From an uncultured Verrucomicrobiae bacterium (lineage in GTDB: Bacteria; Verrucomicrobiota; Verrucomicrobiia; Chthoniobacterales; UBA10450): a stretch of 64,000 nucleotides of DNA. The position numbers were made by a program, and so were the translations under genes. The notes under the pieces were generated by a model that did not search any database, had not been told where the DNA came from, and saw only the letters and a list, made by a program, of their open reading frames with translations. The number at the start of each line of letters is the position of its first letter. The first letter of the stretch is position 1. Positions 1 through 64,000 of this stretch are shown here, in pieces. The stretch covers positions 48,757 to 112,756 of the forward strand of contig CAVYVJ010000024.1 of assembly GCA_963771865.1 (NCBI GenBank), read 5' to 3'.

Positions 1-502
<502 letters not shown>

Positions 503-507
503 AAAAA

Positions 508-538
508 AGCGGCCCCGAAAATTTCTCTCGGGGCCGCT
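508..538. terminator. GC-rich hairpin between convergent genes, intrinsic-terminator-like
   Basis: Stem AGCGGCCCCGA (508-518) pairs with TCGGGGCCGCT (528-538) around a 9-nt loop. Read on the minus strand it is followed by a T7 run (A7 at 502-508 on plus). It lies 6 nt after the asd stop and 65 nt after the stop of the minus-strand gene. Confidence 0.6.
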
Positions 539-602
539 GATTGAACATGACCAGCCTTAATGGGGCGTCGGTTGCTCGTCGCCAGGCTTTTTCTTCTTGT
601 GT

Positions 603-2070
603 TCAGCGCTCGGGCTGTTGATCCCCCTGTGGCTGCACTGGATGGGCCACCGGCGGTCGCTGCTTTAGCTCCGGATGCGGCGCCTGTTCTGGCTGGGGCT
701 GATGCTGAACAGGCTGGGCCTGCACGGGCCGATCCGGTTGTTCCACCGGACGAGCGTGTTCCAAGCTATGTTGTTGTTGTTGCGCTTGCTGGGCTCTTTG
801 CAAACGGTCGGCGCGTTGCGCTTCCTGCGATTGCTGAGCGCGCCTTGCTGCAGCGGCACGCTGGCTTTCCTGAGCTTGCTCAGCGGGCGGTTGGCCACGC
901 TCTGGCGGTGGCGTATAAGGGGATTGAGCCCGCCTCGCGGCCTGCTCCTGATCAGCGCTGCCCTGAGGATGCGGTGGGGGTTGCCGATACAGCCGCGCAT
1001 TCCGTGCCGCTGCCTCTTGCTGCGCGGCTCTTGCCGCTTCCTGATTGTTAACCGGAGAACTCGCCGGTCGAGTGCGAGCGCTTTCATTAGGCGGCGCAGC
1101 GGTGGCGTTATCGATTTTCGGGCCTTTTTGTGCCTCGAAGTTCGGCGGCAATATCTTTCTCGGGTTCTCCTTCTTCATTTCCGCCTCAATTTGTTGCCGA
1201 TTGGCCACGCCTTGCCAGCCGCGTTCGACTTTCGGCTTTTCGACCTTCGCCTTCACCTGGCTTGGGGCGACCTGTTGCGGCGATTTCTGGATTCGAGGCG
1301 AAACAACCACAAACTGGTTGCCATTGACTCGATTGAAATTTCCGCGCCGGCCGCCCTGACCGGCGTTCGCTGGAACAGTTGCCTCTCGTTGGAGAGTAAG
1401 GTGCTGAATCGGACGCGCGGAGAATTGATTCACGCGATTCAGATCAGGTCCGTTATTAATCACGATCGAATTGTTATATGTGATGTTGGTGACGTTGACG
1501 GTGTTGTTGATGATCGTGACATTCCGGGCTGGGCTCGATAAGACGTGCGCGCAAGACGGGTTCACCGATATAACGAATGTCGACAAAGTTATAATAAAGC
1601 GGCCCAATGCCGAAGCTGACATCGACCGCCCCGGTAATCGGGCTGCCCTCATAGACAACCTCATCTGCCTGCGGTGGCAGAGGAGCCCAACCGACGTAGT
1701 CGCCGCCAGTGCGCCATGAAACCCAAGCCGGGCCCCACTCATACCCTGGAACCCAAACCCATCCGTAGTCGGCCAGCCGGCTCCAACGGCCGTAGTGATA
1801 AGTGGCCCAGCCGAAGTCTTCGTAAGAGACCCACGTCCAACCAGCATCAGTGTATGCCCAGTAGCCGTCGGCGTAGGGTCGCCAATTGGGGTCACTCACG
1901 GCTACCGCCGGTTGGAAGCAGTAACCGTAGTCGCCTACTTCAATCCAACTACCTTGATCAGAGAGATTGTCGTAAAAGAAATTGAGTGAGACCTCGGTCT
2001 CAGCCTGCGCGCGCGTGGCGAGCGGGAGCAGGAAACCGACCATCATTAATGCGAGTAGGATTGGTTTCAT
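603..2070 (-). pseudogene. secreted DUF6600-like W/Y/G-repeat protein with long P/Q/A-rich tail; frame broken near 1524-1534
   Basis: ORF 1474..2070 has a signal peptide (MKPILLALMMVGFLLPLATRAQA) and repeats (WTWVSYEDFGWATYHYGRW, WVWVPGYEWGPAWVSWR). The continuation RNVTIINNTVNVTNITYNN plus the low-complexity tail is in ORF 603..1895 in another frame. The join lies at CCCAGCCCGG. Confidence 0.65.
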
Positions 2071-2182
2071 GGCGTTATTTCAGGACTTTGGACTTCATTA
2101 GCCCAGCGATTATTCACAGATTCGGAAGTGACCGAGGTCTTGCGTGGTTGCAAGAGCCATTTGCTGCGCCGTTCGGCAACCG

Positions 2183-3718
2183 TCAGCGCGGTTTTACAAC
2201 AACAAATGATCGACTGCGTTGACGGCAGACTGAGAGGACCTGCGGCTGACTGGGATCGAGCGACTGGACCGCTTCCTGATAGTCCTGGATCGAAGTCACC
2301 GGGTTCTGGTTAATCGCCTCGATTACATCTCCGGCTCGGAGCTGACCACCACTAATTTCCGAGCCGACTCGCGCGATCACGACTCCCCGAACGCCGGAGG
2401 GCACCCCCAGCTTGCCCGCCAACTGCGGAGTTAAATCCTGCACTTCGATCGAGCCCAGGATTCCGCCCGTGGCGGGCGTCTGACTTTGATCATCCTCTGG
2501 TTCGTTAGGCTCGGGTGGTGCAGGCCGGCCCGGCTCCTCGGGGAGCGCGCGCGCCACTCCATATCCAGGAGGCTGTTCCTTGATCTTGGCGAACACGGTG
2601 ATCGGCTTGCCAGCACGCGCGACTTGCACCTCCACTTTCTTATCCAGCTCCACTTGCGAAACAAGCCGACGCAACTCAAGGATGTTGCGCACTTCATGAC
2701 CGTCAAACTTTTGGATCAAATCTCCCCGCTCGATGCGGGCTTCCGAAGCGGGCGAATTCGGCACCACCGCCGCAACTACGACTCCGGCATTGTCATTCGC
2801 GCCGACTTGCCCAGGCTGAGGAGCGGCCGTCTCGATGCCCAGATAACCGCGAATGATGCGGCCTTGTTTTAGGAGGCTTTCCAAAGCCATTCGCACCGTA
2901 TTGGAAGGGATGGCAAAGCCGATGCCCTGTGAACCGCCGCTCCGCGAGATGATGGCGGTATTTATCCCAATCACCTCGCCGCGAAGATTGATCAGCGGCC
3001 CACCGCTATTCCCGGGATTGATGGCGGCGTTCGTTTGCAGGAAATCACCGAAACCATCGACTCGATTAGGCCGTCCCTTCGAGCTAATGATACCATCCGT
3101 CACGGTCTCTTCGAAGCCGAACGGATTTCCCACCGCGAGGACAAAATCGCCCGCCTGCATCGCGTCGGAGTCGCCGAGTTTGAGCGGCTTCACGCCCGGT
3201 TCGTCCATTTTCAGGACAGCGAGATCAAGCTCCGCGTCAGCCCCGATTAAGCGGGCTTTCCGAGTCCGGCCGTCGCTCAGCTGCACCTCAATTTCGTCCA
3301 CTTGATCGACAACGTGATTGTTGGTGATGATGTGGCCTTCATTGGTTACGATCACCCCGGACCCGAGCGAATTTTGCACTAATGCCTCGTCCGCCGGACC
3401 GCGAAACTGGCGATAATTACCCCGGAAAAAATCGAAAGGATCGAGGCCGTATTGCCGGCGTTGAATCCGCTTCGTTGTCTTCACGCTAACGACTGAAGGA
3501 ATAACACTTGCCACTAACCTGCGTCGTTCGTCGCTTAGAGAAGCGAGACTCGCGATCGTTTTCGAGTCGACCGTCGCGCTCTCTGCCAGCGTGTATTTCT
3601 CGGGTGTTTTGCGCTCGCTCAGATTAAGCCGCCCATGATGCAGTTGATAATCGTAGAGAAGCGAAACGCCGGCACTAAGAACGAGAACCAGCAAAAAGAA
3701 TTTGAGCAAATTTTTCAT
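2183..3718 (-). CDS. htrA: HtrA/DegP-family periplasmic serine protease with two PDZ domains
   Basis: Trypsin-like catalytic blocks (HIITNNHVV; GNSGGPLINLRGEVIGINTAI) are followed by two PDZ-like regions, with an N-terminal hydrophobic anchor. The start overlaps the recG stop by 1 nt. Confidence 0.9.
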   Translation of the reverse strand: MKNLLKFFLLVLVLSAGVSLLYDYQLHHGRLNLSERKTPEKYTLAESATVDSKTIASLASLSDERRRLVASVIPSVVSVKTTKRIQRRQYGLDPFDFFRGNYRQFRGPADEALVQNSLGSGVIVTNEGHIITNNHVVDQVDEIEVQLSDGRTRKARLIGADAELDLAVLKMDEPGVKPLKLGDSDAMQAGDFVLAVGNPFGFEETVTDGIISSKGRPNRVDGFGDFLQTNAAINPGNSGGPLINLRGEVIGINTAIISRSGGSQGIGFAIPSNTVRMALESLLKQGRIIRGYLGIETAAPQPGQVGANDNAGVVVAAVVPNSPASEARIERGDLIQKFDGHEVRNILELRRLVSQVELDKKVEVQVARAGKPITVFAKIKEQPPGYGVARALPEEPGRPAPPEPNEPEDDQSQTPATGGILGSIEVQDLTPQLAGKLGVPSGVRGVVIARVGSEISGGQLRAGDVIEAINQNPVTSIQDYQEAVQSLDPSQPQVLSVCRQRSRSFVVVKPR

Positions 3719-5782
3719 TAGCTGACGTGGGAAAAGGTTTTTCCCTCTTCTTCGACAATCAAATGCCGGAAACGTTGATTTTCCGGATTTGCGAGCTTCG
3801 GATCATCGCGAAAAATCTGGGTCGCCGCCGAGCGCGCCCGTTGCATGAGTTTTGCATCCAATCGCAAATTTCCCAGTTTCAATGCCGATAATCCACTCTG
3901 CGCGGTTCCAAGCAGATCCCCCGGGCCCCGCTGCTCCCAATCAGCCTCCGCCACGACAAAACCGTCGTTCGTTTGTTCGAGCACCGCCAGCCGGGCGACC
4001 GTCTCCGGCGAGGGATCGGAGCGTAGCAGAATACAATAGGATTTGTGCTGGCCGCGTCCGATCCGCCCTCGCAGTTGATGCAGTTGCGCAAGTCCAAAAC
4101 GCTCGGCGTTTTCGATCAGCATAACAGTGGCGTTAGGCACATCGACGCCCACTTCAATGACCGTGGTGCTAATCAGCACGCTCGTTAGGCCACGCCGAAA
4201 CCGTTCCATGATTCCCTGTTTTTCCTGAGCTGGAATCCGCCCGTGGAGCAATTCACAGGTAAAGGGCCGCAATCGCTCGCGCCATTTTTCGAACTCGGCG
4301 GCAGCCGCTTTCACCTCGAGTTTTTCGCTCTCCTCGATCAGTGGATACACAATGTAGGCCTGTCTGCCGGACTCGAGTTCTCGTAATAAAAAAGCGAGCA
4401 CATCTGGTAATTTTGTTTCTTCTCGCGCCGCCGTCACAATTCGACCGCGATCTGCCGGCATCTCGTCGATCGTCGAGACGTCAAGATCGCCGTAAAGACT
4501 CATCGTCAGGGTGCGCGGAATTGGCGTTGCCGTCATCACCAACACATCCGGAACCGGCTCATAATTCGTTAGGCGAGCGCGCTGCGCGACGCCGAACTTG
4601 TGTTGCTCGTCGATCACGACCAGTCCCGGCCGATCGAGTCCCTCCGGCTCGTAGAGCAGCGCATGCGTGCCGACGAAAATCTGCGCGGCCGCGTCTCCTT
4701 CGAGCAGCGGGAGGAAAGCTCTCTTCCTGCCGGGCAGCCGTCCGCAGCGCGATCCTGACGCCAAGCGGTTCGAGCCAGCGACGCAGGACAACATAATGCT
4801 GCTCGGCAAGGATCTGCGTCGGCGCCATCAGCGCCGCCTGAAAACCCGCTTCAACCGCGAGCAGCATTGCGGCGATCGCCACAACCGTCTTCCCTGACCC
4901 AACATCGCCCTGAAGCAACCGGTTCATCGGAAACGTCGAGCAAAGATCGGCCCGCAGCTCCTCGATCACCCGTGCTTGCGCATTCGTCAGGTCAAAGGGA
5001 AGGGCGCGCAGAAAAGCATCGAGCAATTTCCCCTCGCCTCCATGCACAGCGCCCGCGCGCGATCGAGAACGCGCCCGCCGCGATGAAAGCTGCATCTGCA
5101 TTGCGAAAAACTCTGCCAGAACCAGCGTCTCCCGCGCCCGCGCGAGCGCCTCCTCTGTTGGAGGAAAATGGATGTCGCGCCACGCTTCTGCGGATGCGAC
5201 ATCGGTAAGATCCGCCGGCAGCACTGTCACCAGATCGTCGTCTTCGTATTCCTCGAGAAGACGATAGATCAGACTGCGCAGAACCCGCTGAGAGAGCCCT
5301 TCCGTCGCCGGATAAATTGGAGTGATGCGCCGAAAATGAATCGAGATCTCCTCGTCATTTTCGATCACCTCAAATTCGGGATGTTCCATGCAGAGGCGCT
5401 GGCCACGTTGGCGTGGTTTGCCGAAAACGACCAGCCGTTGTCCGGTCAAAATCATTTTCTGAACGTAATGGAGATTGAACCAGCGCAGAACGAGCGGTTG
5501 GCTCAAGGCATGCGCATCGCTTTCCTGCAAAGTCGCCTCAAAGATCCTCTTTCCGCGGCCGAAGCGATTGAAGCGCGTCTTAATCACTTCGCCGCAGAGG
5601 CAGACGGCCTGGTCGCTCTCCTCCCGCGGAAAACCGGCGAACTCGCGCCGATCTTCGTAACGTCGCGGATAATGGGTGAGAAGGTCGCCGACGGTTACAA
5701 TACCGAGACGCCGCAACTGCGTGCTGCGCGCGTGGGGAATCCACCCGATTTCGCCTAACAAATCCGCACTGGTCAGGCTCAT
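3718..5782 (-). pseudogene. recG: ATP-dependent DNA helicase RecG; frame broken near 4738-4747
   Basis: The wedge domain and Walker A (GDVGSGKTVVA) are in ORF 4559..5782. DEQHKFG, MTATPIPRTL and the helicase-C/TRG region are in ORF 3718..4809. The two ORFs overlap in different frames. Confidence 0.85.
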
Positions 5783-5785
5783 CGC

Positions 5786-7490
5786 TCAATCGGGACAGAG
5801 GAGCGAAGAGCCTCCACCTGACATTTGGAGACGAATCTCGCCTTCGTATTCGTCGCTGCTAATCCGAAAAGCCACATCCCACGGCGGCTCGGGCAGCGGC
5901 TCTTCCGCACCGCCAAAAAAAATCGCCCGCTGGAAGCGTCCATTCTGCCGCAAACGCAGGACAAGATGCTTCTCTTTCAACGTTTGGGGCGGCGCGACAG
6001 GCTCGACGGCGCGCGCGAAAAAGAGGGGCTGGGGGTTGCCCTGACCGAACGGTTGCAACAGCTCGTGCCAGCGAAGCAGGTTCCAGTTCAATTGGTCCAG
6101 GGACAATTCCTCATCCAACTGGAGAGTGGGCTCGAGTTGTTCCGCGGAAAGCAATGCGCCGCAAGTTTCTTGAAATGCCGCTGCTAAAGTCCGAAAAATT
6201 TTCTTCACGAATCGTTAGGCCAGCGGCCATCTCATGCCCGCCGGACTTCTCGAGGTGACCGGCACATCGTCCCAGCGCCGCGACGAGCGAGAGGCCCGGA
6301 ATGCTTCGCCCGCTCCCTTTCCCTAGTCCCGCTTCATCGAATCCGACAATAATCGTCGGCCGGTGGTAACTGCGCGCGATACGCGACGCGACGATGCCTA
6401 GCACCCCCGGATGCCAGGTCCGGTCGCCCAAAACGATCGCCGGGGATTCGCCCAAACTCTCCTCGGCGATTTTGGCTTCCGCTGCCTGAACGATTTCGCG
6501 CTCGACGTTTTGTCGGTCGCGATTCTGCCCGTCCAAATCGGCGGCCAACGCGATCGCCTCCGCCGAATCCCCGGTAAGGAAAAGGCGTAACGCTTTCTCG
6601 GCTGTCGTTAGGCGACCAGCCGCGTTGAGACGGGGACCGAGGCGAAAACCGATATGCTCGGCCAGAATCGGAGATCGCACCGCGGCGACGTTCAACAATT
6701 CGCTTATGCCTAACAATCGCCGCCGCGCGATTTCGTGCATTCCATGATGAACAAGAATTCGATTCTCCGCCTCCAACGGCACGATGTCGGCCACCGTCCC
6801 AAGGGCGACAAGGTCGAGTCGCCGGCGCAAGTCGAAATCCGGAAGGGGGCGGGTCTTGAGGAGCGCGTGACAAAGTTTAAACACGATCCCGACACTGCAT
6901 AGATAACCGAACGCGAAATCGCCGGTCGCCTTCGGATTGACGATTGCGACACAATCCGGCAAAGCGGCCTTCGGTTCGTGATGATCGAGTACGATCACGT
7001 CCGCCCCACGGGCACGGACTTCAGCGACTTCCGCGCACGAACTGGTCCCGCAATCAACCGCGATGAAAAGCTGTGGCTGGTGCGCCTGCCAGCAGCGCTC
7101 GATTCCTTCGGCGCTCAAGCCGTAGCCTTCCTCCATCCGCGAAGGCAGGAAGAGCGCGGGCGTAGCTCCATAGGCACGGAGCATTTCGTTCAGGAGAGCG
7201 AGCGAGGTGACACCGTCGACGTCGTAATCGCCATAGAGAACGATCCGCTCCTGTTCGCTAATCGCGTGCAAAATGCGATCCACCGCAATCTTCATGTTGG
7301 GAAGCAAAAAAGGATCGCTCAGCCGCCGAAGGCGAGGCCGTAGAAAGGCGCTCGCCTGCTCGTCATTGACCAAACCTTTGCCCTGCAAGAGACGGGCAAT
7401 GGAGGGCAGGCCGCAAACATCGTCAGAGAACTTCACGACGGCGCCATCGTGATTCGCAGAAGGTAAGATCCAACGCCGCGCCCGCTTCAT
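5786..7490 (-). pseudogene. recJ: single-stranded-DNA-specific exonuclease RecJ; frame broken at homopolymer 6194-6198
   Basis: DHH (GDYDVDGVTS) and DHHA1 (GGHEMAAG) motifs are in ORF 6111..7490. The C-terminal domain (LQPFGQGNPQPLF) is in ORF 5786..6208. Removing one T from the T5 run restores ...EENFRTLAAAFQE... Confidence 0.85.
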
Positions 7491-7592
7491 CTCGCGGTCT
7501 TGTCAGGCAAGACGCTTGGCCAGGCGTTGCGCATCAAATGGAGCGTGAACTTTGGCATCGCTATCAAAGTAGACGAAAACACTGACGCCGCC

Positions 7593-8363
<771 letters not shown>

Positions 8364-8364
8364 C

Positions 8365-9522
8365 TCAGGCGCAGACCAGTTCGCCGGCGGCACGCGAAGC
8401 GGCCTGGCCCGGGAGGTCGGATTCAGGCGACCTGAGGTGATTGTAATAACTGTCCCGTTGCACCGGCTCACGCCCGGCCTCGCGAATAGCGTGGCGCAGG
8501 GCTTGGGCGGTCTGCTCTTCGGGCGTCGTCACTCCCGCCATGTGGAAAATCTTTTCGCGCATGATGGTGCCGTGCAGGTCATCCACTCCGTAGCTCAAGG
8601 CCACTTGGGCAAGCGGAAGTCCCATGCTGACCCAATAGGCCGTAAGGTGGTCGAAGTTATCGAGATAAATCCGACTGACAGCAAGGTTACGCAGCTGCTC
8701 AAAAGCCGTTGCCCGTGGAATATGGGAAAGAACCGTGCCTTCCCCCGGCTCGAAAGCGAATGGGATGAACCCGGTGAAGCCTCCCGTCTCATCCTGCAAC
8801 TCGCGCAGCTGCCGTAAATGATCGACCCGGTGTTCGTTAGTCTCGATGTGTCCGAAGAGCATCGTGCAGGTGCTGCGTCCACCCATCTGGTGCCAGGTCC
8901 GGTGGACCTCAAGCCATTCCGCCGCGCTCTCTTTGCCCCGACATAATTCATCACGCACACCCGGATCAAAAATTTCCGCCCCGCCGCCTGTGAGCGAGCC
9001 GAGGCCGGCCTCGCGCAGAGTGGCAAGCGTTTCGGCGATCGACGTTTTAAAAATCCGCCGCGCCATGTGCCGAATTTCGATCGCGGTGAAGGCTTTCAGT
9101 TGCAGATGAGGATCAAGCGCCCGAAGGCGGGCCAGCAGATTGAGATACCAGTCCTTATCAAGCGTAGGATGAAGCCCCCCGACCATGTGCACCTCCGTGA
9201 TGCCGCTGGCCAGGGCTTCCTGCACCGCGGCGACAATTTCGTCAGCGGAGTTTTCGAAGGCGTGCGCGTCACGTTTCTTCGCGGCGAAAGCGCAGAACTG
9301 GCACGAGAGCACGCAGATGTTGGAATAGTTGATGTAACGATTGAGGATATAGGTGGCGACATTGCCGTTTTTTCGCTCACGCACCGCGCTCGCCATGATC
9401 CCAAGCGCGTTCAGATCGTTCGACTGATAAAGTTGCAGCGCGTCCTGCTCAGAAATCCGTTCGCTCGCGGCGATCTTCTCGGCGAAGGGCCGCAGGGTGT
9501 CAGGAATGAGCGAAAGTTTCAT
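8365..9522 (-). CDS. radical-SAM menaquinone (futalosine pathway) enzyme, MqnE/MqnC family
   Basis: It has the radical-SAM cluster motif CVLSCQFCAF and a full-length MqnE/MqnC-like sequence, and it lies directly upstream of mqnA. I cannot separate MqnE from MqnC by eye. Confidence 0.8.
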   Translation of the reverse strand: MKLSLIPDTLRPFAEKIAASERISEQDALQLYQSNDLNALGIMASAVRERKNGNVATYILNRYINYSNICVLSCQFCAFAAKKRDAHAFENSADEIVAAVQEALASGITEVHMVGGLHPTLDKDWYLNLLARLRALDPHLQLKAFTAIEIRHMARRIFKTSIAETLATLREAGLGSLTGGGAEIFDPGVRDELCRGKESAAEWLEVHRTWHQMGGRSTCTMLFGHIETNEHRVDHLRQLRELQDETGGFTGFIPFAFEPGEGTVLSHIPRATAFEQLRNLAVSRIYLDNFDHLTAYWVSMGLPLAQVALSYGVDDLHGTIMREKIFHMAGVTTPEEQTAQALRHAIREAGREPVQRDSYYNHLRSPESDLPGQAASRAAGELVCA

Positions 9523-9595
9523 GAAGGAAAGCGCGTTTCATGCGGAGAAACGCGGACGAGTTATGATGCACAGGGCGATGCGTTCGTGCAAGTGC

Positions 9596-9698
9596 TGTAG
9601 ACGCTTCGCTCTGCGAAGCGCGAGAGGAAGCGGCGCCGCCGTCAGGCCAGACCATTAGCATTGCGCTGGGTTGCGCTTCGCAGAGCGAAGCGTCTACA
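9596..9698. repeat. long inverted repeat (REPIN-like doublet, TGTAG head)
   Basis: The 26-nt arm TGTAGACGCTTCGCTCTGCGAAGCGC (9596-9621) has its exact reverse complement at 9673-9698. Each arm contains its own small palindrome (GCTTCGC..GCGAAGC). The element is intergenic. Confidence 0.85.
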
Positions 9699-9758
9699 AG
9701 ACAAAAGGGACGGAGGTCTTGCGACCATCCGCCCCTTCAACCCACAACAAAAGTTTCT

Positions 9759-11513
9759 CTAGAAATCGCGATCCTTCGCCGTGCTCCTAAAAAGCAGTTT
9801 AGACGGCGGGGGCGCGACGCCGGGTTTCGGTATGTCGGCTGCGAGTTGCCGATTCGAGGTCGGGACCAGGCGCACCGCGCCTTTGGCATTGTTCCGCCAA
9901 CCGTTTGGGTCCGCGTATTCCTCGCCGGTCTGATGCAAGCCGGTTACCTGATCTTCCAAGCCGGTGCCATAGCGCTGCTCCAAGATCGTGGGTGTGACAA
10001 AGACCAGCAGGTTGCGTTTGGTCCTGGCGTTGAGGTGCTCCTGGAAAAAGTAGCCGAGTACCGGGATGTCTCCCATCACCGGAACCTTATTTCGGCCTTT
10101 CGTTACTTCGTCCTGAAGCAACCCGCCGATCGCAAGAGTGTCGCCACTCTTGATCAAGACATTTGAATCCAGGGTTCGTGTGTCGATGATCGGACTCGCC
10201 ACCGTCGCGCCAGCAAAGACGAAGGTCGCGTCGGCAACCTTGTTACTGATCTCTGGCTTAACGCTCAGAGTAATGAAATCATCCTTATTGACCGATGGTC
10301 TGACGATAAGCGTATTGCCAAATTTCTTGTCCAGAAATCCGCCGAAGACGGCGGTTGCGGTCTGCTCATTGAAGTTCAATTGAGGGACAGGCTGATTACG
10401 GATGATCTCGATTTTCGCCTGTTGATTATCGGCCGTCACGACTCGGGGATTGGCGAGGAACTCCGCGTCGGAATCCTCATTCAGCATCCGCAGAGTGATC
10501 GACATCTGCGGCACAGAAAGAATCGCGAGTTGGTTCATGCCGAGCGCGCTACCCAGGAGTTTGCCGAAGTTGTCGCCCGCGTTTCTCTGCGAACCCGAAA
10601 GCGCGAAATCGTTTGTGATGATATGCCCACTGGGATCCGTCTCGATCGTGTACTTCCCAGTCGTCGGATCAGGGAAAGCGCTGGCCCCGTATTTAATGGT
10701 CTGCGGCGAGGTCGCGCTTCCCACCACGCCGGCCCAGTTGATGCCATAGCTTTGCTTGGGATTGGCGTTTACCTCGACCAGGCGCGCCTCAATCATGACC
10801 TGTTTGGTCGGTTTGTCGATTTGCACCAGCATCTTGCGAACGTTGTCGATGTTGCTCCGGGTCTCGCGAAAGAAAATGGTATTGGTCCGCTCGTCGACCT
10901 GCGGCGCCTCCTTGCTTGAAAGCTGCGCCTGGAGCAGCGGCGCGACGTCTTTCGCGCGGGCGTAGCTAAACTGGTAGCTGTCGCTCTCAGTCGGCTCCGC
11001 TGTGCGTTCAGCAACCGTCTTGATGTAATAGACGTTGTCGATCTCATCCATAAAGAGGCTCTTCGCCTTCACGATAATGGCGATCGCCTGCATCGCGGTT
11101 ACGTCCTCGAGCCGCATCGTCACGGTGCCCGCGACAGCTTCACTTACGACCATGTTGATTTTCGCCTGACGGGCAAGAAGACGCAGAACCTGGCCGACAT
11201 CATCGCCCTGAAACTCACGAACCCCGACGCCACCATTTTCGATCACTGAGTTGACCGCCGTGGCAGGAGCTGGCGAAGCAGCAGTCGACACCGCGGGCGC
11301 GGGAGGCTGGGCGGCCGCGGGTGCCGCTTGCACGAGCGTCATCGGAGTCGGCGCCGCACTGCTTTGGGGATCCGGGCTGCTGACGGCTGTCACCGACGCG
11401 GTCGTTTTCACGGGTTCCGCTGCAGCGACGCGGAACTGCTGCGCGGAAGACAGAATCGCGCTGGTCAGCAAAGCGGCGCACGCGCAGATGAGTTTATTGG
11501 TCGGTGTGGACAT
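9759..11513 (-). CDS. secretin (PilQ/GspD family outer-membrane channel)
   Basis: It has a secretin C-domain (NPRVVTADNQQAKIEI, VPVMGDIPVLGYFF, RNLLVFVTPTIL) and a secretin-N/STN-like domain. A signal peptide begins at Met 11513 (MSTPTNKLICACAALLTSAILSSAQQ), so the ORF-track start at 11624 is probably too long. There are no pilMNOP or gsp neighbours. Confidence 0.85.
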   Translation of the reverse strand: MSTPTNKLICACAALLTSAILSSAQQFRVAAAEPVKTTASVTAVSSPDPQSSAAPTPMTLVQAAPAAAQPPAPAVSTAASPAPATAVNSVIENGGVGVREFQGDDVGQVLRLLARQAKINMVVSEAVAGTVTMRLEDVTAMQAIAIIVKAKSLFMDEIDNVYYIKTVAERTAEPTESDSYQFSYARAKDVAPLLQAQLSSKEAPQVDERTNTIFFRETRSNIDNVRKMLVQIDKPTKQVMIEARLVEVNANPKQSYGINWAGVVGSATSPQTIKYGASAFPDPTTGKYTIETDPSGHIITNDFALSGSQRNAGDNFGKLLGSALGMNQLAILSVPQMSITLRMLNEDSDAEFLANPRVVTADNQQAKIEIIRNQPVPQLNFNEQTATAVFGGFLDKKFGNTLIVRPSVNKDDFITLSVKPEISNKVADATFVFAGATVASPIIDTRTLDSNVLIKSGDTLAIGGLLQDEVTKGRNKVPVMGDIPVLGYFFQEHLNARTKRNLLVFVTPTILEQRYGTGLEDQVTGLHQTGEEYADPNGWRNNAKGAVRLVPTSNRQLAADIPKPGVAPPPSKLLFRSTAKDRDF

Positions 11514-11707
11514 AGGATTAAGGCTAGGGTGTGTAGACTTCGGAATGGTAAAAGCAGGAACCAGACCAGCCTCCTCCGCCCTTTCTGGCGAACCGCGCTG
11601 CGCTCGGCCGTCAAGAAACGACACGAAATCTCACCGACTTAAGAAAGGGGGATTCTCGCTGGACCGGCCTTGCAGAGCAGCGCCGTTCCGCTGCGCCAGC
11701 GCGGAAG

Positions 11708-12508
11708 TTACGACTGCAAACCCGACACGGCGCCAGTCGAGGCGGTTGGAGCGAAGCCGAGTGCCGTCTTGCTGAAATCCGCGACCGGCATTTGCCTAAC
11801 GAGTCGCACGATTCCGTCCTGCCACTTGCGGCTGATCTCCTGCAAATAGGGATCGTTCTGCTCCAGGCGGGTGCGCATTTTCACCTGCAGCGAGTCGGTC
11901 TTGTAGCAAAGAATGTCGATCGGTGGGCCAACAGCAACATTGCTTTTCATCGTCGCGTCCATCGAGATAATACCGAACTTCAGCGCATCCATCAGCGTGC
12001 TTTCGTAACTGAGGCCGCGATCAAGAATTGGCTTGCCATACTTGGAGTCACCAATCTGCAGAAATGGACAATCGCGGCTCGCATGAATGCTGTTGCCTTG
12101 CGGATAAATCGAATGCACCTCCGGCCCGAGACCGGCGATTTGGCCGCCCACAATCAAATTGATATTGAAATCGAAGCCGTCGGCCTCGAGCGCAGCCCGA
12201 TCCCGCTGCTCCACCTCCCTGACTTTCGTGCCGACATAGCGGACGGTTTCATAAAGCGTCGCTTGATTCAGGAGGTGATTACGCGCGGGATGACTTTCGT
12301 TGAGATGCAGATCGTCGTCGATCAAGGCCAGGGTGGCCTGGGTGAGTGAGAGATTTCCCGAACTCAGGATGCAAATCACACGATCTCCGGGCTTCTCGAA
12401 GATCCGCATCTTGCTGCGGACGGTAATATTGTCCATCCCAGCGCTGGTTCGAGAATCGGAAAGGAAAACAGCCCCCTTGCGGCAGAGCATGCCGAGGCAA
12501 TACGTCAT
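11708..12508 (-). CDS. Anbu-type proteasome beta-subunit homologue (Ntn hydrolase)
   Basis: The N-terminus MTYCLG (Thr2 nucleophile) and SDSRTSAG, LSSGNLSLTQ blocks are typical of the ancestral beta-subunit (Anbu) family. Confidence 0.7.
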   Translation of the reverse strand: MTYCLGMLCRKGAVFLSDSRTSAGMDNITVRSKMRIFEKPGDRVICILSSGNLSLTQATLALIDDDLHLNESHPARNHLLNQATLYETVRYVGTKVREVEQRDRAALEADGFDFNINLIVGGQIAGLGPEVHSIYPQGNSIHASRDCPFLQIGDSKYGKPILDRGLSYESTLMDALKFGIISMDATMKSNVAVGPPIDILCYKTDSLQVKMRTRLEQNDPYLQEISRKWQDGIVRLVRQMPVADFSKTALGFAPTASTGAVSGLQS

Positions 12509-12981
12509 GACTGGCCCGGCTTGCTACTTCCAACGATGCGGCCTCTCACCTGCCGCATTTGCGTGTGATGGGTTAGCGGATACACGCGTCCGTCACTGCC
12601 GCGAAAGAACGCGCTCAACATCCAGCTCACGAGGCTGATCAGGATCGCGCCCCAAAAAGCGCTCCGAAAGCTGTCGACATGAAAGCCATGCACGAATTGG
12701 TGTACCAAGAAAAGCATCAGGCCGTTCACGACAAAGATGAAAAGACCGAGGGTGAGAATAATCAGTGGCGCCATGAGCAGGAGTAGGATTGGACGCAAGA
12801 ACGCGTTCAAAATTCCCAGGAGCAACGCGGCGCCGATAAGCGAACCGACGCTATCGTATCGAATGCCACTGTTAATCGATGCGGCGACCATGACGGCCAC
12901 GGTCGTGATTGCCCATCTGAAAACAAAATGTCTCATCAAAACATCACTTCCATCCGAATGCGGTTTTTCGCTTGCCAGCAC
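12505..12981 (-). CDS. phage-holin-4/DUF360-like small membrane protein
   Basis: It has four hydrophobic helices and an LNAFLRPILLLLMAPLIILTLGLFIFVVNGLML pattern. Its stop overlaps the Anbu start by 4 nt. An alternative start is Met at 12936. Confidence 0.55.
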   Translation of the reverse strand: MLASEKPHSDGSDVLMRHFVFRWAITTVAVMVAASINSGIRYDSVGSLIGAALLLGILNAFLRPILLLLMAPLIILTLGLFIFVVNGLMLFLVHQFVHGFHVDSFRSAFWGAILISLVSWMLSAFFRGSDGRVYPLTHHTQMRQVRGRIVGSSKPGQS

Positions 12982-13025
12982 GCCCTCTTGTGGGTAAAGG
13001 CTTGGCCGACCTAAGGCAAAAGTAA

Positions 13026-13455
13026 ATGGCTGAAAACTTCAAAAAAATCCAAAGAGAACGCGTTTCCGCCGAGTGGACCTACCCCAGACTCTTCGGCGAC
13101 AAATATCCCGGGCAAGAATAGGGCCGGCGGGCCGGCGATCGGCAAGATTTCAGCAACAAAATCGACCAAGTCGACGGGGCAGTCGAGAGGCGCCGCCAAG
13201 CGTGGCAGTCGTGCCACAGGCAAGACCTCGAGAACAGGCAAACCACGGGCTGCGACCGCAATTGGGAGTAGTCGCCGCCCACGGCAGGTTGTGATTTCCG
13301 ACGATGATATCCGGCTTCGAGCTTATTTCATCGCCGAGCGGCGGATGCAGACCGGAATGCCGGGAGATTCCACCCATGATTGGTGGGAGGCGCATCGGCA
13401 GTTGCTGGAAGAGACTACGACCCGGCAACTGCGGGAAAAAGCCGGGAACAACTAA
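13026..13455 (+). pseudogene. DUF2934-type small basic protein; frame broken at A7 run 13041-13047
   Basis: ATG 13026 (MAENFKK) stops at 13119-13121. The +1 frame is open from 13015 to 13455 and encodes a K/R/S/T-rich region plus ISDDDIRLRAYFIAERRMQTG..DWWEAHRQL (DUF2934 signature), but it has no start codon of its own. Confidence 0.55.
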
Positions 13456-13472
13456 CCAGTTTGCGTTTAGAT

Positions 13473-13889
13473 TTACGCGACGGCTCGCGTGTCCGGCAGG
13501 GCTTCCTTCACCTTTTCGAGAAGCCGGTTGATCGTAAACGGCTTCGGCAGAAACCCGCAAACCCGCGCCTCCCGGCGCAATTCCCGAGCGCGTTCATCCG
13601 AACCCTGACCTGAGACGAGAAGCAATGGAGGCATCTTCCGAGGAGGCACACTATTCTCGTAGACTTTCGAAATCAGCTCGAAGAGCAATGCCCCGTCAAT
13701 CAGCGGCATTGAGAAGTCGAAAATCATCAGATCGTAGGTTTTCTTCAATGCCAGCTCAAAGCCGTATTCCGGCTTGGGGGAAGTATCTACTTCCCAGTGA
13801 AGCATACTCTGGAGCGCATCCCGCATGATCCGGAGGACTGACATGTCGTCATCGACGATCAGCACACGTTTTGTTTCGTCTTCTGCCAT
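13473..13889 (-). CDS. single-domain CheY-like response regulator
   Basis: The receiver-domain residues are present: acidic pair in LIVDDD, phospho-acceptor Asp in MIFDFSMP, and Lys in LPKPF. There is no output domain. Confidence 0.85.
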   Translation of the reverse strand: MAEDETKRVLIVDDDMSVLRIMRDALQSMLHWEVDTSPKPEYGFELALKKTYDLMIFDFSMPLIDGALLFELISKVYENSVPPRKMPPLLLVSGQGSDERARELRREARVCGFLPKPFTINRLLEKVKEALPDTRAVA

Positions 13890-13961
13890 CCCGCAGGCTT
13901 GCGCAAAATTGCGACCTCATTCAAGCTTTAGTTGCAGTCTTTGCAGGAAATTCTGCATTCG

Positions 13962-14192
13962 ATGAACTCGCCTGAAACCCGATTGGCCGCGGCCCTCCGC
14001 GAACGGCTCACCCTTATCGGCGACACCACCAGTCGCGGCGATCCCACAGGGCATCTCGCGAAATTGCAGGCTGTGTCGGAAAAAATTGCCGGCTTGGAGA
14101 AGGAACTCCCACCATCAACCGACCCGCAACTCAGGCATTTTTTGGCAAGGTGCAGCTACGATAAGGCTCTCGCCTTTCTCGAGCAGGTCTAA
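13962..14192 (+). CDS. hypothetical small protein
   Basis: The frame is open from ATG 13962 (the track start 13932 is TTG). No domain was recognised. The TAA stop lies inside the motif variant GTCTAACGA. Confidence 0.35.
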   Translation: MNSPETRLAAALRERLTLIGDTTSRGDPTGHLAKLQAVSEKIAGLEKELPPSTDPQLRHFLARCSYDKALAFLEQV

Positions 14193-14220
14193 CGACTCAC
14201 GAAAAACAGCCTTTGGTCGA

Positions 14221-14832
14221 CTAGCGTGAATACAACTCGACGATCAACTGCTCGTTGACGATCGGTTGCATCTCTTCGCGCGACGGGATATGCGCTACCT
14301 TACCGGTTAAAGCGTCACGATCGACCGTCAGCCAGTCGGGGACCGGAGCGATCTGCGTCAACTCCATGTTGCGCTGAGCAAGCTGGCGCGATTTCGGACG
14401 GTCCTTCACCGTAATCTCGTCGCCTGCCTTCACATTGAATGAAGAAATGTTGACGTTCTTGCCGTTGACCTGAACGTGGCCGTGCGAAACCAACTGACGC
14501 GCTGCGCTCCGCGTGTTCGCGAGGCCAAGCCGGAAAACGACATTGTCGAGTCGTGTCTCGAGAAGTTGCAACAGCGTCTCACCGGTGACGCCGCGGCGTT
14601 GCAACGCGGTCTCAAAAATCCGGCGAAATTGTTTCTCCATCAGGCCGTATTGGAAGCGGAGCTTCTGCTTTTCCCCGAGTGCGATCGCGTAATCGGATTG
14701 CTTGCGCCGGGAACCTTTCGGTCCGTGCATTCCCGGCGGATAATTTTTGCGCTCGAGCGACTTGGAGGGCCCGAAAAGAGGCACGCCATAGCGCCGCGCG
14801 ATTTTGGTTTTTGGTCCGGTATATCTGGCCAT
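14221..14832 (-). CDS. rpsD: 30S ribosomal protein S4
   Basis: Translation MARYTGPKTKIARRYG... is canonical S4, in the alpha-operon position after S11. Confidence 0.95.
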   Translation of the reverse strand: MARYTGPKTKIARRYGVPLFGPSKSLERKNYPPGMHGPKGSRRKQSDYAIALGEKQKLRFQYGLMEKQFRRIFETALQRRGVTGETLLQLLETRLDNVVFRLGLANTRSAARQLVSHGHVQVNGKNVNISSFNVKAGDEITVKDRPKSRQLAQRNMELTQIAPVPDWLTVDRDALTGKVAHIPSREEMQPIVNEQLIVELYSR

Positions 14833-14871
14833 CGAAAAGTTGAGAGTAGTTAGTTGAGAGTTGAGAGAAGG

Positions 14872-15600
14872 TCAGACGCGGCGTTGTTTCGGCGGGCGAC
14901 AACCGTTGTGCGGCACCGGGGTGACATCCCGGATCACGGTGAGATCGAGACCAATCGCTTGAAGCGCGCGGACAGCCGACTCACGGCCTGCGCCGGGTCC
15001 CCGGACGAGAACTTCGACTTCCTTCAGTCCATGCCCCATGGCCTGGCGAGACGCATCTTGCGCCACCATCTGGGCTGCATAAGCAGTGCTCTTGCGCGAG
15101 CCCTTGAAACCGACCTTGCCGGCGCTCGACCAACCGATCACGTTGCCCTGCAGATCAGTGATGGTGACAATGGTATTGTTAAACGTGGAAAGAACATGCG
15201 CGAAACCTGAGTAAACGTTCTTACTCCCTTTCGCTTTAATGATCTTCGGCTTTTCAATGTCGTTCGGATCGAGCGAGAGGTTTTCCTTCGGTGGCTCAGC
15301 CGCGGGAGTTTCAACTTTTTTGGCGGCCTTTTTTGCGGCTTTCGGTTTCGCTTCTGCTTTTGCGGTTGCTGTTGCGGGGGCGACTTCCTCCTTGCCCGAA
15401 ACTTCGGAAGGTTGCGCCGCGGCAGTGTCGGCAGGCGCAGCAGTTTCGGCAGGCATCGCAGTGCCGGCAGGCGCGACAGTTTCGGCAGGCGCGGGGGATT
15501 CGGTCACGACTTGCGGGACAGTTTTCTCGGATGGTTCCGCCGCGGTCGTTTCAGGAGCGGGCGCTTCCTCTGGTGTTTGGTTTTCGGAATCTTCGGCCAT
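14872..15600 (-). CDS. rpsK: 30S ribosomal protein S11 with ~110-aa P/A/E/T-rich N-terminal extension
   Basis: The C-terminal ~130 aa are canonical S11 ([48 protein letters not shown]). The upstream part of the ORF is low complexity. Confidence 0.9.
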
Positions 15601-15616
15601 GTCTCAGTTCGTTAGG

Positions 15617-16012
15617 TTAAACTTTGCCGGCTTTCGCATCCTTGTTGCGAATCACACCGACTGTCTTGCGCGGCCCCTTGCGGGTGCGCGCGTTGGTGGA
15701 GGTGCGTTGACCGCGCACGGGGAGTCCGCGGCGATGCCGGATGCCGCGATAACAATTGATCGCCTGCAAACGCTTCAAATTACTTTGCACTTCGCGGCGA
15801 AGATCGCCCTCGATGGGCAACTTGTTGTTCGTGATCATGTGAATGATGTCGTTGATCTGTTGCGGGGTCAGATCTTTGGCGCGCAGGTTCGGATCGATAT
15901 TGGTCTGCTCAAGAACACGCTTCGCCGTGCTCGGCCCGACCCCATAGATATAGGTCAACGACGCTTCGATGCGTTTCTCAGCGGGAATTTCAACTCCTAA
16001 CAATCTCGGCAT
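15617..16012 (-). CDS. rpsM: 30S ribosomal protein S13
   Basis: [26 protein letters not shown]... is canonical S13. Confidence 0.95.
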
Positions 16013-16021
16013 AACGATCTC

Positions 16022-16138
16022 CTATCCCTGACGCTGCTTGTGGCGAGGGTTCTTGTTGCAAATCACACGCACCACGTTCTTGCGCTTCACGATTTTGCAC
16101 GCTTCACAGAGTCTTTTGACTGACGGTCGCACTTTCAT
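16022..16138 (-). CDS. rpmJ: 50S ribosomal protein L36
   Basis: This gene is not in the ORF track. The reverse complement reads ATG..TAG = [38 protein letters not shown] (38 aa), the canonical zinc-ribbon L36, between infA and rpsM. Confidence 0.9.
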
Positions 16139-16175
16139 AGTTCACGAGACGAAAAACGCGGAGCCATTCTCCGCG

Positions 16176-16394
16176 CTACCGATGGCGAAAAGTAATTCGC
16201 CCTTTCGACAAATCGTAGGGGGAAACTTCTAGCATAACTTTGTCGCCTGGCAAGATGCGAATGAAGTGCATGCGCATTTTCCCCGAGATATGGGCCAGGA
16301 CGCGATGGCCGTTGGGCAATTCCACCCGGAACATCGTATTCGGCAGCAGCTCCACCACTGTCCCTTCTACCTCAATTGAGTCTTTGCGCGCCAT
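16176..16394 (-). CDS. infA: translation initiation factor IF-1
   Basis: [41 protein letters not shown]... (72 aa) starts from ATG 16394. The longer track ORF (to 16481) overlaps map and is not supported. Confidence 0.92.
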
Positions 16395-17143
16395 GTCAGG
16401 ATTTCGGGTTCTTCTTTCGTGATCAAGACCGTGTGTTCGAAATGCGCCGAGGGCAAACCATCCGAAGTACAGACCGTCCAACCATCCTCGAGCAAACGCA
16501 CGCCCGCCGCGCCAAGATTGATCATCGGTTCGATCGCCAGGGTCATGCCCGGCTTGAGTCGCGGCCCACTTCCATGCTTGCCATAATTCGGGACTTGCGG
16601 CTCTTCGTGCAACTTCCGTCCCACACCATGGCCGACAAATTCCCGCACCACGCTAAAGTGGCTGCGCAGCGCTTCCTCCTCGATCGCCGCACAAAGATCC
16701 CCAAGGCGCGCGTCGGCACAGGCGTGATCGATTGCCCGTTGTAACGCGCTCTGGGTGACCGCGAGCAACTTCTCGATCCGTTCGTCGATCATCCCAACCG
16801 GGATCGTCGCCGCGGTGTCCCCTACCCAGCCGTCCTGCACGACTCCGATGTCGAGCTTCACGATGTCTCCGTATTGGATACGTCGCTGACTGCCGATGCC
16901 ATGGACGATCTCGTCATTGAGGGAAATGCAAATGTTGCCCGGGAAGACGCGATGGCCGAGGCGATAGCCAAGAAACGCGCTCCGCACCCCGGCATCGGCC
17001 ATGAGATCCGCGGCGGCCTGATCGATTTCCTTGGTCGAAATGCCAGGCCGGATCAGCTCACTCACTTTTTCCAGGACGTCACTGGCGGTGCGGCAAGCCA
17101 GCCGCATTTTCTCAATCTCCCGCGCCGATTTGATCGGGATCAT
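16367..17143 (-). CDS. map: type I methionine aminopeptidase
   Basis: MetAP metal-ligand blocks are present ([27 protein letters not shown]). It sits in the spc-operon position after adk. Confidence 0.92.
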
Positions 17144-17796
17144 TGCACCCGCTCTTCGATCAAGGCCGCAATATCCGCAAAGACGGCGTCGCGATCCCGA
17201 TTCCCGTCCACGCGGTGTAAAGCGCCATCTTTCTGGTAGAAGGAAAGTAAAGGCTCAGTCTTCGATCTGAACTCTGCGAGTCGCGTTTGCAAGACCGACG
17301 CGTCGTCGTCCTCGCGCCGGATCAGTGGCCCATCGCAATAGGGACACACCGACCTTTCGGCAAAGCCGGCACTCGTCAGGCTGGTTGTGAAACCGCAACG
17401 CCGACACTGCAATCGGCTCGAAATTCGGGCGCGCACGGTCTCCTCGGAAACCTCCAGCCAGATTGCCAGTGCGAGCGTCGTTCCCAGTTTCTTCAGGATT
17501 TCATGCAATCGCTCCGCCTGGATTATCGTGCGAGGGAACCCGTCGAAGACAAACCCGTGCTGACCATGCCGGTTCAGCCAGTCTTCGATCAGGCCGACGA
17601 TCACATCGTCAGGCACAAGGCCACCGTGTTTCGAGATTTCGTCGGCCTCCACTCCGCGAGGCGTGCCGAGGTCACGCTCGAGTCGCAGAATGGTCCCGGG
17701 CGAAGTCACCGGAAGAGCGAAATGCCGCGTGATCATCTCCGCCTGTGTTCCCTTGCCAGAACCCGGCGCACCGAGGAGCACAATTCGACGTTTCAC
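17140..17796 (-). CDS. adk: adenylate kinase (zinc-lid type)
   Basis: It has the P-loop GAPGSGKGTQA and the lid cysteines CRRCG...CPYCDG. Confidence 0.92.
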   Translation of the reverse strand: MKRRIVLLGAPGSGKGTQAEMITRHFALPVTSPGTILRLERDLGTPRGVEADEISKHGGLVPDDVIVGLIEDWLNRHGQHGFVFDGFPRTIIQAERLHEILKKLGTTLALAIWLEVSEETVRARISSRLQCRRCGFTTSLTSAGFAERSVCPYCDGPLIRREDDDASVLQTRLAEFRSKTEPLLSFYQKDGALHRVDGNRDRDAVFADIAALIEERVQ

Positions 17797-19302
17797 CTAG
17801 CGCCCGTAAAGAAAGATTGCCACGCCCCCAATTACCAGAACAGCGATCCCGACGTAAAGCCACATCAGTGTCCCCTCCTGCGCCGCCTCCCCCCGACTGT
17901 AGGCCGTGCGATCGAAAGCCCGGCCGCGAATCCGGCCCTTGCGCAGGAAGCCATCGTAGTGGCGCTGGATTAAATGAGTCTCAACCTGGCGCATGGTATC
18001 GAGAATCACGCCCACAATAATGAGAAGGCTGGTGCCGCCAAAAAACTGCGCAGTGATCGTCGGGACGTGCAGTCCCTGGCTAAGCAAACTGGGCAGAATT
18101 GCGATCAGGGTAAGAAAAATCGCACCTGCAAAAGTCAGGCGGGTCATCGTGAAATCGAGGAAATCCGCCGTCGGTTTGCCGGGACGCACTCCTGGGATGT
18201 ACCCGCCGTATTTTTTCAAATCATCCGCGATCTGGGCGGGCTGGAATTGGGTGGCGACCCAGAAATAACTGAAAAAGAAAATCATCGCCGCGAGAAAAAC
18301 GTAATGCAGCCAGCCATTTGCGAGCATGTCAGAAATCTGCCGAGCGGTCGGGCTGTTCTTGAAGGCGAGGCCGACGATCGTGGTGGGAAAAAGCAAGAGG
18401 GCCCAGGCAAAGATGATTGGCATGACGCCCGCGTAGTTCACTTTCAGCGGCATATACTGCGTCTGCCCGCCGTACATCTTTCGACCTACGACCCGTTTCG
18501 CGTACTGCACCGTAATCTTGCGGACGCCTTGCGTGACGGCGATGACCGCCGCGATGACAATGAAGAGAAACGCCACCATCAAAACGAGAATGGCCGGGTT
18601 CACCTGGCTCGTCCCCGTTTGCGCGGAAGGAACAAAAGTCTTCCATGCCTGCGCGAGAGCAGCGGGCAGGCGCGCCACAATCCCGATCGTGATGATCAAC
18701 GAGATACCGTTGCCAATACCTCGATCGGTTATTTGATCGCCCAACCACATCAAGAAAAGCGTGCCCGCGGTCAGGGTGAGAACCGTGATGATCCGGAAAG
18801 ACCATCCGAGATTATCGACCAACGGGATCCCAAGCCTCGCCGTTGTCTCGGTAATACCGGGAAGCATGGTGTGATACGACTCCGGATGCTGAAATGACAC
18901 CGCGAGCAAGTATCCCTGGAAAATGCAGAGCACGACCGTGGCGTAACGGGTGTACTGCATGATCTTCTGCCGGCCGCCATCTTCGCGCGACAAGCGGCTG
19001 AGCGAGGGAATGACCGCCGTCAGCAACTGCAACATGATTGAGGCGCTGATGTAGGGCATGATCCCGAGCGAAAAGACGGCGCAGTTCTCGAGCGCCCCGC
19101 CGCTGAAAAGATTGAAGAGCGCCGCGACACCGCCGCCCGCGCTCTGTGATGAAGTGCGAAACCAGTCTTGCAGCACCGCTGGATTCACTCCCGGCGTTGT
19201 AATCGCAGCGCCCAACCGGACGATGACAATGACCGCAAGGGTAAACAAAATCCGCCGGCGCAGCTCCGGGATTTTAACGCTGTTTAAGAAAGCCGAAACC
19301 AT
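17797..19302 (-). CDS. secY: preprotein translocase subunit SecY (with ~55-aa C-terminal extension)
   Basis: It has the ten-helix SecY pattern in the spc-operon position. The tail after ...HLIQRHYDGFLRKG adds an extra hydrophobic helix (LMWLYVGIAVLVIGGVAIFLY). Confidence 0.93.
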   Translation of the reverse strand: MVSAFLNSVKIPELRRRILFTLAVIVIVRLGAAITTPGVNPAVLQDWFRTSSQSAGGGVAALFNLFSGGALENCAVFSLGIMPYISASIMLQLLTAVIPSLSRLSREDGGRQKIMQYTRYATVVLCIFQGYLLAVSFQHPESYHTMLPGITETTARLGIPLVDNLGWSFRIITVLTLTAGTLFLMWLGDQITDRGIGNGISLIITIGIVARLPAALAQAWKTFVPSAQTGTSQVNPAILVLMVAFLFIVIAAVIAVTQGVRKITVQYAKRVVGRKMYGGQTQYMPLKVNYAGVMPIIFAWALLLFPTTIVGLAFKNSPTARQISDMLANGWLHYVFLAAMIFFFSYFWVATQFQPAQIADDLKKYGGYIPGVRPGKPTADFLDFTMTRLTFAGAIFLTLIAILPSLLSQGLHVPTITAQFFGGTSLLIIVGVILDTMRQVETHLIQRHYDGFLRKGRIRGRAFDRTAYSRGEAAQEGTLMWLYVGIAVLVIGGVAIFLYGR

Positions 19303-19329
19303 CCGCTCAGTCCGCTTTAGAAGATCCGC

Positions 19330-19911
19330 TTATTTAGCGGTCTTCTTCTTCTTTTTCGCTGCCGGTTTCTTCGGTTCGGCGTTCGCCGCAGCCTCTGCGA
19401 CCGCGGGGGCTTTTTCCTTCGCTTCTTCCGAGCCGGATCGCTTGCCGCTGGTCAACGAGGGGCGCTGCCGCAACGTGACGGTGCCACCAGCCTTCTCGAT
19501 TTTTTCCCGCGCAGATTCGCTGACCCGATCGGCCTCGATCGTCAGGCCGTGTTTTAACTCGCCCCGGCCGAGGATCTTTAACCCCACGACATTCCCGCGA
19601 ATATGTTTCGACTCGCGCAAAGTCTGCTCGTTGACCACCGTGCCCGCCTTAAAATCGCTCAGATCATCCAGATTGATCAGCGCATAATGTTTCTTGAAAG
19701 CCGCGTTGTTAAACCCGCGCTTCGGCAAACGGCGGATCAACGGCATCTGACCGCCTTCGAAACCAAGTCGAATGCTGCCACCAGAGCGTGCCTTTTGGCC
19801 CTTGTGACCCTTGCCGCTCGTCTTGCCGTGGCCGGAGCTCTCGCCGCAGCCAAGCCGCTTCACGCGATGCCTCGAACCAGGCCGCGGTTTGAGGTTGTGC
19901 AACCGAATCAT
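19330..19911 (-). CDS. rplO: 50S ribosomal protein L15 (Lys/Ala-rich C-terminal tail)
   Basis: [44 protein letters not shown]... is canonical L15. Confidence 0.93.
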
Positions 19912-20471
19912 GACTGCTTCGCCTCCTCACCGTTGCTGGTGCTCGCGCGAATCCCGCGCGTTTTCAGAATTTCGTCGCGGCGACGGAGGGAACGGAGCGC
20001 TTCGATCGTGGCCTTGACGACATTGGCGTGATTGCTCGAGCCTAACGATTTGGCGAGCACGTCGCGAATTCCGACCGCCTCCACGACCGCACGGACGCCA
20101 CCACCGGCAATCACACCCGTTCCAGGTGACGCCGGACGCAGCAAGACGCGTCCACCGCCGAACTCGCCAATGACTTCATGGGGAATCGTATTCTCGCGCA
20201 GCGACATTTTTTCCATCGATTTGCGCGCCGCCTCGGATGCCTTGCGAATCGCTTCCGCGACTTCATTCGCCTTACCGAAACCGCAGCCGACTTTACCGTC
20301 GTGATCGCCCGCCACGATGAGAGCGCTGAAGCTGAAGCGACGGCCGCCTTTCACGACCTTGGCGCAGCGATTGATGAAAACGACTTTCTCGGTCGTGTCG
20401 CCTCTTGCCGGAGGCGTCCGGTCCGTGGTGCGTGAGTCGCTTCGTCTGCCTTGGTTGCCTGCGTAAGCCAT
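19908..20471 (-). CDS. rpsE: 30S ribosomal protein S5
   Basis: It has the S5 dsRBD and C-domain ([38 protein letters not shown]). It overlaps the rplO start by 4 nt, so there is no room for L30. Confidence 0.95.
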
Positions 20472-20472
20472 A

Positions 20473-20838
20473 TTAGAGTTTGAGTCCGCCTTCGCGCGCT
20501 GCGTCGGCCAGCGCTTTCACTTTCCCGTGGTAGAGAAACCCACCACGATCAAAAACTGCTTTGTCGATATTCTTCGCGAGCAAGCGCTCGGCAATCAACT
20601 TCCCGATCTTCTCCGCCGTCGCTCGATTGGCCGCGTGTTTTCCTTTTCCACCGACTGCTTTCTCGGTCGTACCCGCGGAGACAAGCGTCTGGCCTTTCTC
20701 GTCATCGACGACCTGGGCGTAAACATGCTTTCCAGAAAAATAGACGCAGAGCCGGGGTCGTTCCGCCGTCCCGGAAACCTTCCGCCGAATGCGGTCATGA
20801 ATGCGTCCGCGAATGACCTTTCGATTAATTGCAGCCAT
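20473..20838 (-). CDS. rplR: 50S ribosomal protein L18
   Basis: [20 protein letters not shown]...[26 protein letters not shown] is canonical L18. Confidence 0.95.
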
Positions 20839-20840
20839 GG

Positions 20841-21380
20841 CTATTGAACAGTCTTGCCCTCCTTGCGGCGAATTTGCTCGCCCGCATAACGGACGCCTTT
20901 GCCCTTGTAGGGTTCGGGCGGATAGAACCCCCGAATGTCCGCCGCGACCTGACCGACCGTTTTCTTGTCGGCGCCCTCGATCGCGATCTTGGTGTTATCC
21001 GTGACAGTAATCTTGATTTCGGGGGGAATTGGGAAAAGCACCGGATGCGAAAAGCCAAGACTCAGATTGAGGTTTTTTCCCTGCACCGCAGCCTTGAAGC
21101 CAACGCCCTCGATTTCGAGCTGCTTCCCAAAACCCTGGCTCACACCCACGACCATGTTGTTAATCAGGGCGCGCGACAGCCCGTGCAGCGCCTTCAGACT
21201 GCGCGTTTCGGCGTCGCGAACCAGCGAGACCTGATTGTCGGCCACCTTGGCCTTGATTCCCTCCGGTAGAGTCCAGCTAAGCTTCCCTTTCGGACCTTCA
21301 ACCGCGACTTTGCCGTCGTCGTCGATGTTCACTTTTACTTTGGCGGGAATCTCAACCGCCTTGTTTCCAATCCTTGACAT
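20841..21380 (-). CDS. rplF: 50S ribosomal protein L6
   Basis: [17 protein letters not shown]...[11 protein letters not shown] is canonical L6. Confidence 0.95.
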
Positions 21381-21390
21381 AACACTCCGG

Positions 21391-21789
21391 TTACCAGACG
21401 AACGCCAGCAACTCCCCTCCCACTTTTTGTTTCTTTGCTTCGCGTCCGGACATCACACCTCGTGAGGTGGAAAGAATGGCGGTTCCCATCCCGCCGAGCA
21501 CTCGCGGAATTTCATCGGCACCCACGTAGCGGCGCAAACCGGGACGACTGACGCGTTTTAACCCCGTGATGGCGCCGGTGCGATTCGAAATTTTGTTGGT
21601 GATCTTGATTCGCGGGTGAGCCGCGGAGGTATCAAGGACGAAGTCAGTGATGTAGCCTTCTTCCTTCAGGATGCGAACGATCTCGCTCTTCACTTTCGAG
21701 TAAGGAACAAACATTTCGGGTTTCTGCGCCTGGGTGCTGTTTCGCACCCGGGCGAGAAGGTCGGCAATAGGATCGGTGACTGTACTCAT
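21391..21789 (-). CDS. rpsH: 30S ribosomal protein S8
   Basis: TDPIADLLARVRNS...GGELLAFVW is canonical S8. Confidence 0.95.
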   Translation of the reverse strand: MSTVTDPIADLLARVRNSTQAQKPEMFVPYSKVKSEIVRILKEEGYITDFVLDTSAAHPRIKITNKISNRTGAITGLKRVSRPGLRRYVGADEIPRVLGGMGTAILSTSRGVMSGREAKKQKVGGELLAFVW

Positions 21790-21794
21790 GAAAT

Positions 21795-22367
21795 TTAGGC
21801 GGCTTGGGCGACGGACTTCTTCGGCCGGTCGCTGAAAGGCATTCCCAATTCGCTCAAAAGCGATTTGGCCTCTTCGTTCGTGCGCGCGGTGGTCACAATC
21901 GTAACATCAAAACCGATGTTGCGCTTGATTTTGTCCAGCTCGACCTCGGGAAAAATCGACTGATCGGAAACGCCGAGAGTGTAGTTGCCGTGGCCGTCGA
22001 ATCCTTTCGGCGAAACGCCGCGGAAATCGCGGATGCGCGGGAGCGAAGCCTTGATCAGGCGTTCCATGAATTCATACATGTGTTCGCCCCGCAGGGTGAC
22101 CTTGGCGCCGATCGCCTGCTCTTTACGTAGCTTGAAATTGGAGATGCTCTTCTTGGCCCGGGTCTCGGCTGCTTTTTGACCGGTAATGAGAGCGAGTTCC
22201 GCCTTCGCTTCTTCCAGCGCCTGCTTCACATCCGACTGCGAGCCGACCGACGTGTTGATCACGACCTTCTCCAGCTTCGGGATCTGGTGATCGTTCGTGT
22301 AGCCATGGTGCTTGCGCAATGCCGGCACGACGCGCTCTTTATACTCTTTGTAAAATTCGTTTTCCAT
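21795..22367 (-). CDS. rplE: 50S ribosomal protein L5
   Basis: This is canonical L5 (PKLEKVVINTSVG, RDFRGVSPKGFDGHGNYTLGV). Only 5 nt separate it from rpsH. Confidence 0.95.
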   Translation of the reverse strand: MENEFYKEYKERVVPALRKHHGYTNDHQIPKLEKVVINTSVGSQSDVKQALEEAKAELALITGQKAAETRAKKSISNFKLRKEQAIGAKVTLRGEHMYEFMERLIKASLPRIRDFRGVSPKGFDGHGNYTLGVSDQSIFPEVELDKIKRNIGFDVTIVTTARTNEEAKSLLSELGMPFSDRPKKSVAQAA

Positions 22368-22384
22368 TTGCTAACATCTCTCCC

Positions 22385-22418
22385 TCTTTGTCATTTCGAG
22401 TCGGCTCGGGATGACAAA
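22385..22418. repeat. short hairpin inside the spc operon (rplX-rplE spacer), related to the GTCAT...ATGAC repeat family
   Basis: CTTTGTCATTTCGAG-TCGG-CTCGGGATGACAAAG forms a 15-bp stem (two G-U pairs in RNA) with a 4-nt loop. Confidence 0.7.
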
Positions 22419-22430
22419 GCTTCAAATTCG

Positions 22431-22736
22431 TCACTCGTCTTTCTTAGTCTTTTTCTCCTTCGTCGCTTTGGTTTTGCCCTTTTTCTTCCCCGCTTTCTCG
22501 CTGCGTTCGACCACTTTTACGTTCGAGATGTGAATCGGACCTTCGCGCTCCGCGATCGAGCCGGAAGGGTTGTCCTGCGACTTGCGGAGGTGTTTCTTGA
22601 TCATCCGCACGCCTTCGATCAGGACGCGCTCCTTGCGAGAAAGCACTTGCAGGATCTTGCCGGTGGACCCCCGGAAATTCCCCGAGATCACTTCGACCTG
22701 GTCGCCTTTTTTTACGTGGTGCTTGATCCGATTCAT
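22431..22736 (-). CDS. rplX: 50S ribosomal protein L24
   Basis: It has the KOW motif region ([20 protein letters not shown]) and a Lys-rich tail. Confidence 0.93.
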
Positions 22737-23101
22737 AACACTTCAGGCGCGAGCGAAACGATCTTCATGAAATTGCGCTCACGCAGCTCCCGGGCGACGG
22801 GACCGAAAATACGGGTGCCGCGCGGATTTAGATCCTTGTCGATGATGACAATCGCGTTGTTGTCGAAACGGAGGAGGGATCCGTCATCGCGGCGAATCGG
22901 TTGTTTCGTGCGGACGAGGACCGCGCGAACCACTTCGCCCTTCTTTACCGTTCCCGTTGGGCTGGCCTCTTTCACGTTCGCGGTGATGACGTCGCCAATC
23001 CCGGCACATTGTGCGCTCCCTTTGCCAATCACGCCGATCATCGTCGCCATGCGGGCGCCGCTGTTGTCGGCCACGTCCAATCTGGATCTCAGGTAAACCA
23101 T
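22733..23101 (-). CDS. rplN: 50S ribosomal protein L14
   Basis: ...[12 protein letters not shown]...[29 protein letters not shown] is canonical L14. Confidence 0.95.
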
Positions 23102-23111
23102 AGAGTTCTCC

Positions 23112-23405
23112 TTATTTTTGGACGACCTCGACGAGGCGCCAGCGCTTCAACTTGCTCAACGGTCGCGTTTCCATGATGCGCACGGTGTCGCCGAGCTTGG
23201 CTTTGCTCTCTTCATCGTGAGCGTAAAATTTCTTCTTCTGCTTCACAATCTTGCCGAAGGTCGCGTGCGGCACGCGCGTGACCGTCCGGACAATAATTGT
23301 CTTGTTCATTCCGCTTGAAATGACTTCGCCGACGCGCGTTTTGCGCGTTCCGCGCGCCTCGTTGGCAGCCGGCGTTTGTTCTTTGGTCGCTTCGTCCATG
23401 ATCAA
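23112..23405 (-). CDS. rpsQ: 30S ribosomal protein S17
   Basis: [18 protein letters not shown]...[31 protein letters not shown] is canonical S17. Confidence 0.95.
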
Positions 23406-23627
23406 TTACTTCTTTCCTGTGGACGGCTCCGCCGCCGGTTGCTTGTTGCGTTGCGAGAGCACTGTCTCGACCCGGGCGACTTCGCGCCGCAGGAGCCGCA
23501 TCCGGCTCGGCTGTTCCAACTGTCCGCTCTGTTGTTGTAGACGGAGGTGGAGGCTTTCCTGGCGCAGGTCGCGCTTCTTCGTCAGAAGCTCGTCCGTGCT
23601 CATTTCCTGGATCTCTTTAAATTTCAT
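23406..23627 (-). CDS. rpmC: 50S ribosomal protein L29
   Basis: MKFKEIQEMSTDELLTKKRDLRQESLHLRLQ is canonical L29. Confidence 0.93.
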   Translation of the reverse strand: MKFKEIQEMSTDELLTKKRDLRQESLHLRLQQQSGQLEQPSRMRLLRREVARVETVLSQRNKQPAAEPSTGKK

Positions 23628-23640
23628 TTCTCGTTAGTCG

Positions 23641-24063
23641 TTAGGCCGCGACGTGGTGGCGGCTGAGGAACTTGGTCCGGACCGGCAGCTTGTCGGCGGC
23701 AAGGCGGAGCGATTCGCGCGCGACTGACTCGGGCACGCCGTCCAGCTCGAACAAAATGTTGCCGGGCCTGACCGTCGCCACCCAGTACTCGGGCTGGCCT
23801 TTGCCTTTACCCATCCGGGTCTCGGGCGGGCGCGAGGTGACGGATTTGTCGGGGAAAATCCGGATCCAAAGCTTGCCTTTGCGTTTCATGTTGCGGGTCA
23901 GGGCGACACGGGCGGCTTCGATCTGGGTATTGGTGATCCAGGCGCGTTCCAGCGTCTGAAGGCCAAATTCGCCAAAGTCGATGCGGAGATTGCGCGAGGC
24001 CGTGCCCTTGCGGCTTCCCCGCTGGCTCTTGCGATACTTGACGCGTTTGGGCATTAATGGCAT
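23641..24063 (-). CDS. rplP: 50S ribosomal protein L16
   Basis: [20 protein letters not shown]...[14 protein letters not shown] is canonical L16. The TAA stop is inside a GCCTAACGA copy. Confidence 0.95.
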
Positions 24064-24085
24064 GGCGATCTCTCCTTAAAATTCG

Positions 24086-24766
24086 TTAGGCTGCAACGGG
24101 CTCGGCCGCGGCCGGCGGCGGTGTGGCAGGCGCCGCGGGGGCTTCTTCCTTCTTACAAATCCAGCATTTTACACCGATCTTGCCGTAAACCGTGTTCGCC
24201 TCGGCGAAGCCATAGTCGATCGGCGTTCGGAGCGTGTGCAGCGGCACTTTGCCTTCGCGATACCATTCCGAGCGAGAAATCTCCGCGCCATTCAACCGAC
24301 CCGAGCTGCGCAACCGGATTCCCTGCGCCCCAAAGTCCATCGCGATTTGCACGGCTTTTTTCATCGCCCGGCGATAAGCGATTCGGCGCTCGATTTGGAG
24401 CGCGACGTTCTCCGCCACAAGCTGGGCGTCGAGTTCCGGCGTCTTGATTTCCTGGATGTCGATCTTGATCTGTTTTCCCTGCGCCATCTTCGAGATTTCC
24501 TCGGTCATCTTCTCGATTTCAGCGCCTTTACGTCCAATCACGATACCGGGCCGGGCAGTGTGAATGGTGACACGGATACTGTTCCAGGCGCGCTCGATAA
24601 TAATTTTCGCGACCGCAGCGAACTGGAGCTTCTTCTTCACGTAGTCCCGAATAGCGAGATCGCCTGCCAAAAACGCCGGCATTTCCTGGGGCGAGGCGTA
24701 CCAGCGCGAACGCCAGTCGCGGTTCACACCGAGACGAAAACCGATTGGATTAACTTTTTGTCCCAT
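24086..24766 (-). CDS. rpsC: 30S ribosomal protein S3
   Basis: [24 protein letters not shown] plus the KH domain is canonical S3. The TAA stop is inside a GCCTAACGA copy. Confidence 0.95.
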
Positions 24767-24769
24767 GAA

Positions 24770-25246
24770 TTAGCTTTCTGTTTCCTTCGTCGCAGTTGCC
24801 TCGGCGGCTGCTTCTGTTTTCGACGCAGCAGTCGCCCTCGTTTTCCCGCTTGGCGCCTTTTTCTTCTTCGCGCCGCCCGAACCCTTCGCCTTCTTTTCGC
24901 GGCGCTTGATCTCTATTTCATCGGTTAAGACGATTCGAATATGGCTGCTCCGTTTCCGGATCGTGCTGCCGCTGCCGCGGGCCCTTGTCATCATGCGCTT
25001 CATCGTCGGGCCTTCACCCACGATTGCTTCCTTCACCACGAGTCCGTCGACGCGCAGGTTGGCGTTGTTCTCCGCATTGGCGATCGCGCTCTTCAAAGTC
25101 TTGCTGATCATTGCGGCCGCCTTTTTCGGGCTGAACGCAACAACGTCGAGCGCGGCCGAAACCGGCAGACCCTGAATGGCGCGAGTGACCTCGCGCGCTT
25201 TGAACGCCGAAATCTTCGCGTAACGATATGTCGAGCTAACTTCCAT
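24770..25246 (-). CDS. rplV: 50S ribosomal protein L22 (basic/Ala-rich C-terminal tail)
   Basis: It has the canonical L22 core (YAKISAFKAREVTRAIQG, RGSGSTIRKRSSHIRIVL). Confidence 0.93.
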   Translation of the reverse strand: MEVSSTYRYAKISAFKAREVTRAIQGLPVSAALDVVAFSPKKAAAMISKTLKSAIANAENNANLRVDGLVVKEAIVGEGPTMKRMMTRARGSGSTIRKRSSHIRIVLTDEIEIKRREKKAKGSGGAKKKKAPSGKTRATAASKTEAAAEATATKETES

Positions 25247-26056
25247 TTACTTTAAACTTGCACTTTGGCGCGCATCCACCTGGAGGCGATCGCCTACTTT
25301 TATTTTTACTTTTTCCGAATCCAATTCCTGAATGACCGCGCCGCTGATCTTTTCGCGCACGTCCACCACCCGCAGGGTTGCGACCGTTTTACCGGCCCGC
25401 ACCACTCGCAACGGCATCCCGAGCTTCACTCCCTGCCGGGCCCCGAGGTTGCCCACCACCAGCGACCATTCTTCCTTCACGCTCAGGACCTTGCCGTCCA
25501 TCAAGTCGGACTCGGTCCTTTCGTTAGACGAATTCTCGTCCTTCGCGATCAGGAGCTGGTTCGTTCCGCGCAGTTGCGCTTCAACCTCCGCCCGCGCCTG
25601 GGGATCTGCGCTCGGCGTGCTCTTCACGTAGCGGAGCATGGTCTCGCTCAACTTCAGCAATTGCTCGCGATACGCTTCCTTCTCCTTGTTCATGAGTTGA
25701 AGGTCGCTGACCGCTTTCAGCAGACGCTGCTCGAGTTTCGCCCGGTCTTTGCTGACCGATTCGACCCCAAGAGCGTCCATCCGCAATTGCAGCTCGGAAT
25801 ATTTCCGGCGAAACAACTCCGCTTCCGCATTCGAGACGACGAGACTGTCGGTCAACGTCTTCTGCGTTTCGCGGTCGAGCGAAAGCTGTTTGCGCAAGAG
25901 ATCATTCTGCGAAAACAACGTCTCCGACGTCACTTTCGCCTCTGCGGTTTCAAGATTGGAATCTGACAAAGAACTATCTTCTGCCGCCAGCCCGGAGGCC
26001 GACCACAGACACACCAGCACAATTGAGAGCCGGAAATTGAGAGCGGAGACTTTCAT
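25247..26056 (-). CDS. hypothetical secreted coiled-coil protein with C-terminal beta-rich domain, embedded in the S10 operon
   Basis: It has a signal peptide (MKVSALNFRLSIVLVCLWSASGLAA), ~130 aa of heptad-like E/K/L/Q-rich sequence, then VLSVKEEWSLVVGNLGARQGVKLGMPLRVVRAGKTVATLRVVDV. A GAGAGGATGAG SD-like sequence precedes the ATG. Its stop abuts the rplV ATG. Confidence 0.7.
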   Translation of the reverse strand: MKVSALNFRLSIVLVCLWSASGLAAEDSSLSDSNLETAEAKVTSETLFSQNDLLRKQLSLDRETQKTLTDSLVVSNAEAELFRRKYSELQLRMDALGVESVSKDRAKLEQRLLKAVSDLQLMNKEKEAYREQLLKLSETMLRYVKSTPSADPQARAEVEAQLRGTNQLLIAKDENSSNERTESDLMDGKVLSVKEEWSLVVGNLGARQGVKLGMPLRVVRAGKTVATLRVVDVREKISGAVIQELDSEKVKIKVGDRLQVDARQSASLK

Positions 26057-26088
26057 CTCATCCTCTCATTCCGCAACCATCGATTGAA

Positions 26089-26367
26089 CTACTTCGTCAC
26101 CTTCGCGGTGTGCGACCCGTGCTTCTTAAAGATACGGGTAGGTGAAAACTCGCCGAGTTTGTGGCCGACCATATTTTCGGTCACAAACACGGATTGAAAA
26201 ATTTTGCCGTTATGAACGAGGAAGGTGTGACCCACAAAGTCCGGGGTCACCATCGAGCGGCGCGACCAGGTCTTAACCGGTTTCTTCACGCCCGAACTGT
26301 TCATCTTATCGATCTTCTCGAGAAGATGCGGCTCTACAAAAGGTCCTTTTTTTAGCGATCTGCCCAT
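26089..26367 (-). CDS. rpsS: 30S ribosomal protein S19
   Basis: [16 protein letters not shown]...[11 protein letters not shown] is canonical S19. Confidence 0.95.
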
Positions 26368-26370
26368 AAA

Positions 26371-27216
26371 CTATTTCTTCTTCCGGCGCTCCAGAATGAA
26401 ACGATTGCTCACCTTGCGTTTGTGGCGTGTCTTAAAGCCTTTCGCAAGCTGGCCCCACGGACTCACCGGGTGATGTCGTCCGCCGCCGCCCTTTGATTTG
26501 CCCTGACCGCCACCCATCGGGTGATCGATCGGGTTCATAACCATGCCACGCACATGTGGGCGGCGACCCTGCCAGCGTGTCCGCCCGGCCTTGCCGCTCG
26601 CGACGTTCATATGGTCGACATTGCCGACCTGGCCCATGGTTGCATAGGCGCTCTCGTGGATGCGGCGAATCTCGCCGGAAGGTAATTTTACGAGCGCATA
26701 ACCGCCTTCGCGGTTGCTTAACGTTGCCTGCTGGCCCGCGCTGCGCGCAATCTGTCCACCCCGACCCGGCATAATTTCAATGCAATGAATGTTTGCGCCC
26801 AACGGAATCGCCCGGAGAGGCAGGGCGTTGCCGACGTTCGGCGGCGCGTCATCGCCGGCCGTTACCTTGGCGCCAACTTGCAGACCGTCCGGCGCGAGAA
26901 TGTAGCTCTGCTCGCCATCGCTGTATTTGATCAACGCGATTCGCGCGGTCCGATTCGGATCGTACTCGATCGCGGTGACCTCAGCCACGATGCCCCGTTT
27001 CCGGCGCTTGAAGTCGACCTTGCGGTATTTCTGTTTGTGACCGCCGCCGATGTGGCGCGAAGTCAGGCGACCCCTGTTGTTGCGGCCGCCGCTTCTTTTC
27101 TTTGGCTCGGTTAAACTCTTAACCGGCTTGGACTGCTTTTTGGTCACCGCCAGAAACATCGGAAGCGCCTTAAAACGCAGTGCCGGCGTGAGTGGACGAA
27201 AATTTCTTAAAGGCAT
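26371..27216 (-). CDS. rplB: 50S ribosomal protein L2
   Basis: GGGHKQKYR..., MNPIDHPMGGGQGKSKGG is canonical L2. Confidence 0.95.
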   Translation of the reverse strand: MPLRNFRPLTPALRFKALPMFLAVTKKQSKPVKSLTEPKKRSGGRNNRGRLTSRHIGGGHKQKYRKVDFKRRKRGIVAEVTAIEYDPNRTARIALIKYSDGEQSYILAPDGLQVGAKVTAGDDAPPNVGNALPLRAIPLGANIHCIEIMPGRGGQIARSAGQQATLSNREGGYALVKLPSGEIRRIHESAYATMGQVGNVDHMNVASGKAGRTRWQGRRPHVRGMVMNPIDHPMGGGQGKSKGGGGRHHPVSPWGQLAKGFKTRHKRKVSNRFILERRKKK

Positions 27217-27245
27217 AACAGATTAAAAATTCGGATTTCTGGTCG

Positions 27246-27530
27246 TTAGACCAGATCGATCTTCTCGCCCTCCTCCAGAGTCACGATGGCTTTCTTCCAG
27301 TGCGCCTTTCGGCCAAAATCGGCGCGACGCTCGCGCCTTTTCTTGCCCGCGTAATTGCAGGTATTCACGTCCACCACCTTCTTCTTAAACAGAAGCTCGA
27401 TCGCCTGCTTAATCTGGATCTTGTTGGCGCGGGGATTTACCCGGAAGACATATTTGTTGAGCTTCTCGCTCAGCAAAGATGCCTTCTCGGTCAATTGCAC
27501 CGTCTGAATCAAATCGTAAGGCTCGTTCAT
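27246..27530 (-). CDS. rplW: 50S ribosomal protein L23
   Basis: LTEKASLLSEKLNKYVFRVNPRANKIQIKQAIE is canonical L23. The stop is inside the variant GTCTAACGA. Confidence 0.93.
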   Translation of the reverse strand: MNEPYDLIQTVQLTEKASLLSEKLNKYVFRVNPRANKIQIKQAIELLFKKKVVDVNTCNYAGKKRRERRADFGRKAHWKKAIVTLEEGEKIDLV

Positions 27531-28138
27531 GAGCTTGTCCTTTCAGCCAGTTGTTCCAGCGCCTTTGGGGTGACAATAATCTTGTCGAATGCCAGAAGTT
27601 GCTCCGTGTTCACATCGGCCGCCGTTGCGAGCAGGACCGGTCGAACGTTCCGCGCGGAACGATAAAACGTTTCTTCGAACGAATCGGAAATCAGCAGCAC
27701 CTTCTTCGCGTCGGTGTGGCCTTTGACCAGACTAACGAATGCTTTGGTCTTCGGTTCCTTGATGCTGAAAGCGTCAACCGTCAGGACGTCACCGGCCTTG
27801 ATCCGTTCGCTCAGAGCTTTTTGAAAAGCGAGCCGGCGGACCGTCTTCGAAACCTTCTTCGTGTAATCACGGGGTTTCGGGCCAAAAACAACTCCGCCGC
27901 CACGCCAAATCACTGACGACTTGTAACCGGCCCGAGCCCGGCCAGTGCCTTTTTGGCGCCACGGTTTCGCGCCCGAGAGATTGACGTCTGCTTTCGTCTT
28001 TGTGTTGGCCGAGCCGGAGCGGCGCGCCGCGCGCATCGCCACGACGACATCATGCATTGCCTGGGTCCCGCGCCCGTTTTCGATCAACGCGATCTTCGCG
28101 TCCTTCGCTGCCTCTGCTGTTAAAACTTTTGCGGCCAT
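27527..28138 (-). CDS. rplD: 50S ribosomal protein L4
   Basis: KPWRQKGTGRARAGYKSSVIWRGGGVVFGPKPRDY is canonical L4. Confidence 0.95.
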   Translation of the reverse strand: MAAKVLTAEAAKDAKIALIENGRGTQAMHDVVVAMRAARRSGSANTKTKADVNLSGAKPWRQKGTGRARAGYKSSVIWRGGGVVFGPKPRDYTKKVSKTVRRLAFQKALSERIKAGDVLTVDAFSIKEPKTKAFVSLVKGHTDAKKVLLISDSFEETFYRSARNVRPVLLATAADVNTEQLLAFDKIIVTPKALEQLAERTSS

Positions 28139-28141
28139 CTG

Positions 28142-28852
28142 TTATCGAACGGTTATCGCGGGCTTCTTCGCCGCTTCAGCTTCGTCTTGCTTCCGGTGCG
28201 CCTCATGTTCGGCAAGCACCCTCCCCGGATTTTTGATCGCCGGCCTAACGACAACATAACTGCCGTTCGCTCCCGGGACCGCGCCACTGATCAGAATGAC
28301 TTTGTCGGCTTCGCGGACCTGCACCACCTGGAGGTTCTGCACCGTCACACGTTCGTCACCCATGTGACCCGGCATTCCCATGTTCTTCCAGATCCGACCG
28401 GGAGTGGAACGGTTGCCGATGGCGCCGTTGCGCCGGTGAGTCTTCGAACCGTGCGCCGCGCCTTGTCCGGCAAAGTTGTGCTTCTTCATCACGCCCTGGA
28501 ACCCTTTGCCTTTGGAATGGCCAATCACGTCGACATAATCGCCCGGCTGGAACTGCGTGACCGCGAGGTTGATCTCGCCTTCCGGCGCATCTCGCCTAAG
28601 CCGAAATTCCCGGACAAATTTCTTCGGCTCGGAGTTCGCCTTGCCGAATCCGCCGAGAAGCGCCTTCGTCACGCGCGATTCCTTTTGCTTGTCGAAGCCG
28701 ACCTGGATGGCCGAATAACCGTCGTTTTCGCTCGTTAGGCGACGGAGCAGCGTGTTATCCCCGGCCGCGATCACGGTCACCGGACGCAGCTTGCCCTCGG
28801 CGTCGTAGACGCTGGTCATGCCGATTTTCTTTCCTAAAAGTCCGATGCTCAT
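28142..28852 (-). CDS. rplC: 50S ribosomal protein L3
   Basis: GLLGKKIGMTSVY..., GKGFQGVMKKHNFAGQGAAHGS is canonical L3 with a short charged tail. Confidence 0.95.
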   Translation of the reverse strand: MSIGLLGKKIGMTSVYDAEGKLRPVTVIAAGDNTLLRRLTSENDGYSAIQVGFDKQKESRVTKALLGGFGKANSEPKKFVREFRLRRDAPEGEINLAVTQFQPGDYVDVIGHSKGKGFQGVMKKHNFAGQGAAHGSKTHRRNGAIGNRSTPGRIWKNMGMPGHMGDERVTVQNLQVVQVREADKVILISGAVPGANGSYVVVRPAIKNPGRVLAEHEAHRKQDEAEAAKKPAITVR

Positions 28853-28862
28853 GGTCGATTCT

Positions 28863-28941
28863 TGTCATCCTGAACGCAGTGAAAAATCTCTACCTGCGCT
28901 GAAATTTCGTTAAGGGATTCTTGGCTTCGCTCAGAATGATA
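28863..28941. repeat. degenerate GTCATCCTGA...TCAGAATGA palindromic element in the rpsJ-rplC spacer
   Basis: The left arm is TGTCATCCTGAACGCAGTGAAAAATC. The reverse complement of the right arm is TATCATTCTGAGCGAAGCCAAGAATC. This is an imperfect copy of the family seen perfectly at 63098-63198. Confidence 0.65.
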
Positions 28942-28952
28942 GTTTTTAAAGG

Positions 28953-29264
28953 TTAAATCTTGATCGTGATATCCACGCCGGCGGGGAGGTTGAGCTTTTT
29001 CAACTCGTCCACCGTCTTGGCGGTCGGCTCGATTATATCCAGCAAACGTTTATGGGTGCGAATCTCAAATTGGTCCATCGACTTTTTGTCGACGTGGGGG
29101 GAGCGATTGACCGTGAACTTCTCGATCAAGGTCGGGAGCGGAATCGGGCCCGCCACCCGGGCCCCGGTGCGCTTCGCGGTCTCGACAATATCGACCGCGG
29201 ATTGATCGAGCATTCGATGGTCGAATGCCTTCAAACGAATGCGAATGCGTTGCGCGTCGGCCAT
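28953..29264 (-). CDS. rpsJ: 30S ribosomal protein S10
   Basis: [16 protein letters not shown]...GPIPLPT...[13 protein letters not shown] is canonical S10. Confidence 0.95.
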
Positions 29265-29265
29265 A

Positions 29266-31440
29266 TTACTTCGTTTCCTTCTGGTCGAGGACGGCCGCGA
29301 CGAGCTGTTGCGGGACTTGTTCGAAATGAGACGGCTCCATCGAGTAACTCGAACGGCCTTTGGAAAGCGAACGAATGGCGGTGGCGTAACCGAACATTTC
29401 TGCGAGCGGCGCTTCCGCGTTCACAATCGTAAGGTTGCCACGCGCTTCGATGCTGTTCACTTTGGCGCGACGGCGATTCAAATCGCCGATGATGTCGCCC
29501 TGATATTCTTCCGGGGTCGAGTTTTCGACCTTCATGATCGGCTCGAGCAGGATCGGCTTCGCTTTTTTGAACGCGTCCTTGACCGCAAAGATGGCCGCGA
29601 GCTTGAACGCCATTTCGTTCGAGTCGACGTCGTGATATGAGCCGTCGACGATATCGACATGGGCGTCGATCACCTGGTAGCCGCCCACCACGCCGTTGAG
29701 CATCGCTTCTTCGATGCCCTTCTTGCACGCCGGGATGTATTCCTTGGGAATGTTTCCGCCGACCACCTTGTTCTCGACCGTGATGCCTTTGCCGCGCTCG
29801 TTCGGGTGCACCTTGACGATCACGTGGCCGTACTGACCGCGGCCACCTGATTGCTTGATCAGCTTGCCTTCGCCGTCGGCCGGGTTGGTGATCGTTTCGC
29901 GATAAGCGATCTGCGGTTTGCCCGCGTTCGCGTCCACCTTGAATTCACGGAACATGCGATCACGAATGATCTCGAGATGCAGTTCGCCCATGCCGGCGAT
30001 AATCGTCTGGCCGGTGTCTTCGTGGGTGAAGACCTTGAAAGTCGGATCTTCTTCAGACAAACGCTGCAAGGCCGTCGCCATTTTTTCCTGGTCCTGCTTC
30101 GTCTTCGGCTCGATCGCCATCGAGATAACGGGATCAGGAAAGGACGGTGGCTCGAGGAGAATCACGTGGTCCTCGTCGCAAAGCGTGTCGCCGGTTGTGA
30201 TGTTCTTGATCCCGACAATGGCGGCAATGTCGCCCGAGTAACACGTCTCGATATCTTCCCGCTTATCGGCCTGAATCTGAATCAAACGCGAAATGCGCTC
30301 GCGCTTGTTTGTGCGCGGATTGTAAACTGTGTCGCCTTTCGAAAGCGTGCCGGAATAAACGCGGAAGAAAACGAGCTTTCCGACGAAGGGATCGCTCCAG
30401 AGCTTGAAGGCGAGCGAGCAGAAAGTTCCGTTGTCGTCCGTCGGCGCTTCAATCGGCGTGCCGTCGTCCGGGTCCTGACCTTTGGCCGGCGGAATGTCGA
30501 GCGGACTCGGCAAATAATCGATCACCGCATCAACGAGATACTGCACACCCTTGTTCTTAAACGCGCTGCCACCGACGACCGGCACAAATTTGTTCGCGAT
30601 CGTTTGCCGACGAATTCCAGCCTTCAACATTTCCGGCGTGACTTCACGTTCTTCGAGCACGGCTTCCGCAACTTCGTCGTCAATGTTGGAAATTTGTTCG
30701 ACGAGATCGGCATAAGCCTTGTCGACCTCGGCTCTATTCTCTTCCGGAAGCTCGCGCACTTCGTAGACCGACCCCATCGAGTCGTCATCTAGATAGAAAA
30801 CCGCCTTCCTGTTCACGACATCGAGCTGGCCTTTGAGGTAATCCTCTTTGCCCAACGGAATAAGAATCGGCCAGGCATTCGCGGCCAATTTCTTCCGCAT
30901 CGAGTCGATCGAGGCCTCGAAGTTCGCCCCGACGCGGTCCATTTTATTAATGAAAGCGATTCGCGGGACCAAATATTTGTTCGCCTGACGCCAGACGGTC
31001 TCGGACTGCGGCTGCACCCCGGCGACCGCATCGAAAACCGCGATTGCGCCGTCAAGGACGCGAAGCGAGCGCTCCACCTCCGCGGTGAAATCCACGTGGC
31101 CGGGCGTGTCGATGATGTTGACCCGCATTTTGATGTCCTCAAACATCTTGTAAACGCCAGGCTCCGGTTTCTGCGTCCAGGCGCAGGTGGTGGCGGCCGA
31201 AGTGATCGTGATCCCGCGCTCGCGCTCCTGCTCCATCCAGTCGGTCACAGTCGTGCCTTCATGCACCTCACCGATCTTGTGGATCATGCCGGTGTAAAAA
31301 AGAATGCGCTCGGTCAGGGTCGTCTTGCCGGCATCAATGTGCGCCGCGATTCCGATGTTTCGCGTCCTTTCGAGCGGATACTTGCGGTTGGGCGAATTCG
31401 GATTCGTCATGACAGGTCTTTCTAAAGTCGCGGAGGCCAT
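29266..31440 (-). CDS. fusA: elongation factor G
   Basis: It has GTPase motifs [17 protein letters not shown] and NKMD, and full EF-G domains II-V (724 aa). Its stop is 1 nt from the rpsJ start. Confidence 0.95.
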
Positions 31441-31453
31441 AACGGAGAATTCT

Positions 31454-31927
31454 TTACCAGCGGAAGTGAGCGAAGGCCCGGTTCGCTTGCGCCATCTTGT
31501 GCGTGTCGTCGCGTTTCTTGATCGCGTTGCCTTGACCGGCAGCCGCGTCGCGCAGCTCGTGAGCGAGCGCTTCAGCCATTGGCATGCCGCGCCGGTTGTC
31601 GGCGTAGGTAACGATCCAGCGCATCGCCAGCGAAATCTGACGGGAAGGGGTGACCTCCATCGGAACCTGATAGGTGGCGCCGCCTACCCGGCGGGATTTC
31701 ACCTCGAGACGGGGGCGCACATTTTCGAGCGCCTTGTTCACGACTTCGAGCGGGTCAACCGCATCGGAACCTTCGCGGGATTTGTCGATCGCAGTATAAA
31801 CGATCCGTTCCGCGAGCGATTTCTTGCCGCGCTTCATCACGGTGGAAATGAGACGCGCGACCGCCACGCTGCCGTAACGGGAGTCGACCTTCTCTTCTTT
31901 CTTATAAGTTCTGCGACGACGAGACAT
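31454..31927 (-). CDS. rpsG: 30S ribosomal protein S7
   Basis: ...[29 protein letters not shown]...[13 protein letters not shown] is canonical S7. Confidence 0.95.
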
Positions 31928-31939
31928 GGGAAAATCTGG

Positions 31940-32347
31940 TTATTTCTTCTTCGCGGCCTTTTCGCCTTCCGCGGCGGCCTTCGGGCGTTTCGCGCCGTAC
32001 TTCGATCGGCTGCGGCGGCGGCCATCCACGCCTAACGAGTCGAGCGTTCCGCGCACAATATGGTAACGCACCCCCGGCAAATCCTTGACCCGTCCGCCGC
32101 GCACGAGGACGATCGAGTGTTCCTGCAAATTATGGCCTTCGCCCGGAATGTAGGCGATGACTTCCTGGCCGTTCGTTAGGCGCACTTTGGCCACTTTGCG
32201 CAAGGCAGAATTCGGCTTCTTCGGCGTCCGCGTCATCACCTGGGTGCAGACGCCGCGCCGCTGCGGACAATTTTTCAGGGCCGGTGATTTTGATTTCACC
32301 GAGACCTTTTTTCGTCCCTTCCGAATAAGCTGATTGATCGTTGGCAT
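31940..32347 (-). CDS. rpsL: 30S ribosomal protein S12 (Lys/Ala-rich tail)
   Basis: The canonical start [13 protein letters not shown] is at ATG 32347 (the track ORF begins 21 nt upstream). [19 protein letters not shown] is also present. Confidence 0.93.
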
Positions 32348-32446
32348 TTTCGTACATTCGAGCGGCAAAACCGTTAGGTTTCAGCCGACAAAAAAACCGC
32401 TCAAGCCGTGTCCACCTTCCTCACGCACCTGATACGGAGAGCGCGC

Positions 32447-32474
32447 AATATAGGAACAAATTATGCCCTCGCAA
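32447..32474 (-). promoter_or_regulatory. candidate sigma70-type promoter of the str/S10/spc/alpha super-operon
   Basis: The minus strand reads TTGCGA (32474-32469), a 16-nt spacer, then TATATT (32452-32447), about 95 nt upstream of the rpsL ATG. This is sequence resemblance only. Confidence 0.35.
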
Positions 32475-32601
32475 GATTATTTTAGAGCGAAACGCAACGC
32501 CTGCGACAAATATTGAACCGCTGCGTTGCGCCTAACAAAAATCGCCTAACGAGCCGCCTCCGCGGAGCATTGCCAGAACGGCACTGGTTTTTTTCAAAAT
32601 G

Positions 32602-34518
32602 TCAGGCGAGCGCGGCAGCCAGAATGCTCAATTCTTCCCAACGTGCATATAACCGCGCCACCTCCGCCCGCGCCGAGCGCAATTCCGCATCCACCTGCGG
32701 AAATTCAGCGGCGTGCTGCACGAAAAAATCCGGGTCGGACAGACGCGCCTCAATCCGAGCGACCTCTTCTTCCGCTGCGAGAATCGCCGCCTCCATTCCT
32801 TCCAGCTCGCGCTCCTCTTTCCATTTCAGTTTGCGCGGCTTCCGGTTGTAGCCGGGATCGCTCACCCCGGCTTTGGGAGCGCTTGCCTCCGGACTGGGAC
32901 CGGGATCAGCGATCCCGGCTACAACCCGTTTTTCGAGGTAATAATCGTAATTGCCGACGGAATAGCGCAGCAGACCGTCGCCTTCGAACGCGAGAATCGA
33001 GGTGCAGACACGGTTCAAGAAGTAGCGATCGTGACTAACGACGACAACGCTCCCGCCGAAGGCGACGAGCGCTTCCTCGAGCAGGCGCAAAGTGCCGAGA
33101 TCGAGATCGTTTGTCGGCTCGTCGAGAATGAGCACATTGCCGCCGCGCTTAAGGATTTTCGCCAGCAACACCCGGCTGCGTTCGCCTCCGCTGAGTTGAT
33201 TGATTTTGGTATTGATCCGTTCCTCGGTGAAGAGGAAGCGCCGCAAATATCCGCGCAGCGTGATGTTTTCTTCACCCAGGCGCACGTATTCCATCCCCTC
33301 ACCCACCTCTTCCCAAACCGTCTTTGCATCATCGAGGAGCAGGCGATTTTGATCGACGTAGTTGATCTCGGTGCGCGTGCCGATCTCGACTTCACCAATC
33401 GTCGGTTGGAGTTGGCTGAGCATGATCCTGAGCAGGGTCGATTTGCCGAGCCCGTTGCGTCCGACAATTCCGAGCCGCTCCCCGGCCTTCAAGCCTAACG
33501 AGACGTTGCGGAACAACCAGCGCCCGCCCAGTTCGATCCCGACATCGCGCAATTCGATCACGCGATTGGCCAGCTTCGGTGCCGGTGGGATGATCAAATC
33601 CACTTCGAGTTCCGCTTCCGGCCCCTCCTGCGCAGCCATTTCAAAATAGCGCTCCACCCGATCGACTGATTTTGTCCGCCGCGCCCGCGGCGCCTTGCGC
33701 ACCCAGGCCAACTCGCGTTTCAGAAATCGCTGGCGCTTGTGCTCCTGCATCTCTTCGACCGCCGCACGCTCGGCCCGGGCCAGCAGATAATCCGTGTAGT
33801 TTCCGTCGTAGCTGTAGAATTTCCCACGCGACAACTCGATCACCCGCGTCGCGATGCGATCGAGGAAATAGCGATCGTGCGTCACGAACAGACAGGTTCC
33901 GCTGTAACGCGCGAGAAAATCCTCCAGCCATTCAATCGAGCCGGTGTCGAGATGATTCGTGGGCTCGTCGAGAATGAGAAAATCCGGCCGCGCGAGCAAA
34001 GCGCGGCAAAGCGCAACGCGACGTTTCTCGCCACCGGACAATGTCGCGACGGCGCGCCCTGGATCGGGCGCGTGCAGGTTCGTGATCAGGCTCTTGATGC
34101 GATGCTCAAGATTCCAGCCGTCGAAATGCTCGATCTGCTCGAGCAATATCCCACTGCGCGCACTTTCCGGCCGAGCGTCTTCATATTCGCGGATCAAATC
34201 CAGGACCCGTTGCGCACCGGCAAGAATGTTCGCGTGCACGGTCGCGGTTTCATCAAGCTCAAACATTTGCGGCATATAGCCAACGACAAGGTCGCGACGC
34301 CGATTCAACTCGCCCGCATCAGGCTGCATCACTCCGGCTGCGATTTGCAGAAAAGTCGATTTGCCGGCGCCGTTGCGCCCGACCAACCCGATCCGTTCGC
34401 CTTCCAAGATCGTAATCGACGCCCGGTCCAAGATTACCTGGTGGCCGAACCTGACGACCAGTTCACTCGCGCTCGCAATCGTGTTTGGGGAGGCTTCGGC
34501 CATTCCAAGAGATAGCAC
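32602..34518 (-). CDS. ABC-F family ATPase (Uup/YheS-like translation-associated ABC protein)
   Basis: It has two ATPase cassettes (Walker A GRNGAGKST and GRNGLGKST; signatures LSGGEKRR and LSGGERSR), no TM domain, and a C-terminal coiled coil. Confidence 0.9.
   Translation of the reverse strand: MLSLGMAEASPNTIASASELVVRFGHQVILDRASITILEGERIGLVGRNGAGKSTFLQIAAGVMQPDAGELNRRRDLVVGYMPQMFELDETATVHANILAGAQRVLDLIREYEDARPESARSGILLEQIEHFDGWNLEHRIKSLITNLHAPDPGRAVATLSGGEKRRVALCRALLARPDFLILDEPTNHLDTGSIEWLEDFLARYSGTCLFVTHDRYFLDRIATRVIELSRGKFYSYDGNYTDYLLARAERAAVEEMQEHKRQRFLKRELAWVRKAPRARRTKSVDRVERYFEMAAQEGPEAELEVDLIIPPAPKLANRVIELRDVGIELGGRWLFRNVSLGLKAGERLGIVGRNGLGKSTLLRIMLSQLQPTIGEVEIGTRTEINYVDQNRLLLDDAKTVWEEVGEGMEYVRLGEENITLRGYLRRFLFTEERINTKINQLSGGERSRVLLAKILKRGGNVLILDEPTNDLDLGTLRLLEEALVAFGGSVVVVSHDRYFLNRVCTSILAFEGDGLLRYSVGNYDYYLEKRVVAGIADPGPSPEASAPKAGVSDPGYNRKPRKLKWKEERELEGMEAAILAAEEEVARIEARLSDPDFFVQHAAEFPQVDAELRSARAEVARLYARWEELSILAAALA
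32845..32925. repeat. REPIN-like doublet (TGTAGCCGGGATC... family) lying in-frame inside the ABC-F gene
   Basis: GTTGTAGCCGGGATCGCTCACCCCGGCT ... CCGGGATCAGCGATCCCGGCTACAAC spans 81 nt (27 codons). It is translated as VVAGIADPGPSPEASAPKAGVSDPGYN in the ABC-F linker. Confidence 0.8.
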
Positions 34519-34621
34519 AATCCGACAAGCCGATCAGTCGTGTCAGCGTCCGAAGGTGAATCGACTCGCGAACAATGGCCGCGCGCACATTGAAGTTGAG
34601 AGATCGGCTACGTGGCTCAGA

Positions 34622-35754
34622 ATGAGCCCCGTGTTTCGTAACTCAAAGAGGGCCTGCCTCGGCGGTCTCCTCATCACGTTTACGTCTTGCGGCCCGGGCC
34701 TGGCGGCCGAGCCAGAGCGCCGCGATTTCATGCTCGGGGTCGACGCCAACTACGCCCTGGACATGGAAGCACACGGCTCGCGCTGGAAGTGGGATGGGGA
34801 GGAGCAGGAGCTGTTTGCCGGCATGGAAAAAGCGGGAGCGCGCTGGCTGCGTGTTCGCCTTTGGACAAGCGATGAAGGAGTCAATGGCAAGGACTACGCC
34901 ACCGCAGAAGTCGAGCGCGCAACGAAAGCGGGCTTGAATCCTTACCTCGTTATTTTTCTGAGTGAAAACTGGGCCGACCTCACGAAACAACCCGCGCCCG
35001 CCCCGTGGAAAAAATTGTCCCTCGAGGAGCGGGCCGAAGCGGTGCGCAAATACTCGCGCGATATCGTGAGCCATTTCTGCGCCCATGGCCTAACGAGTCA
35101 TCTTTACGAGATCGGGAACGAGATCGACTACGGAATCTGTGGCGTTTTCCCCGGCAAACACGCCAAAAAAAATCCGGAGCATCTGAGCAATCGCGTCTGG
35201 CCGGATGCAGCGAAATTGATCCTGGCCTGCCAGCGCGGTGTGAAGGAGGCAGATCCTAAAGCGAGATTCATCCTGCACATCGCGCACTGGTGGGATGCAG
35301 ACTTTTCTACCGCGTTTTTCCAGATTCATGCTCGATCGACAGGTTCAAATCGACTTTGCCGGCATCACTTATTTTCCGTCCTCGAATATCGGAAACTCGC
35401 TGACCTTCGACCAATTCGGCGCCGTCATCGATCGCGTCACTTCGGCGATCCATCGGCCCGTGATAATTCCCGAAACGGGATATCCGAGCACGGCCGATTT
35501 TCATGGCCAATTTGCCCGCTGGCGCAAGGAAGTTCCGGGCTACCCGCTCACCCCGGAGGGTCAAAAACTCTGGCTGACGGATTTCCTGAAATTCTGCCGC
35601 GAAAAATCCGACGGTCGCCGGTGTTTTTTACTGGAGTCCGGAGTGGTACGGCGAGGGAATGTGGAAAGCCTTCGCCCTCTTTGATGTGGACGGCAATGCG
35701 CGACCTGCCTGGCAGGCGTTTCGGTCAATCGAAAGCCCGACCCTCTCTCATTGA
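34622..35754 (+). pseudogene. GH53 arabinogalactan endo-beta-1,4-galactanase (lipoprotein-type signal); two frame breaks (~35324, ~35619)
   Basis: Frame 1 holds LITFTSC, GVDANYALDME, RVRLW and EIGNEIDYG. Frame 2 (ORF 35295..35684) holds IDFAGITYFPS and IIPETGYPS. Frame 3 holds GVFYWSPEWYGEGMW...TLSH, ending at TGA 35752-35754. Confidence 0.75.
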
Positions 35755-35775
35755 TCAACCCTGAAGTTCGGTCGC

Positions 35776-36936
35776 ATGTTTCAACTCCTGCAAACTGACG
35801 GAAAAGCGCGACGCGGCCGCCTCACGACTGCGCACGGCGTGATCGAGACGCCGGCTTTCATGCCCGTCGGCACCCAGGGCTCCGTCAAAGGCGTGAGCCC
35901 GCGCGAGCTGCGCGAACTCAAGGCGCAGATCATCCTTGGCAACACTTACCATCTTTTCGTTAGGCCAGGACTCGATGTGCTGCGCAATTTCGGCGGGCTG
36001 CACAACTTCATGAATTGGAACGGCCCGATCCTGACCGACAGCGGCGGTTATCAAATCTTCTCGCTCGCGAAAATTCGCAAGATCACGGAGGAAGGCGCGC
36101 ATTTTCAGAATCATCTCGACGGCACGCCGACTTTTATTTCGCCCGAAATCGCGATGGAAATTCAGGCCACGCTCGGCAGCGACATCGCGATGGTGCTGGA
36201 CGAGTGCCCGCCTTATCCGTGCGAGCATGAGTATGCGGCGCGCAGTTTGGAAATGACCGCGCGCTGGGCGCGGCGCTGCAAGGAAGCGAACGTTCATCCG
36301 CCTGAGGCGGACCAAAGTTCAACTGAAGACGGATACGCGCCGGCTCCTCTTTCGGAATCGTCCAAGGGCGGAACCTTCGAGGATCTCCGCCGGGCAAGCG
36401 CGGAAGCGACGGTGCAGATCGGATTCGATGGTTACGCGATCGGAGGCGTGAGCGTGGGCGAACCGGAGCCGGAAATGATGCAGGCGGTGGAATGGAGCGA
36501 GCCTTTTTTGCCTAACGACAAGCCGCGTTACGCGATGGGCCTCGGCACCCCGCCGCAAATGCTCGAGCTGATCGCCCGCGGGGTCGACATGTTCGACTGC
36601 GTTTTGCCCACCCGACTCGCGCGCAACGGCACCGCCTTTACTGCCGGCGGCACGCTCAACCTAAAGAACGCCGAGTTCATAATGCAAAAAGGCCCGATCG
36701 AGGAAGGTTGCCTTTGTCCCGCCTGTCGCGAGTTCAGCCGCGGTTATTTGCGCCATTTGATCAAGGCGGAAGAAATCCTCGGGCTGCGCCTGGTGACCCT
36801 GCATAATCTTCATTTCTATCTCAACCTGATGGAACGGGCGCGCGCCGAAATCGAAAATGGTTCCTTCGACACTTTTCGCCGGAGCTTTGTCGCCGGATAT
36901 CGGGTCAACGCTGGCCTCGCGACTTCTCCGGACTGA
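35776..36936 (+). CDS. tgt: queuine tRNA-ribosyltransferase; ORF open but an 80-nt internal segment is out of frame
   Basis: It has PAFMPVGTQGSVKG, LTDSGGYQ, MVLDEC, GFDGYAIGG, MGLGTP and the zinc site CLCPAC. The conserved LLFGIVQGG motif is readable only in the other two frames at 36290-36369. Confidence 0.88.
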   Translation: MFQLLQTDGKARRGRLTTAHGVIETPAFMPVGTQGSVKGVSPRELRELKAQIILGNTYHLFVRPGLDVLRNFGGLHNFMNWNGPILTDSGGYQIFSLAKIRKITEEGAHFQNHLDGTPTFISPEIAMEIQATLGSDIAMVLDECPPYPCEHEYAARSLEMTARWARRCKEANVHPPEADQSSTEDGYAPAPLSESSKGGTFEDLRRASAEATVQIGFDGYAIGGVSVGEPEPEMMQAVEWSEPFLPNDKPRYAMGLGTPPQMLELIARGVDMFDCVLPTRLARNGTAFTAGGTLNLKNAEFIMQKGPIEEGCLCPACREFSRGYLRHLIKAEEILGLRLVTLHNLHFYLNLMERARAEIENGSFDTFRRSFVAGYRVNAGLATSPD

Positions 36937-36941
36937 GCCGG

Positions 36942-37940
36942 CTATTGGCCCGCGCGAGGTTCTAATTCGTCTGCGCTACCTGAGCAGCCGCGTTGGTCGG
37001 CGAAAATCTTATCGAGCTCGGCGAGGACGTGCTGCGGGCCGACATACTTGTCGCCTTCGTAGCTGCTCGCAACCAGATGGCTGCTTTGATCGACCACGAG
37101 GAGGGATGGAATTCCATCGCCGCCTAACGACCTAACCTGCGCAAGGTCCGCGAGCTGATCGTAATCGATCGCCAGCCACGGCATGCTGGTTTCGTGAATA
37201 TAGGTTTCCCAGGCAAAACGCGAGCGGTCCGCGCTCACGAAAATGATTTCGAATTCCGGATGGCTGGGCGCGACGAGGTTGTAATATTGCACCAACTGGG
37301 GGGTAAATTTTCGGCATGGCGGCGCACCAATGCGCGGAGTAATAAAGCGCGACAAATTTCTTCCCTTCCAGCTCGGAGCCGTTGCCCCGGCTGACCGTTC
37401 CGTCGTGACAACGGACGAGTTTTTGTTTGAGCGATTCGAGCAAGAGCGTTCGCACCCGGCGGCGGCGGAGCGGCTTTGCCGGATCCGGTCTTGGAGCTGT
37501 GCCTGATGGAGGGTGCTGAATTTTTTATCCTGCTCGATCTCCGCCGCTCTGCGGGCAGCGACTTCGGCTTCTCGCTGCTTCGCCTGATTGGCGACCGAAG
37601 AAGAGACCACATACTTGCCGCTCTCGAGCGCCGCGACCAATTGCGGGTTCGCTCCGAAAATGAGGAGCGACTTTTTTGTGGCCGGATCCAGCGCTTCGAG
37701 CGCGCCCCGCGTCGTGATCTCCGTCAGGACGGCGTCGCTGGTATAGCCGGAGCGGAGCATAAGGCCGATCTCCTTGTTCGACAGCGGCAGCGATGCCGCC
37801 GCCGCCGTCACAACCAGCGCGCCGATGAGAACGAGGAACAGCCTGGGCACATTTCCCTGAGAAGCAGAAGATGCGCCAATGGAGCCCTTTGCCTTCACAA
37901 TCACAGGCGCAACATTGTCGGCGGACTCAACATTTGTCAT
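36942..37940 (-). CDS. membrane-anchored thioredoxin-like (tryparedoxin/nucleoredoxin-type) protein; internal out-of-frame segment ~37323-37455
   Basis: It has PPCRKFTPQLVQYYN, EFEIIFVSADRS and MPWLAIDY. The matching GKKFVALYYSAHWC half of the WCPPC motif is in ORF 37132..37455. The likely start is ATG 37940 (MTNVE...), since codons upstream are translation of a repeat. Confidence 0.7.
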   Translation of the reverse strand: MTNVESADNVAPVIVKAKGSIGASSASQGNVPRLFLVLIGALVVTAAAASLPLSNKEIGLMLRSGYTSDAVLTEITTRGALEALDPATKKSLLIFGANPQLVAALESGKYVVSSSVANQAKQREAEVAARRAAEIEQDKKFSTLHQAQLQDRIRQSRSAAAGCERSCSNRSNKNSSVVTTERSAGATAPSWKGRNLSRFITPRIGAPPCRKFTPQLVQYYNLVAPSHPEFEIIFVSADRSRFAWETYIHETSMPWLAIDYDQLADLAQVRSLGGDGIPSLLVVDQSSHLVASSYEGDKYVGPQHVLAELDKIFADQRGCSGSADELEPRAGQ

Positions 37941-38057
37941 CCCGATCCGGCGCAGCGCGGAGAGGGACCTCACAATTGTAATCACACGTCCTCTAACCAG
38001 AAGCCGCGGATAGCAGTTGCGAGGTCCTTCGCCGTCCTACGGCGGATCGGGATGACA
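37935..38057. repeat. GTCATCC...GGATGAC palindromic element
   Basis: The left arm is TGTCATCCCGATCCG..GGACCTC (37935-37971). The right arm is GAGGTCC..CGGATCGGGATGACA (38021-38057). The outer 15 nt are a perfect inverted match. Confidence 0.75.
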
Positions 38058-38101
38058 ACGAGGGCGCCGAACGTCATGCCGAGCGCCAAGCCTTAAGCAT
38101 G

Positions 38102-40215
38102 CTATTTCTTTGCCGCGGGAAAAAAGCGCGGCAGCAAATCCCGGAAATCAGATTTCGCTGCCGCGGCTTTTTCCGCCAATTCGTTCGCCGCCGCCGTTTG
38201 TCCAGTCTGCGCCGCGAATATCGCGCTCAACCATTGCCGCTCGGGAATGTCAGCGACCCCAGGCCGGATGAAAGCCATCGACATTTTGAGGAGCATTTCC
38301 GGCGAAAGATTGAGCCAGCCGGTCATGACGCTGCCGTAACGCGTTTTGAGTTCCAGTTTGTCTTTGGTCGCCCGTCGGACCGGGCCGTCGTAACGCACGC
38401 CGTGAATGTCGGTCACGACTCCACCATAACCAATGCCATTGATGTCGCTGATCAGTTTTCTTTTCCAATCAGCCAGCCAACCTGCCCGCTGTAGTTCGGC
38501 GTTGCGGTCCGGTTGGAGCGAGGCAGCGGTGACGGTCGACTTTCCGAGAAGAGCAACCGCGTTTTCGAATTCGTAGGCGGCCAGCAACTTGCGCTCCGCG
38601 ACCAGCGCTGCCTGCCAGCGAGGCGCTTCCTCCGTGGCGCGCCGTTTCTCATCCGCCGCCTTTTTTTGGGAAACCTCCGCGACTTGCGCCGCGATCTTTG
38701 CCTCCTCGTCCGCGAGCTGAAAAGCGAGCGCGCCCTTCGCTTTCAGTTTCCCGGACAGCTCGCGAATCCTCTGCAACGCCACTTCCGGATCCTTGCTCGC
38801 ATCGCGCGTTTTCTGCCACTCGGTGTAGAGCTGGTAATCATCCAGACGATTCTGGGCAAGTGGCTTAAAGTCGTTCAGCCAGGCAAATTGCCGCAGTGGC
38901 CTGATCTCGAGAAAGTGCCGCAACGCCGTCGCAGCCTGCGCGAAATCTCCACGCTCCCAAAGTTGCAGGGCCGCGCAAAGTTCTGCCGCCGGTTGAACAT
39001 TAGAAACACTCAAGCCGAGCTCGCGAAAAAGGGCTTCCGCCGTCGCGTAATGGCCGGCCTCAAGCTCGTGGCGCGCGGATTCCAACTGTGCCTGCAGATT
39101 GGCTCGCGGGCGTTGCCGTTGCCTCCGATCGCGAGATTCGGCTCCGCGCTCTGCGACGGCAGATGCCGCACGCTAAAGATTATTCCGAAAAGAATCGCGC
39201 TGGCACCAAGCAGTGCGCCTAACGACACCAGCACGCGCATCGGCCAGCTCCAGCGCCCGCGCAATTCCTCCTCTCGCGCCAGGAGCGCGCTCCGCGCCGC
39301 CTCCAGTTGCGCGATCAACTCCTTGTAGGAACTCTGCCGCTCAGCCGGTTCCGGACGCAGCATTTGATCGATCACGGCCGCGGTCTCATCAGAGACATCG
39401 GACGCCACTTCTTTCACCTTAATCGGATTCGACTTCAGCTTCTTCAGCTCCGTGGCCGACTGGGTTTCAACTTCAAAAGTGGGTCGTCCCGAGATGGCAT
39501 GAAAGAGGGTCGCGCCCAGACTGTAGAGATCGCTCCGAAAATCCTCCGGTTCACTCGTTAGGCGCTCCGGCGCGACGTAATAGGGTGTGCCCCAGATTTC
39601 GTTTTCCGTCCCGGCATGTTGCGCGGCGAAAAGCGCGAGACCGAAATCGACGATCTTGGCTGTGTTGCGATCGGCAAAAAGGATGTTGCCCGGTTTGATG
39701 TCGCGATGAATCAGCCCGGCCTTCAACGCTGCCTGCAAACCTTTCGCCACCTGGATTCCGAGCTCGAGCGTCTGCAATTCCGAAATGCGCTTTTCGTCTT
39801 CCATCCGATCATCGAGACTGCCGCCATCGACCAGCTCCATCACGACGTAGAATTGCCCGTGATCTTCGCCAACCGAGAAAACTTCGACGACATGCGGATG
39901 TTTGATCGAGGCCGTGATGCGCGCTTCCTCCTTCAGCTTCGCCGTGAAGGAGGCGTCGTCAGCGAACTCCTTGCGCAAAAGCTTGAGCGCGACGAAGCGG
40001 TTCAAACGCGCATCACGCGCTTTGTAGACGGAGCCCATTCCGCCGGTGCCAAGCGGCTCGACTACGGTGAAGTGTTCGAAGACCCGCTCGACCCGCAGTT
40101 GCTTTCCGCAGGCCGGGCAATTGACCTTGCCGAACGGTTCAAGGCCGGCAGTCTCGACCGGCCCGCCGCATCCCGGACAGGATTGCACCTGCGCGCCGCT
40201 CCCAGTCGAGGCCAT
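38102..40215 (-). pseudogene. Ser/Thr protein kinase with zinc-ribbon N-terminus, TM helix and large extracytoplasmic C-domain; probable frame break ~39085-39130
   Basis: ORF 39010..40215 has Hanks motifs (GTGGMGSVYKA, HRDIKPGNIL, DFG, GTPYYVAPE), CPGCG/CPACG and a TM helix. ORF 38102..39085 (helical then beta-rich, no signal peptide of its own) overlaps it by 76 nt in another frame that stays open upstream. Confidence 0.6.
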
Positions 40216-40250
40216 TGGCCGGATGATAGCATTCCAAGGGGAGCGCCGCG

Positions 40251-41147
40251 ATGATAGAATTGTCCGTGCCTAACGAGCACGCGGGCTTGCGGCTCGATCG
40301 CTACCTGGCGCTGGCGCTGCCCCAGTTTTCCCGCGCGCGCTTGCAGACTTTGATTCGAGCGGGCGACGTCCAGTTGCAAGGGAAAGCGGCCCGCCCGCGC
40401 GAGACCGTGCACGCGGGCGATGTCGTTAGGCTAAATGAGCCGCCGGTGGAGGAAATCGAAGCGCAGGCAGAAAAGATTCCGCTCGAGGTTCTTTTCGAGG
40501 ACGACGATTTGCTCGTCCTCAACAAGCCCGCCGGCCTCGTCGTTCATCCCGGGGCGGGCAATCAAACGCACACCCTCGTGAACGCGTTGCTCCATCATTG
40601 CACGAATCTCTCCGGGATTGGCGGCAAGCAGCGTCCCGGTATCGTCCATCGCCTCGACAAGGAGACGAGCGGCTGCCTCGTGGTGGCGAAAAATGACGCG
40701 GCGCACCAGGAACTCTCCCGCCAGTTCGCGGACCGTGAAGTGAAAAAAGTTTACCTCGCGCTTGTTTCCGGGACGCTGAAACGACCGCGCGGAACGATCG
40801 AGGCGCCGATTGGCCGGCATCCGGTCCAACGCAAGAAAATGGCGGTCAATCAGACGCGAGGGCGAGTGGCAAAAACGGATTATCGAGTTCTCAAGTCAGG
40901 CGGTGGCGTGAGCCTGGTGGAATGCGCGATTCACAGCGGGCGCACCCACCAGATTCGAGTGCACTTGCACCACATCGGCCATCCTGTCATCGGCGATTCG
41001 CTCTATGGAAAGAAAGTCGCCGGGCAGCGTCAGATGCTGCACGCCTGGAAGCTCGGGTTCACCCACCCGCGCACGAGCGAGCGGCTCGTCTTCGAAGCCC
41101 CGATCCCGGATGATTTTCGTCGGCTGAAGGAAACTGCTTTTCGTTAG
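40251..41147 (+). CDS. rluD: RluA/RluD-family 23S rRNA pseudouridine synthase
   Basis: It has an S4 RNA-binding N-domain and the catalytic motif HRLDKETSGCLV. The TAG stop lies in the motif variant TCGTTAGGT. Confidence 0.88.
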   Translation: MIELSVPNEHAGLRLDRYLALALPQFSRARLQTLIRAGDVQLQGKAARPRETVHAGDVVRLNEPPVEEIEAQAEKIPLEVLFEDDDLLVLNKPAGLVVHPGAGNQTHTLVNALLHHCTNLSGIGGKQRPGIVHRLDKETSGCLVVAKNDAAHQELSRQFADREVKKVYLALVSGTLKRPRGTIEAPIGRHPVQRKKMAVNQTRGRVAKTDYRVLKSGGGVSLVECAIHSGRTHQIRVHLHHIGHPVIGDSLYGKKVAGQRQMLHAWKLGFTHPRTSERLVFEAPIPDDFRRLKETAFR

Positions 41148-42651
41148 GTAAAGAGATCAAGCGCTCTTTGGGTGCCCGGGTAGCGCTTCTTCTATTTCGG
41201 TCGGCCGGCTCCGCCTGTCGCAGCGAAAGAAGCCCAGACACGACCGGCGGAATGAAAATAAAGCCGCGCAACCACGGCTCCGAGTGCCACGGCAACATGA
41301 AAAGCCGTTCGTCCCAGAACAGATAATAGGCGAACACCGTGACCGAGAGCACCTGCCAGGCATCAACCCGGCGCCAGGCCGCCAAGGGCAAAATCCAGGT
41401 GCAATACCAGGGGTGCAAAACCGGGCTGAGAAAAAGCGCCGTGCCCATCACCCAGAGCAACCCGCGCTTCCAATTGCGGAGGAAAAAGACCGACACGATC
41501 AGCACCGCGACGATGATGATGACGTTGTAATGGTAATTCTTCTGGTGCGGATTCGGCCAGACCGTGTCCTCGATGATCCACCAAAACATGTCGTTCAATC
41601 GGGTCACATAAATGAAGCGGCCTAACGAATTCCAAATGGCGACATGCGGGAAACCAAAGGGCAGACTGAGTGCCGCTGGAATCGCGAGGCTGATCCCGAG
41701 CGCGAGCGCGCGCCGCCCGAGCGCGAAAGCGCACAGCGGCAGGAGAAGGACGGGAACCAATTTAATCGAGATGGCGAGACCCATCGCGATCGCGCCCAGG
41801 ATTGCCCACCGCGTTTGGCTGGAGGGCGACGCTCTGTCGTCGCCAGGGTCGCCAGGCAAAGACTTGTCGTCATCGCGTTCGCCAGGCGGAGACACGGCAA
41901 TGACGGAGCATTGCCCTCCAGCGCGCACGAAACAAAGAATGGCGGCGAGCAGCGGCAGGATCATCAAACTGTCGAAGTGCGCCGCGCCGGCGAAGCTGTA
42001 AACGACCAGTGGATTCCAGGCGTACCACGCCGCGTCAGCAAAACGCGTCGCCCCACCGATCAAACGCAAAAGGACCGCGATCGCCGCGAGATCAGCGGCG
42101 GCAAAGAGAAGTTTGTAGGCGAGCGGACCCGCCGCGAAACGACTGAGCGCGGCGAAAAGCAACTCCGTTCCCGGCGGATAAATCGCGCTGAAATCGCGGT
42201 GATTGATTTGGCTCCAATTGGCAAACTCGGCGCGGAGCGGAACAAGTTTCTCATCGTTAGGCGCGAGAACATAAGGATTAAAGCCGGCGTTCTGCACCTT
42301 GCCCTCCCACTGGTAACGCCACAGATCGTCCCCCGGCTCGATCGGCAGCGCGACGATTCGCAAGAGGATCGCCACGACCCAAAAAGTCACGCCCGCCCGC
42401 CGGCCCAGAGAGACATGGGCGAAGAACGAGGCGGCGGCGAAAAAGGCGATCCCACTGAGCACCGCCACCTCGACGAACTTGATCGGCATGTCGGCATAGC
42501 GCCAGTCATCGAAACGATGCAGCGCCGCGAGGAGCAGAATTTCGGCAAGAAGCGCAACCCAAAGGCGCGCGTGCCGTTGTAGCGGCGGTCTATGACCGCC
42601 GGGCTCGCCAAGATTGTCGTGGTCCTCCATCAAGGCGGAATCGGCGGTCAT
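41059..42651 (-). CDS. polytopic membrane protein, GT-C/DUF2029-like glycosyltransferase (family uncertain)
   Basis: It has more than 10 hydrophobic helices with periplasmic-loop acidic motifs. Its 5' end is built from a REPIN, and its 3' end overlaps rluD by 89 nt. Confidence 0.5.
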   Translation of the reverse strand: MTADSALMEDHDNLGEPGGHRPPLQRHARLWVALLAEILLLAALHRFDDWRYADMPIKFVEVAVLSGIAFFAAASFFAHVSLGRRAGVTFWVVAILLRIVALPIEPGDDLWRYQWEGKVQNAGFNPYVLAPNDEKLVPLRAEFANWSQINHRDFSAIYPPGTELLFAALSRFAAGPLAYKLLFAAADLAAIAVLLRLIGGATRFADAAWYAWNPLVVYSFAGAAHFDSLMILPLLAAILCFVRAGGQCSVIAVSPPGERDDDKSLPGDPGDDRASPSSQTRWAILGAIAMGLAISIKLVPVLLLPLCAFALGRRALALGISLAIPAALSLPFGFPHVAIWNSLGRFIYVTRLNDMFWWIIEDTVWPNPHQKNYHYNVIIIVAVLIVSVFFLRNWKRGLLWVMGTALFLSPVLHPWYCTWILPLAAWRRVDAWQVLSVTVFAYYLFWDERLFMLPWHSEPWLRGFIFIPPVVSGLLSLRQAEPADRNRRSATRAPKERLISLPNEKQFPSADENHPGSGLRRRAARSCAGG

Positions 42652-42665
42652 AGACCGCCGCTACA
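42581..42665. repeat. REPIN-like doublet TTGTAGCGGCGGTCTATGACCGCC / inverted copy
   Basis: The 24-nt perfect inverted arms are at 42581-42604 and 42642-42665. The right-hand unit holds the TAG stop of the upstream gene (42661-42663) and the ATG of the downstream gene (42649-42651). Confidence 0.85.
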
Positions 42666-45180
42666 ATGCTTGCTTCTTTCCCACCCGTTGCAGGCCGAGA
42701 CGGAACGCCGCGACATCCACGAGCTCCGCTACCCGCTGTTTCAGCCGGCGCGCGCGTGACCCGAGGAAAAGGAGAAAGAGGACGTAGGGAATAAGAATGC
42801 GCAGATCGACCCCGGCGCTGTTCAGTTGCCGATAGATGATCATCGCGAGGATGAACAAATTGATGATGACGGTGGTCGTGACGAAGCGATAACGCAGGCG
42901 CACCCTCGTCAGGCATTTCAGTCCGCCGTGATACTCGGTCACGGTTTGCAGGATGATGCTCCAGAAGAAATTGCCATAGATCTGGATGTCCCATTCTTTC
43001 CAGCCGGTATCGGCCGAATAGCTCCAGCCTTCTTCTTCGAGCAGTTGGAAGGTCGATTTGAGGAGCGCATTTCGCTCGACGCCTTCTTCGCTCCAGTAAT
43101 TGCGCCGGCTCAGTTTGCCGCGCCCCACCGCCTTCGACGGCATTTTCTCGTGTGTCCCGAGGACCCCGCGCGGCGTGCGCTTGAATTGCAGCCAGGTGAA
43201 ATAGCGGTTCCAACCGCGCACCAGCGGCTGCGCAAAAGCCAGCGCCATGACGAGCAATCGCGCCGGGGCGGTGTCGAATCTCGGTTCGATCCGCGCCCGC
43301 AGCATATAGGAGAGCGCGACGCAAAGCGTGCCGCCAAGCATGAGATACGGCACGATGCGCAGGATCGGCAGGAAGATTCCGAGGCCGAAAAGAAAGAGGG
43401 TGAGCGCGAACCACTCGACGCTGCTCACATAATTGGCGATTTCCGATTGCTGCGACGGATAGATCGACTGGAAAAAGCCTTCGCCGAAGATCCCGTGATA
43501 AATGATCGGCTGATTGATGAACCAACTGAAGCGCGGCGAGCCGTAAATTTGCCCGCGCCATTTCGCCGTGCCGGTCGGGCCGAAAAAAATAAGATGCTTG
43601 AATCGGAGCATCGATTCCGCTTCGCCATAGCCGGCCTGTTGTTTGCGAAATGCGCCTAACGTGAAACGCCGATGATGCCAGACAATCGCCGTCGGGCTAA
43701 AGGCGATGACGTGGCCTTCCTGTTGCAGACGCCAGCAGAAATCGACGTCGTCGCCGGCTTTGCGATACTCAATGTCGAAACCCCCGACGGTGTCGAAGGC
43801 CCAACGATAAAAGGCCATGTTACAACCCGGGATGTGCTCCGCCACCGTATCGGTTAGGAGCACATGGCTCGGACCGCCCGGCGCCGCGGCCACACACGCT
43901 TGCACCCAATTTTCTGCCGGCGGCGAGATATTCGGCCCGCCCACGCCCGCGTAATCGCCGCTCACGAGCGTGCCGATCAAATAATAAAGCCAGTCCGGAT
44001 CGGCCATGCAGTCGGAGTCGGTGTAGGCGAGCACTTCGCCCTTGGCCGCGGCCGCCCCGGCATTGCGCGCGTAGCTCAAGCCGTGGTTGTCCTGCCGGAT
44101 ATAACGAATGTTTGGATAACGGGCCGCGATCTCCGGGGTGTTATCGGTCGAGCCGTCATCGACGAGGATGGCTTCGTAAGCCGGATAATTGATTTTGCCT
44201 AACGACTCGAGGCATGCCGCCAGCGTCTTGGCGCCATTGTAGGAACAAACGATGACCGAGACCAACGGCGTCCGCGGCAGATCGCGATGCGGGAGCGACG
44301 CATCATCCTGTCCAAGTTTTTTCTGGAGAGCGAAAAACGATTTCTTCGGCGTGCGATCGCGCTGCACGAGCCCGAAAGACCAGTCGGTGATCTCCTGTTC
44401 GCCGGTGTACCATTCGTCGGTCCAGGCGAAAAAGATCGTTCCGGCCAGGCCGCAGCGCACGACGCTGTCGACATGCCAGCTGAGCATTTCGGCCTGCTCG
44501 TCTTCGCTGTGGCGAATCGTGTCCATCCCGAATTCGCCGAGCATGAGCGGTTTTTCCTCCGCCAGGTTTTGCAGGCGCAGAAGGTATTTCTCGAAATCGC
44601 GCTGGTCGTGCAGGTAAACGTTGAAGCAGCAGAAATCGACATTCTGCGGGAGGAGATATTCCGTCGGCGGATAACTCGCGTAGGAAAAGAGAACATTCGG
44701 ATCCGCCTCGCGCCCGACCCGGATGAGCGTCTCGATGAATTCCGTCACCCGCCACACGCCCAGCCAGCGCACCATCGTGGTGGGAATTTCGTTGCCGACG
44801 AGATAGCCAAAGATGGCCGGATGCCCCGCGTGCTTGGCGACAGCAGCCCGGACCGACTTGACGATCTCGCGCCGCGTCTTTGCCCGCACGAGAAACTCGA
44901 CATGTTTGGCCCACGGGAGAGTGATCAACACCCGGACACCCGCCTCCGCGCAACAATCCAGAAACCAGCGCGGCGGCAGATGATAGATGCGCGCGACGTT
45001 GATCCCGAGCTCGCGCATCTGGGCGAGATCGCGCCGCGCCTGCTCCTCCGTGCCGAGATAATCGCCCGCCGCATCCGGCTTGAACGGCCCGTAGGTGGCG
45101 CCCTTGACGAAAAACTTCCGGTCGCCCTCGAAGAAGAACTTGGCGAGAGCACGGACGCGGACCGTTGGAATCAAGCTCAC
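42661..45180 (-). CDS. fusion protein: TIM-barrel glycosidase-like N-domain + GT2 glycosyltransferase + C-terminal membrane domain (exopolysaccharide synthase-like)
   Basis: The N-terminal region resembles GH2/GH5 (GINVARIYH, MLGEFG). The GT2 core has VSVIVCSYNG, LVDDGSTDNT and YTDSDC. Several TM helices occupy the last ~250 aa. Confidence 0.7.
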   Translation of the reverse strand: MSLIPTVRVRALAKFFFEGDRKFFVKGATYGPFKPDAAGDYLGTEEQARRDLAQMRELGINVARIYHLPPRWFLDCCAEAGVRVLITLPWAKHVEFLVRAKTRREIVKSVRAAVAKHAGHPAIFGYLVGNEIPTTMVRWLGVWRVTEFIETLIRVGREADPNVLFSYASYPPTEYLLPQNVDFCCFNVYLHDQRDFEKYLLRLQNLAEEKPLMLGEFGMDTIRHSEDEQAEMLSWHVDSVVRCGLAGTIFFAWTDEWYTGEQEITDWSFGLVQRDRTPKKSFFALQKKLGQDDASLPHRDLPRTPLVSVIVCSYNGAKTLAACLESLGKINYPAYEAILVDDGSTDNTPEIAARYPNIRYIRQDNHGLSYARNAGAAAAKGEVLAYTDSDCMADPDWLYYLIGTLVSGDYAGVGGPNISPPAENWVQACVAAAPGGPSHVLLTDTVAEHIPGCNMAFYRWAFDTVGGFDIEYRKAGDDVDFCWRLQQEGHVIAFSPTAIVWHHRRFTLGAFRKQQAGYGEAESMLRFKHLIFFGPTGTAKWRGQIYGSPRFSWFINQPIIYHGIFGEGFFQSIYPSQQSEIANYVSSVEWFALTLFLFGLGIFLPILRIVPYLMLGGTLCVALSYMLRARIEPRFDTAPARLLVMALAFAQPLVRGWNRYFTWLQFKRTPRGVLGTHEKMPSKAVGRGKLSRRNYWSEEGVERNALLKSTFQLLEEEGWSYSADTGWKEWDIQIYGNFFWSIILQTVTEYHGGLKCLTRVRLRYRFVTTTVIINLFILAMIIYRQLNSAGVDLRILIPYVLFLLFLGSRARRLKQRVAELVDVAAFRLGLQRVGKKQAL

Positions 45181-45286
45181 AAGGAGCGTTTCCTAGTGCA
45201 CGAGAGGGCGGGACGCAACCGCGCCGGCTTAACGAACATCGCGGGCTGCAAGTCGGACAATCCAAGCGCCATCAGAAATCAGGTCC

Positions 45287-45370
45287 GTTGTAGCCGGGAT
45301 CGGTGATCCCGGCTGGTCTAGGCGACTTGGCCAAGCCTCGCCGGCCGGGATCAGCGATCCCAGCTACAGC
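45287..45370. repeat. REPIN-like doublet (TGTAGCCGGGATCGGTGATCCCGGC family)
   Basis: GTTGTAGCCGGGATCGGTGATCCCGGC (45287-45313), a spacer with CTTGGCCAAG, then the inverted unit GCCGGGATCAGCGATCCCAGCTACAGC (45344-45370). The first 27 nt are identical to 53659-53685. Confidence 0.85.
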
Positions 45371-46882
45371 TAAGGCACAACCGTGAGCGTGAGATCGTTC
45401 CCATCGCCGCCTTCGTAATTAACTTGGAAGGTGTTGCCGCCGACCGCGATTGTCCCGCCATCGGGGAGGTTGGCAAACACCCCGCTGATCGGGATCGCGC
45501 TCGTATTGCTGATGACAGTGAAGCTCATGCCAACCGCTAGAGTCGTGGTGCCTTTGCCGCGCAGAAGAAATTTCGCGCCGCTTGTGATGCTCACTCCGTT
45601 GGCGACCACCTGGTCGGCTTTGGGATTGCGCGTCAGCGCAAGCTCGAACGTGTAGCTCCCGTTGTTCTTGAAGGTGAGACTCTTGAAAATCGTGAGTGTG
45701 CCCGGTCCCTTCACACCTGGGGCGAGGAAGGCTCTCCCGCTCGTCCCGTTACCAATCGTCACCGCACCACCAACATTGCATGTTCCTCCAAATATTCCGC
45801 CACTGACTGTTATGTTACCTGACCCGGTAGGAAAGCCACTAGCCGCTGCAACGAGTAACGTCCCACTGTTCACAGTCGTGCCGCCACGATACGTGCTGGC
45901 GCCACTTAGTGTCAAGGTTTCGCTGCCAGTCTTTACTAAAGAGCCACCACCACTCATCGTTCCCGCAAACGTGGTGTTCAGAGCGTTGCCGCCAACGGTG
46001 AGCTGCTGCGCGCCGAGACTTACGAGTCCCGTGCTGTCTCCTTCAAGAGAGCCGATGGTCATGGCCGAAGTAGTGACGTGAGAGACTAGATCCAAAATTC
46101 CACCGTTCACCAGCTTTATCTGGGCCGAGGCACCGGTAGATTTCCTTTCAAAATGAAGCTTTCCACCGTCCGCGATCAAAATAGCATCGGCGGCGGTAGC
46201 GGAATCAAAAAAACCGTTCACTCCATTGTGATAAGTCACTAATTGTGCTATTTCCGGCTGAGGCGGAATCGGAAAAGTCCGTAACGCCACCTAACGTATC
46301 GCCTTCTTCGTTGATGATTATACTGTTCGCAGCAGTTGAAAAGTCGTTGAATTGAATATTACCTTCGAGAAACCCCCCTCCGTTCCCTTTGTTTACAAAG
46401 GTTGCGCTCCCAGCGGTGCTATGATCATTAAAAGGGATCCAGAGCGAGAACGCACTCCCCCTGTCTTGGTTGGTATAGACGACATTCACGCCAGCAGTCG
46501 CGGTTCCGGTAAACGCGAGTCCATTAAACATGTCGAAATTCTGTGTCAGACCCGAATTGTTTATAACCCCCGCTCCATAAAAGGCTATGTAGCCAGCCGG
46601 ATTCTCGCTGACGTGAATCGTATAGGCGCTCGCGCCGGGATTGAAAACGATACTATCGAGGCCGAACTCATTAGCTATAGAGACGTCCGTTACATTTGAT
46701 ATATCAAACGTCGCGACATCAGTGTCTTCGTCTGGCACAGTTTCTGGTGTCCAATTGCCGGCCGTGTTCCAGTCATTGCTGGTTGGACTAAAGCTCCAAG
46801 TCGCGCTGTCTGCGAGGGCGCAGATTGGCAGAAAAGGCGAGCAAGCCAGCAGAATGACGGCATGGAGCGCGGGGATTCGCAC
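45370..46882 (-). pseudogene. secreted autotransporter-associated beta-strand (PATR) repeat protein; frame break ~46235-46255
   Basis: ORF 46205..46882 has a signal peptide and WNTAGNWTP. ORF 45370..46290 has PATR-type repeats (GGGSLVKTGSETLTLSGASTYRGGTTVNSGTLLV) and the ending NYEGGDGNDLTLTVVP. The ORFs overlap in different frames. Confidence 0.7.
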
Positions 46883-47181
46883 TCGCCCGTTTTACGGCCT
46901 CGTGCCCTGAAAAGTAAAGCCAAATCGCACCCCATTCTTCGGTGGAGAACTGAAAACTACCACACCACCCCGAGGAAACATTTCCGGGTCTGACAAAGAC
47001 GACGAATCTCAGCCTTTGGATTATTTGAGCCAGTTTTTGACTTGCCGAGAGCGACAAGACTGAACAGGATGGTCGGGATGAAGCCGTGTTCAACGAGTGG
47101 TTGTCTGGGCGACAAGCAGATTATACAGATTTTATCTGCCTTTAATTGCAGATTTTTGGGGCCGAAATACTCGTTAGGCCT

Positions 47182-47688
47182 ATGACGCTTCAGGACTGGA
47201 GTAATTTCGCACAAGTAATTGGCGCGATCGCCGTCGTCGTTTCGCTATTCTACGTTGGATTTCAGATCAAGAGGAACATGAGCGCGGTTCGCTCCGCTAC
47301 GGCGCAAGCAATTCACAACAACTATGCTGATTGGTATATGAATCTGATGGGCGATGCCGAGCTCAATCGAATCACACTCAAGGGAGTGAGAGATTACTCG
47401 TCACTCGATGAAATAGAGAAGGCGCAATTCATTGAGACATTCATGGCATTTATCTCTTTTTCGCAGAACGCCTTCTACCAGTGGCGCGCAAAGGCGTTGT
47501 CTTCCTGGCTTTGGGATGGCTGGGAATTGCACGTGATGAATTTTCTTTCTGCTCCTGGCGGAAAAGGGTTTTGGCAGGAACGCGGTTATGTTTTCGGGAA
47601 GGAATACCGGGACTATGTGGAGAAGGTCATCATGACGAAGAAGCCACCTCCCGAGGCCAGGCCCTTTGGCGTTTACAAGACCGGCTAA
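47182..47688 (+). CDS. hypothetical N-terminally anchored membrane protein
   Basis: ATG 47182 (MTLQDW) immediately follows a TCGTTAGGC copy. It has one TM helix (VIGAIAVVVSLFYVGF) and no recognised domain. Confidence 0.45.
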   Translation: MTLQDWSNFAQVIGAIAVVVSLFYVGFQIKRNMSAVRSATAQAIHNNYADWYMNLMGDAELNRITLKGVRDYSSLDEIEKAQFIETFMAFISFSQNAFYQWRAKALSSWLWDGWELHVMNFLSAPGGKGFWQERGYVFGKEYRDYVEKVIMTKKPPPEARPFGVYKTG

Positions 47689-47806
47689 CGGGCGGCCCGT
47701 TCTTATGTTCAGCTTTCTACGTTTCACCAAGTCAATCGCGACTCGCGCGGTCGCTGATCTTGAGTCTTGTTAACCTGCGCAGGCCCAGCACACTTCAGGA
47801 GAACTT

Positions 47807-48181
47807 ATGTTTGACCACGTCAAATTCGGAGTGAGCGACTATGCAGCGAGCAAAGCGTTCTTCCTCAAGGCGCTCGAACCGCTCGGCGTAGCTGTTGTCC
47901 AGGAGGGGCCGCCGACCTACGGGGTCGAGCTTAGCGCAAAGGATAAGGCTTCATTGTGCCTCTACCAAACCGAGGAGAAGCCGGCGTATCTTCACTTGGC
48001 GTTCACGGCCGAGAATCGCCAGCAAGTCGACGCTTTCTATCGCGCGGCGATGGAGGCGGGTGGCAAAGACCATGGTGCGCCTGGTCTGTGCCCGGACTAC
48101 CACGCGAACTACTATGCAGCTTTCGTCATTGGTCCGGACGGCCACAACATCGAAGCGGTTTGCCACGAACCCAAGGCCTAA
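47807..48181 (+). CDS. VOC (glyoxalase/bleomycin-resistance/dioxygenase) family protein
   Basis: At 124 aa, MFDHVKFGVSDYAASKAFF...HLAFTAENRQQVDAFY...GPDGHNIEAV fits the single-domain VOC fold. Confidence 0.75.
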   Translation: MFDHVKFGVSDYAASKAFFLKALEPLGVAVVQEGPPTYGVELSAKDKASLCLYQTEEKPAYLHLAFTAENRQQVDAFYRAAMEAGGKDHGAPGLCPDYHANYYAAFVIGPDGHNIEAVCHEPKA

Positions 48182-48265
48182 CCCTTCCATCGAGGGGACG
48201 TCCACAAGCGGGCTTCGCCCACTTGCGGCCGCCCCTCATGTCAAACGTTAGATGAAATCTAGCTC

Positions 48266-48613
48266 GTGAGCGAAGAACAATCAGTCAGCATGGAGGAAAT
48301 ACTCGGCAAGCGTGTTCTCATCGGCATAACACGCCTCGACCACAACGGCGAGCTCATCCGACAAGAGCAGCATCACGGCCGCGTCACTTCCGTCGGGAAG
48401 TCTATTCATATCCAGCTCTCGACCGGACGCAATTACCAGCTTCCACCAGACACTCGCTCGTTCCGTCGCGCTCCACCGGGCGAATATCGTCTCCGTTCCA
48501 CTGGAGAGGTTGTCGTCGATCCCGATTTCACAACATCCTGGACTGTTAACTCGCCTCCACCGGATTTTAAGCCAGACAAAAGCGTCTCATCAGATGCCGC
48601 CCCAGACATCTAA
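48266..48613 (+). CDS. hypothetical protein
   Basis: This is an open frame of 115 codons (GTG start) with no recognised motif. Confidence 0.35.
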   Translation: MSEEQSVSMEEILGKRVLIGITRLDHNGELIRQEQHHGRVTSVGKSIHIQLSTGRNYQLPPDTRSFRRAPPGEYRLRSTGEVVVDPDFTTSWTVNSPPPDFKPDKSVSSDAAPDI

Positions 48614-48660
48614 CTTATTTGCGTTAGGCGCTCCCAGACGCTTCAATTGAGCGAAAGCCG

Positions 48661-49047
48661 ATGACGTTGAAAAAAACCACCATGGCCAGCCTGGCAACGC
48701 TCGGTCTGGGTGCGTTGTTCACCGGCGCCGCCTTCGTGCAGGCGGCCGGCTTCTCCGCGCTGCTCAGCGGATTTAGCCTGTTGGCACTGAGCCCTTACGC
48801 GGTCTTCGGCTGCGCCTGTTTTCTTGCCGACAGCAGCCGTGGCCGAGCCATCGCCACGTTCGTCGTTTGTGCTTTAGCCACCGCGTTCGCGATCGTCTCT
48901 TATGGCAACCTCATCTTTCTCCACCCCGGTTCGATGAGCGGGTTGGTCTTTCTCTTCGTGCCCTTTTACCAGCTTCCCGCCGCGATCCTTCTTCTCGTCG
49001 TGGTGTTTTTTACCCGGCCGCGCAGCCGCAGCAGCCCCAACGCCTAA
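48661..49047 (+). CDS. hypothetical 4-TM membrane protein
   Basis: It has four hydrophobic segments and no recognised family. Confidence 0.4.
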   Translation: MTLKKTTMASLATLGLGALFTGAAFVQAAGFSALLSGFSLLALSPYAVFGCACFLADSSRGRAIATFVVCALATAFAIVSYGNLIFLHPGSMSGLVFLFVPFYQLPAAILLLVVVFFTRPRSRSSPNA

Positions 49048-49246
49048 GCATACATCTAAGGTAGCCCGTCAGATAAGTTGTTGGGGTTGGGGAATTGGGG
49101 TCAGCTTCGGAATCTTGCTCGCCTTCCTCGGGCGATTGCATCGAGAGGTCATGTCGGAACAGCGAGATTCTGAAGCCGCCCCTGTGCACTCTACCCCTCG
49201 CTGCCACCCCTCCAAGGAGAAAGGGGTGACCGGTACATGGCCTGAT

Positions 49247-49900
49247 CTAAAGTCCGGCTCGGGCCCGACTCTTACGCCATGCCAGAAGTCCTACGGCTCC
49301 AAATGCCAGCCCGCCGAGTGACTCTAGCTCGGGCACATCGTGACCCATTTTCTGACCGGCTTCGATTGTGTCACCCACGTCGCCATAGGCATAGTCTTTT
49401 AAAACGAATGCGGCGCCAAACGATGGGTGTGTCTGAATTCTTACCCAGCCATATTGATCGCCGCTTCCGTTATTGAACTTAAACCCAATGTAGCCAGTGC
49501 CCCTAAAAAACCCACCGAATTGATTGAAACTTGCGGTGTGGGCTGGAACAAACGGTGCGTTCGATATGAGTTGACCCCGCTTCACGTTGGATGCCTCGGG
49601 CCATCCGTTCGCAGTAGAAAAGCCCACCATAGATGCTCCGGCGAGACCGCCCACTGCAAAGCGATCGTAGCCGGCATAGGCTGTCCCGGTCGCATCGCTC
49701 AAACGAATGAAATCACCCTTCTGATCCAATCGGAAAACGAAACGATCGTTGCGGTTAATCACTTCGTTGATCGGTCCGCTGTAATGGATCGTCCCCTCGG
49801 CGGAGGGCGTGCAGGCGCATGCGCTCGCTATTCCTGCGGTTGCATAAGCCAGCCAACGGGGGTTTGGAATCGATGCGGATTTGCGCTTAAGGGCTTTCAT
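49247..49900 (-). CDS. PEP-CTERM-anchored secreted protein
   Basis: The C-terminal VPELESLGGLAFGAVGLLAWRKSR is a PEP-CTERM sorting signal. A signal peptide begins at Met 49900 (MKALKRKSASIPNPRWLAYATAGIASACA). Confidence 0.7.
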   Translation of the reverse strand: MKALKRKSASIPNPRWLAYATAGIASACACTPSAEGTIHYSGPINEVINRNDRFVFRLDQKGDFIRLSDATGTAYAGYDRFAVGGLAGASMVGFSTANGWPEASNVKRGQLISNAPFVPAHTASFNQFGGFFRGTGYIGFKFNNGSGDQYGWVRIQTHPSFGAAFVLKDYAYGDVGDTIEAGQKMGHDVPELESLGGLAFGAVGLLAWRKSRARAGL

Positions 49901-50247
49901 GCAGCGAGCTGAATGGAAAATCGAGAAGGAGTCAAGACTTTTTGCACCGTCTAGACCGGACCATACCATTAAACAATTTGTCCCAAGCATCCCACCACCA
50001 CCGCCAAAGCAAATACCGGAGGGTTACGACTTACGCGGCGCCCGCACCAAACACCTAAGCCGAAAGGATTCGCTAGTATGCGGCGATCCCTACCTTAATT
50101 TTAGAAACCGATCAGTCGTTGACCACTATCCGTGGGGATCCCTTGTGTTTAAAGATCAGTCTGGTTTCTTTACCGGATAGTGCCAAGGACATAGGCCGTG
50201 TTTAACCTTAACCGCAGGTCTCGACCCTAAGACCTTTTCCAGCAGCG

Positions 50248-51060
50248 TTACTCTTGGAAGGCTAGAAAATTCGGGATGCCGGCATCGCTGACGAAGACGG
50301 TTGACTCGCCATCCAGCTTATAGTTTAGGATTTGACCGGTGCCACGGTCGGCGACATAGAGGCTTCTGACGCTACCCTCTCCCGGGGCAAGCGCCAGTCC
50401 GTTTGGATCGGTCAGCTCGGAGGCGAAGCGATGCGTGCTGCCACTGGAAGAACGGAGAATCCAGATTTCCCCATTGCTAAGGCTGGTGTAGACCAAGGTC
50501 TCGCTGGTGTCGGGTCGGCGAAACGCACGCACTCCCTGCGGGTTCGCATTAAAACCCCAGACCGAGCTGCCTCCAGTGATAGTTAACCTTTCCAGGATGT
50601 TGCTGAAGGTAAAAAACGGGACGTGTCCGACCACGGCTACGTCCAAGATGGGATCGGCGATTGAAACCAAAGTCTGCGCCGGACCGCCGCTCAGGGGGAT
50701 CGTCAGAATCTCATCGCGTGCGCTGTTTGCCACCAGCAGGTTGTTGCCGTCAATCGCCAAACCCAGAGGAGTAAAAAGCCCACTATAGAAGGTTGTCTGA
50801 TGGCCAGCCGTGTCATACTTATAGATCTCGCCCGCGACCGCATCAGCCACATAAAGATTCTGCTCGCGATCGAAGACCAGTCCTTGCGGACTGCTCAGAC
50901 CGCTGGCGAAAATCGATTTGGTGCCATCGGGCGTATACACATCCACAGAGTTAGTTGCCAAATTGCTGACGTAGAGATCGCCTCGTGCGGCGAACAGATG
51001 AACGGAAGAGGCGGCCAAGAGGACTGCCGCAATCAGGAGAGACGTTCTGGTTACTTTCAT
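50248..51060 (-). CDS. secreted NHL-repeat beta-propeller protein
   Basis: It has a signal peptide and repeated ..SPQGLVFD..NLYVAD / TPLGLAID..NLLVAN / DPNGLALAP...LYVAD units. Confidence 0.7.
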   Translation of the reverse strand: MKVTRTSLLIAAVLLAASSVHLFAARGDLYVSNLATNSVDVYTPDGTKSIFASGLSSPQGLVFDREQNLYVADAVAGEIYKYDTAGHQTTFYSGLFTPLGLAIDGNNLLVANSARDEILTIPLSGGPAQTLVSIADPILDVAVVGHVPFFTFSNILERLTITGGSSVWGFNANPQGVRAFRRPDTSETLVYTSLSNGEIWILRSSSGSTHRFASELTDPNGLALAPGEGSVRSLYVADRGTGQILNYKLDGESTVFVSDAGIPNFLAFQE

Positions 51061-51288
51061 ACTCCCGGGTCATTACGGTAGTTGTCCTTTGCTTGTCAAT
51101 CTCAAAGCTCGCCTCTCGCTGTCGTTGCTGGAGGGCACCCATTGGCGATGCCGACGCGAGCGACGCCCACTTCCCTCCAAGGGTTTGTATTAAATGAGTG
51201 AGTTGGGGTGTCAGAGATAACGTCGGTGTCGGATTGTGTCTTAAGCTAGTTGGTAGCTGCCGGGTTCATCCGGTCCAATCGCTAAAGC

Positions 51289-52245
51289 CTAATCGCCCTG
51301 TGGGTGAACTCTCACGAGGACCTCGTTCGAACAGTTGCTTGAGCCCGCTACGCAGACCTGATAGACAAACGATCCGGTCTGGGTCCCGAGCCGATCCCGG
51401 GCTGATCCGTCATCGTCCGTGGTTGCAATAACCGCGCCATCTCGAATCACGTCGATCCTGCCGCTACCGGTTGAGTTCCATGCCAACGAGACAACGATAT
51501 TGCCTGCCTGCCGATGTTTGCTGGCGGCGAGAGTAAGGGTGGGACCGCCGTTACTGGTATTGGCACGGACGAGGAAGTTGCCGACCAGGCCATAGGTTTC
51601 AATCGTAGCGACCGGCAGTTCGTTGTCGGTCAGGTCCATGATATTCCCGTTGCCGGGGGTACTGTCTCCAGCAACATAGCTCCGGTTCGAGAAGGTTGGG
51701 TCGGTTTCATCGAATGCCGCAGGGAATTGTCCAGCGGCATGCGTGATCAGTAAGCCGACGAAGAAGTTTGGCGTCGTGATCGTCGCGCTGATGTTCGTCG
51801 TGATGAAGGTATCTGTCCCTGGTCAGCAACGACACCACTGGCAGTTGTGAGCAACGGCGTCGTCAGGATCTCCGTCGCCATTCGGATCGCTCCAAATCGC
51901 CACCGTGTAGGGCAGCCCATCCAGAGAGGGATCAAAGAAGACCGGCGTGCCCCAGGCAATATCAACTGAAGTAATTGTCTCTGAGCCCGGAATGACCGCG
52001 AACTCATTTAGCGCAATGGTATCGCCGCCAGCACTCAGCCCAATTGCGTCTTCGGACGTTCCGTCATCGATCATGTAGGTGTCAGCCGGAAAGAGCAAAT
52101 GGTGGATTGGATTAGTCGCATGATTAGATCCATGCGTTTGCCTGGCGGTTGACAGCCCTACTGAGGCTGCCTCTGCGCTCAGCGCGAATGAGCTTAACAA
52201 GGCCGCAGCCGTTAGTGTCACATTTTTCGCAGTTAAATGCTTCAT
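51289..52245 (-). pseudogene. secreted hypothetical protein interrupted by an in-frame TGA (51823-51825)
   Basis: The signal peptide MKHLTAKNVTLTAAALLSSFALSAEA begins at ATG 52245. ORFs 51823..52353 and 51289..51639 share one frame. Reading another frame between ~51852 and ~51817 (LLTTASGVVADQG) bypasses the stop. Confidence 0.6.
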
Positions 52246-52337
52246 AGGACCGCTAGCAGACCCGATCTCCGACGGAAAAGTCAAGCTTTTTCCGATTCGC
52301 CGCTCCAAAGCCAGCTTGGCACGCGAATAAAGATCAA

Positions 52338-53568
52338 TTATCCGCCACCACACGACGGAGCGGGAGTCTGTGTTCTAAGCTGGTCATTTACCTTTTGAAT
52401 TTGCACGGCTTGAATTGCCTTAATTGCTTCCATGAGGGCTTGAATTTCCTTTTGTTGCTGCCTCGATGGTCTTTGCGTGTTTCGCAGCAGTTGACTTTAC
52501 ATCGGCCATGGCTGCTTCCTGTTCCCTCATCTTGCCTTCTTGCGCCTCCACCTTGCGGTGTTCTTTGAGGAATTCATTGAGCAGCATCGCGTTCACGGCC
52601 TCATAGCGAACCGTGTATGGTTTGCCCTGGTCGTCCCTCACCACCAGATCAGAGTTGACCTTTTCGACCTGCTCGGCGACGAGGCCAAACTGGGGAATAC
52701 CTTTCGGGTCCAACTCTTTCTTGTAACGAAAGCGCACTGGCTGTAAGGAAAGAATCGCTTCGCTCGAGTGATCCATTGGCTCGACTCCTTCCTTGTAGCG
52801 TGCTGACGAGGTGACGGTGCCAAGGTGTCCGTCGGCGCCCACCACCACGGTCACGCCGTCGGCGACGGTAGCTCCGCTGATGCCCGCAATATAAGTGGCC
52901 GTCTGAGTTTCAGGCTCGCCAATACGGATAGTGTTTGACTCGCCGGGGAGACCAGCCGCGCCGATGTCGATGTTGTTGCTTCCGGTCGCGAGCCTCCACC
53001 CTGCGTTAGACCCGAGCGCGATGTTATTGCTGCCGGTGGTGATGTTAAGTAGCGACGAATTACCATAGCCGGTGTTGTCGACGCCGGTCGTGTTATTGAA
53101 GAGAGTGTTCGTCCCACCGGCAGTGTTGCGGGCGCCAGTTGTGTTGACCTTCATCGCAAACTCGCCGATTACTGTGTTGCTGGATCCGGTTGTGGTTTCG
53201 GCGAGCGCATAAGCGCCGATCGCGGTGTTGGAGTCCGTGTGGTTGGCATTGGAGAGCGCTTGGAAACCGATGGCCGTGTTGTAGCCGCCGGCGCCAAGAC
53301 TTTCCAGTGCGTTGGCACCCACCGCCGTGTTGCCGCTCGCCTTTCGCGTTGTGGTCAATGCGTGAAAACCGATCGCGGTGTTGGACTCTCCGCTGCTCAG
53401 CTTCAAGAGAGCGTCCTCGCCTTCAGCAGTGTTGGCGTTAGGATAACCTCCGTCCGGCGGCGGGTCGACCGCGAACGCGGCTGATGTTAGCCCAAGACAG
53501 GCGGTGGCGGCATAACAGACGAGTTGGATTCGTGGATTTGGATTTTTCATAGGGTTGGTTTTCTTCAT
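52338..53568 (-). pseudogene. secreted fibre protein: NTAxG head repeats + peptidase-S74 intramolecular-chaperone domain (paralog 1); C-terminal frame break ~52445-52460
   Basis: It has a signal peptide from Met 53568 and about a dozen NTA.G..AL..NTTG repeats. These are followed by SSARYKEGVEPMD...FGLVAEQVEKV...YTVRYEAVNAMLLNEFLKEH. The coiled-coil tail continues in another frame (QQKEIQALMEAIKAIQ...) to TAA 52338-52340. Confidence 0.75.
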
Positions 53569-53658
53569 TGACGCTCCTATTGTAGCGGGATCGCTAAAGG
53601 ATGGGCATGGATAAACACGACATTCGTTGCCCGACGGTTTCTTTGATCGGCGGCCTTT

Positions 53659-53817
53659 GTTGTAGCCGGGATCGGTGATCCCGGCGGCGAGAGACTTGGC
53701 CAAGCGCCAGGCCGGCCGGGATCTGTCGCACTTGGCAACGGCTGGAGGGACGGGCTCCGTCCCGTCCGAGTCTAAAGTCGCAGAGAGAACCACGGACGGG
53801 ACAGAGCCCGTCCCTCC
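53659..53817. repeat. composite repeat: TGTAGCCGGGATC REP unit plus a second inverted pair GGAGGGACGGGCTC.GTCCCGTCC
   Basis: 53659-53685 is identical to 45287-45313, with a partial inverted unit at 53714-53730. Arms at 53745-53768 and 53794-53817 are inverted copies with 1 mismatch. Confidence 0.8.
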
Positions 53818-53845
53818 AATCGCAGACGCGAGGCGCGGAAATCGC

Positions 53846-55132
53846 CTAACGACTGATTAAACGAAGTCCTTCACTTACAATCTGCACGGTCGCCTCGATC
53901 TGGTCCGGCCGATGTGCGGTTGAGATGAAGCCGGTTTCAAACTGTGACGGCGCAAAATAAACGCCAGCGTCCAAACAGTGATTGAAGAAGAGAGCGAATT
54001 TCGCGCGGTCGCTGCGCTGCGCGCTCGCCAGATCGGTCACTGGCCCGGCGGTGAAAAAGAGGCAGAACATCGAGCCGATCCGATGAAAGGTCGACGCCAC
54101 CGCGGTTTTGCCTAACGACTCGCGTGTCGCCTGTTCGAGCTGCGCGCCGAGATTCTCGAGTTGTTTCCAACCGTCGATCCGCTCCAGCTCGCGCAATTGC
54201 GCCAGACCCGCCGCCATCGCCAGTGGATTACCGGAGAGTGTGCCGGCCTGGTAGACCGGGCCCAAAGGCGAAAGCTGATCCATGATCTCTGCGCGACCAC
54301 CGAAGGCGCCGACGGGCAAGCCGCCGCCGATGACTTTGCCGAGCGCTGTGAGATCAGGCCGCACGCCGTAGATTTCCTGGGCGCCGCCGCGCGCGACCCG
54401 AAATCCAGTCATCACTTCATCGAAAATCAGCAGCGCGCCTTCCCGAGTGCATTCCTCGCGCAACGCTTCGAGATAACCAGGCTGCGGAAAATAAAGGCCC
54501 GCGTTGGCCGGAATCGGCTCGAGAATAATTGCGGCGATTTCTTTTGCATTCGTGCGGAACGCCTCGCGCACCGCGGCGATGTCATTGAAGGGAAGCGCAA
54601 TCGTGAGATCGGCAAATTCCTGCGGCACGCCGGCGCTGTCAGGTTGGCCGTGGGTAAGTGCGCCGCTCCCCGCTTGGACAAGGAGGGAATCGACATGACC
54701 GTGATAACACCCCTCAAACTTGATAATCTTGTCGCGCTTCGTGAAACCGCGGGCGAGTCGCAAACAGGACATCGTTGCTTCGGTCCCGCTGTTGACCATC
54801 CGCACTTTTTCGATCGAAGGAACCCAGCGGCAGATCAGTTCCGCCATCTCCACCTCGAGAGGATTGGGAATGCCAAAGCTCACTCCGCGCGCGGCCGCCT
54901 CGCGAACGGCATCGATCACGACACCCGGCGCATGGCCAAGGATGGCCGGGCCCCAGGTGCCGACGTAGTCGATGTATTCCTTCCCATCGACATCCCAAAT
55001 GTTGGCGCCCGCGGCGCGCTCGACGAAAAACGGCTCGCGTCCCAGCCCGCGAAAGGCGCGGACCGGTGAGTTGACGCCACCGGGAATGCGGCGCTGGGCG
55101 CGGGCGAAGAGTTCAGAAGAGCGGACGGTCAT
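53846..55132 (-). CDS. hemL: glutamate-1-semialdehyde 2,1-aminomutase
   Basis: MTVRSSELFARAQRRIPGGVNSPVRAF... is full-length class-III aminotransferase/GSA-AM (428 aa from ATG 55132). The upstream 43 codons of the track ORF are repeat-derived. The TAG stop is inside a GCCTAACGA copy. Confidence 0.92.
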   Translation of the reverse strand: MTVRSSELFARAQRRIPGGVNSPVRAFRGLGREPFFVERAAGANIWDVDGKEYIDYVGTWGPAILGHAPGVVIDAVREAAARGVSFGIPNPLEVEMAELICRWVPSIEKVRMVNSGTEATMSCLRLARGFTKRDKIIKFEGCYHGHVDSLLVQAGSGALTHGQPDSAGVPQEFADLTIALPFNDIAAVREAFRTNAKEIAAIILEPIPANAGLYFPQPGYLEALREECTREGALLIFDEVMTGFRVARGGAQEIYGVRPDLTALGKVIGGGLPVGAFGGRAEIMDQLSPLGPVYQAGTLSGNPLAMAAGLAQLRELERIDGWKQLENLGAQLEQATRESLGKTAVASTFHRIGSMFCLFFTAGPVTDLASAQRSDRAKFALFFNHCLDAGVYFAPSQFETGFISTAHRPDQIEATVQIVSEGLRLISR

Positions 55133-55145
55133 TCGCCTAAGATTC

Positions 55146-55263
55146 AACCCCGAAAGCTTTCGGGGTTCAACATCTCTTGCTCCTGCTCGCGATCGTAATC
55201 GTAATTGTGCTCGTTTCCCATCGGTTGTTTCGATTACGAGCAAGATCATGAGCACGAGCAAGA
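55146..55263. repeat. 22-nt perfect palindrome followed by an imperfect inverted repeat
   Basis: AACCCCGAAAGCTTTCGGGGTT lies at 55146-55167. CTCTTGCTCCTGCTCGCGATCGTAATCG... (55174-55205) pairs with ...ATTACGAGCAAGATCATGAGCACGAGCAAGAG (55232-55263). Confidence 0.7.
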
Positions 55264-55323
55264 GGAACCATTCGCGTTCGTTGACACCCCCCAGGCGCGC
55301 GCCTACGCTCCGTTTCGCAATTC

Positions 55324-55395
55324 GGCGGGGTAGCCAAGTGGTAAGGTCGGGGTCTGCAAAACCTCTATTCGCGGGTTCGATTCCCGCCCCCGCCT
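55324..55395 (+). tRNA. tRNA-Cys (GCA)
   Basis: It folds as a cloverleaf: acceptor GGCGGGG/CCCCGCC, anticodon stem GGGGT/ACCTC, loop CTGCAAA (GCA), T-arm GCGGG-TTCGATT-CCCGC, an A13-A22 mismatch and a U73 discriminator typical of tRNA-Cys. CCA is not encoded. Confidence 0.9.
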
Positions 55396-55428
55396 CTCTC
55401 CTAATTTCGATTTGCGCTTTCTTTCGAA

Positions 55429-56025
55429 TTGAAAAGCACCGCCCATCGCGCTTTCGAGAAACTTCGCAAACAGATCCAGGAGGGTGGCCTCTTCCGGCCC
55501 TGGAAAGGAGCGGCTTACCGCGTCACGACGCTCGATTATCCGAGCCCGAAAAGCATTCTTCTCGGGCAGGGAAGCTTCCTCCACGGCGGGCGATGGAATG
55601 CGGTCGGCTCATTTCGCGCAGTCTACGGAAGCACCGAAGATACCGTGGCGGTCGCTGAGTCGCGCGCGACGGCCGATTACGCGGGAGTTTCATGGCCGTA
55701 TCGCACTCCTAGACTGCTGGTGGCGATCGAGCTTTCGCTCCAGGCGGTTCTCGATCTTACGGACACGTCGATTCGGACAAAACTCGGCCTGACCATGGAA
55801 GGACTGCAGGAAGAGGATTGGCGAAAGACACAGGAAAGAGGCGAGGAAAGTTTTACGCAGGCGATTGGAAGGGCGGTCTTCGCAAATGGCGGCGAAGGAC
55901 TGCTCGTTCCTTCTGCGCGGGTGCCCGCCGGAGTGAACGTTGTCTATTTCCCGGAGAACCATCGCAAGACCAGCCGGGTGACGGTTTTAGAATCAGAAAA
56001 GCTTGAGCGGGTTCGCCTGGCCTAA
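55429..56025 (+). CDS. RES-domain toxin (NAD+ phosphorylase family)
   Basis: The R-E-S signature context is present: FLHGGRWN, YGSTEDTVAVAES, LLVPSARV. The start is TTG, with no ATG available upstream. Confidence 0.75.
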   Translation: MKSTAHRAFEKLRKQIQEGGLFRPWKGAAYRVTTLDYPSPKSILLGQGSFLHGGRWNAVGSFRAVYGSTEDTVAVAESRATADYAGVSWPYRTPRLLVAIELSLQAVLDLTDTSIRTKLGLTMEGLQEEDWRKTQERGEESFTQAIGRAVFANGGEGLLVPSARVPAGVNVVYFPENHRKTSRVTVLESEKLERVRLA

Positions 56026-56091
56026 AATATTCATGTAGATTTGCATGAATAAATACTTGCATAATTGCAGACGGTCGACTATTCTTGTTCT

Positions 56092-56508
56092 ATGAAAGCG
56101 AAGAAAACCACCACCCGGAAAGCGGCGAGCACTTCAAGAGTGAAGGAGGCAGAGGCCGTTTATCATCCGGCCCTAAAAGTCGCCGAACCGGTGGCAATCG
56201 AGAAGATTGCGAACAAATTTGGATTGCGGCAGGAGACGCTCAGTCGGATGACGGGATTCTCGCTTCGTGCCGTGGCGAGCTGGAGTAGTGGAAAATCACC
56301 GTCCACACCGGTCCGCCGCGCTCTCGTCGAAATGGATCGGCTACTCGACAGCCTCGCGCGATTGATGAAACCGAAAGATGTGGGCCGTTGGTTGAAGGAG
56401 CCCAATCCTGCGTTCGATGGTTCCACGCCGGTGCAGGTGATCGAGCGCGGCCAAACCGATCGCATTTGGCGGCTGCTTTATTTTCTCGAATCCGGCGAGC
56501 CGGGTTAA
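56092..56508 (+). CDS. Xre-HTH antitoxin with DUF2384 (MbcA/ParS-type) toxin-binding domain
   Basis: It has the HTH IANKFGLRQETLSRMTGFSLRAVASW and the C-terminal WLKEPNPAFDGSTPVQVIERGQTDRIWRLLYFLESG. The start is ATG 56092. Confidence 0.75.
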   Translation: MKAKKTTTRKAASTSRVKEAEAVYHPALKVAEPVAIEKIANKFGLRQETLSRMTGFSLRAVASWSSGKSPSTPVRRALVEMDRLLDSLARLMKPKDVGRWLKEPNPAFDGSTPVQVIERGQTDRIWRLLYFLESGEPG

Positions 56509-56570
56509 GAAATGTTGTGCCCGCCGATATGGATGGCAGGCGCTTCGACAGTTGCTCCGCTGACCGACAC

Positions 56571-57737
56571 TTATTCGGCACCCGAGACAATCCCCGGCGC
56601 GGGTTGGCCGGTGGCCATCGTCGCGCTCACCTTGCGGATGACGGACGCCTGCTCCTGCAGCGCTGACTTCAACTTCGCGACACTGGACTTTAGCTCCGCG
56701 ATTTCGTCGCCTTGCTCGGCAACTCTGTGATGCTCTTTCAGGAACTCATTAAGCAACATTGCGTTCACTTCTTCATAGCGGACGGTATAGGGGTTTCCCT
56801 CCCCGTCTCGGGCCACCAGATCCGAATCAACCTTTGCCACTTGCTCGGCCACCAGGCCAAACTGCCGGCTGCCTTCGGGATCAAGCTCCTTCTTGTAGCG
56901 GAAGCTGACTGGTCGCAGCGCGAGGATCGCCTCGCTCGCTTTATCCATTGGCTTGATCGCCTCCTTGAATCGCGCCGAGGAAGCTTTGACCCCCAGTTGT
57001 CCATCGACCGTGATGCCGACTGCCACCCCGCCAGCAATTGGTGTTTCCCGAATGCCTGCAACAAAGATCGCGGTCTGGGTTCCAATGGTGCCAACGCGGG
57101 TGATCCCGGACTCTCCCGCAACCCCGGCGTTTCCGATATCGATGTTGTTATTGCCCGTGGTGAGATTTGTTCCGGCGTTAAAACCCAGGGCGGTATTGCT
57201 GCTTCCGGTTGTGTTGTGTTCGAGCGCATCGACGCCGCTGGCTGTGTTGAAGCTGCCAGTGGTGTTGCTTTGGAGCGAAGGGGCACCGCTCGCCGTGTTG
57301 CTGCTGCCGGTCGTGTTGGCAGGAAGGGCGCCCCAACTGCTGGCCGTGTTTTGGTTGCCGGTGGTGTTTTGTCCAAGCGCACCAAGACCGCTGGCCGTGT
57401 TGAAGTTGCCGGTAGTGTTAAGAAAGAGTGCGCCAACGCCGCTGGCTGTGTTTTGGTTGCCGGTGGTGTTGCTTTGGAGTGCATTAGTGCCATTGGCCGT
57501 GTTGTCGCTGCCGGCGGAATTGCTGAAAAGCGCGTGATAGCCTGCTGCGGTATTGCTCCCGCCGGTTGTGAGGCTAAAGAGCGCGGAATCACCCTCAGCC
57601 GTATTGGAGCCCGGGTAGCCTCCGTCCGGTGGTGGATTGACCGCCCGAACCGCCGGGGACAATGCAAAATAGGTGAGCGCGAGGCAAGTAGCTGCGAGAA
57701 GGTTGATTAGTTTGATTCGTCGAAATAGGTTTTTCAT
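56571..57737 (-). CDS. secreted fibre protein: NTAxG head repeats + peptidase-S74 intramolecular-chaperone domain (paralog 2)
   Basis: It has a signal peptide from Met 57737 (MKNLFRRIKLINLLAATCLAL) and NTASG..AL..NTTG repeats. These are followed by SSARFKEAIKPMD...FGLVAEQVAKV...YTVRYEEVNAMLLNEFLKEH and a coiled-coil tail. Confidence 0.8.
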   Translation of the reverse strand: MKNLFRRIKLINLLAATCLALTYFALSPAVRAVNPPPDGGYPGSNTAEGDSALFSLTTGGSNTAAGYHALFSNSAGSDNTANGTNALQSNTTGNQNTASGVGALFLNTTGNFNTASGLGALGQNTTGNQNTASSWGALPANTTGSSNTASGAPSLQSNTTGSFNTASGVDALEHNTTGSSNTALGFNAGTNLTTGNNNIDIGNAGVAGESGITRVGTIGTQTAIFVAGIRETPIAGGVAVGITVDGQLGVKASSARFKEAIKPMDKASEAILALRPVSFRYKKELDPEGSRQFGLVAEQVAKVDSDLVARDGEGNPYTVRYEEVNAMLLNEFLKEHHRVAEQGDEIAELKSSVAKLKSALQEQASVIRKVSATMATGQPAPGIVSGAE

Positions 57738-57966
57738 TGGGTTGCTCCTAACGCGCGTTGCATGAGGTTTGCGCGGACCACTTTGTTGAGCAGGATGTCT
57801 GCCCGCTCCGACCAAGAGACATGCCACCACGGCGGTGGAATGGCGCTAAGAATGTGCCGTCACTTCCAATCAAGATCATCGGCGGGATTGGACGACGTCG
57901 TGCTTCATCGCCCAATGCCGTGAACCGATCGTCGATTCTGCCGCGCTACTTTCTCGCGATGCGGGG

Positions 57967-58422
57967 ATGCATAAATTGCTCGTTAATGCGAACGTCGTGA
58001 GTCCAGCATGCGTATTACCAGTTATGAATGACCGATCGCACTCACCGCACGGAAAGATCAATCTTCACGGAAATGGCCTCGGGGTCCCCTCTCCTGAGAC
58101 GGTCGAGAAACGGGCGCGCGAAATTGCGATGATCGATGAACGCAATCCGGACGAGTTCACGGAAGAGGATTGGCACCAGGCGAAGAACGAATTGATCGGC
58201 GTGGCAGCGGACCATGCGCCGGAAGTCGCTGATGACGTGGACGAAGAATTGAGCGAGCGCGACGACATTCCCGGTGCCACCGGTCATCACACGCCCAACA
58301 GCGGCTTCGCGGAAGATACGGTGGGCGAGGAACTCGTCAGTGGCGGAATCGAGGAAGCGGCCCACGATCAGATGGTGGAAGCGCGGCGCGAGGAGTTGGA
58401 TCAGGAACGCGAGCAACGATGA
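57967..58422 (+). CDS. acidic hypothetical protein with DUF2934-like segment
   Basis: The protein is D/E-rich, and EKRAREIAMIDERNPDEFTEEDWHQAKNEL resembles DUF2934. The start is uncertain (ATG 57967 or 58024). Its stop overlaps the egtB ATG (ATGA). Confidence 0.45.
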   Translation: MHKLLVNANVVSPACVLPVMNDRSHSPHGKINLHGNGLGVPSPETVEKRAREIAMIDERNPDEFTEEDWHQAKNELIGVAADHAPEVADDVDEELSERDDIPGATGHHTPNSGFAEDTVGEELVSGGIEEAAHDQMVEARREELDQEREQR

Positions 58423-59753
58423 AGAGCGACTCGGTTATCGCTCAGCGCGATCCTGCTCCAGCGGAAGAAATTTCCGAGGGCAACGATCGGGCCGCCGACC
58501 TCCTGGCGCGTTATCGTCAGATCCGCGCATTCTCGGAGAGCCTTTGTGCGACCCTTGAACCCGAAGATTGCGTGGTCCAATCGATGCCGGACGTCAGCCC
58601 GACGAAATGGCATCTGGCCCACACCAGTTGGTTCTTCGAGACCTTCATCTTGAAGGTTTGGATGCCGGGCTACGAACCGGAGGTGCCGGAGTACGCCTAT
58701 CTTTTTAACTCCTATTACAACGCCGCTGGCAGCATGCACCGGCGCGATCTGCGCGGTTTGATCTCGCGACCGACCGTTGCGGAAGCTTATCGGTTTCGGC
58801 ACTCGATCGATGCCCACATCGAGGAACTTCTGGAAAACGCCGATGACGAATTGATCGAAGAAATCGAGCCGGTCTTCACGATCGGGCTTCATCACGAGCA
58901 ACAGCACCAGGAGCTCCTGGTCACGGACATCAAACACGTTTTTGCGCAGAATCCGCTCCATCCGGTTTTCCGGCAGCGCGACGAACGGCCGGAGCGACGA
59001 GAAGCGCCGCCCTGCGGCTTCGTCGATTTCGAAGAGGCGATTATCGAAATCGGGCACGACGGTCGCGGTTTCAGCTACGATAACGAAGGGCCGCGTCATC
59101 GCGCGCTCGTGCCCGCTTTTTCGCTCGCCACCCGGCTGGTCACGAACGGCGAATATCTCGAATTCATGAACGCGGGCGGCTACACCCGTCCGGAGTTTTG
59201 GTTGTCGTTAGGCTGGACGACCATCAACGATCCTGCCTCAGGTGGGTGGGAAGCGCCGCTCTATTGGACGAAGCGGGACGGCGTTTGGTGGAATTTTACC
59301 CTTTCGGGAATGCGACCGGTCGACGAAGCGGAGCCGGTCACGCATATCAGTCATTTCGAGGCGGACGCATTCGCCAACTGGAGCGGGGCGCGTCTCCCGA
59401 CTGAATTCGAATGGGAACGAGCCGCGATCGGCCTTCCCATCGAAGGCAACTTCGTCGATCGCGAGCGCTTTCATCCGGCGCCGGCTCCGAGTGCGCCTAA
59501 CGGAAAGCTGGAGCAAATGTATGGCGACGTTTGGGAATGGACGCGCAGCGCCTACCTCCCCTACCCCGGCTATCGCGCCGGCCCGGGCGCCCTTGGCGAG
59601 TACAACGGCAAGTTCATGAGCAACCAGATGGTGCTGCGCGGCGGTTCCTGCGCCACTTCCCAGAACCATATCCGGCCGACCTACCGCAACTTTTTCCAAC
59701 CGGAGAAACGCTGGCAATTCACCGGCATCCGGCTCGCTCGCGACGCCGGATGA
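58419..59753 (+). CDS. egtB: ergothioneine biosynthesis sulfoxide synthase EgtB
   Basis: It has a DinB_2 N-domain with iron ligands (WHLAHTSWFFE, GLHHEQQHQEL) and an FGE-sulfatase-like C-domain (YGDVWEWT, VLRGGSCAT). Confidence 0.88.
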   Translation: MKSDSVIAQRDPAPAEEISEGNDRAADLLARYRQIRAFSESLCATLEPEDCVVQSMPDVSPTKWHLAHTSWFFETFILKVWMPGYEPEVPEYAYLFNSYYNAAGSMHRRDLRGLISRPTVAEAYRFRHSIDAHIEELLENADDELIEEIEPVFTIGLHHEQQHQELLVTDIKHVFAQNPLHPVFRQRDERPERREAPPCGFVDFEEAIIEIGHDGRGFSYDNEGPRHRALVPAFSLATRLVTNGEYLEFMNAGGYTRPEFWLSLGWTTINDPASGGWEAPLYWTKRDGVWWNFTLSGMRPVDEAEPVTHISHFEADAFANWSGARLPTEFEWERAAIGLPIEGNFVDRERFHPAPAPSAPNGKLEQMYGDVWEWTRSAYLPYPGYRAGPGALGEYNGKFMSNQMVLRGGSCATSQNHIRPTYRNFFQPEKRWQFTGIRLARDAG

Positions 59754-60721
59754 AGCGCTCATCCGGCGCAGTCCCGGTTCTCGATCTCGAACCGGACGCC
59801 TCCGATTTTCTCGCGCAGGCTATCGCGGGTTTGTCCAGCTCGCCGCGTACTTTGCCGAGCAAATTCTTCTACGACGAGCGCGGCTCCGATCTCTTCCAGG
59901 AAATCTGCGAGCTGCCCGAATATTACGTCACCCGCACCGAGACTGAGATCCTGCGGCGTCATGCGCCGGAAATGGCCGCCTCGATCGGCGAAAATGCCGA
60001 GCTGGTCGGGTTCGGCACCGGCGCGGGAGTGAAGACGCGCATGTTGCTCGAGCACTTGAAAGATTTGATCGCTTATGTGCCGGTCGACATTTCCAAACAG
60101 CGCCTGACGGAATCAGCCGAGGCCCTGAGCCGCGAAATACCGGCGCTCGAAATCCTGCCGGTCTGCGCGGATTATCTGCAACCGTTTGAGCTGCCAACGC
60201 CGTCGCGCCAGCCCGCGCACATCGCCGTCTATTTTCCGGGCTCGACGATTGGCAACATGGAGCCGCATATCGCGCGTAATTTTCTCGGGCGCGTTTCCCG
60301 TCTCTGCGGACACAGCGGCGGACTCATCATCGGCGTCGACTTGCAGAAATCGAGGGAGGTTTTGGAGGCAGCTTACAACGACAGCGCCGGCGTGACCGCA
60401 GCCTTCAATCTCAACATGCTGGAACGCGCCAACCGCGAACTGGGAGCCGATTTCGATCTTTCGCAGTGGCGGCACCGCGCCATCTACAACGAAGAGGCGC
60501 ACCGCATCGAGATGCATCTGATCAGCGAGCGGGCGCAAACTGTGAATCTTGGCGACCGCGAATTTCATTTTGCCCCGGGCGAAAAGATCATCACGGAATT
60601 CTCCTACAAACACACCATCGAAGGCTTTAGCGCGCTCGCCGCTTCCGCGGGGTTTCAGGTCGCCCGGGTCTGGACCGATCCGGCCAAGCTCTTCGCTGTT
60701 TTCCACTTCACGACGTTGTAG
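59750..60721 (+). CDS. egtD: L-histidine N(alpha)-methyltransferase EgtD
   Basis: PSKFFYDERGSDLFQEICELPEYYVTRTE and ELVGFGTGAGVKTR are present. Its ATG overlaps the egtB stop (ATGA). Its TAG stop lies in a TTGTAGC REP head. Confidence 0.88.
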   Translation: MKRSSGAVPVLDLEPDASDFLAQAIAGLSSSPRTLPSKFFYDERGSDLFQEICELPEYYVTRTETEILRRHAPEMAASIGENAELVGFGTGAGVKTRMLLEHLKDLIAYVPVDISKQRLTESAEALSREIPALEILPVCADYLQPFELPTPSRQPAHIAVYFPGSTIGNMEPHIARNFLGRVSRLCGHSGGLIIGVDLQKSREVLEAAYNDSAGVTAAFNLNMLERANRELGADFDLSQWRHRAIYNEEAHRIEMHLISERAQTVNLGDREFHFAPGEKIITEFSYKHTIEGFSALAASAGFQVARVWTDPAKLFAVFHFTTL

Positions 60722-60843
60722 CCCGTTGTAGTCGGGATCGGTGATCCCGGTCTGCGAAACGACAACCAAAACATTGTAGCGGGGGCGTTGACCCCGGCCG
60801 AAGCATGGAACCGTTGCCGCGGTCACCGACCCCGGCTACAAAT
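60716..60843. repeat. cluster of three TGTAG-headed REP units
   Basis: The units are GTTGTAGCCCGTTGTAGTCGGGATCGGTGATCCCGGTC (60716-60751), ATTGTAGCGGGGGCGTTGACCCCGGCC (60772-60799) and an inverted unit ...GGTCACCGACCCCGGCTACAA (60816-60841). Confidence 0.8.
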
Positions 60844-60854
60844 GCGGCTCGCCC

Positions 60855-61596
60855 ATGGCTTCACTGGTCCAACTCATCGGTGTCAGCAAAAGCTTCGGCG
60901 GCACGATTGCGTTGCATCCAACCGATCTTGCATTTCAGCCCGGCCTAACGACGGCGCTAATCGGGCCGAGCGGTTGCGGAAAATCGACCCTCCTGCGCTT
61001 GCTCATCGCTCTTCTCTCGCCCGACACCGGCCAGGTCATTTTCGACGAGGTGGAAATAACCGACGCCAACGCCCAGGAAATCCGTCGCCGGATCGGTTAC
61101 GTTATCCAGGAAGGCGGCCTCTTCCCGCATCTCACCGCGCGAGCCAATGTTCTCCTGATGTCGCGGCATCTTGGCCGCCCTGTTTCCGAGATGGAGCAGC
61201 GGCTCGAGGAACTCTGTGCGCTCTCCCGGTTTCCGCGCGAAGCGCTCGAGCGTTATCCGGCAGAGCTGTCAGGCGGGCAACGCCAGCGCGTCAGCCTGAT
61301 GCGAGCCCTGATGCTTGCGCCGGACGTGCTGCTTCTCGACGAACCCCTCGGCGCGCTCGACCCGCTCGTGCGCTCGGCTTTGCAACACGACTTGAAAGAA
61401 ATTTTTGCCCGCCTCAAGCAGACCGCGATTCTGGTCACCCACGACATGGGGGAAGCGGCCTATCTGGCCGACGAGATCGTCCTTATGAATGAAGGCCGGA
61501 TCGTGCAGACGAGGAAACGCCGCGGACCTGCGCGATCGCCCGGCAAACGAATTCGTGACCGAATTCATCAATGCGCAAAGGAGTGCGGCGTTTTGA
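60855..61596 (+). pseudogene. OpuCA/ProV-type quaternary-amine ABC transporter ATPase; frame break ~61512
   Basis: It has Walker A GPSGCGKST, signature LSGGQRQR and Walker B LLLDEP. The canonical tail GNAADLRDRPANEFVTEFINAQ is in the +1 frame and ends at TGA 61594-61596. As sequenced, the frame runs on into the next gene. Confidence 0.8.
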
Positions 61597-63047
61597 AAAT
61601 TGCGCTCCTCTTCAGCCTGGCCGCGACCTCCGCGCTGGCGGCGGATCCGATCGTCGTCGGCTCCAAGAAATTCACCGAATCCTACGTGCTGGGCGAGATC
61701 GCAAAAACTCAGCTCGAGCGTTCCGGCTTCACCGTGCAGGAGCGTGCCGGAATGGGCGGCACCATCATTCTCTGGCAGGCATTGCGCGGCGGACAAATCG
61801 ATCTTTACCCGGAATACACCGGCACGATCGGCGAAGAGATTCTGAAAACGAAGGAACATCTTTCCGAGGAAGCGATGCGGGCGGCGCTGGAAAAACTCGG
61901 CGTCGGCATGTCGGCTGATCTCGGCTTCAACAACACCTATGCGCTCGTCATGCGCCGGGCCGAAGCAGACCGGCTCGGCATTCGCACGATCAGCGATTTG
62001 CGCCGACATCAGGATCTTAAAGTCGGCCTGACCCACGAATTCCTCGACCGACAGGACGGCTGGCGCCCGCTCGTCGCGCATTATGGCCTAACGATGCCTA
62101 ACGTCAGTGGAATCGACCATGCGATTGGTTACGCGGCACTCGCGCACGGCTCGATCGACCTCAAGGATGCTTATTCGACCGACGCGAAGATTCAGGAAAA
62201 CAATCTGATCGTGCTGCGCGACGACCTTCGTTTTTTCCCCGAATACAAAGCGGTTTTTCTTTATCGCCTCAAGCTCGACCCGCGAGCCGTCAGCGCACTC
62301 AATCACTTGGACCGCATCGACGAAACAAAGATGATCGCGCTCAATGCCGCGGCTGAGCAGACGAAGAACTACGGCCATGCCGCCTCCCTCTTCTTTGGGA
62401 CTGCGCCTAACGAGTCGGTCCCACAGCGCGATTTCGCGCCGAAGTTGGCCCGCTGGATCGGCCGTCACCTCGAGCTGGCGGGCATCTCGCTTCTTCTCTC
62501 GATCCTCATCGGGCTGCCGTTAGGCATCGCCGCCAGCCGGGGCGGCCCGATTGGACAGGCGATTCTCGCCGTCGTCGGCATGATTCAAACCATCCCTTCG
62601 CTTGCGCTCCTCGCTCTTCTCGTACCGGTCCCATTCCTCGGAATCAGCGCGACGACTGCAATCGTCGCGCTCTTTCTCTACGGACTTCTCCCGATTGTGC
62701 GCAACACCGCGACCGGGATCCAGGACATCCCCCCTGCGCTGCGTGACTCTGCGACTGCGCTCGGTCTCGAACCGGGAGCGCGGCTGCGCAAGATTTATCT
62801 CCCGCTCGCCTCGCGCACTATCCTCGCCGGAATAAAAACCAGCGCGGTGATCAACATCGGCACCGCCACGCTGGCGGCGTTGATCGGTGCCGGTGGCCTC
62901 GGCGAACCGATCCTGAGCGGGCTCAACCTCAACGATAACGTCACCATCCTCGAAGGCGCCATCCCGGCCGCGCTCCTCGCGCTTCTCGTGCAGGGATTAT
63001 TCGACTTGCTCGATCGCTTTCTGATTCCGCGCGGTCTGCGGTTGTAA
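61593..63047 (+). CDS. fused substrate-binding (OpuAC/OpuCC-type) + permease subunit of a betaine-type ABC transporter
   Basis: TTG 61593 overlaps the ATPase stop. It has a signal peptide LKIALLFSLAATSALA, an SBP domain (VVGSKKFTESYVLGEI, DLYPEYTGT) and a BPD-type permease (five or more TM helices, the ATALGL..ARLRKIYLPLA EAA-like loop). Confidence 0.8.
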   Translation: MKIALLFSLAATSALAADPIVVGSKKFTESYVLGEIAKTQLERSGFTVQERAGMGGTIILWQALRGGQIDLYPEYTGTIGEEILKTKEHLSEEAMRAALEKLGVGMSADLGFNNTYALVMRRAEADRLGIRTISDLRRHQDLKVGLTHEFLDRQDGWRPLVAHYGLTMPNVSGIDHAIGYAALAHGSIDLKDAYSTDAKIQENNLIVLRDDLRFFPEYKAVFLYRLKLDPRAVSALNHLDRIDETKMIALNAAAEQTKNYGHAASLFFGTAPNESVPQRDFAPKLARWIGRHLELAGISLLLSILIGLPLGIAASRGGPIGQAILAVVGMIQTIPSLALLALLVPVPFLGISATTAIVALFLYGLLPIVRNTATGIQDIPPALRDSATALGLEPGARLRKIYLPLASRTILAGIKTSAVINIGTATLAALIGAGGLGEPILSGLNLNDNVTILEGAIPAALLALLVQGLFDLLDRFLIPRGLRL

Positions 63048-63060
63048 TGGACCGCTTCAC

Positions 63061-63221
63061 CACTCGCACTGTCATTCTCGCACCGTCATCTCCGCACTGT
63101 CATCCTGAGCGGAGCGAAGGATCTCTGACCCTCTCCGGGATCGTGGCACTGCCGAGAACAGAAATATTCAGAGATCCTTCGCTCCGCTCAGGATGACAAT
63201 TATGGCTCAGGACGACAATTA
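63061..63221. repeat. large perfect palindromic element (GTCATCCTGAGCGGAGCGAAGGATCTC family) with short tandem units on both shoulders
   Basis: The 31-nt arm TGTCATCCTGAGCGGAGCGAAGGATCTCTGA (63098-63128) has its exact reverse complement at 63168-63198. Three ~14-nt GTCAT-type direct units lie upstream and two inverted units downstream. It sits between convergent genes. Confidence 0.85.
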
Positions 63222-64000
63222 GCAGGCTGAGTCCGCGAAGCGGCTCGGGACAAGAATCGCGTCGCGCATCCCGTGGAGAAGCTTCTTGTCCGGCGGACAA
63301 ATCGTCGCAAGCGCGCCCCGCAACGTCACGTGATCGGGCTCGACGAAATAATACGGGCAGAGCCGGACTCGACCGCGCATCGTTTTCAATTCATCCGTTT
63401 CGGCATCCCAATAAGGATGATCGAAGAGGCGCCCCTTGTGAAACCGCTGCATGATCGTCGGCTCCCGCTCAAAATTCTTGAGCCCATCCACGATCCGCTG
63501 TTGCCACTCCGCGTGCGGCAGATCGGAACCGAGCGCAACCCCGCGACTCCCCCAGCCTAACGGCGAGAACCCGCTGATCTTCAGCAAAAGGTCGCGCTCT
63601 TTCTGGCTGAACTTCGCTGCATCCAGCCAATCGCGAATTTCCAGCCGCGGGATCACGGCATGCTGCGGGAGCGGCGTCGGGTCGAGAATCCAAGTGTAAG
63701 GGAGGATTCGTTGGAAGGTGCGAAAATATTTGTCGCCCAGCTCGCGCCGCCAAAAGTCCCGCAACGGCTGGAGCCAGAAAAGCGCGAACCACATTTTCTC
63801 CTCCAGATAGGGCTTGAACGGCGGCGATACCGTCAGCTCATTGCGGCCCGCTGCCTCCATCAGGGCGTTGATCCCGGGAAGATTCGGGAGATCAAATAAT
63901 TCAAAGAAACGGTAAACATCGCGTCCCGCTTGCGGCTGATAATTTTCCGCAGAGGCAACGTTCCAGGAACGCTCGGGAAAGCGCGCATTCAATTGCCGGG
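63219..64000 (-). CDS. hypothetical protein, possibly ATP-grasp-like; 5' end outside window
   Basis: The frame is open to the window edge (the track start at 63992 is TTG). Motifs such as LKISGFSPLGWGSRGV and RLCPYYF are only loosely reminiscent of glutathionylspermidine-synthase/ATP-grasp proteins. Confidence 0.3.
   Translation of the reverse strand, partial: RQLNARFPERSWNVASAENYQPQAGRDVYRFFELFDLPNLPGINALMEAAGRNELTVSPPFKPYLEEKMWFALFWLQPLRDFWRRELGDKYFRTFQRILPYTWILDPTPLPQHAVIPRLEIRDWLDAAKFSQKERDLLLKISGFSPLGWGSRGVALGSDLPHAEWQQRIVDGLKNFEREPTIMQRFHKGRLFDHPYWDAETDELKTMRGRVRLCPYYFVEPDHVTLRGALATICPPDKKLLHGMRDAILVPSRFADSAC

Follow-up and report, generated by a model that had tools for sequence, protein, structure and literature searches.

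A 9-bp word in the ribosomal protein genes of a verrucomicrobial soil bacterium resembles in its footprint the DNA-uptake sequences of Haemophilus and Neisseria

Described repeated words and the word of this genome

Words of the Chi and KOPS type are short, asymmetric and over-represented; they are strand-polar, co-oriented with replication and modestly enriched. The USS of Pasteurellaceae consist of a 9-bp core with weak flanks, present in more than 1,000 copies per genome, and more than one type occurs in the family. In Haemophilus influenzae, 65% of USS are located in ORFs, and it is reported from the same work that their frame use correlates with preferred codons, that they favour poorly conserved residues and that genes without homologs are also without uptake sequences (Findlay & Redfield 2009, PMC2817400). 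A minor pilin is predicted to be the dedicated receptor in Pasteurellaceae (PMC12616744). The DUS of Neisseriaceae number thousands of copies, extend over the family and vary by genus in word and abundance, and their dialects are described as slight variations on a single word that the minor pilin ComP recognises (10.1101/2025.10.24.684340). Inverted-repeat pairs of USS and DUS in terminators are reported in the same source, which places about half of all DUS/USS, and more than 90% of the inverted-repeat copies, in predicted terminators. The HIP1 word of cyanobacteria (GCGATCGC) is hyper-abundant (15- to 300-fold over-represented), lineage-wide and present both in and outside genes, and is described as a word of unknown function after 20 years (PMC5861425); it is a palindrome that overlaps methyltransferase sites, and it has been linked to orphan methyltransferases recognising internal palindromes (PMC4390886).

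The word described here, GCCTAACGA (reverse complement TCGTTAGGC), comes from a different phylum than the USS (Verrucomicrobiota, order Chthoniobacterales), in a lineage represented here by metagenome-assembled genomes only; it is unrelated to the USS, and an uptake bias for it is putative. It is the commonest 9-mer of a 4.84-Mb genome, with 1,848 copies where 37.4 are expected from an order-3 Markov model, an enrichment of about 49-fold. The window, that is, the whole 64-kb stretch of DNA that was analysed, contains 33 copies, whereas 100 shuffled versions averaged 0.32 copies and had 2 at most (0 of 100 reaching 33). Copies are spread over 46 of the 47 contigs at 0.18-0.72 per kb, and their spacing shows clumping above random (CV 1.42).

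Like the USS, the word is a 9-bp core with weak flanks. Variants with one mismatch are also elevated (9-312 copies each in the genome), and least change is tolerated at positions 6-7, the central A and C. The flanks are conserved only in a weak preference for Y-T-C before the word and A after it, equal between coding copies (1,222) and intergenic ones (375), and the information content is about zero more than three bases from the word on both sides. In a genome that does contain longer repeats, such as a 14-mer with 120 copies, one might suspect that the word belongs to a MITE, a REP-like sequence or some other mobile or repeated element, or that it is an artefact of assembly or of adapters, but this reading is refuted by the flank information and by the in-frame copies at orthologous positions in independent assemblies of 18 congeners; the word is also raised to varying degrees across 120 other genomes of the family, and the probability left to such an origin is practically nil.

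The word is non-palindromic and, as read from its sequence, contains no 4-bp palindrome. Its copies are equally divided between the strands (926 and 922), and their orientation is unrelated to GC skew (r = 0.002 over 218 windows of 20 kb), with 496 forward and 482 reverse copies in windows of negative skew and 345 and 372 in those of positive skew; a 529-kb contig carries 97 of each. Polar signals for recombination or translocation, such as Chi and KOPS, are likewise short, over-represented and non-palindromic, but an assignment to this class is disfavoured, and very improbable in our judgement, given the lack of polarity, as seen on contigs rather than a closed genome, and an enrichment far above that of Chi. 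Unlike the USS and DUS, the word nearly lacks terminator-type inverted pairs: among 1,802 gaps between neighbouring copies in the genome, frequent inverted-repeat pairing was not found, inverted pairs accounting for 7 of the 18 neighbour pairs less than 60 bp apart.

Word copies in the ribosomal protein genes

All of the ribosomal protein genes named here and the word copies associated with them are on the minus strand. Four in-frame copies in rpsE, rpsL and rplC had been pointed out in a preliminary description of this DNA, and their coordinates and codons proved exact; the gene identities were confirmed by NCBIfam models. In rpsE (ribosomal protein S5, 187 amino acids, 19908..20471, TIGR01021 at 208.9 bits), the word at 20040-20048 supplies the Ser-Leu-Gly codons TCG TTA GGC of AAA TCG TTA GGC TCG (KSLGS). 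In rpsL (ribosomal protein S12, an ORF of 142 amino acids from TTG, 31940..32368, TIGR00981 at 229.7 bits, with the family match beginning at residue 8), the word is found at 32173-32181 in GTG CGC CTA ACG AAC GGC (VRLTNG) and at 32030-32038 in GAC TCG TTA GGC GTG (DSLGV). In rplC (ribosomal protein L3, 236 amino acids, 28142..28852, TIGR03625 at 252 bits), it is found at 28732-28740 in CGT CGC CTA ACG AGC GAA (RRLTSE). Three further copies in the cluster were absent from the preliminary description: a second in-frame copy in rplC (28243-28251), where GTC GTT AGG CCG encodes Val-Val-Arg-Pro with the rare arginine codon AGG, and two copies read as GCC TAA CGA, whose TAA terminates rplP (word 23638-23646, gene 23641-24063) or rpsC (word 24083-24091, gene 24086-24766).

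Elsewhere in the window, a minus-strand copy at 53844-53852 (AGT CGT TAG GCG) includes the TAG stop codon of hemL (53846-55261). The remaining 25 copies span 2502..62413, with starts at 2502, 4182, 4566, 6212, 6605, 11794, 32544, 33493, 35088, 35957, 36510, 37122, 39217, 39555, 40268, 40423, 41620, 42254, 44197, 47171, 54110, 59205, 60943, 62086 and 62405. According to our gene calls, 21 of them are wholly in frame within genes and three (32544, 35088 and 40268) are intergenic; the copy at 40423-40431 lies directly beyond a TAG stop codon with which it has one base in common.

As had been presumed, TTA and CTA are the two rarest leucine codons of the genome (3.9% and 3.3% of 119,179 leucine codons in our ORF-based gene calls), and leucine in the 22 ribosomal protein genes of the window is indeed mostly CTC (81), CTG (73) or TTG (47), followed by CTT (30), TTA (15) and CTA (7). 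The claim that TTA and CTA appear precisely at the motif is true of rpsE, rpsL and rplC, which together have four of their five such codons inside the word, but fails for the 22 ribosomal genes as a whole, in which 4 of 22 are inside the word and 18 of 22 outside it. TTA is no rarer in the ribosomal genes of the window (5.9%) than in the genome (3.9%), and since there is no clear codon optimisation against it in these genes, the argument that the word occupies the most expression-optimised genes carries little weight.

Reading frames and codon usage across the genome

As with the USS, the majority of copies are intragenic: 1,247 of the 1,848 are wholly inside genes by our ORF-based calls, the density in coding DNA (0.34 per kb) being close to that in intergenic DNA (0.38 per kb), and relative to the genes 645 copies are sense and 602 antisense. 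Copies occur in each of the four open frames (390, 390, 255 and 212), with excesses of 23- to 88-fold, and the two closed frames are used only as real stop codons, in 149 genes (91 TAA and 58 TAG); stop-containing frames are excluded inside genes, as is the case for the DUS. TCG TTA GGC encodes 391 of the 894 Ser-Leu-Gly tripeptides versus 4.6 expected, i.e. 44% of these tripeptides share one coding out of 108 possible, and the other open frames of the word encode 384 of 541 eligible xPN[DE] tetrapeptides, 256 of 771 xLTx and 214 of 600 xVRx. The genic copies shape codon as well as tripeptide usage: SLG and xPN[DE] are about doubled, like the tripeptides specified by USS, and the word contains 8.4% of all TTA, 6.6% of CTA, 5.2% of AGG and 4.8% of CCT codons. 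Every one of the four coding frames requires a rare codon, in contrast to the preferred codons with which the frame use of USS is correlated.

The word acts at the DNA level, because it fills all frames, stop codons and non-coding DNA alike and has the same weak flanks inside and outside genes. The selection or drive on DNA that the preliminary description had proposed is supported by these observations and by the lineage-specific synonymous changes that are seen when the ribosomal sites are compared among relatives.

Relatives, uptake machinery and candidate explanations

The ribosomal sites were compared in genomes of the same genus, in low-word genomes of the same family and in 12 other families of the order. 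Depending on the site, the word is present in 4-14 of 15-17 genomes of the same genus, in 0-3 of 7-9 low-word genera of the family and in 0 of 12 other families. Neither of the two findings that the preliminary description had named as refuting it, TTA and CTA not being rare or the same codons standing at these sites in relatives without enrichment, was borne out. The KSLGS, VRLTNG and DSLGV peptides are conserved order-wide. At KSLGS of rpsE, TTA is used in 15 of 17 congeners and the word is present in 11 of 17; the word occurs in one of seven low-word family members, and both word and TTA in 0 of 12 other families. At VRLTNG of rpsL, 14 of 16 congeners have the word (13 of 15 without the unpublished genome G004), word and CTA are each found in 0 of 9 low-word family members, and the other families have CTA in 2 of 12 and the word in 0 of 12. 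At DSLGV, 7 of 15 congeners have the word and 10 of 15 have TTA; the word is found in 3 of 9 low-word family members, and among the other families the word in 0 of 12 and TTA in 1 of 12. The leucine of DSLGV, previously taken to be unusual for S12, is ancestral instead, being present in each of the nine low-word family members and in 11 of the 12 other families; it is older than the word, and therefore the word did not create it. At 28732-28740 of rplC, 9 of 15 congeners have CTA and 7 of 15 the word; neither is found in any of the eight low-word family members, which keep RR[LV]T by means of other codons, and the other families have Q-x-K-T instead. At 28243-28251 of rplC, AGG is found in 6 of 15 congeners, 0 of 8 low-word family members and 0 of 12 other families, and the word in 4 of 15 congeners.

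The word copies in the ribosomal genes arose by synonymous, lineage-specific changes that left the protein unchanged. A protein-level or inheritance effect, by which SLG and RLT are conserved and their codons inherited or due to chance, would draw on the order-wide conservation of the three peptides, and copies common within the genus could partly be identical by descent. The same peptides are, however, coded otherwise in every one of the 12 other families, and mostly so in low-word family members; together with the bias of SLG toward a single coding and the word's presence in three further frames, in stop codons and outside coding sequence, this refutes such an effect as the sole explanation, and hardly any credence can be given to it. 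Within the genus, synonymous conservation of the codon columns that belong to the word is 0.773 versus 0.727 for other columns, a comparison of only nine columns, and in these nine there is no sign of site-by-site maintenance of word copies. Drive with turnover predicts as much, and so does simple inheritance.

All 18 genomes of the same genus (17 of 17 without G004) contain the word in 976-4,336 copies. The 12 other families of the order have 1-19 copies, and 12 of 12 are at or below the control level, a reversed control word being present in 12-99 copies. Within the family (121 genomes of 36 genera), the count begins at the control level and reaches 4,336. Sister genera are dominated by a second, unrelated word, AAGATCGACA(A), which includes the palindromes GATC and TCGA; one genus has both words together at high density. 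The word is common to relatives and not enriched farther out, with lineage-specific variants, and resembles the DUS in being numbered in thousands, in extending over the family and in varying by genus in identity and abundance. Unlike the DUS dialects as described, the two words are unrelated and coexist in one genus; more than one type per family is also a feature of the USS.

Ten stretches of the genome, of 21-43 kb each, are free of the word. One of these, of 38 kb, would arise with a probability of about e^-14 given how often the word occurs in the genome. Long matches to the first 20 kb of this stretch exist in only 3 of 25 congeners, versus 24 of 25 for a 20-kb control stretch with 12 word copies. 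The depletion of the word in DNA without homologues, a comparison of one island with one control, agrees with the lack of uptake sequences from genes without homologs reported for the USS (PMC2817400).

If an abundant chromosomal protein (for nucleoid structure, segregation or the like) bound the word and natural selection kept each copy, this might account for an exact word with a constrained centre that is dispersed over nearly all contigs. Spread over about 1,850 sites, selection would act very weakly on any one of them, and yet codon choice gives way to the word in essential genes; copies turn over among congeners, are about as conserved synonymously as other sites and are missing from accessory DNA, and sister genera have a different word or none. 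We consider such a binding site unlikely. Somewhat less doubtful, but still a minority possibility, is a word of the HIP1 type kept by a DNA process other than uptake (modification, nicking or repair that biases gene conversion) or by another chromosomal function. The statistical footprint is common to the word and HIP1, both being hyper-abundant short words found lineage-wide, in and outside genes, with function, as far as described, undemonstrated; a horizontally moving enzyme could account for two unrelated words in the family and for both in one genus, and the second word does hold palindromes. The first word, unlike HIP1, is asymmetric and without any 4-bp palindrome, and no repair bias that is specific for 9 bp is known to us.

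Machinery for DNA uptake and processing is encoded in the genome: ComEC (184.7 bits), DprA (259.4 bits) and an HHH_3 (ComEA-type) domain (47.3 bits) were identified, as were 18 prepilin N-terminal domains, three secretins and four PilT-family ATPases above cut-off. The ComEA equivalog model TIGR00426 found no match in this genome, which is 80% complete. The presence of the machinery is merely permissive, because the same searches for ComEC, DprA and HHH_3 have matches in 10-11 of 14 well-known control genomes. To our knowledge, no member of the lineage is known to be transformable.

The best reading, which we hold with moderate confidence, is a molecular drive like that of uptake sequences, with DNA uptake as the probable driver. 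Competent cells, by means of a putative receptor that recognises the word, would preferentially import DNA fragments that bear it and recombine them into the chromosome, such that word-creating mutations would spread and word-destroying mutations would be lost, the drive being balanced by mutation and protein constraint. GCCTAACGA would build up wherever the encoded protein tolerates it, and at conserved positions it is reached purely synonymously, for example by changes of CTG or TTG to CTA and of CTC to TTA, under a pressure to which the usual preference among codons yields. The ribosomal copies, to which this comparison is confined, occupy highly conserved residues, unlike the poorly conserved residues favoured by USS. 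On this reading, the rare leucine codons of rpsE, rpsL and rplC are a local by-product of the genome-wide accumulation of the word, which leaves in the ribosomal genes of a soil bacterium the footprint known from the DNA-uptake sequences of Haemophilus and Neisseria.

Word 1 in the ribosomal genes and the whole genome

The window contains 33 copies of the nonamer GCCTAACGA (word 1; reverse complement TCGTTAGGC) versus 0.32 expected by shuffling, and none of 100 shuffled sequences reached 33. Four ribosomal sites named in the preliminary description are exact in position and codons, all in genes on the minus strand: one in rpsE (19908-20471; S5 by NCBIfam), where AAA TCG TTA GGC TCG encodes KSLGS; two in rpsL (31940-32368; S12 by NCBIfam), where GTG CGC CTA ACG AAC GGC encodes VRLTNG and GAC TCG TTA GGC GTG encodes DSLGV; and one in rplC (28142-28852; L3 by NCBIfam), where CGT CGC CTA ACG AGC GAA encodes RRLTSE. 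Three more copies in the ribosomal cluster are to be added: a fifth in-frame copy, in rplC (28243-28251, minus strand), where GTC GTT AGG CCG includes the rare arginine codon AGG, and two minus-strand copies (23638-23646 and 24083-24091) in which TAA is the real stop codon of rplP and rpsC, respectively. A further minus-strand copy (53844-53852) likewise provides, as TAG, the real stop codon of hemL. The S11-bearing orf of the window (14872-15600, minus strand) encodes 242 residues, with the S11 domain at residues 132-241 alone; the protein has a long N-terminal extension, or else the start was called too far upstream.

The genome assembly, G000 (GCA_963771865.1; 4.84 Mb, 47 contigs, 58.1% G+C), is a draft with 80% completeness, 5.6% contamination and likely frameshift errors. 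Word 1 is its commonest 9-mer, with 1,848 copies (926 and 922 on the two strands) versus 37.4 expected from an order-3 Markov model; the runner-up among unrelated words has 799. Variants with one mismatch are also raised (to 9-312 copies each), and tolerance is lowest at the central A and C. The flanks show a weak preference for pyrimidine, T, C before the word and A after it, identical between 375 intergenic copies and 1,222 coding ones; because nothing stronger extends beyond the nine bases, word 1 is free-standing and not part of a longer repeat, and a mobile element or artefact has a negligible probability. Other repeated words of G000, longer and unrelated to word 1, are TCGGGATGACAA (168 copies), CGATCCCGGCTACA (120) and AGCGAAGCGTCTAC (92), probably representing one or more dispersed repeat families, and the genome is rich in A-runs of at least 14.

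Word 1 is found on 46 of the 47 contigs. Its densities inside and outside coding DNA are similar (0.34 and 0.38 per kb, respectively), and its spacing is over-dispersed (coefficient of variation 1.42). Across 218 windows of this 47-contig draft, its orientation is uncorrelated with GC skew (r = 0.002), the largest contig carries 97 copies in each orientation, and copies sense and antisense to genes number 645 versus 602. A recombination or translocation signal of the Chi or KOPS type is very improbable, as word 1 has neither replication nor transcription polarity. Terminator-like pairing is lacking in G000, where only seven inverted neighbor pairs are less than 60 bp apart.

Ten stretches of 21-43 kb, slightly lower in G+C (0.556-0.587), are free of word 1 (C44:1-43432, C25:22265-60588, C30:78956-116979 and seven more). 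For the first 20 kb of the stretch on contig C25, multi-kb matches were found in 3 of 25 congeners, three of the remaining congeners match one gene, and in the others the hits are short and paralogous. The control, 20 kb of the window that carry 12 copies of word 1, has multi-kb matches in 24 of 25, and its well-conserved parts carry 11 of the 12 copies (among the best 150 matches), this comparison of island and control being a single pair. The C25 island encodes two-partner-secretion, filamentous-haemagglutinin-like, porin, Sel1 and PEP-CTERM proteins, 7 of 20 orfs belong to no family, and no phage or transposase gene was found among the 20 orfs scanned; its foreign origin is indicated by its patchy presence in congeners and not by its gene content.

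Codon usage and orthologues of the ribosomal sites

All gene-based counts rest on 4,268 genes of G000 (75% coding) called by a self-trained, home-made orf scorer. Two minus-strand DNA-repair genes of the window, recG (3718-5785) and recJ (5789-7502), are each split over two overlapping reading frames: in recG, 4562-5785 encodes the wedge and the start of the DEAD domain and 3718-4827 the C-terminal part of the helicase, and in recJ, 6111-7502 encodes the core and 5789-6214 the OB domain. The splits are either real frameshifts or assembly indel errors, and in the latter case the coding fraction of the gene calls would be depressed too.

TTA and CTA had been described as rare, and at 3.9% and 3.3% of 119,179 leucine codons they are the two lowest genome-wide. 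The codons lying wholly within word 1 account for 8.4% of all TTA, 6.6% of CTA, 5.2% of AGG and 4.8% of CCT. Four reading frames of word 1 are open and two are closed by TAA or TAG. By frame, the open readings TCG TTA GGC (SLG), xxG CCT AAC GAx (xPN[DE]), xGC CTA ACG Axx (xLTx) and xTC GTT AGG Cxx (xVRx) have 390, 390, 255 and 212 copies, respectively. In a separate count by eligible peptide, the word encodes 391 of 894 SLG versus 4.6 expected from codon use, 384 of 541 xPN[DE] versus 16.9, 256 of 771 xLTx versus 2.9, and 214 of 600 xVRx versus 2.5. The closed frames occur solely as true stops, in 149 predicted genes (GCC TAA CGA in 91, T CGT TAG GC in 58). The peptide SLG occurs 894 times versus 500-763 for permutations of its residues, and PNE 371 times versus 91-188, an excess that fits the approximately two-fold tripeptide inflation reported for the uptake sequences of Pasteurellaceae (USS) and Neisseriaceae (DUS) in the available text of PMC2817400, according to which codon and proteome effects are an already known consequence of such sequences.

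The claim that TTA and CTA appear exactly where they complete the word holds for the named genes, in which four of five such codons are in word 1; among all 22 ribosomal genes in the window, the fraction is 4/22. Nor is there a sign of the strong translational selection that the word had been supposed to override: TTA makes up 5.9% of 253 leucine codons in the ribosomal genes versus 3.9% genome-wide, and is if anything commoner there.

Orthologous codons were read through tblastn alignments at three distances: the same genus, members of the family with few copies of word 1 (nine genomes of eight genera, 13-160 copies each), and other families of the order. Locus L028 (genome G009) lacks coverage of the DSLGV site, the two loci of G005 count as one, and L086, an L3 paralogue, was excluded; the genomes compared are kin and hence non-independent samples. 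At the VRLTNG site of rpsL, word 1 is present in 14 of 16 congeners (13 of 15 without G004), the other two differing by CTA to CTG; it is absent from all 12 other families (CTA in two, neither forming the word) and from all nine low-word genomes, none of which uses CTA (TTG in seven, CTG in two). At the rpsE site, 11 of 17 congeners have the word and 15 have TTA, versus TTA in none of 12 other families and the word in one of seven low-word genomes. The DSLGV site has the word in 7 of 15 congeners (TTA in 10), in none of 12 other families (TTA in one) and in three of nine low-word genomes. In rplC, the RRLT site has the word in 7 of 15 congeners (CTA in nine) and in none of eight low-word genomes, other families not being comparable, and the VVVRPA site has it in 4 of 15 (AGG in six), with AGG in none of 12 other families and none of eight low-word genomes.

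Except at RRLT of rplC, where other families have Q-x-K-T and RR[LV]T is present, in different codons, even in the low-word genomes of the family, the residues are unchanged at all three distances. Motif-made amino acids were rejected: the leucine of DSLGV, thought to be unusual for S12, is ancestral, occurring in 11 of 12 other families and all nine low-word relatives, and RR[LV]T is family-wide, low-word genera included, with only the codons differing. The copies at these sites arose by synonymous change, and their frequency tracks the genome-wide abundance of the word; a protein-level coincidence is extremely improbable. The earlier proposal of a DNA-level cause withstood both of its checks: TTA and CTA are rare, and relatives lacking enrichment mostly use other codons at these sites. 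The rare codons of the ribosomal genes are almost certainly a by-product of DNA-level accumulation of word 1.

Synonymous conservation among congeners is 0.773 in the codon columns of the word versus 0.727 in 258 other degenerate columns with invariant residues, but with nine word columns the difference gives no clear signal, and extra conservation was rejected. The sites would accordingly be in turnover rather than fixed functional sites, and the alternative that word 1 consists of selected protein-binding sites is improbable.

Two words in one family

The closest EF-G loci belong to metagenome-assembled genomes labelled Chthoniobacterales, Verrucomicrobia or Candidatus Udaeobacter, and apparently the uncultured soil family takes in genomes with the last label. 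No copy of word 1 was found in the EF-G loci of named relatives or in the fusA region of the window, so these loci are uninformative; five of the genomes behind them have 117-374 copies, versus 39-64 of the reversed word as a control. Word 1 has 976-4,336 copies in 18 of 18 sampled congeners, versus 1-19 in 12 families elsewhere in the order. Over the 121 genomes and 36 genera of its own family, it ranges from control level up to 4,336, and one genus spans 160-2,412. The tallies take in the unpublished genomes G004 (genus) and G037, G042 and G049 (family), on which no statement hinges.

In the low-word genome G069 (154 kb sampled; L172-L181, L189), the most frequent word is instead AAGATCGACA(A), unrelated to word 1, with 500-4,653 copies in many of the genera poor in word 1 among the 121 genomes and 9-44, near background, in the genus of the window; its reversed control has 0-4 copies, but contains CTAG and may run low. 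As a second word of G000 itself, AAGATCGACA was rejected (44 copies versus 19 expected, no meaningful enrichment). Where the second word is abundant, the ribosomal operon is dense in it as well: G069 and G078 each have nine copies over approximately 15.8 kb. Both words are hyper-abundant in one genus (G062, G085, G102, G117), for example 1,803 copies of word 1 and 4,653 of the second in 2.9 Mb, which may point to two recognition systems or to an ongoing switch. In G059, which has neither word (91 kb sampled), a third word was rejected: the top 10-mers are 7-bp tandem arrays at a few separate loci rather than a dispersed word (units CACCGTT and TCACCGA; L183:12725-12810; L186:2595-2640, 4618-4662, 7598-7650).

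Possible causes and significance

G000 encodes ComEC, DprA and a protein with an HHH_3 domain, along with three secretins, four PilT-family ATPases that exceed the cut-off and 18 prepilin N-terminal domains. No match to the ComEA model TIGR00426 was found in this 80% complete genome. Most control genomes score as well, so these genes are permissive evidence only. The window secretin (9759-11624, minus strand; 621 residues, Secretin and Secretin_N domains), one of the three, was rejected as a member of a pilMNOPQ operon, as its neighbors encode a radical-SAM enzyme (CofH/MqnC-type) and a proteasome-like protein.

Uptake-biased molecular drive is modestly favored as the engine: biased DNA uptake would drive word 1 up genome-wide and alter ribosomal codons in passing. 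Word 1 resembles USS and DUS in copy number, a free-standing short core with graded flanks, presence in both orientations, occupation of all the frames it can use, inflated tripeptide counts, absence from accessory DNA, accompanying uptake genes, family-level spread and lineage-specific words. Counted against uptake are the lack of terminator pairs, which differs from USS/DUS, the clumped spacing, the rare codon required by every coding frame and, to our knowledge, the absence of experimental competence in this lineage; the available USS/DUS literature likewise offered no counterpart to two unrelated coexisting words. The main rival, which must be considered unlikely, is a word kept like the hyper-abundant cyanobacterial HIP1 by another sequence-specific DNA process; HIP1, in the available account, indicates that hyper-abundance is possible with no known uptake role, but word 1, unlike HIP1, is no palindrome. 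Should the driver prove to be something other than uptake, word 1 would stand beside HIP1 among hyper-abundant words that lack an explanation and, as far as we know, would be the first asymmetric one.

Uptake sequences are treated as a trait of two proteobacterial families in the available part of 10.1101/2025.10.24.684340. No literature linking word 1, or any uptake sequence or DNA uptake, to Verrucomicrobia, Chthoniobacter or Udaeobacter was found in sources mostly outside subscription journals, and publications with the 9-mer string, among the matches listed, are unrelated by title. The novelty lies in the lineage, in the words themselves and in a family that has two of them. A combined reading, tentative and falling a little short of probable, is that this would be the first uptake-sequence system outside Proteobacteria, with self-preferring natural transformation throughout a family of uncultured soil Verrucomicrobia (Chthoniobacterales), at least two unrelated words (GCCTAACGA and AAGATCGACAA) and a drive of sufficient strength to rewrite ribosomal synonymous sites with the rarest codons; because words swap between genera and coexist in one, receptors would have been swapped or duplicated.

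For annotation, word 1 accounts for odd codon usage (5-8% of TTA, CTA, AGG and CCT, and 149 stops), and its absence marks accessory DNA. The family, which has two unrelated words and includes genera that carry both as well as genera that lack them, is a natural experiment that could serve to find a receptor by comparative genomics. If uptake is the driver, sequence-biased DNA uptake would have evolved more than once, and the words would be a purely genomic marker of frequent within-lineage recombination in unculturable bacteria.
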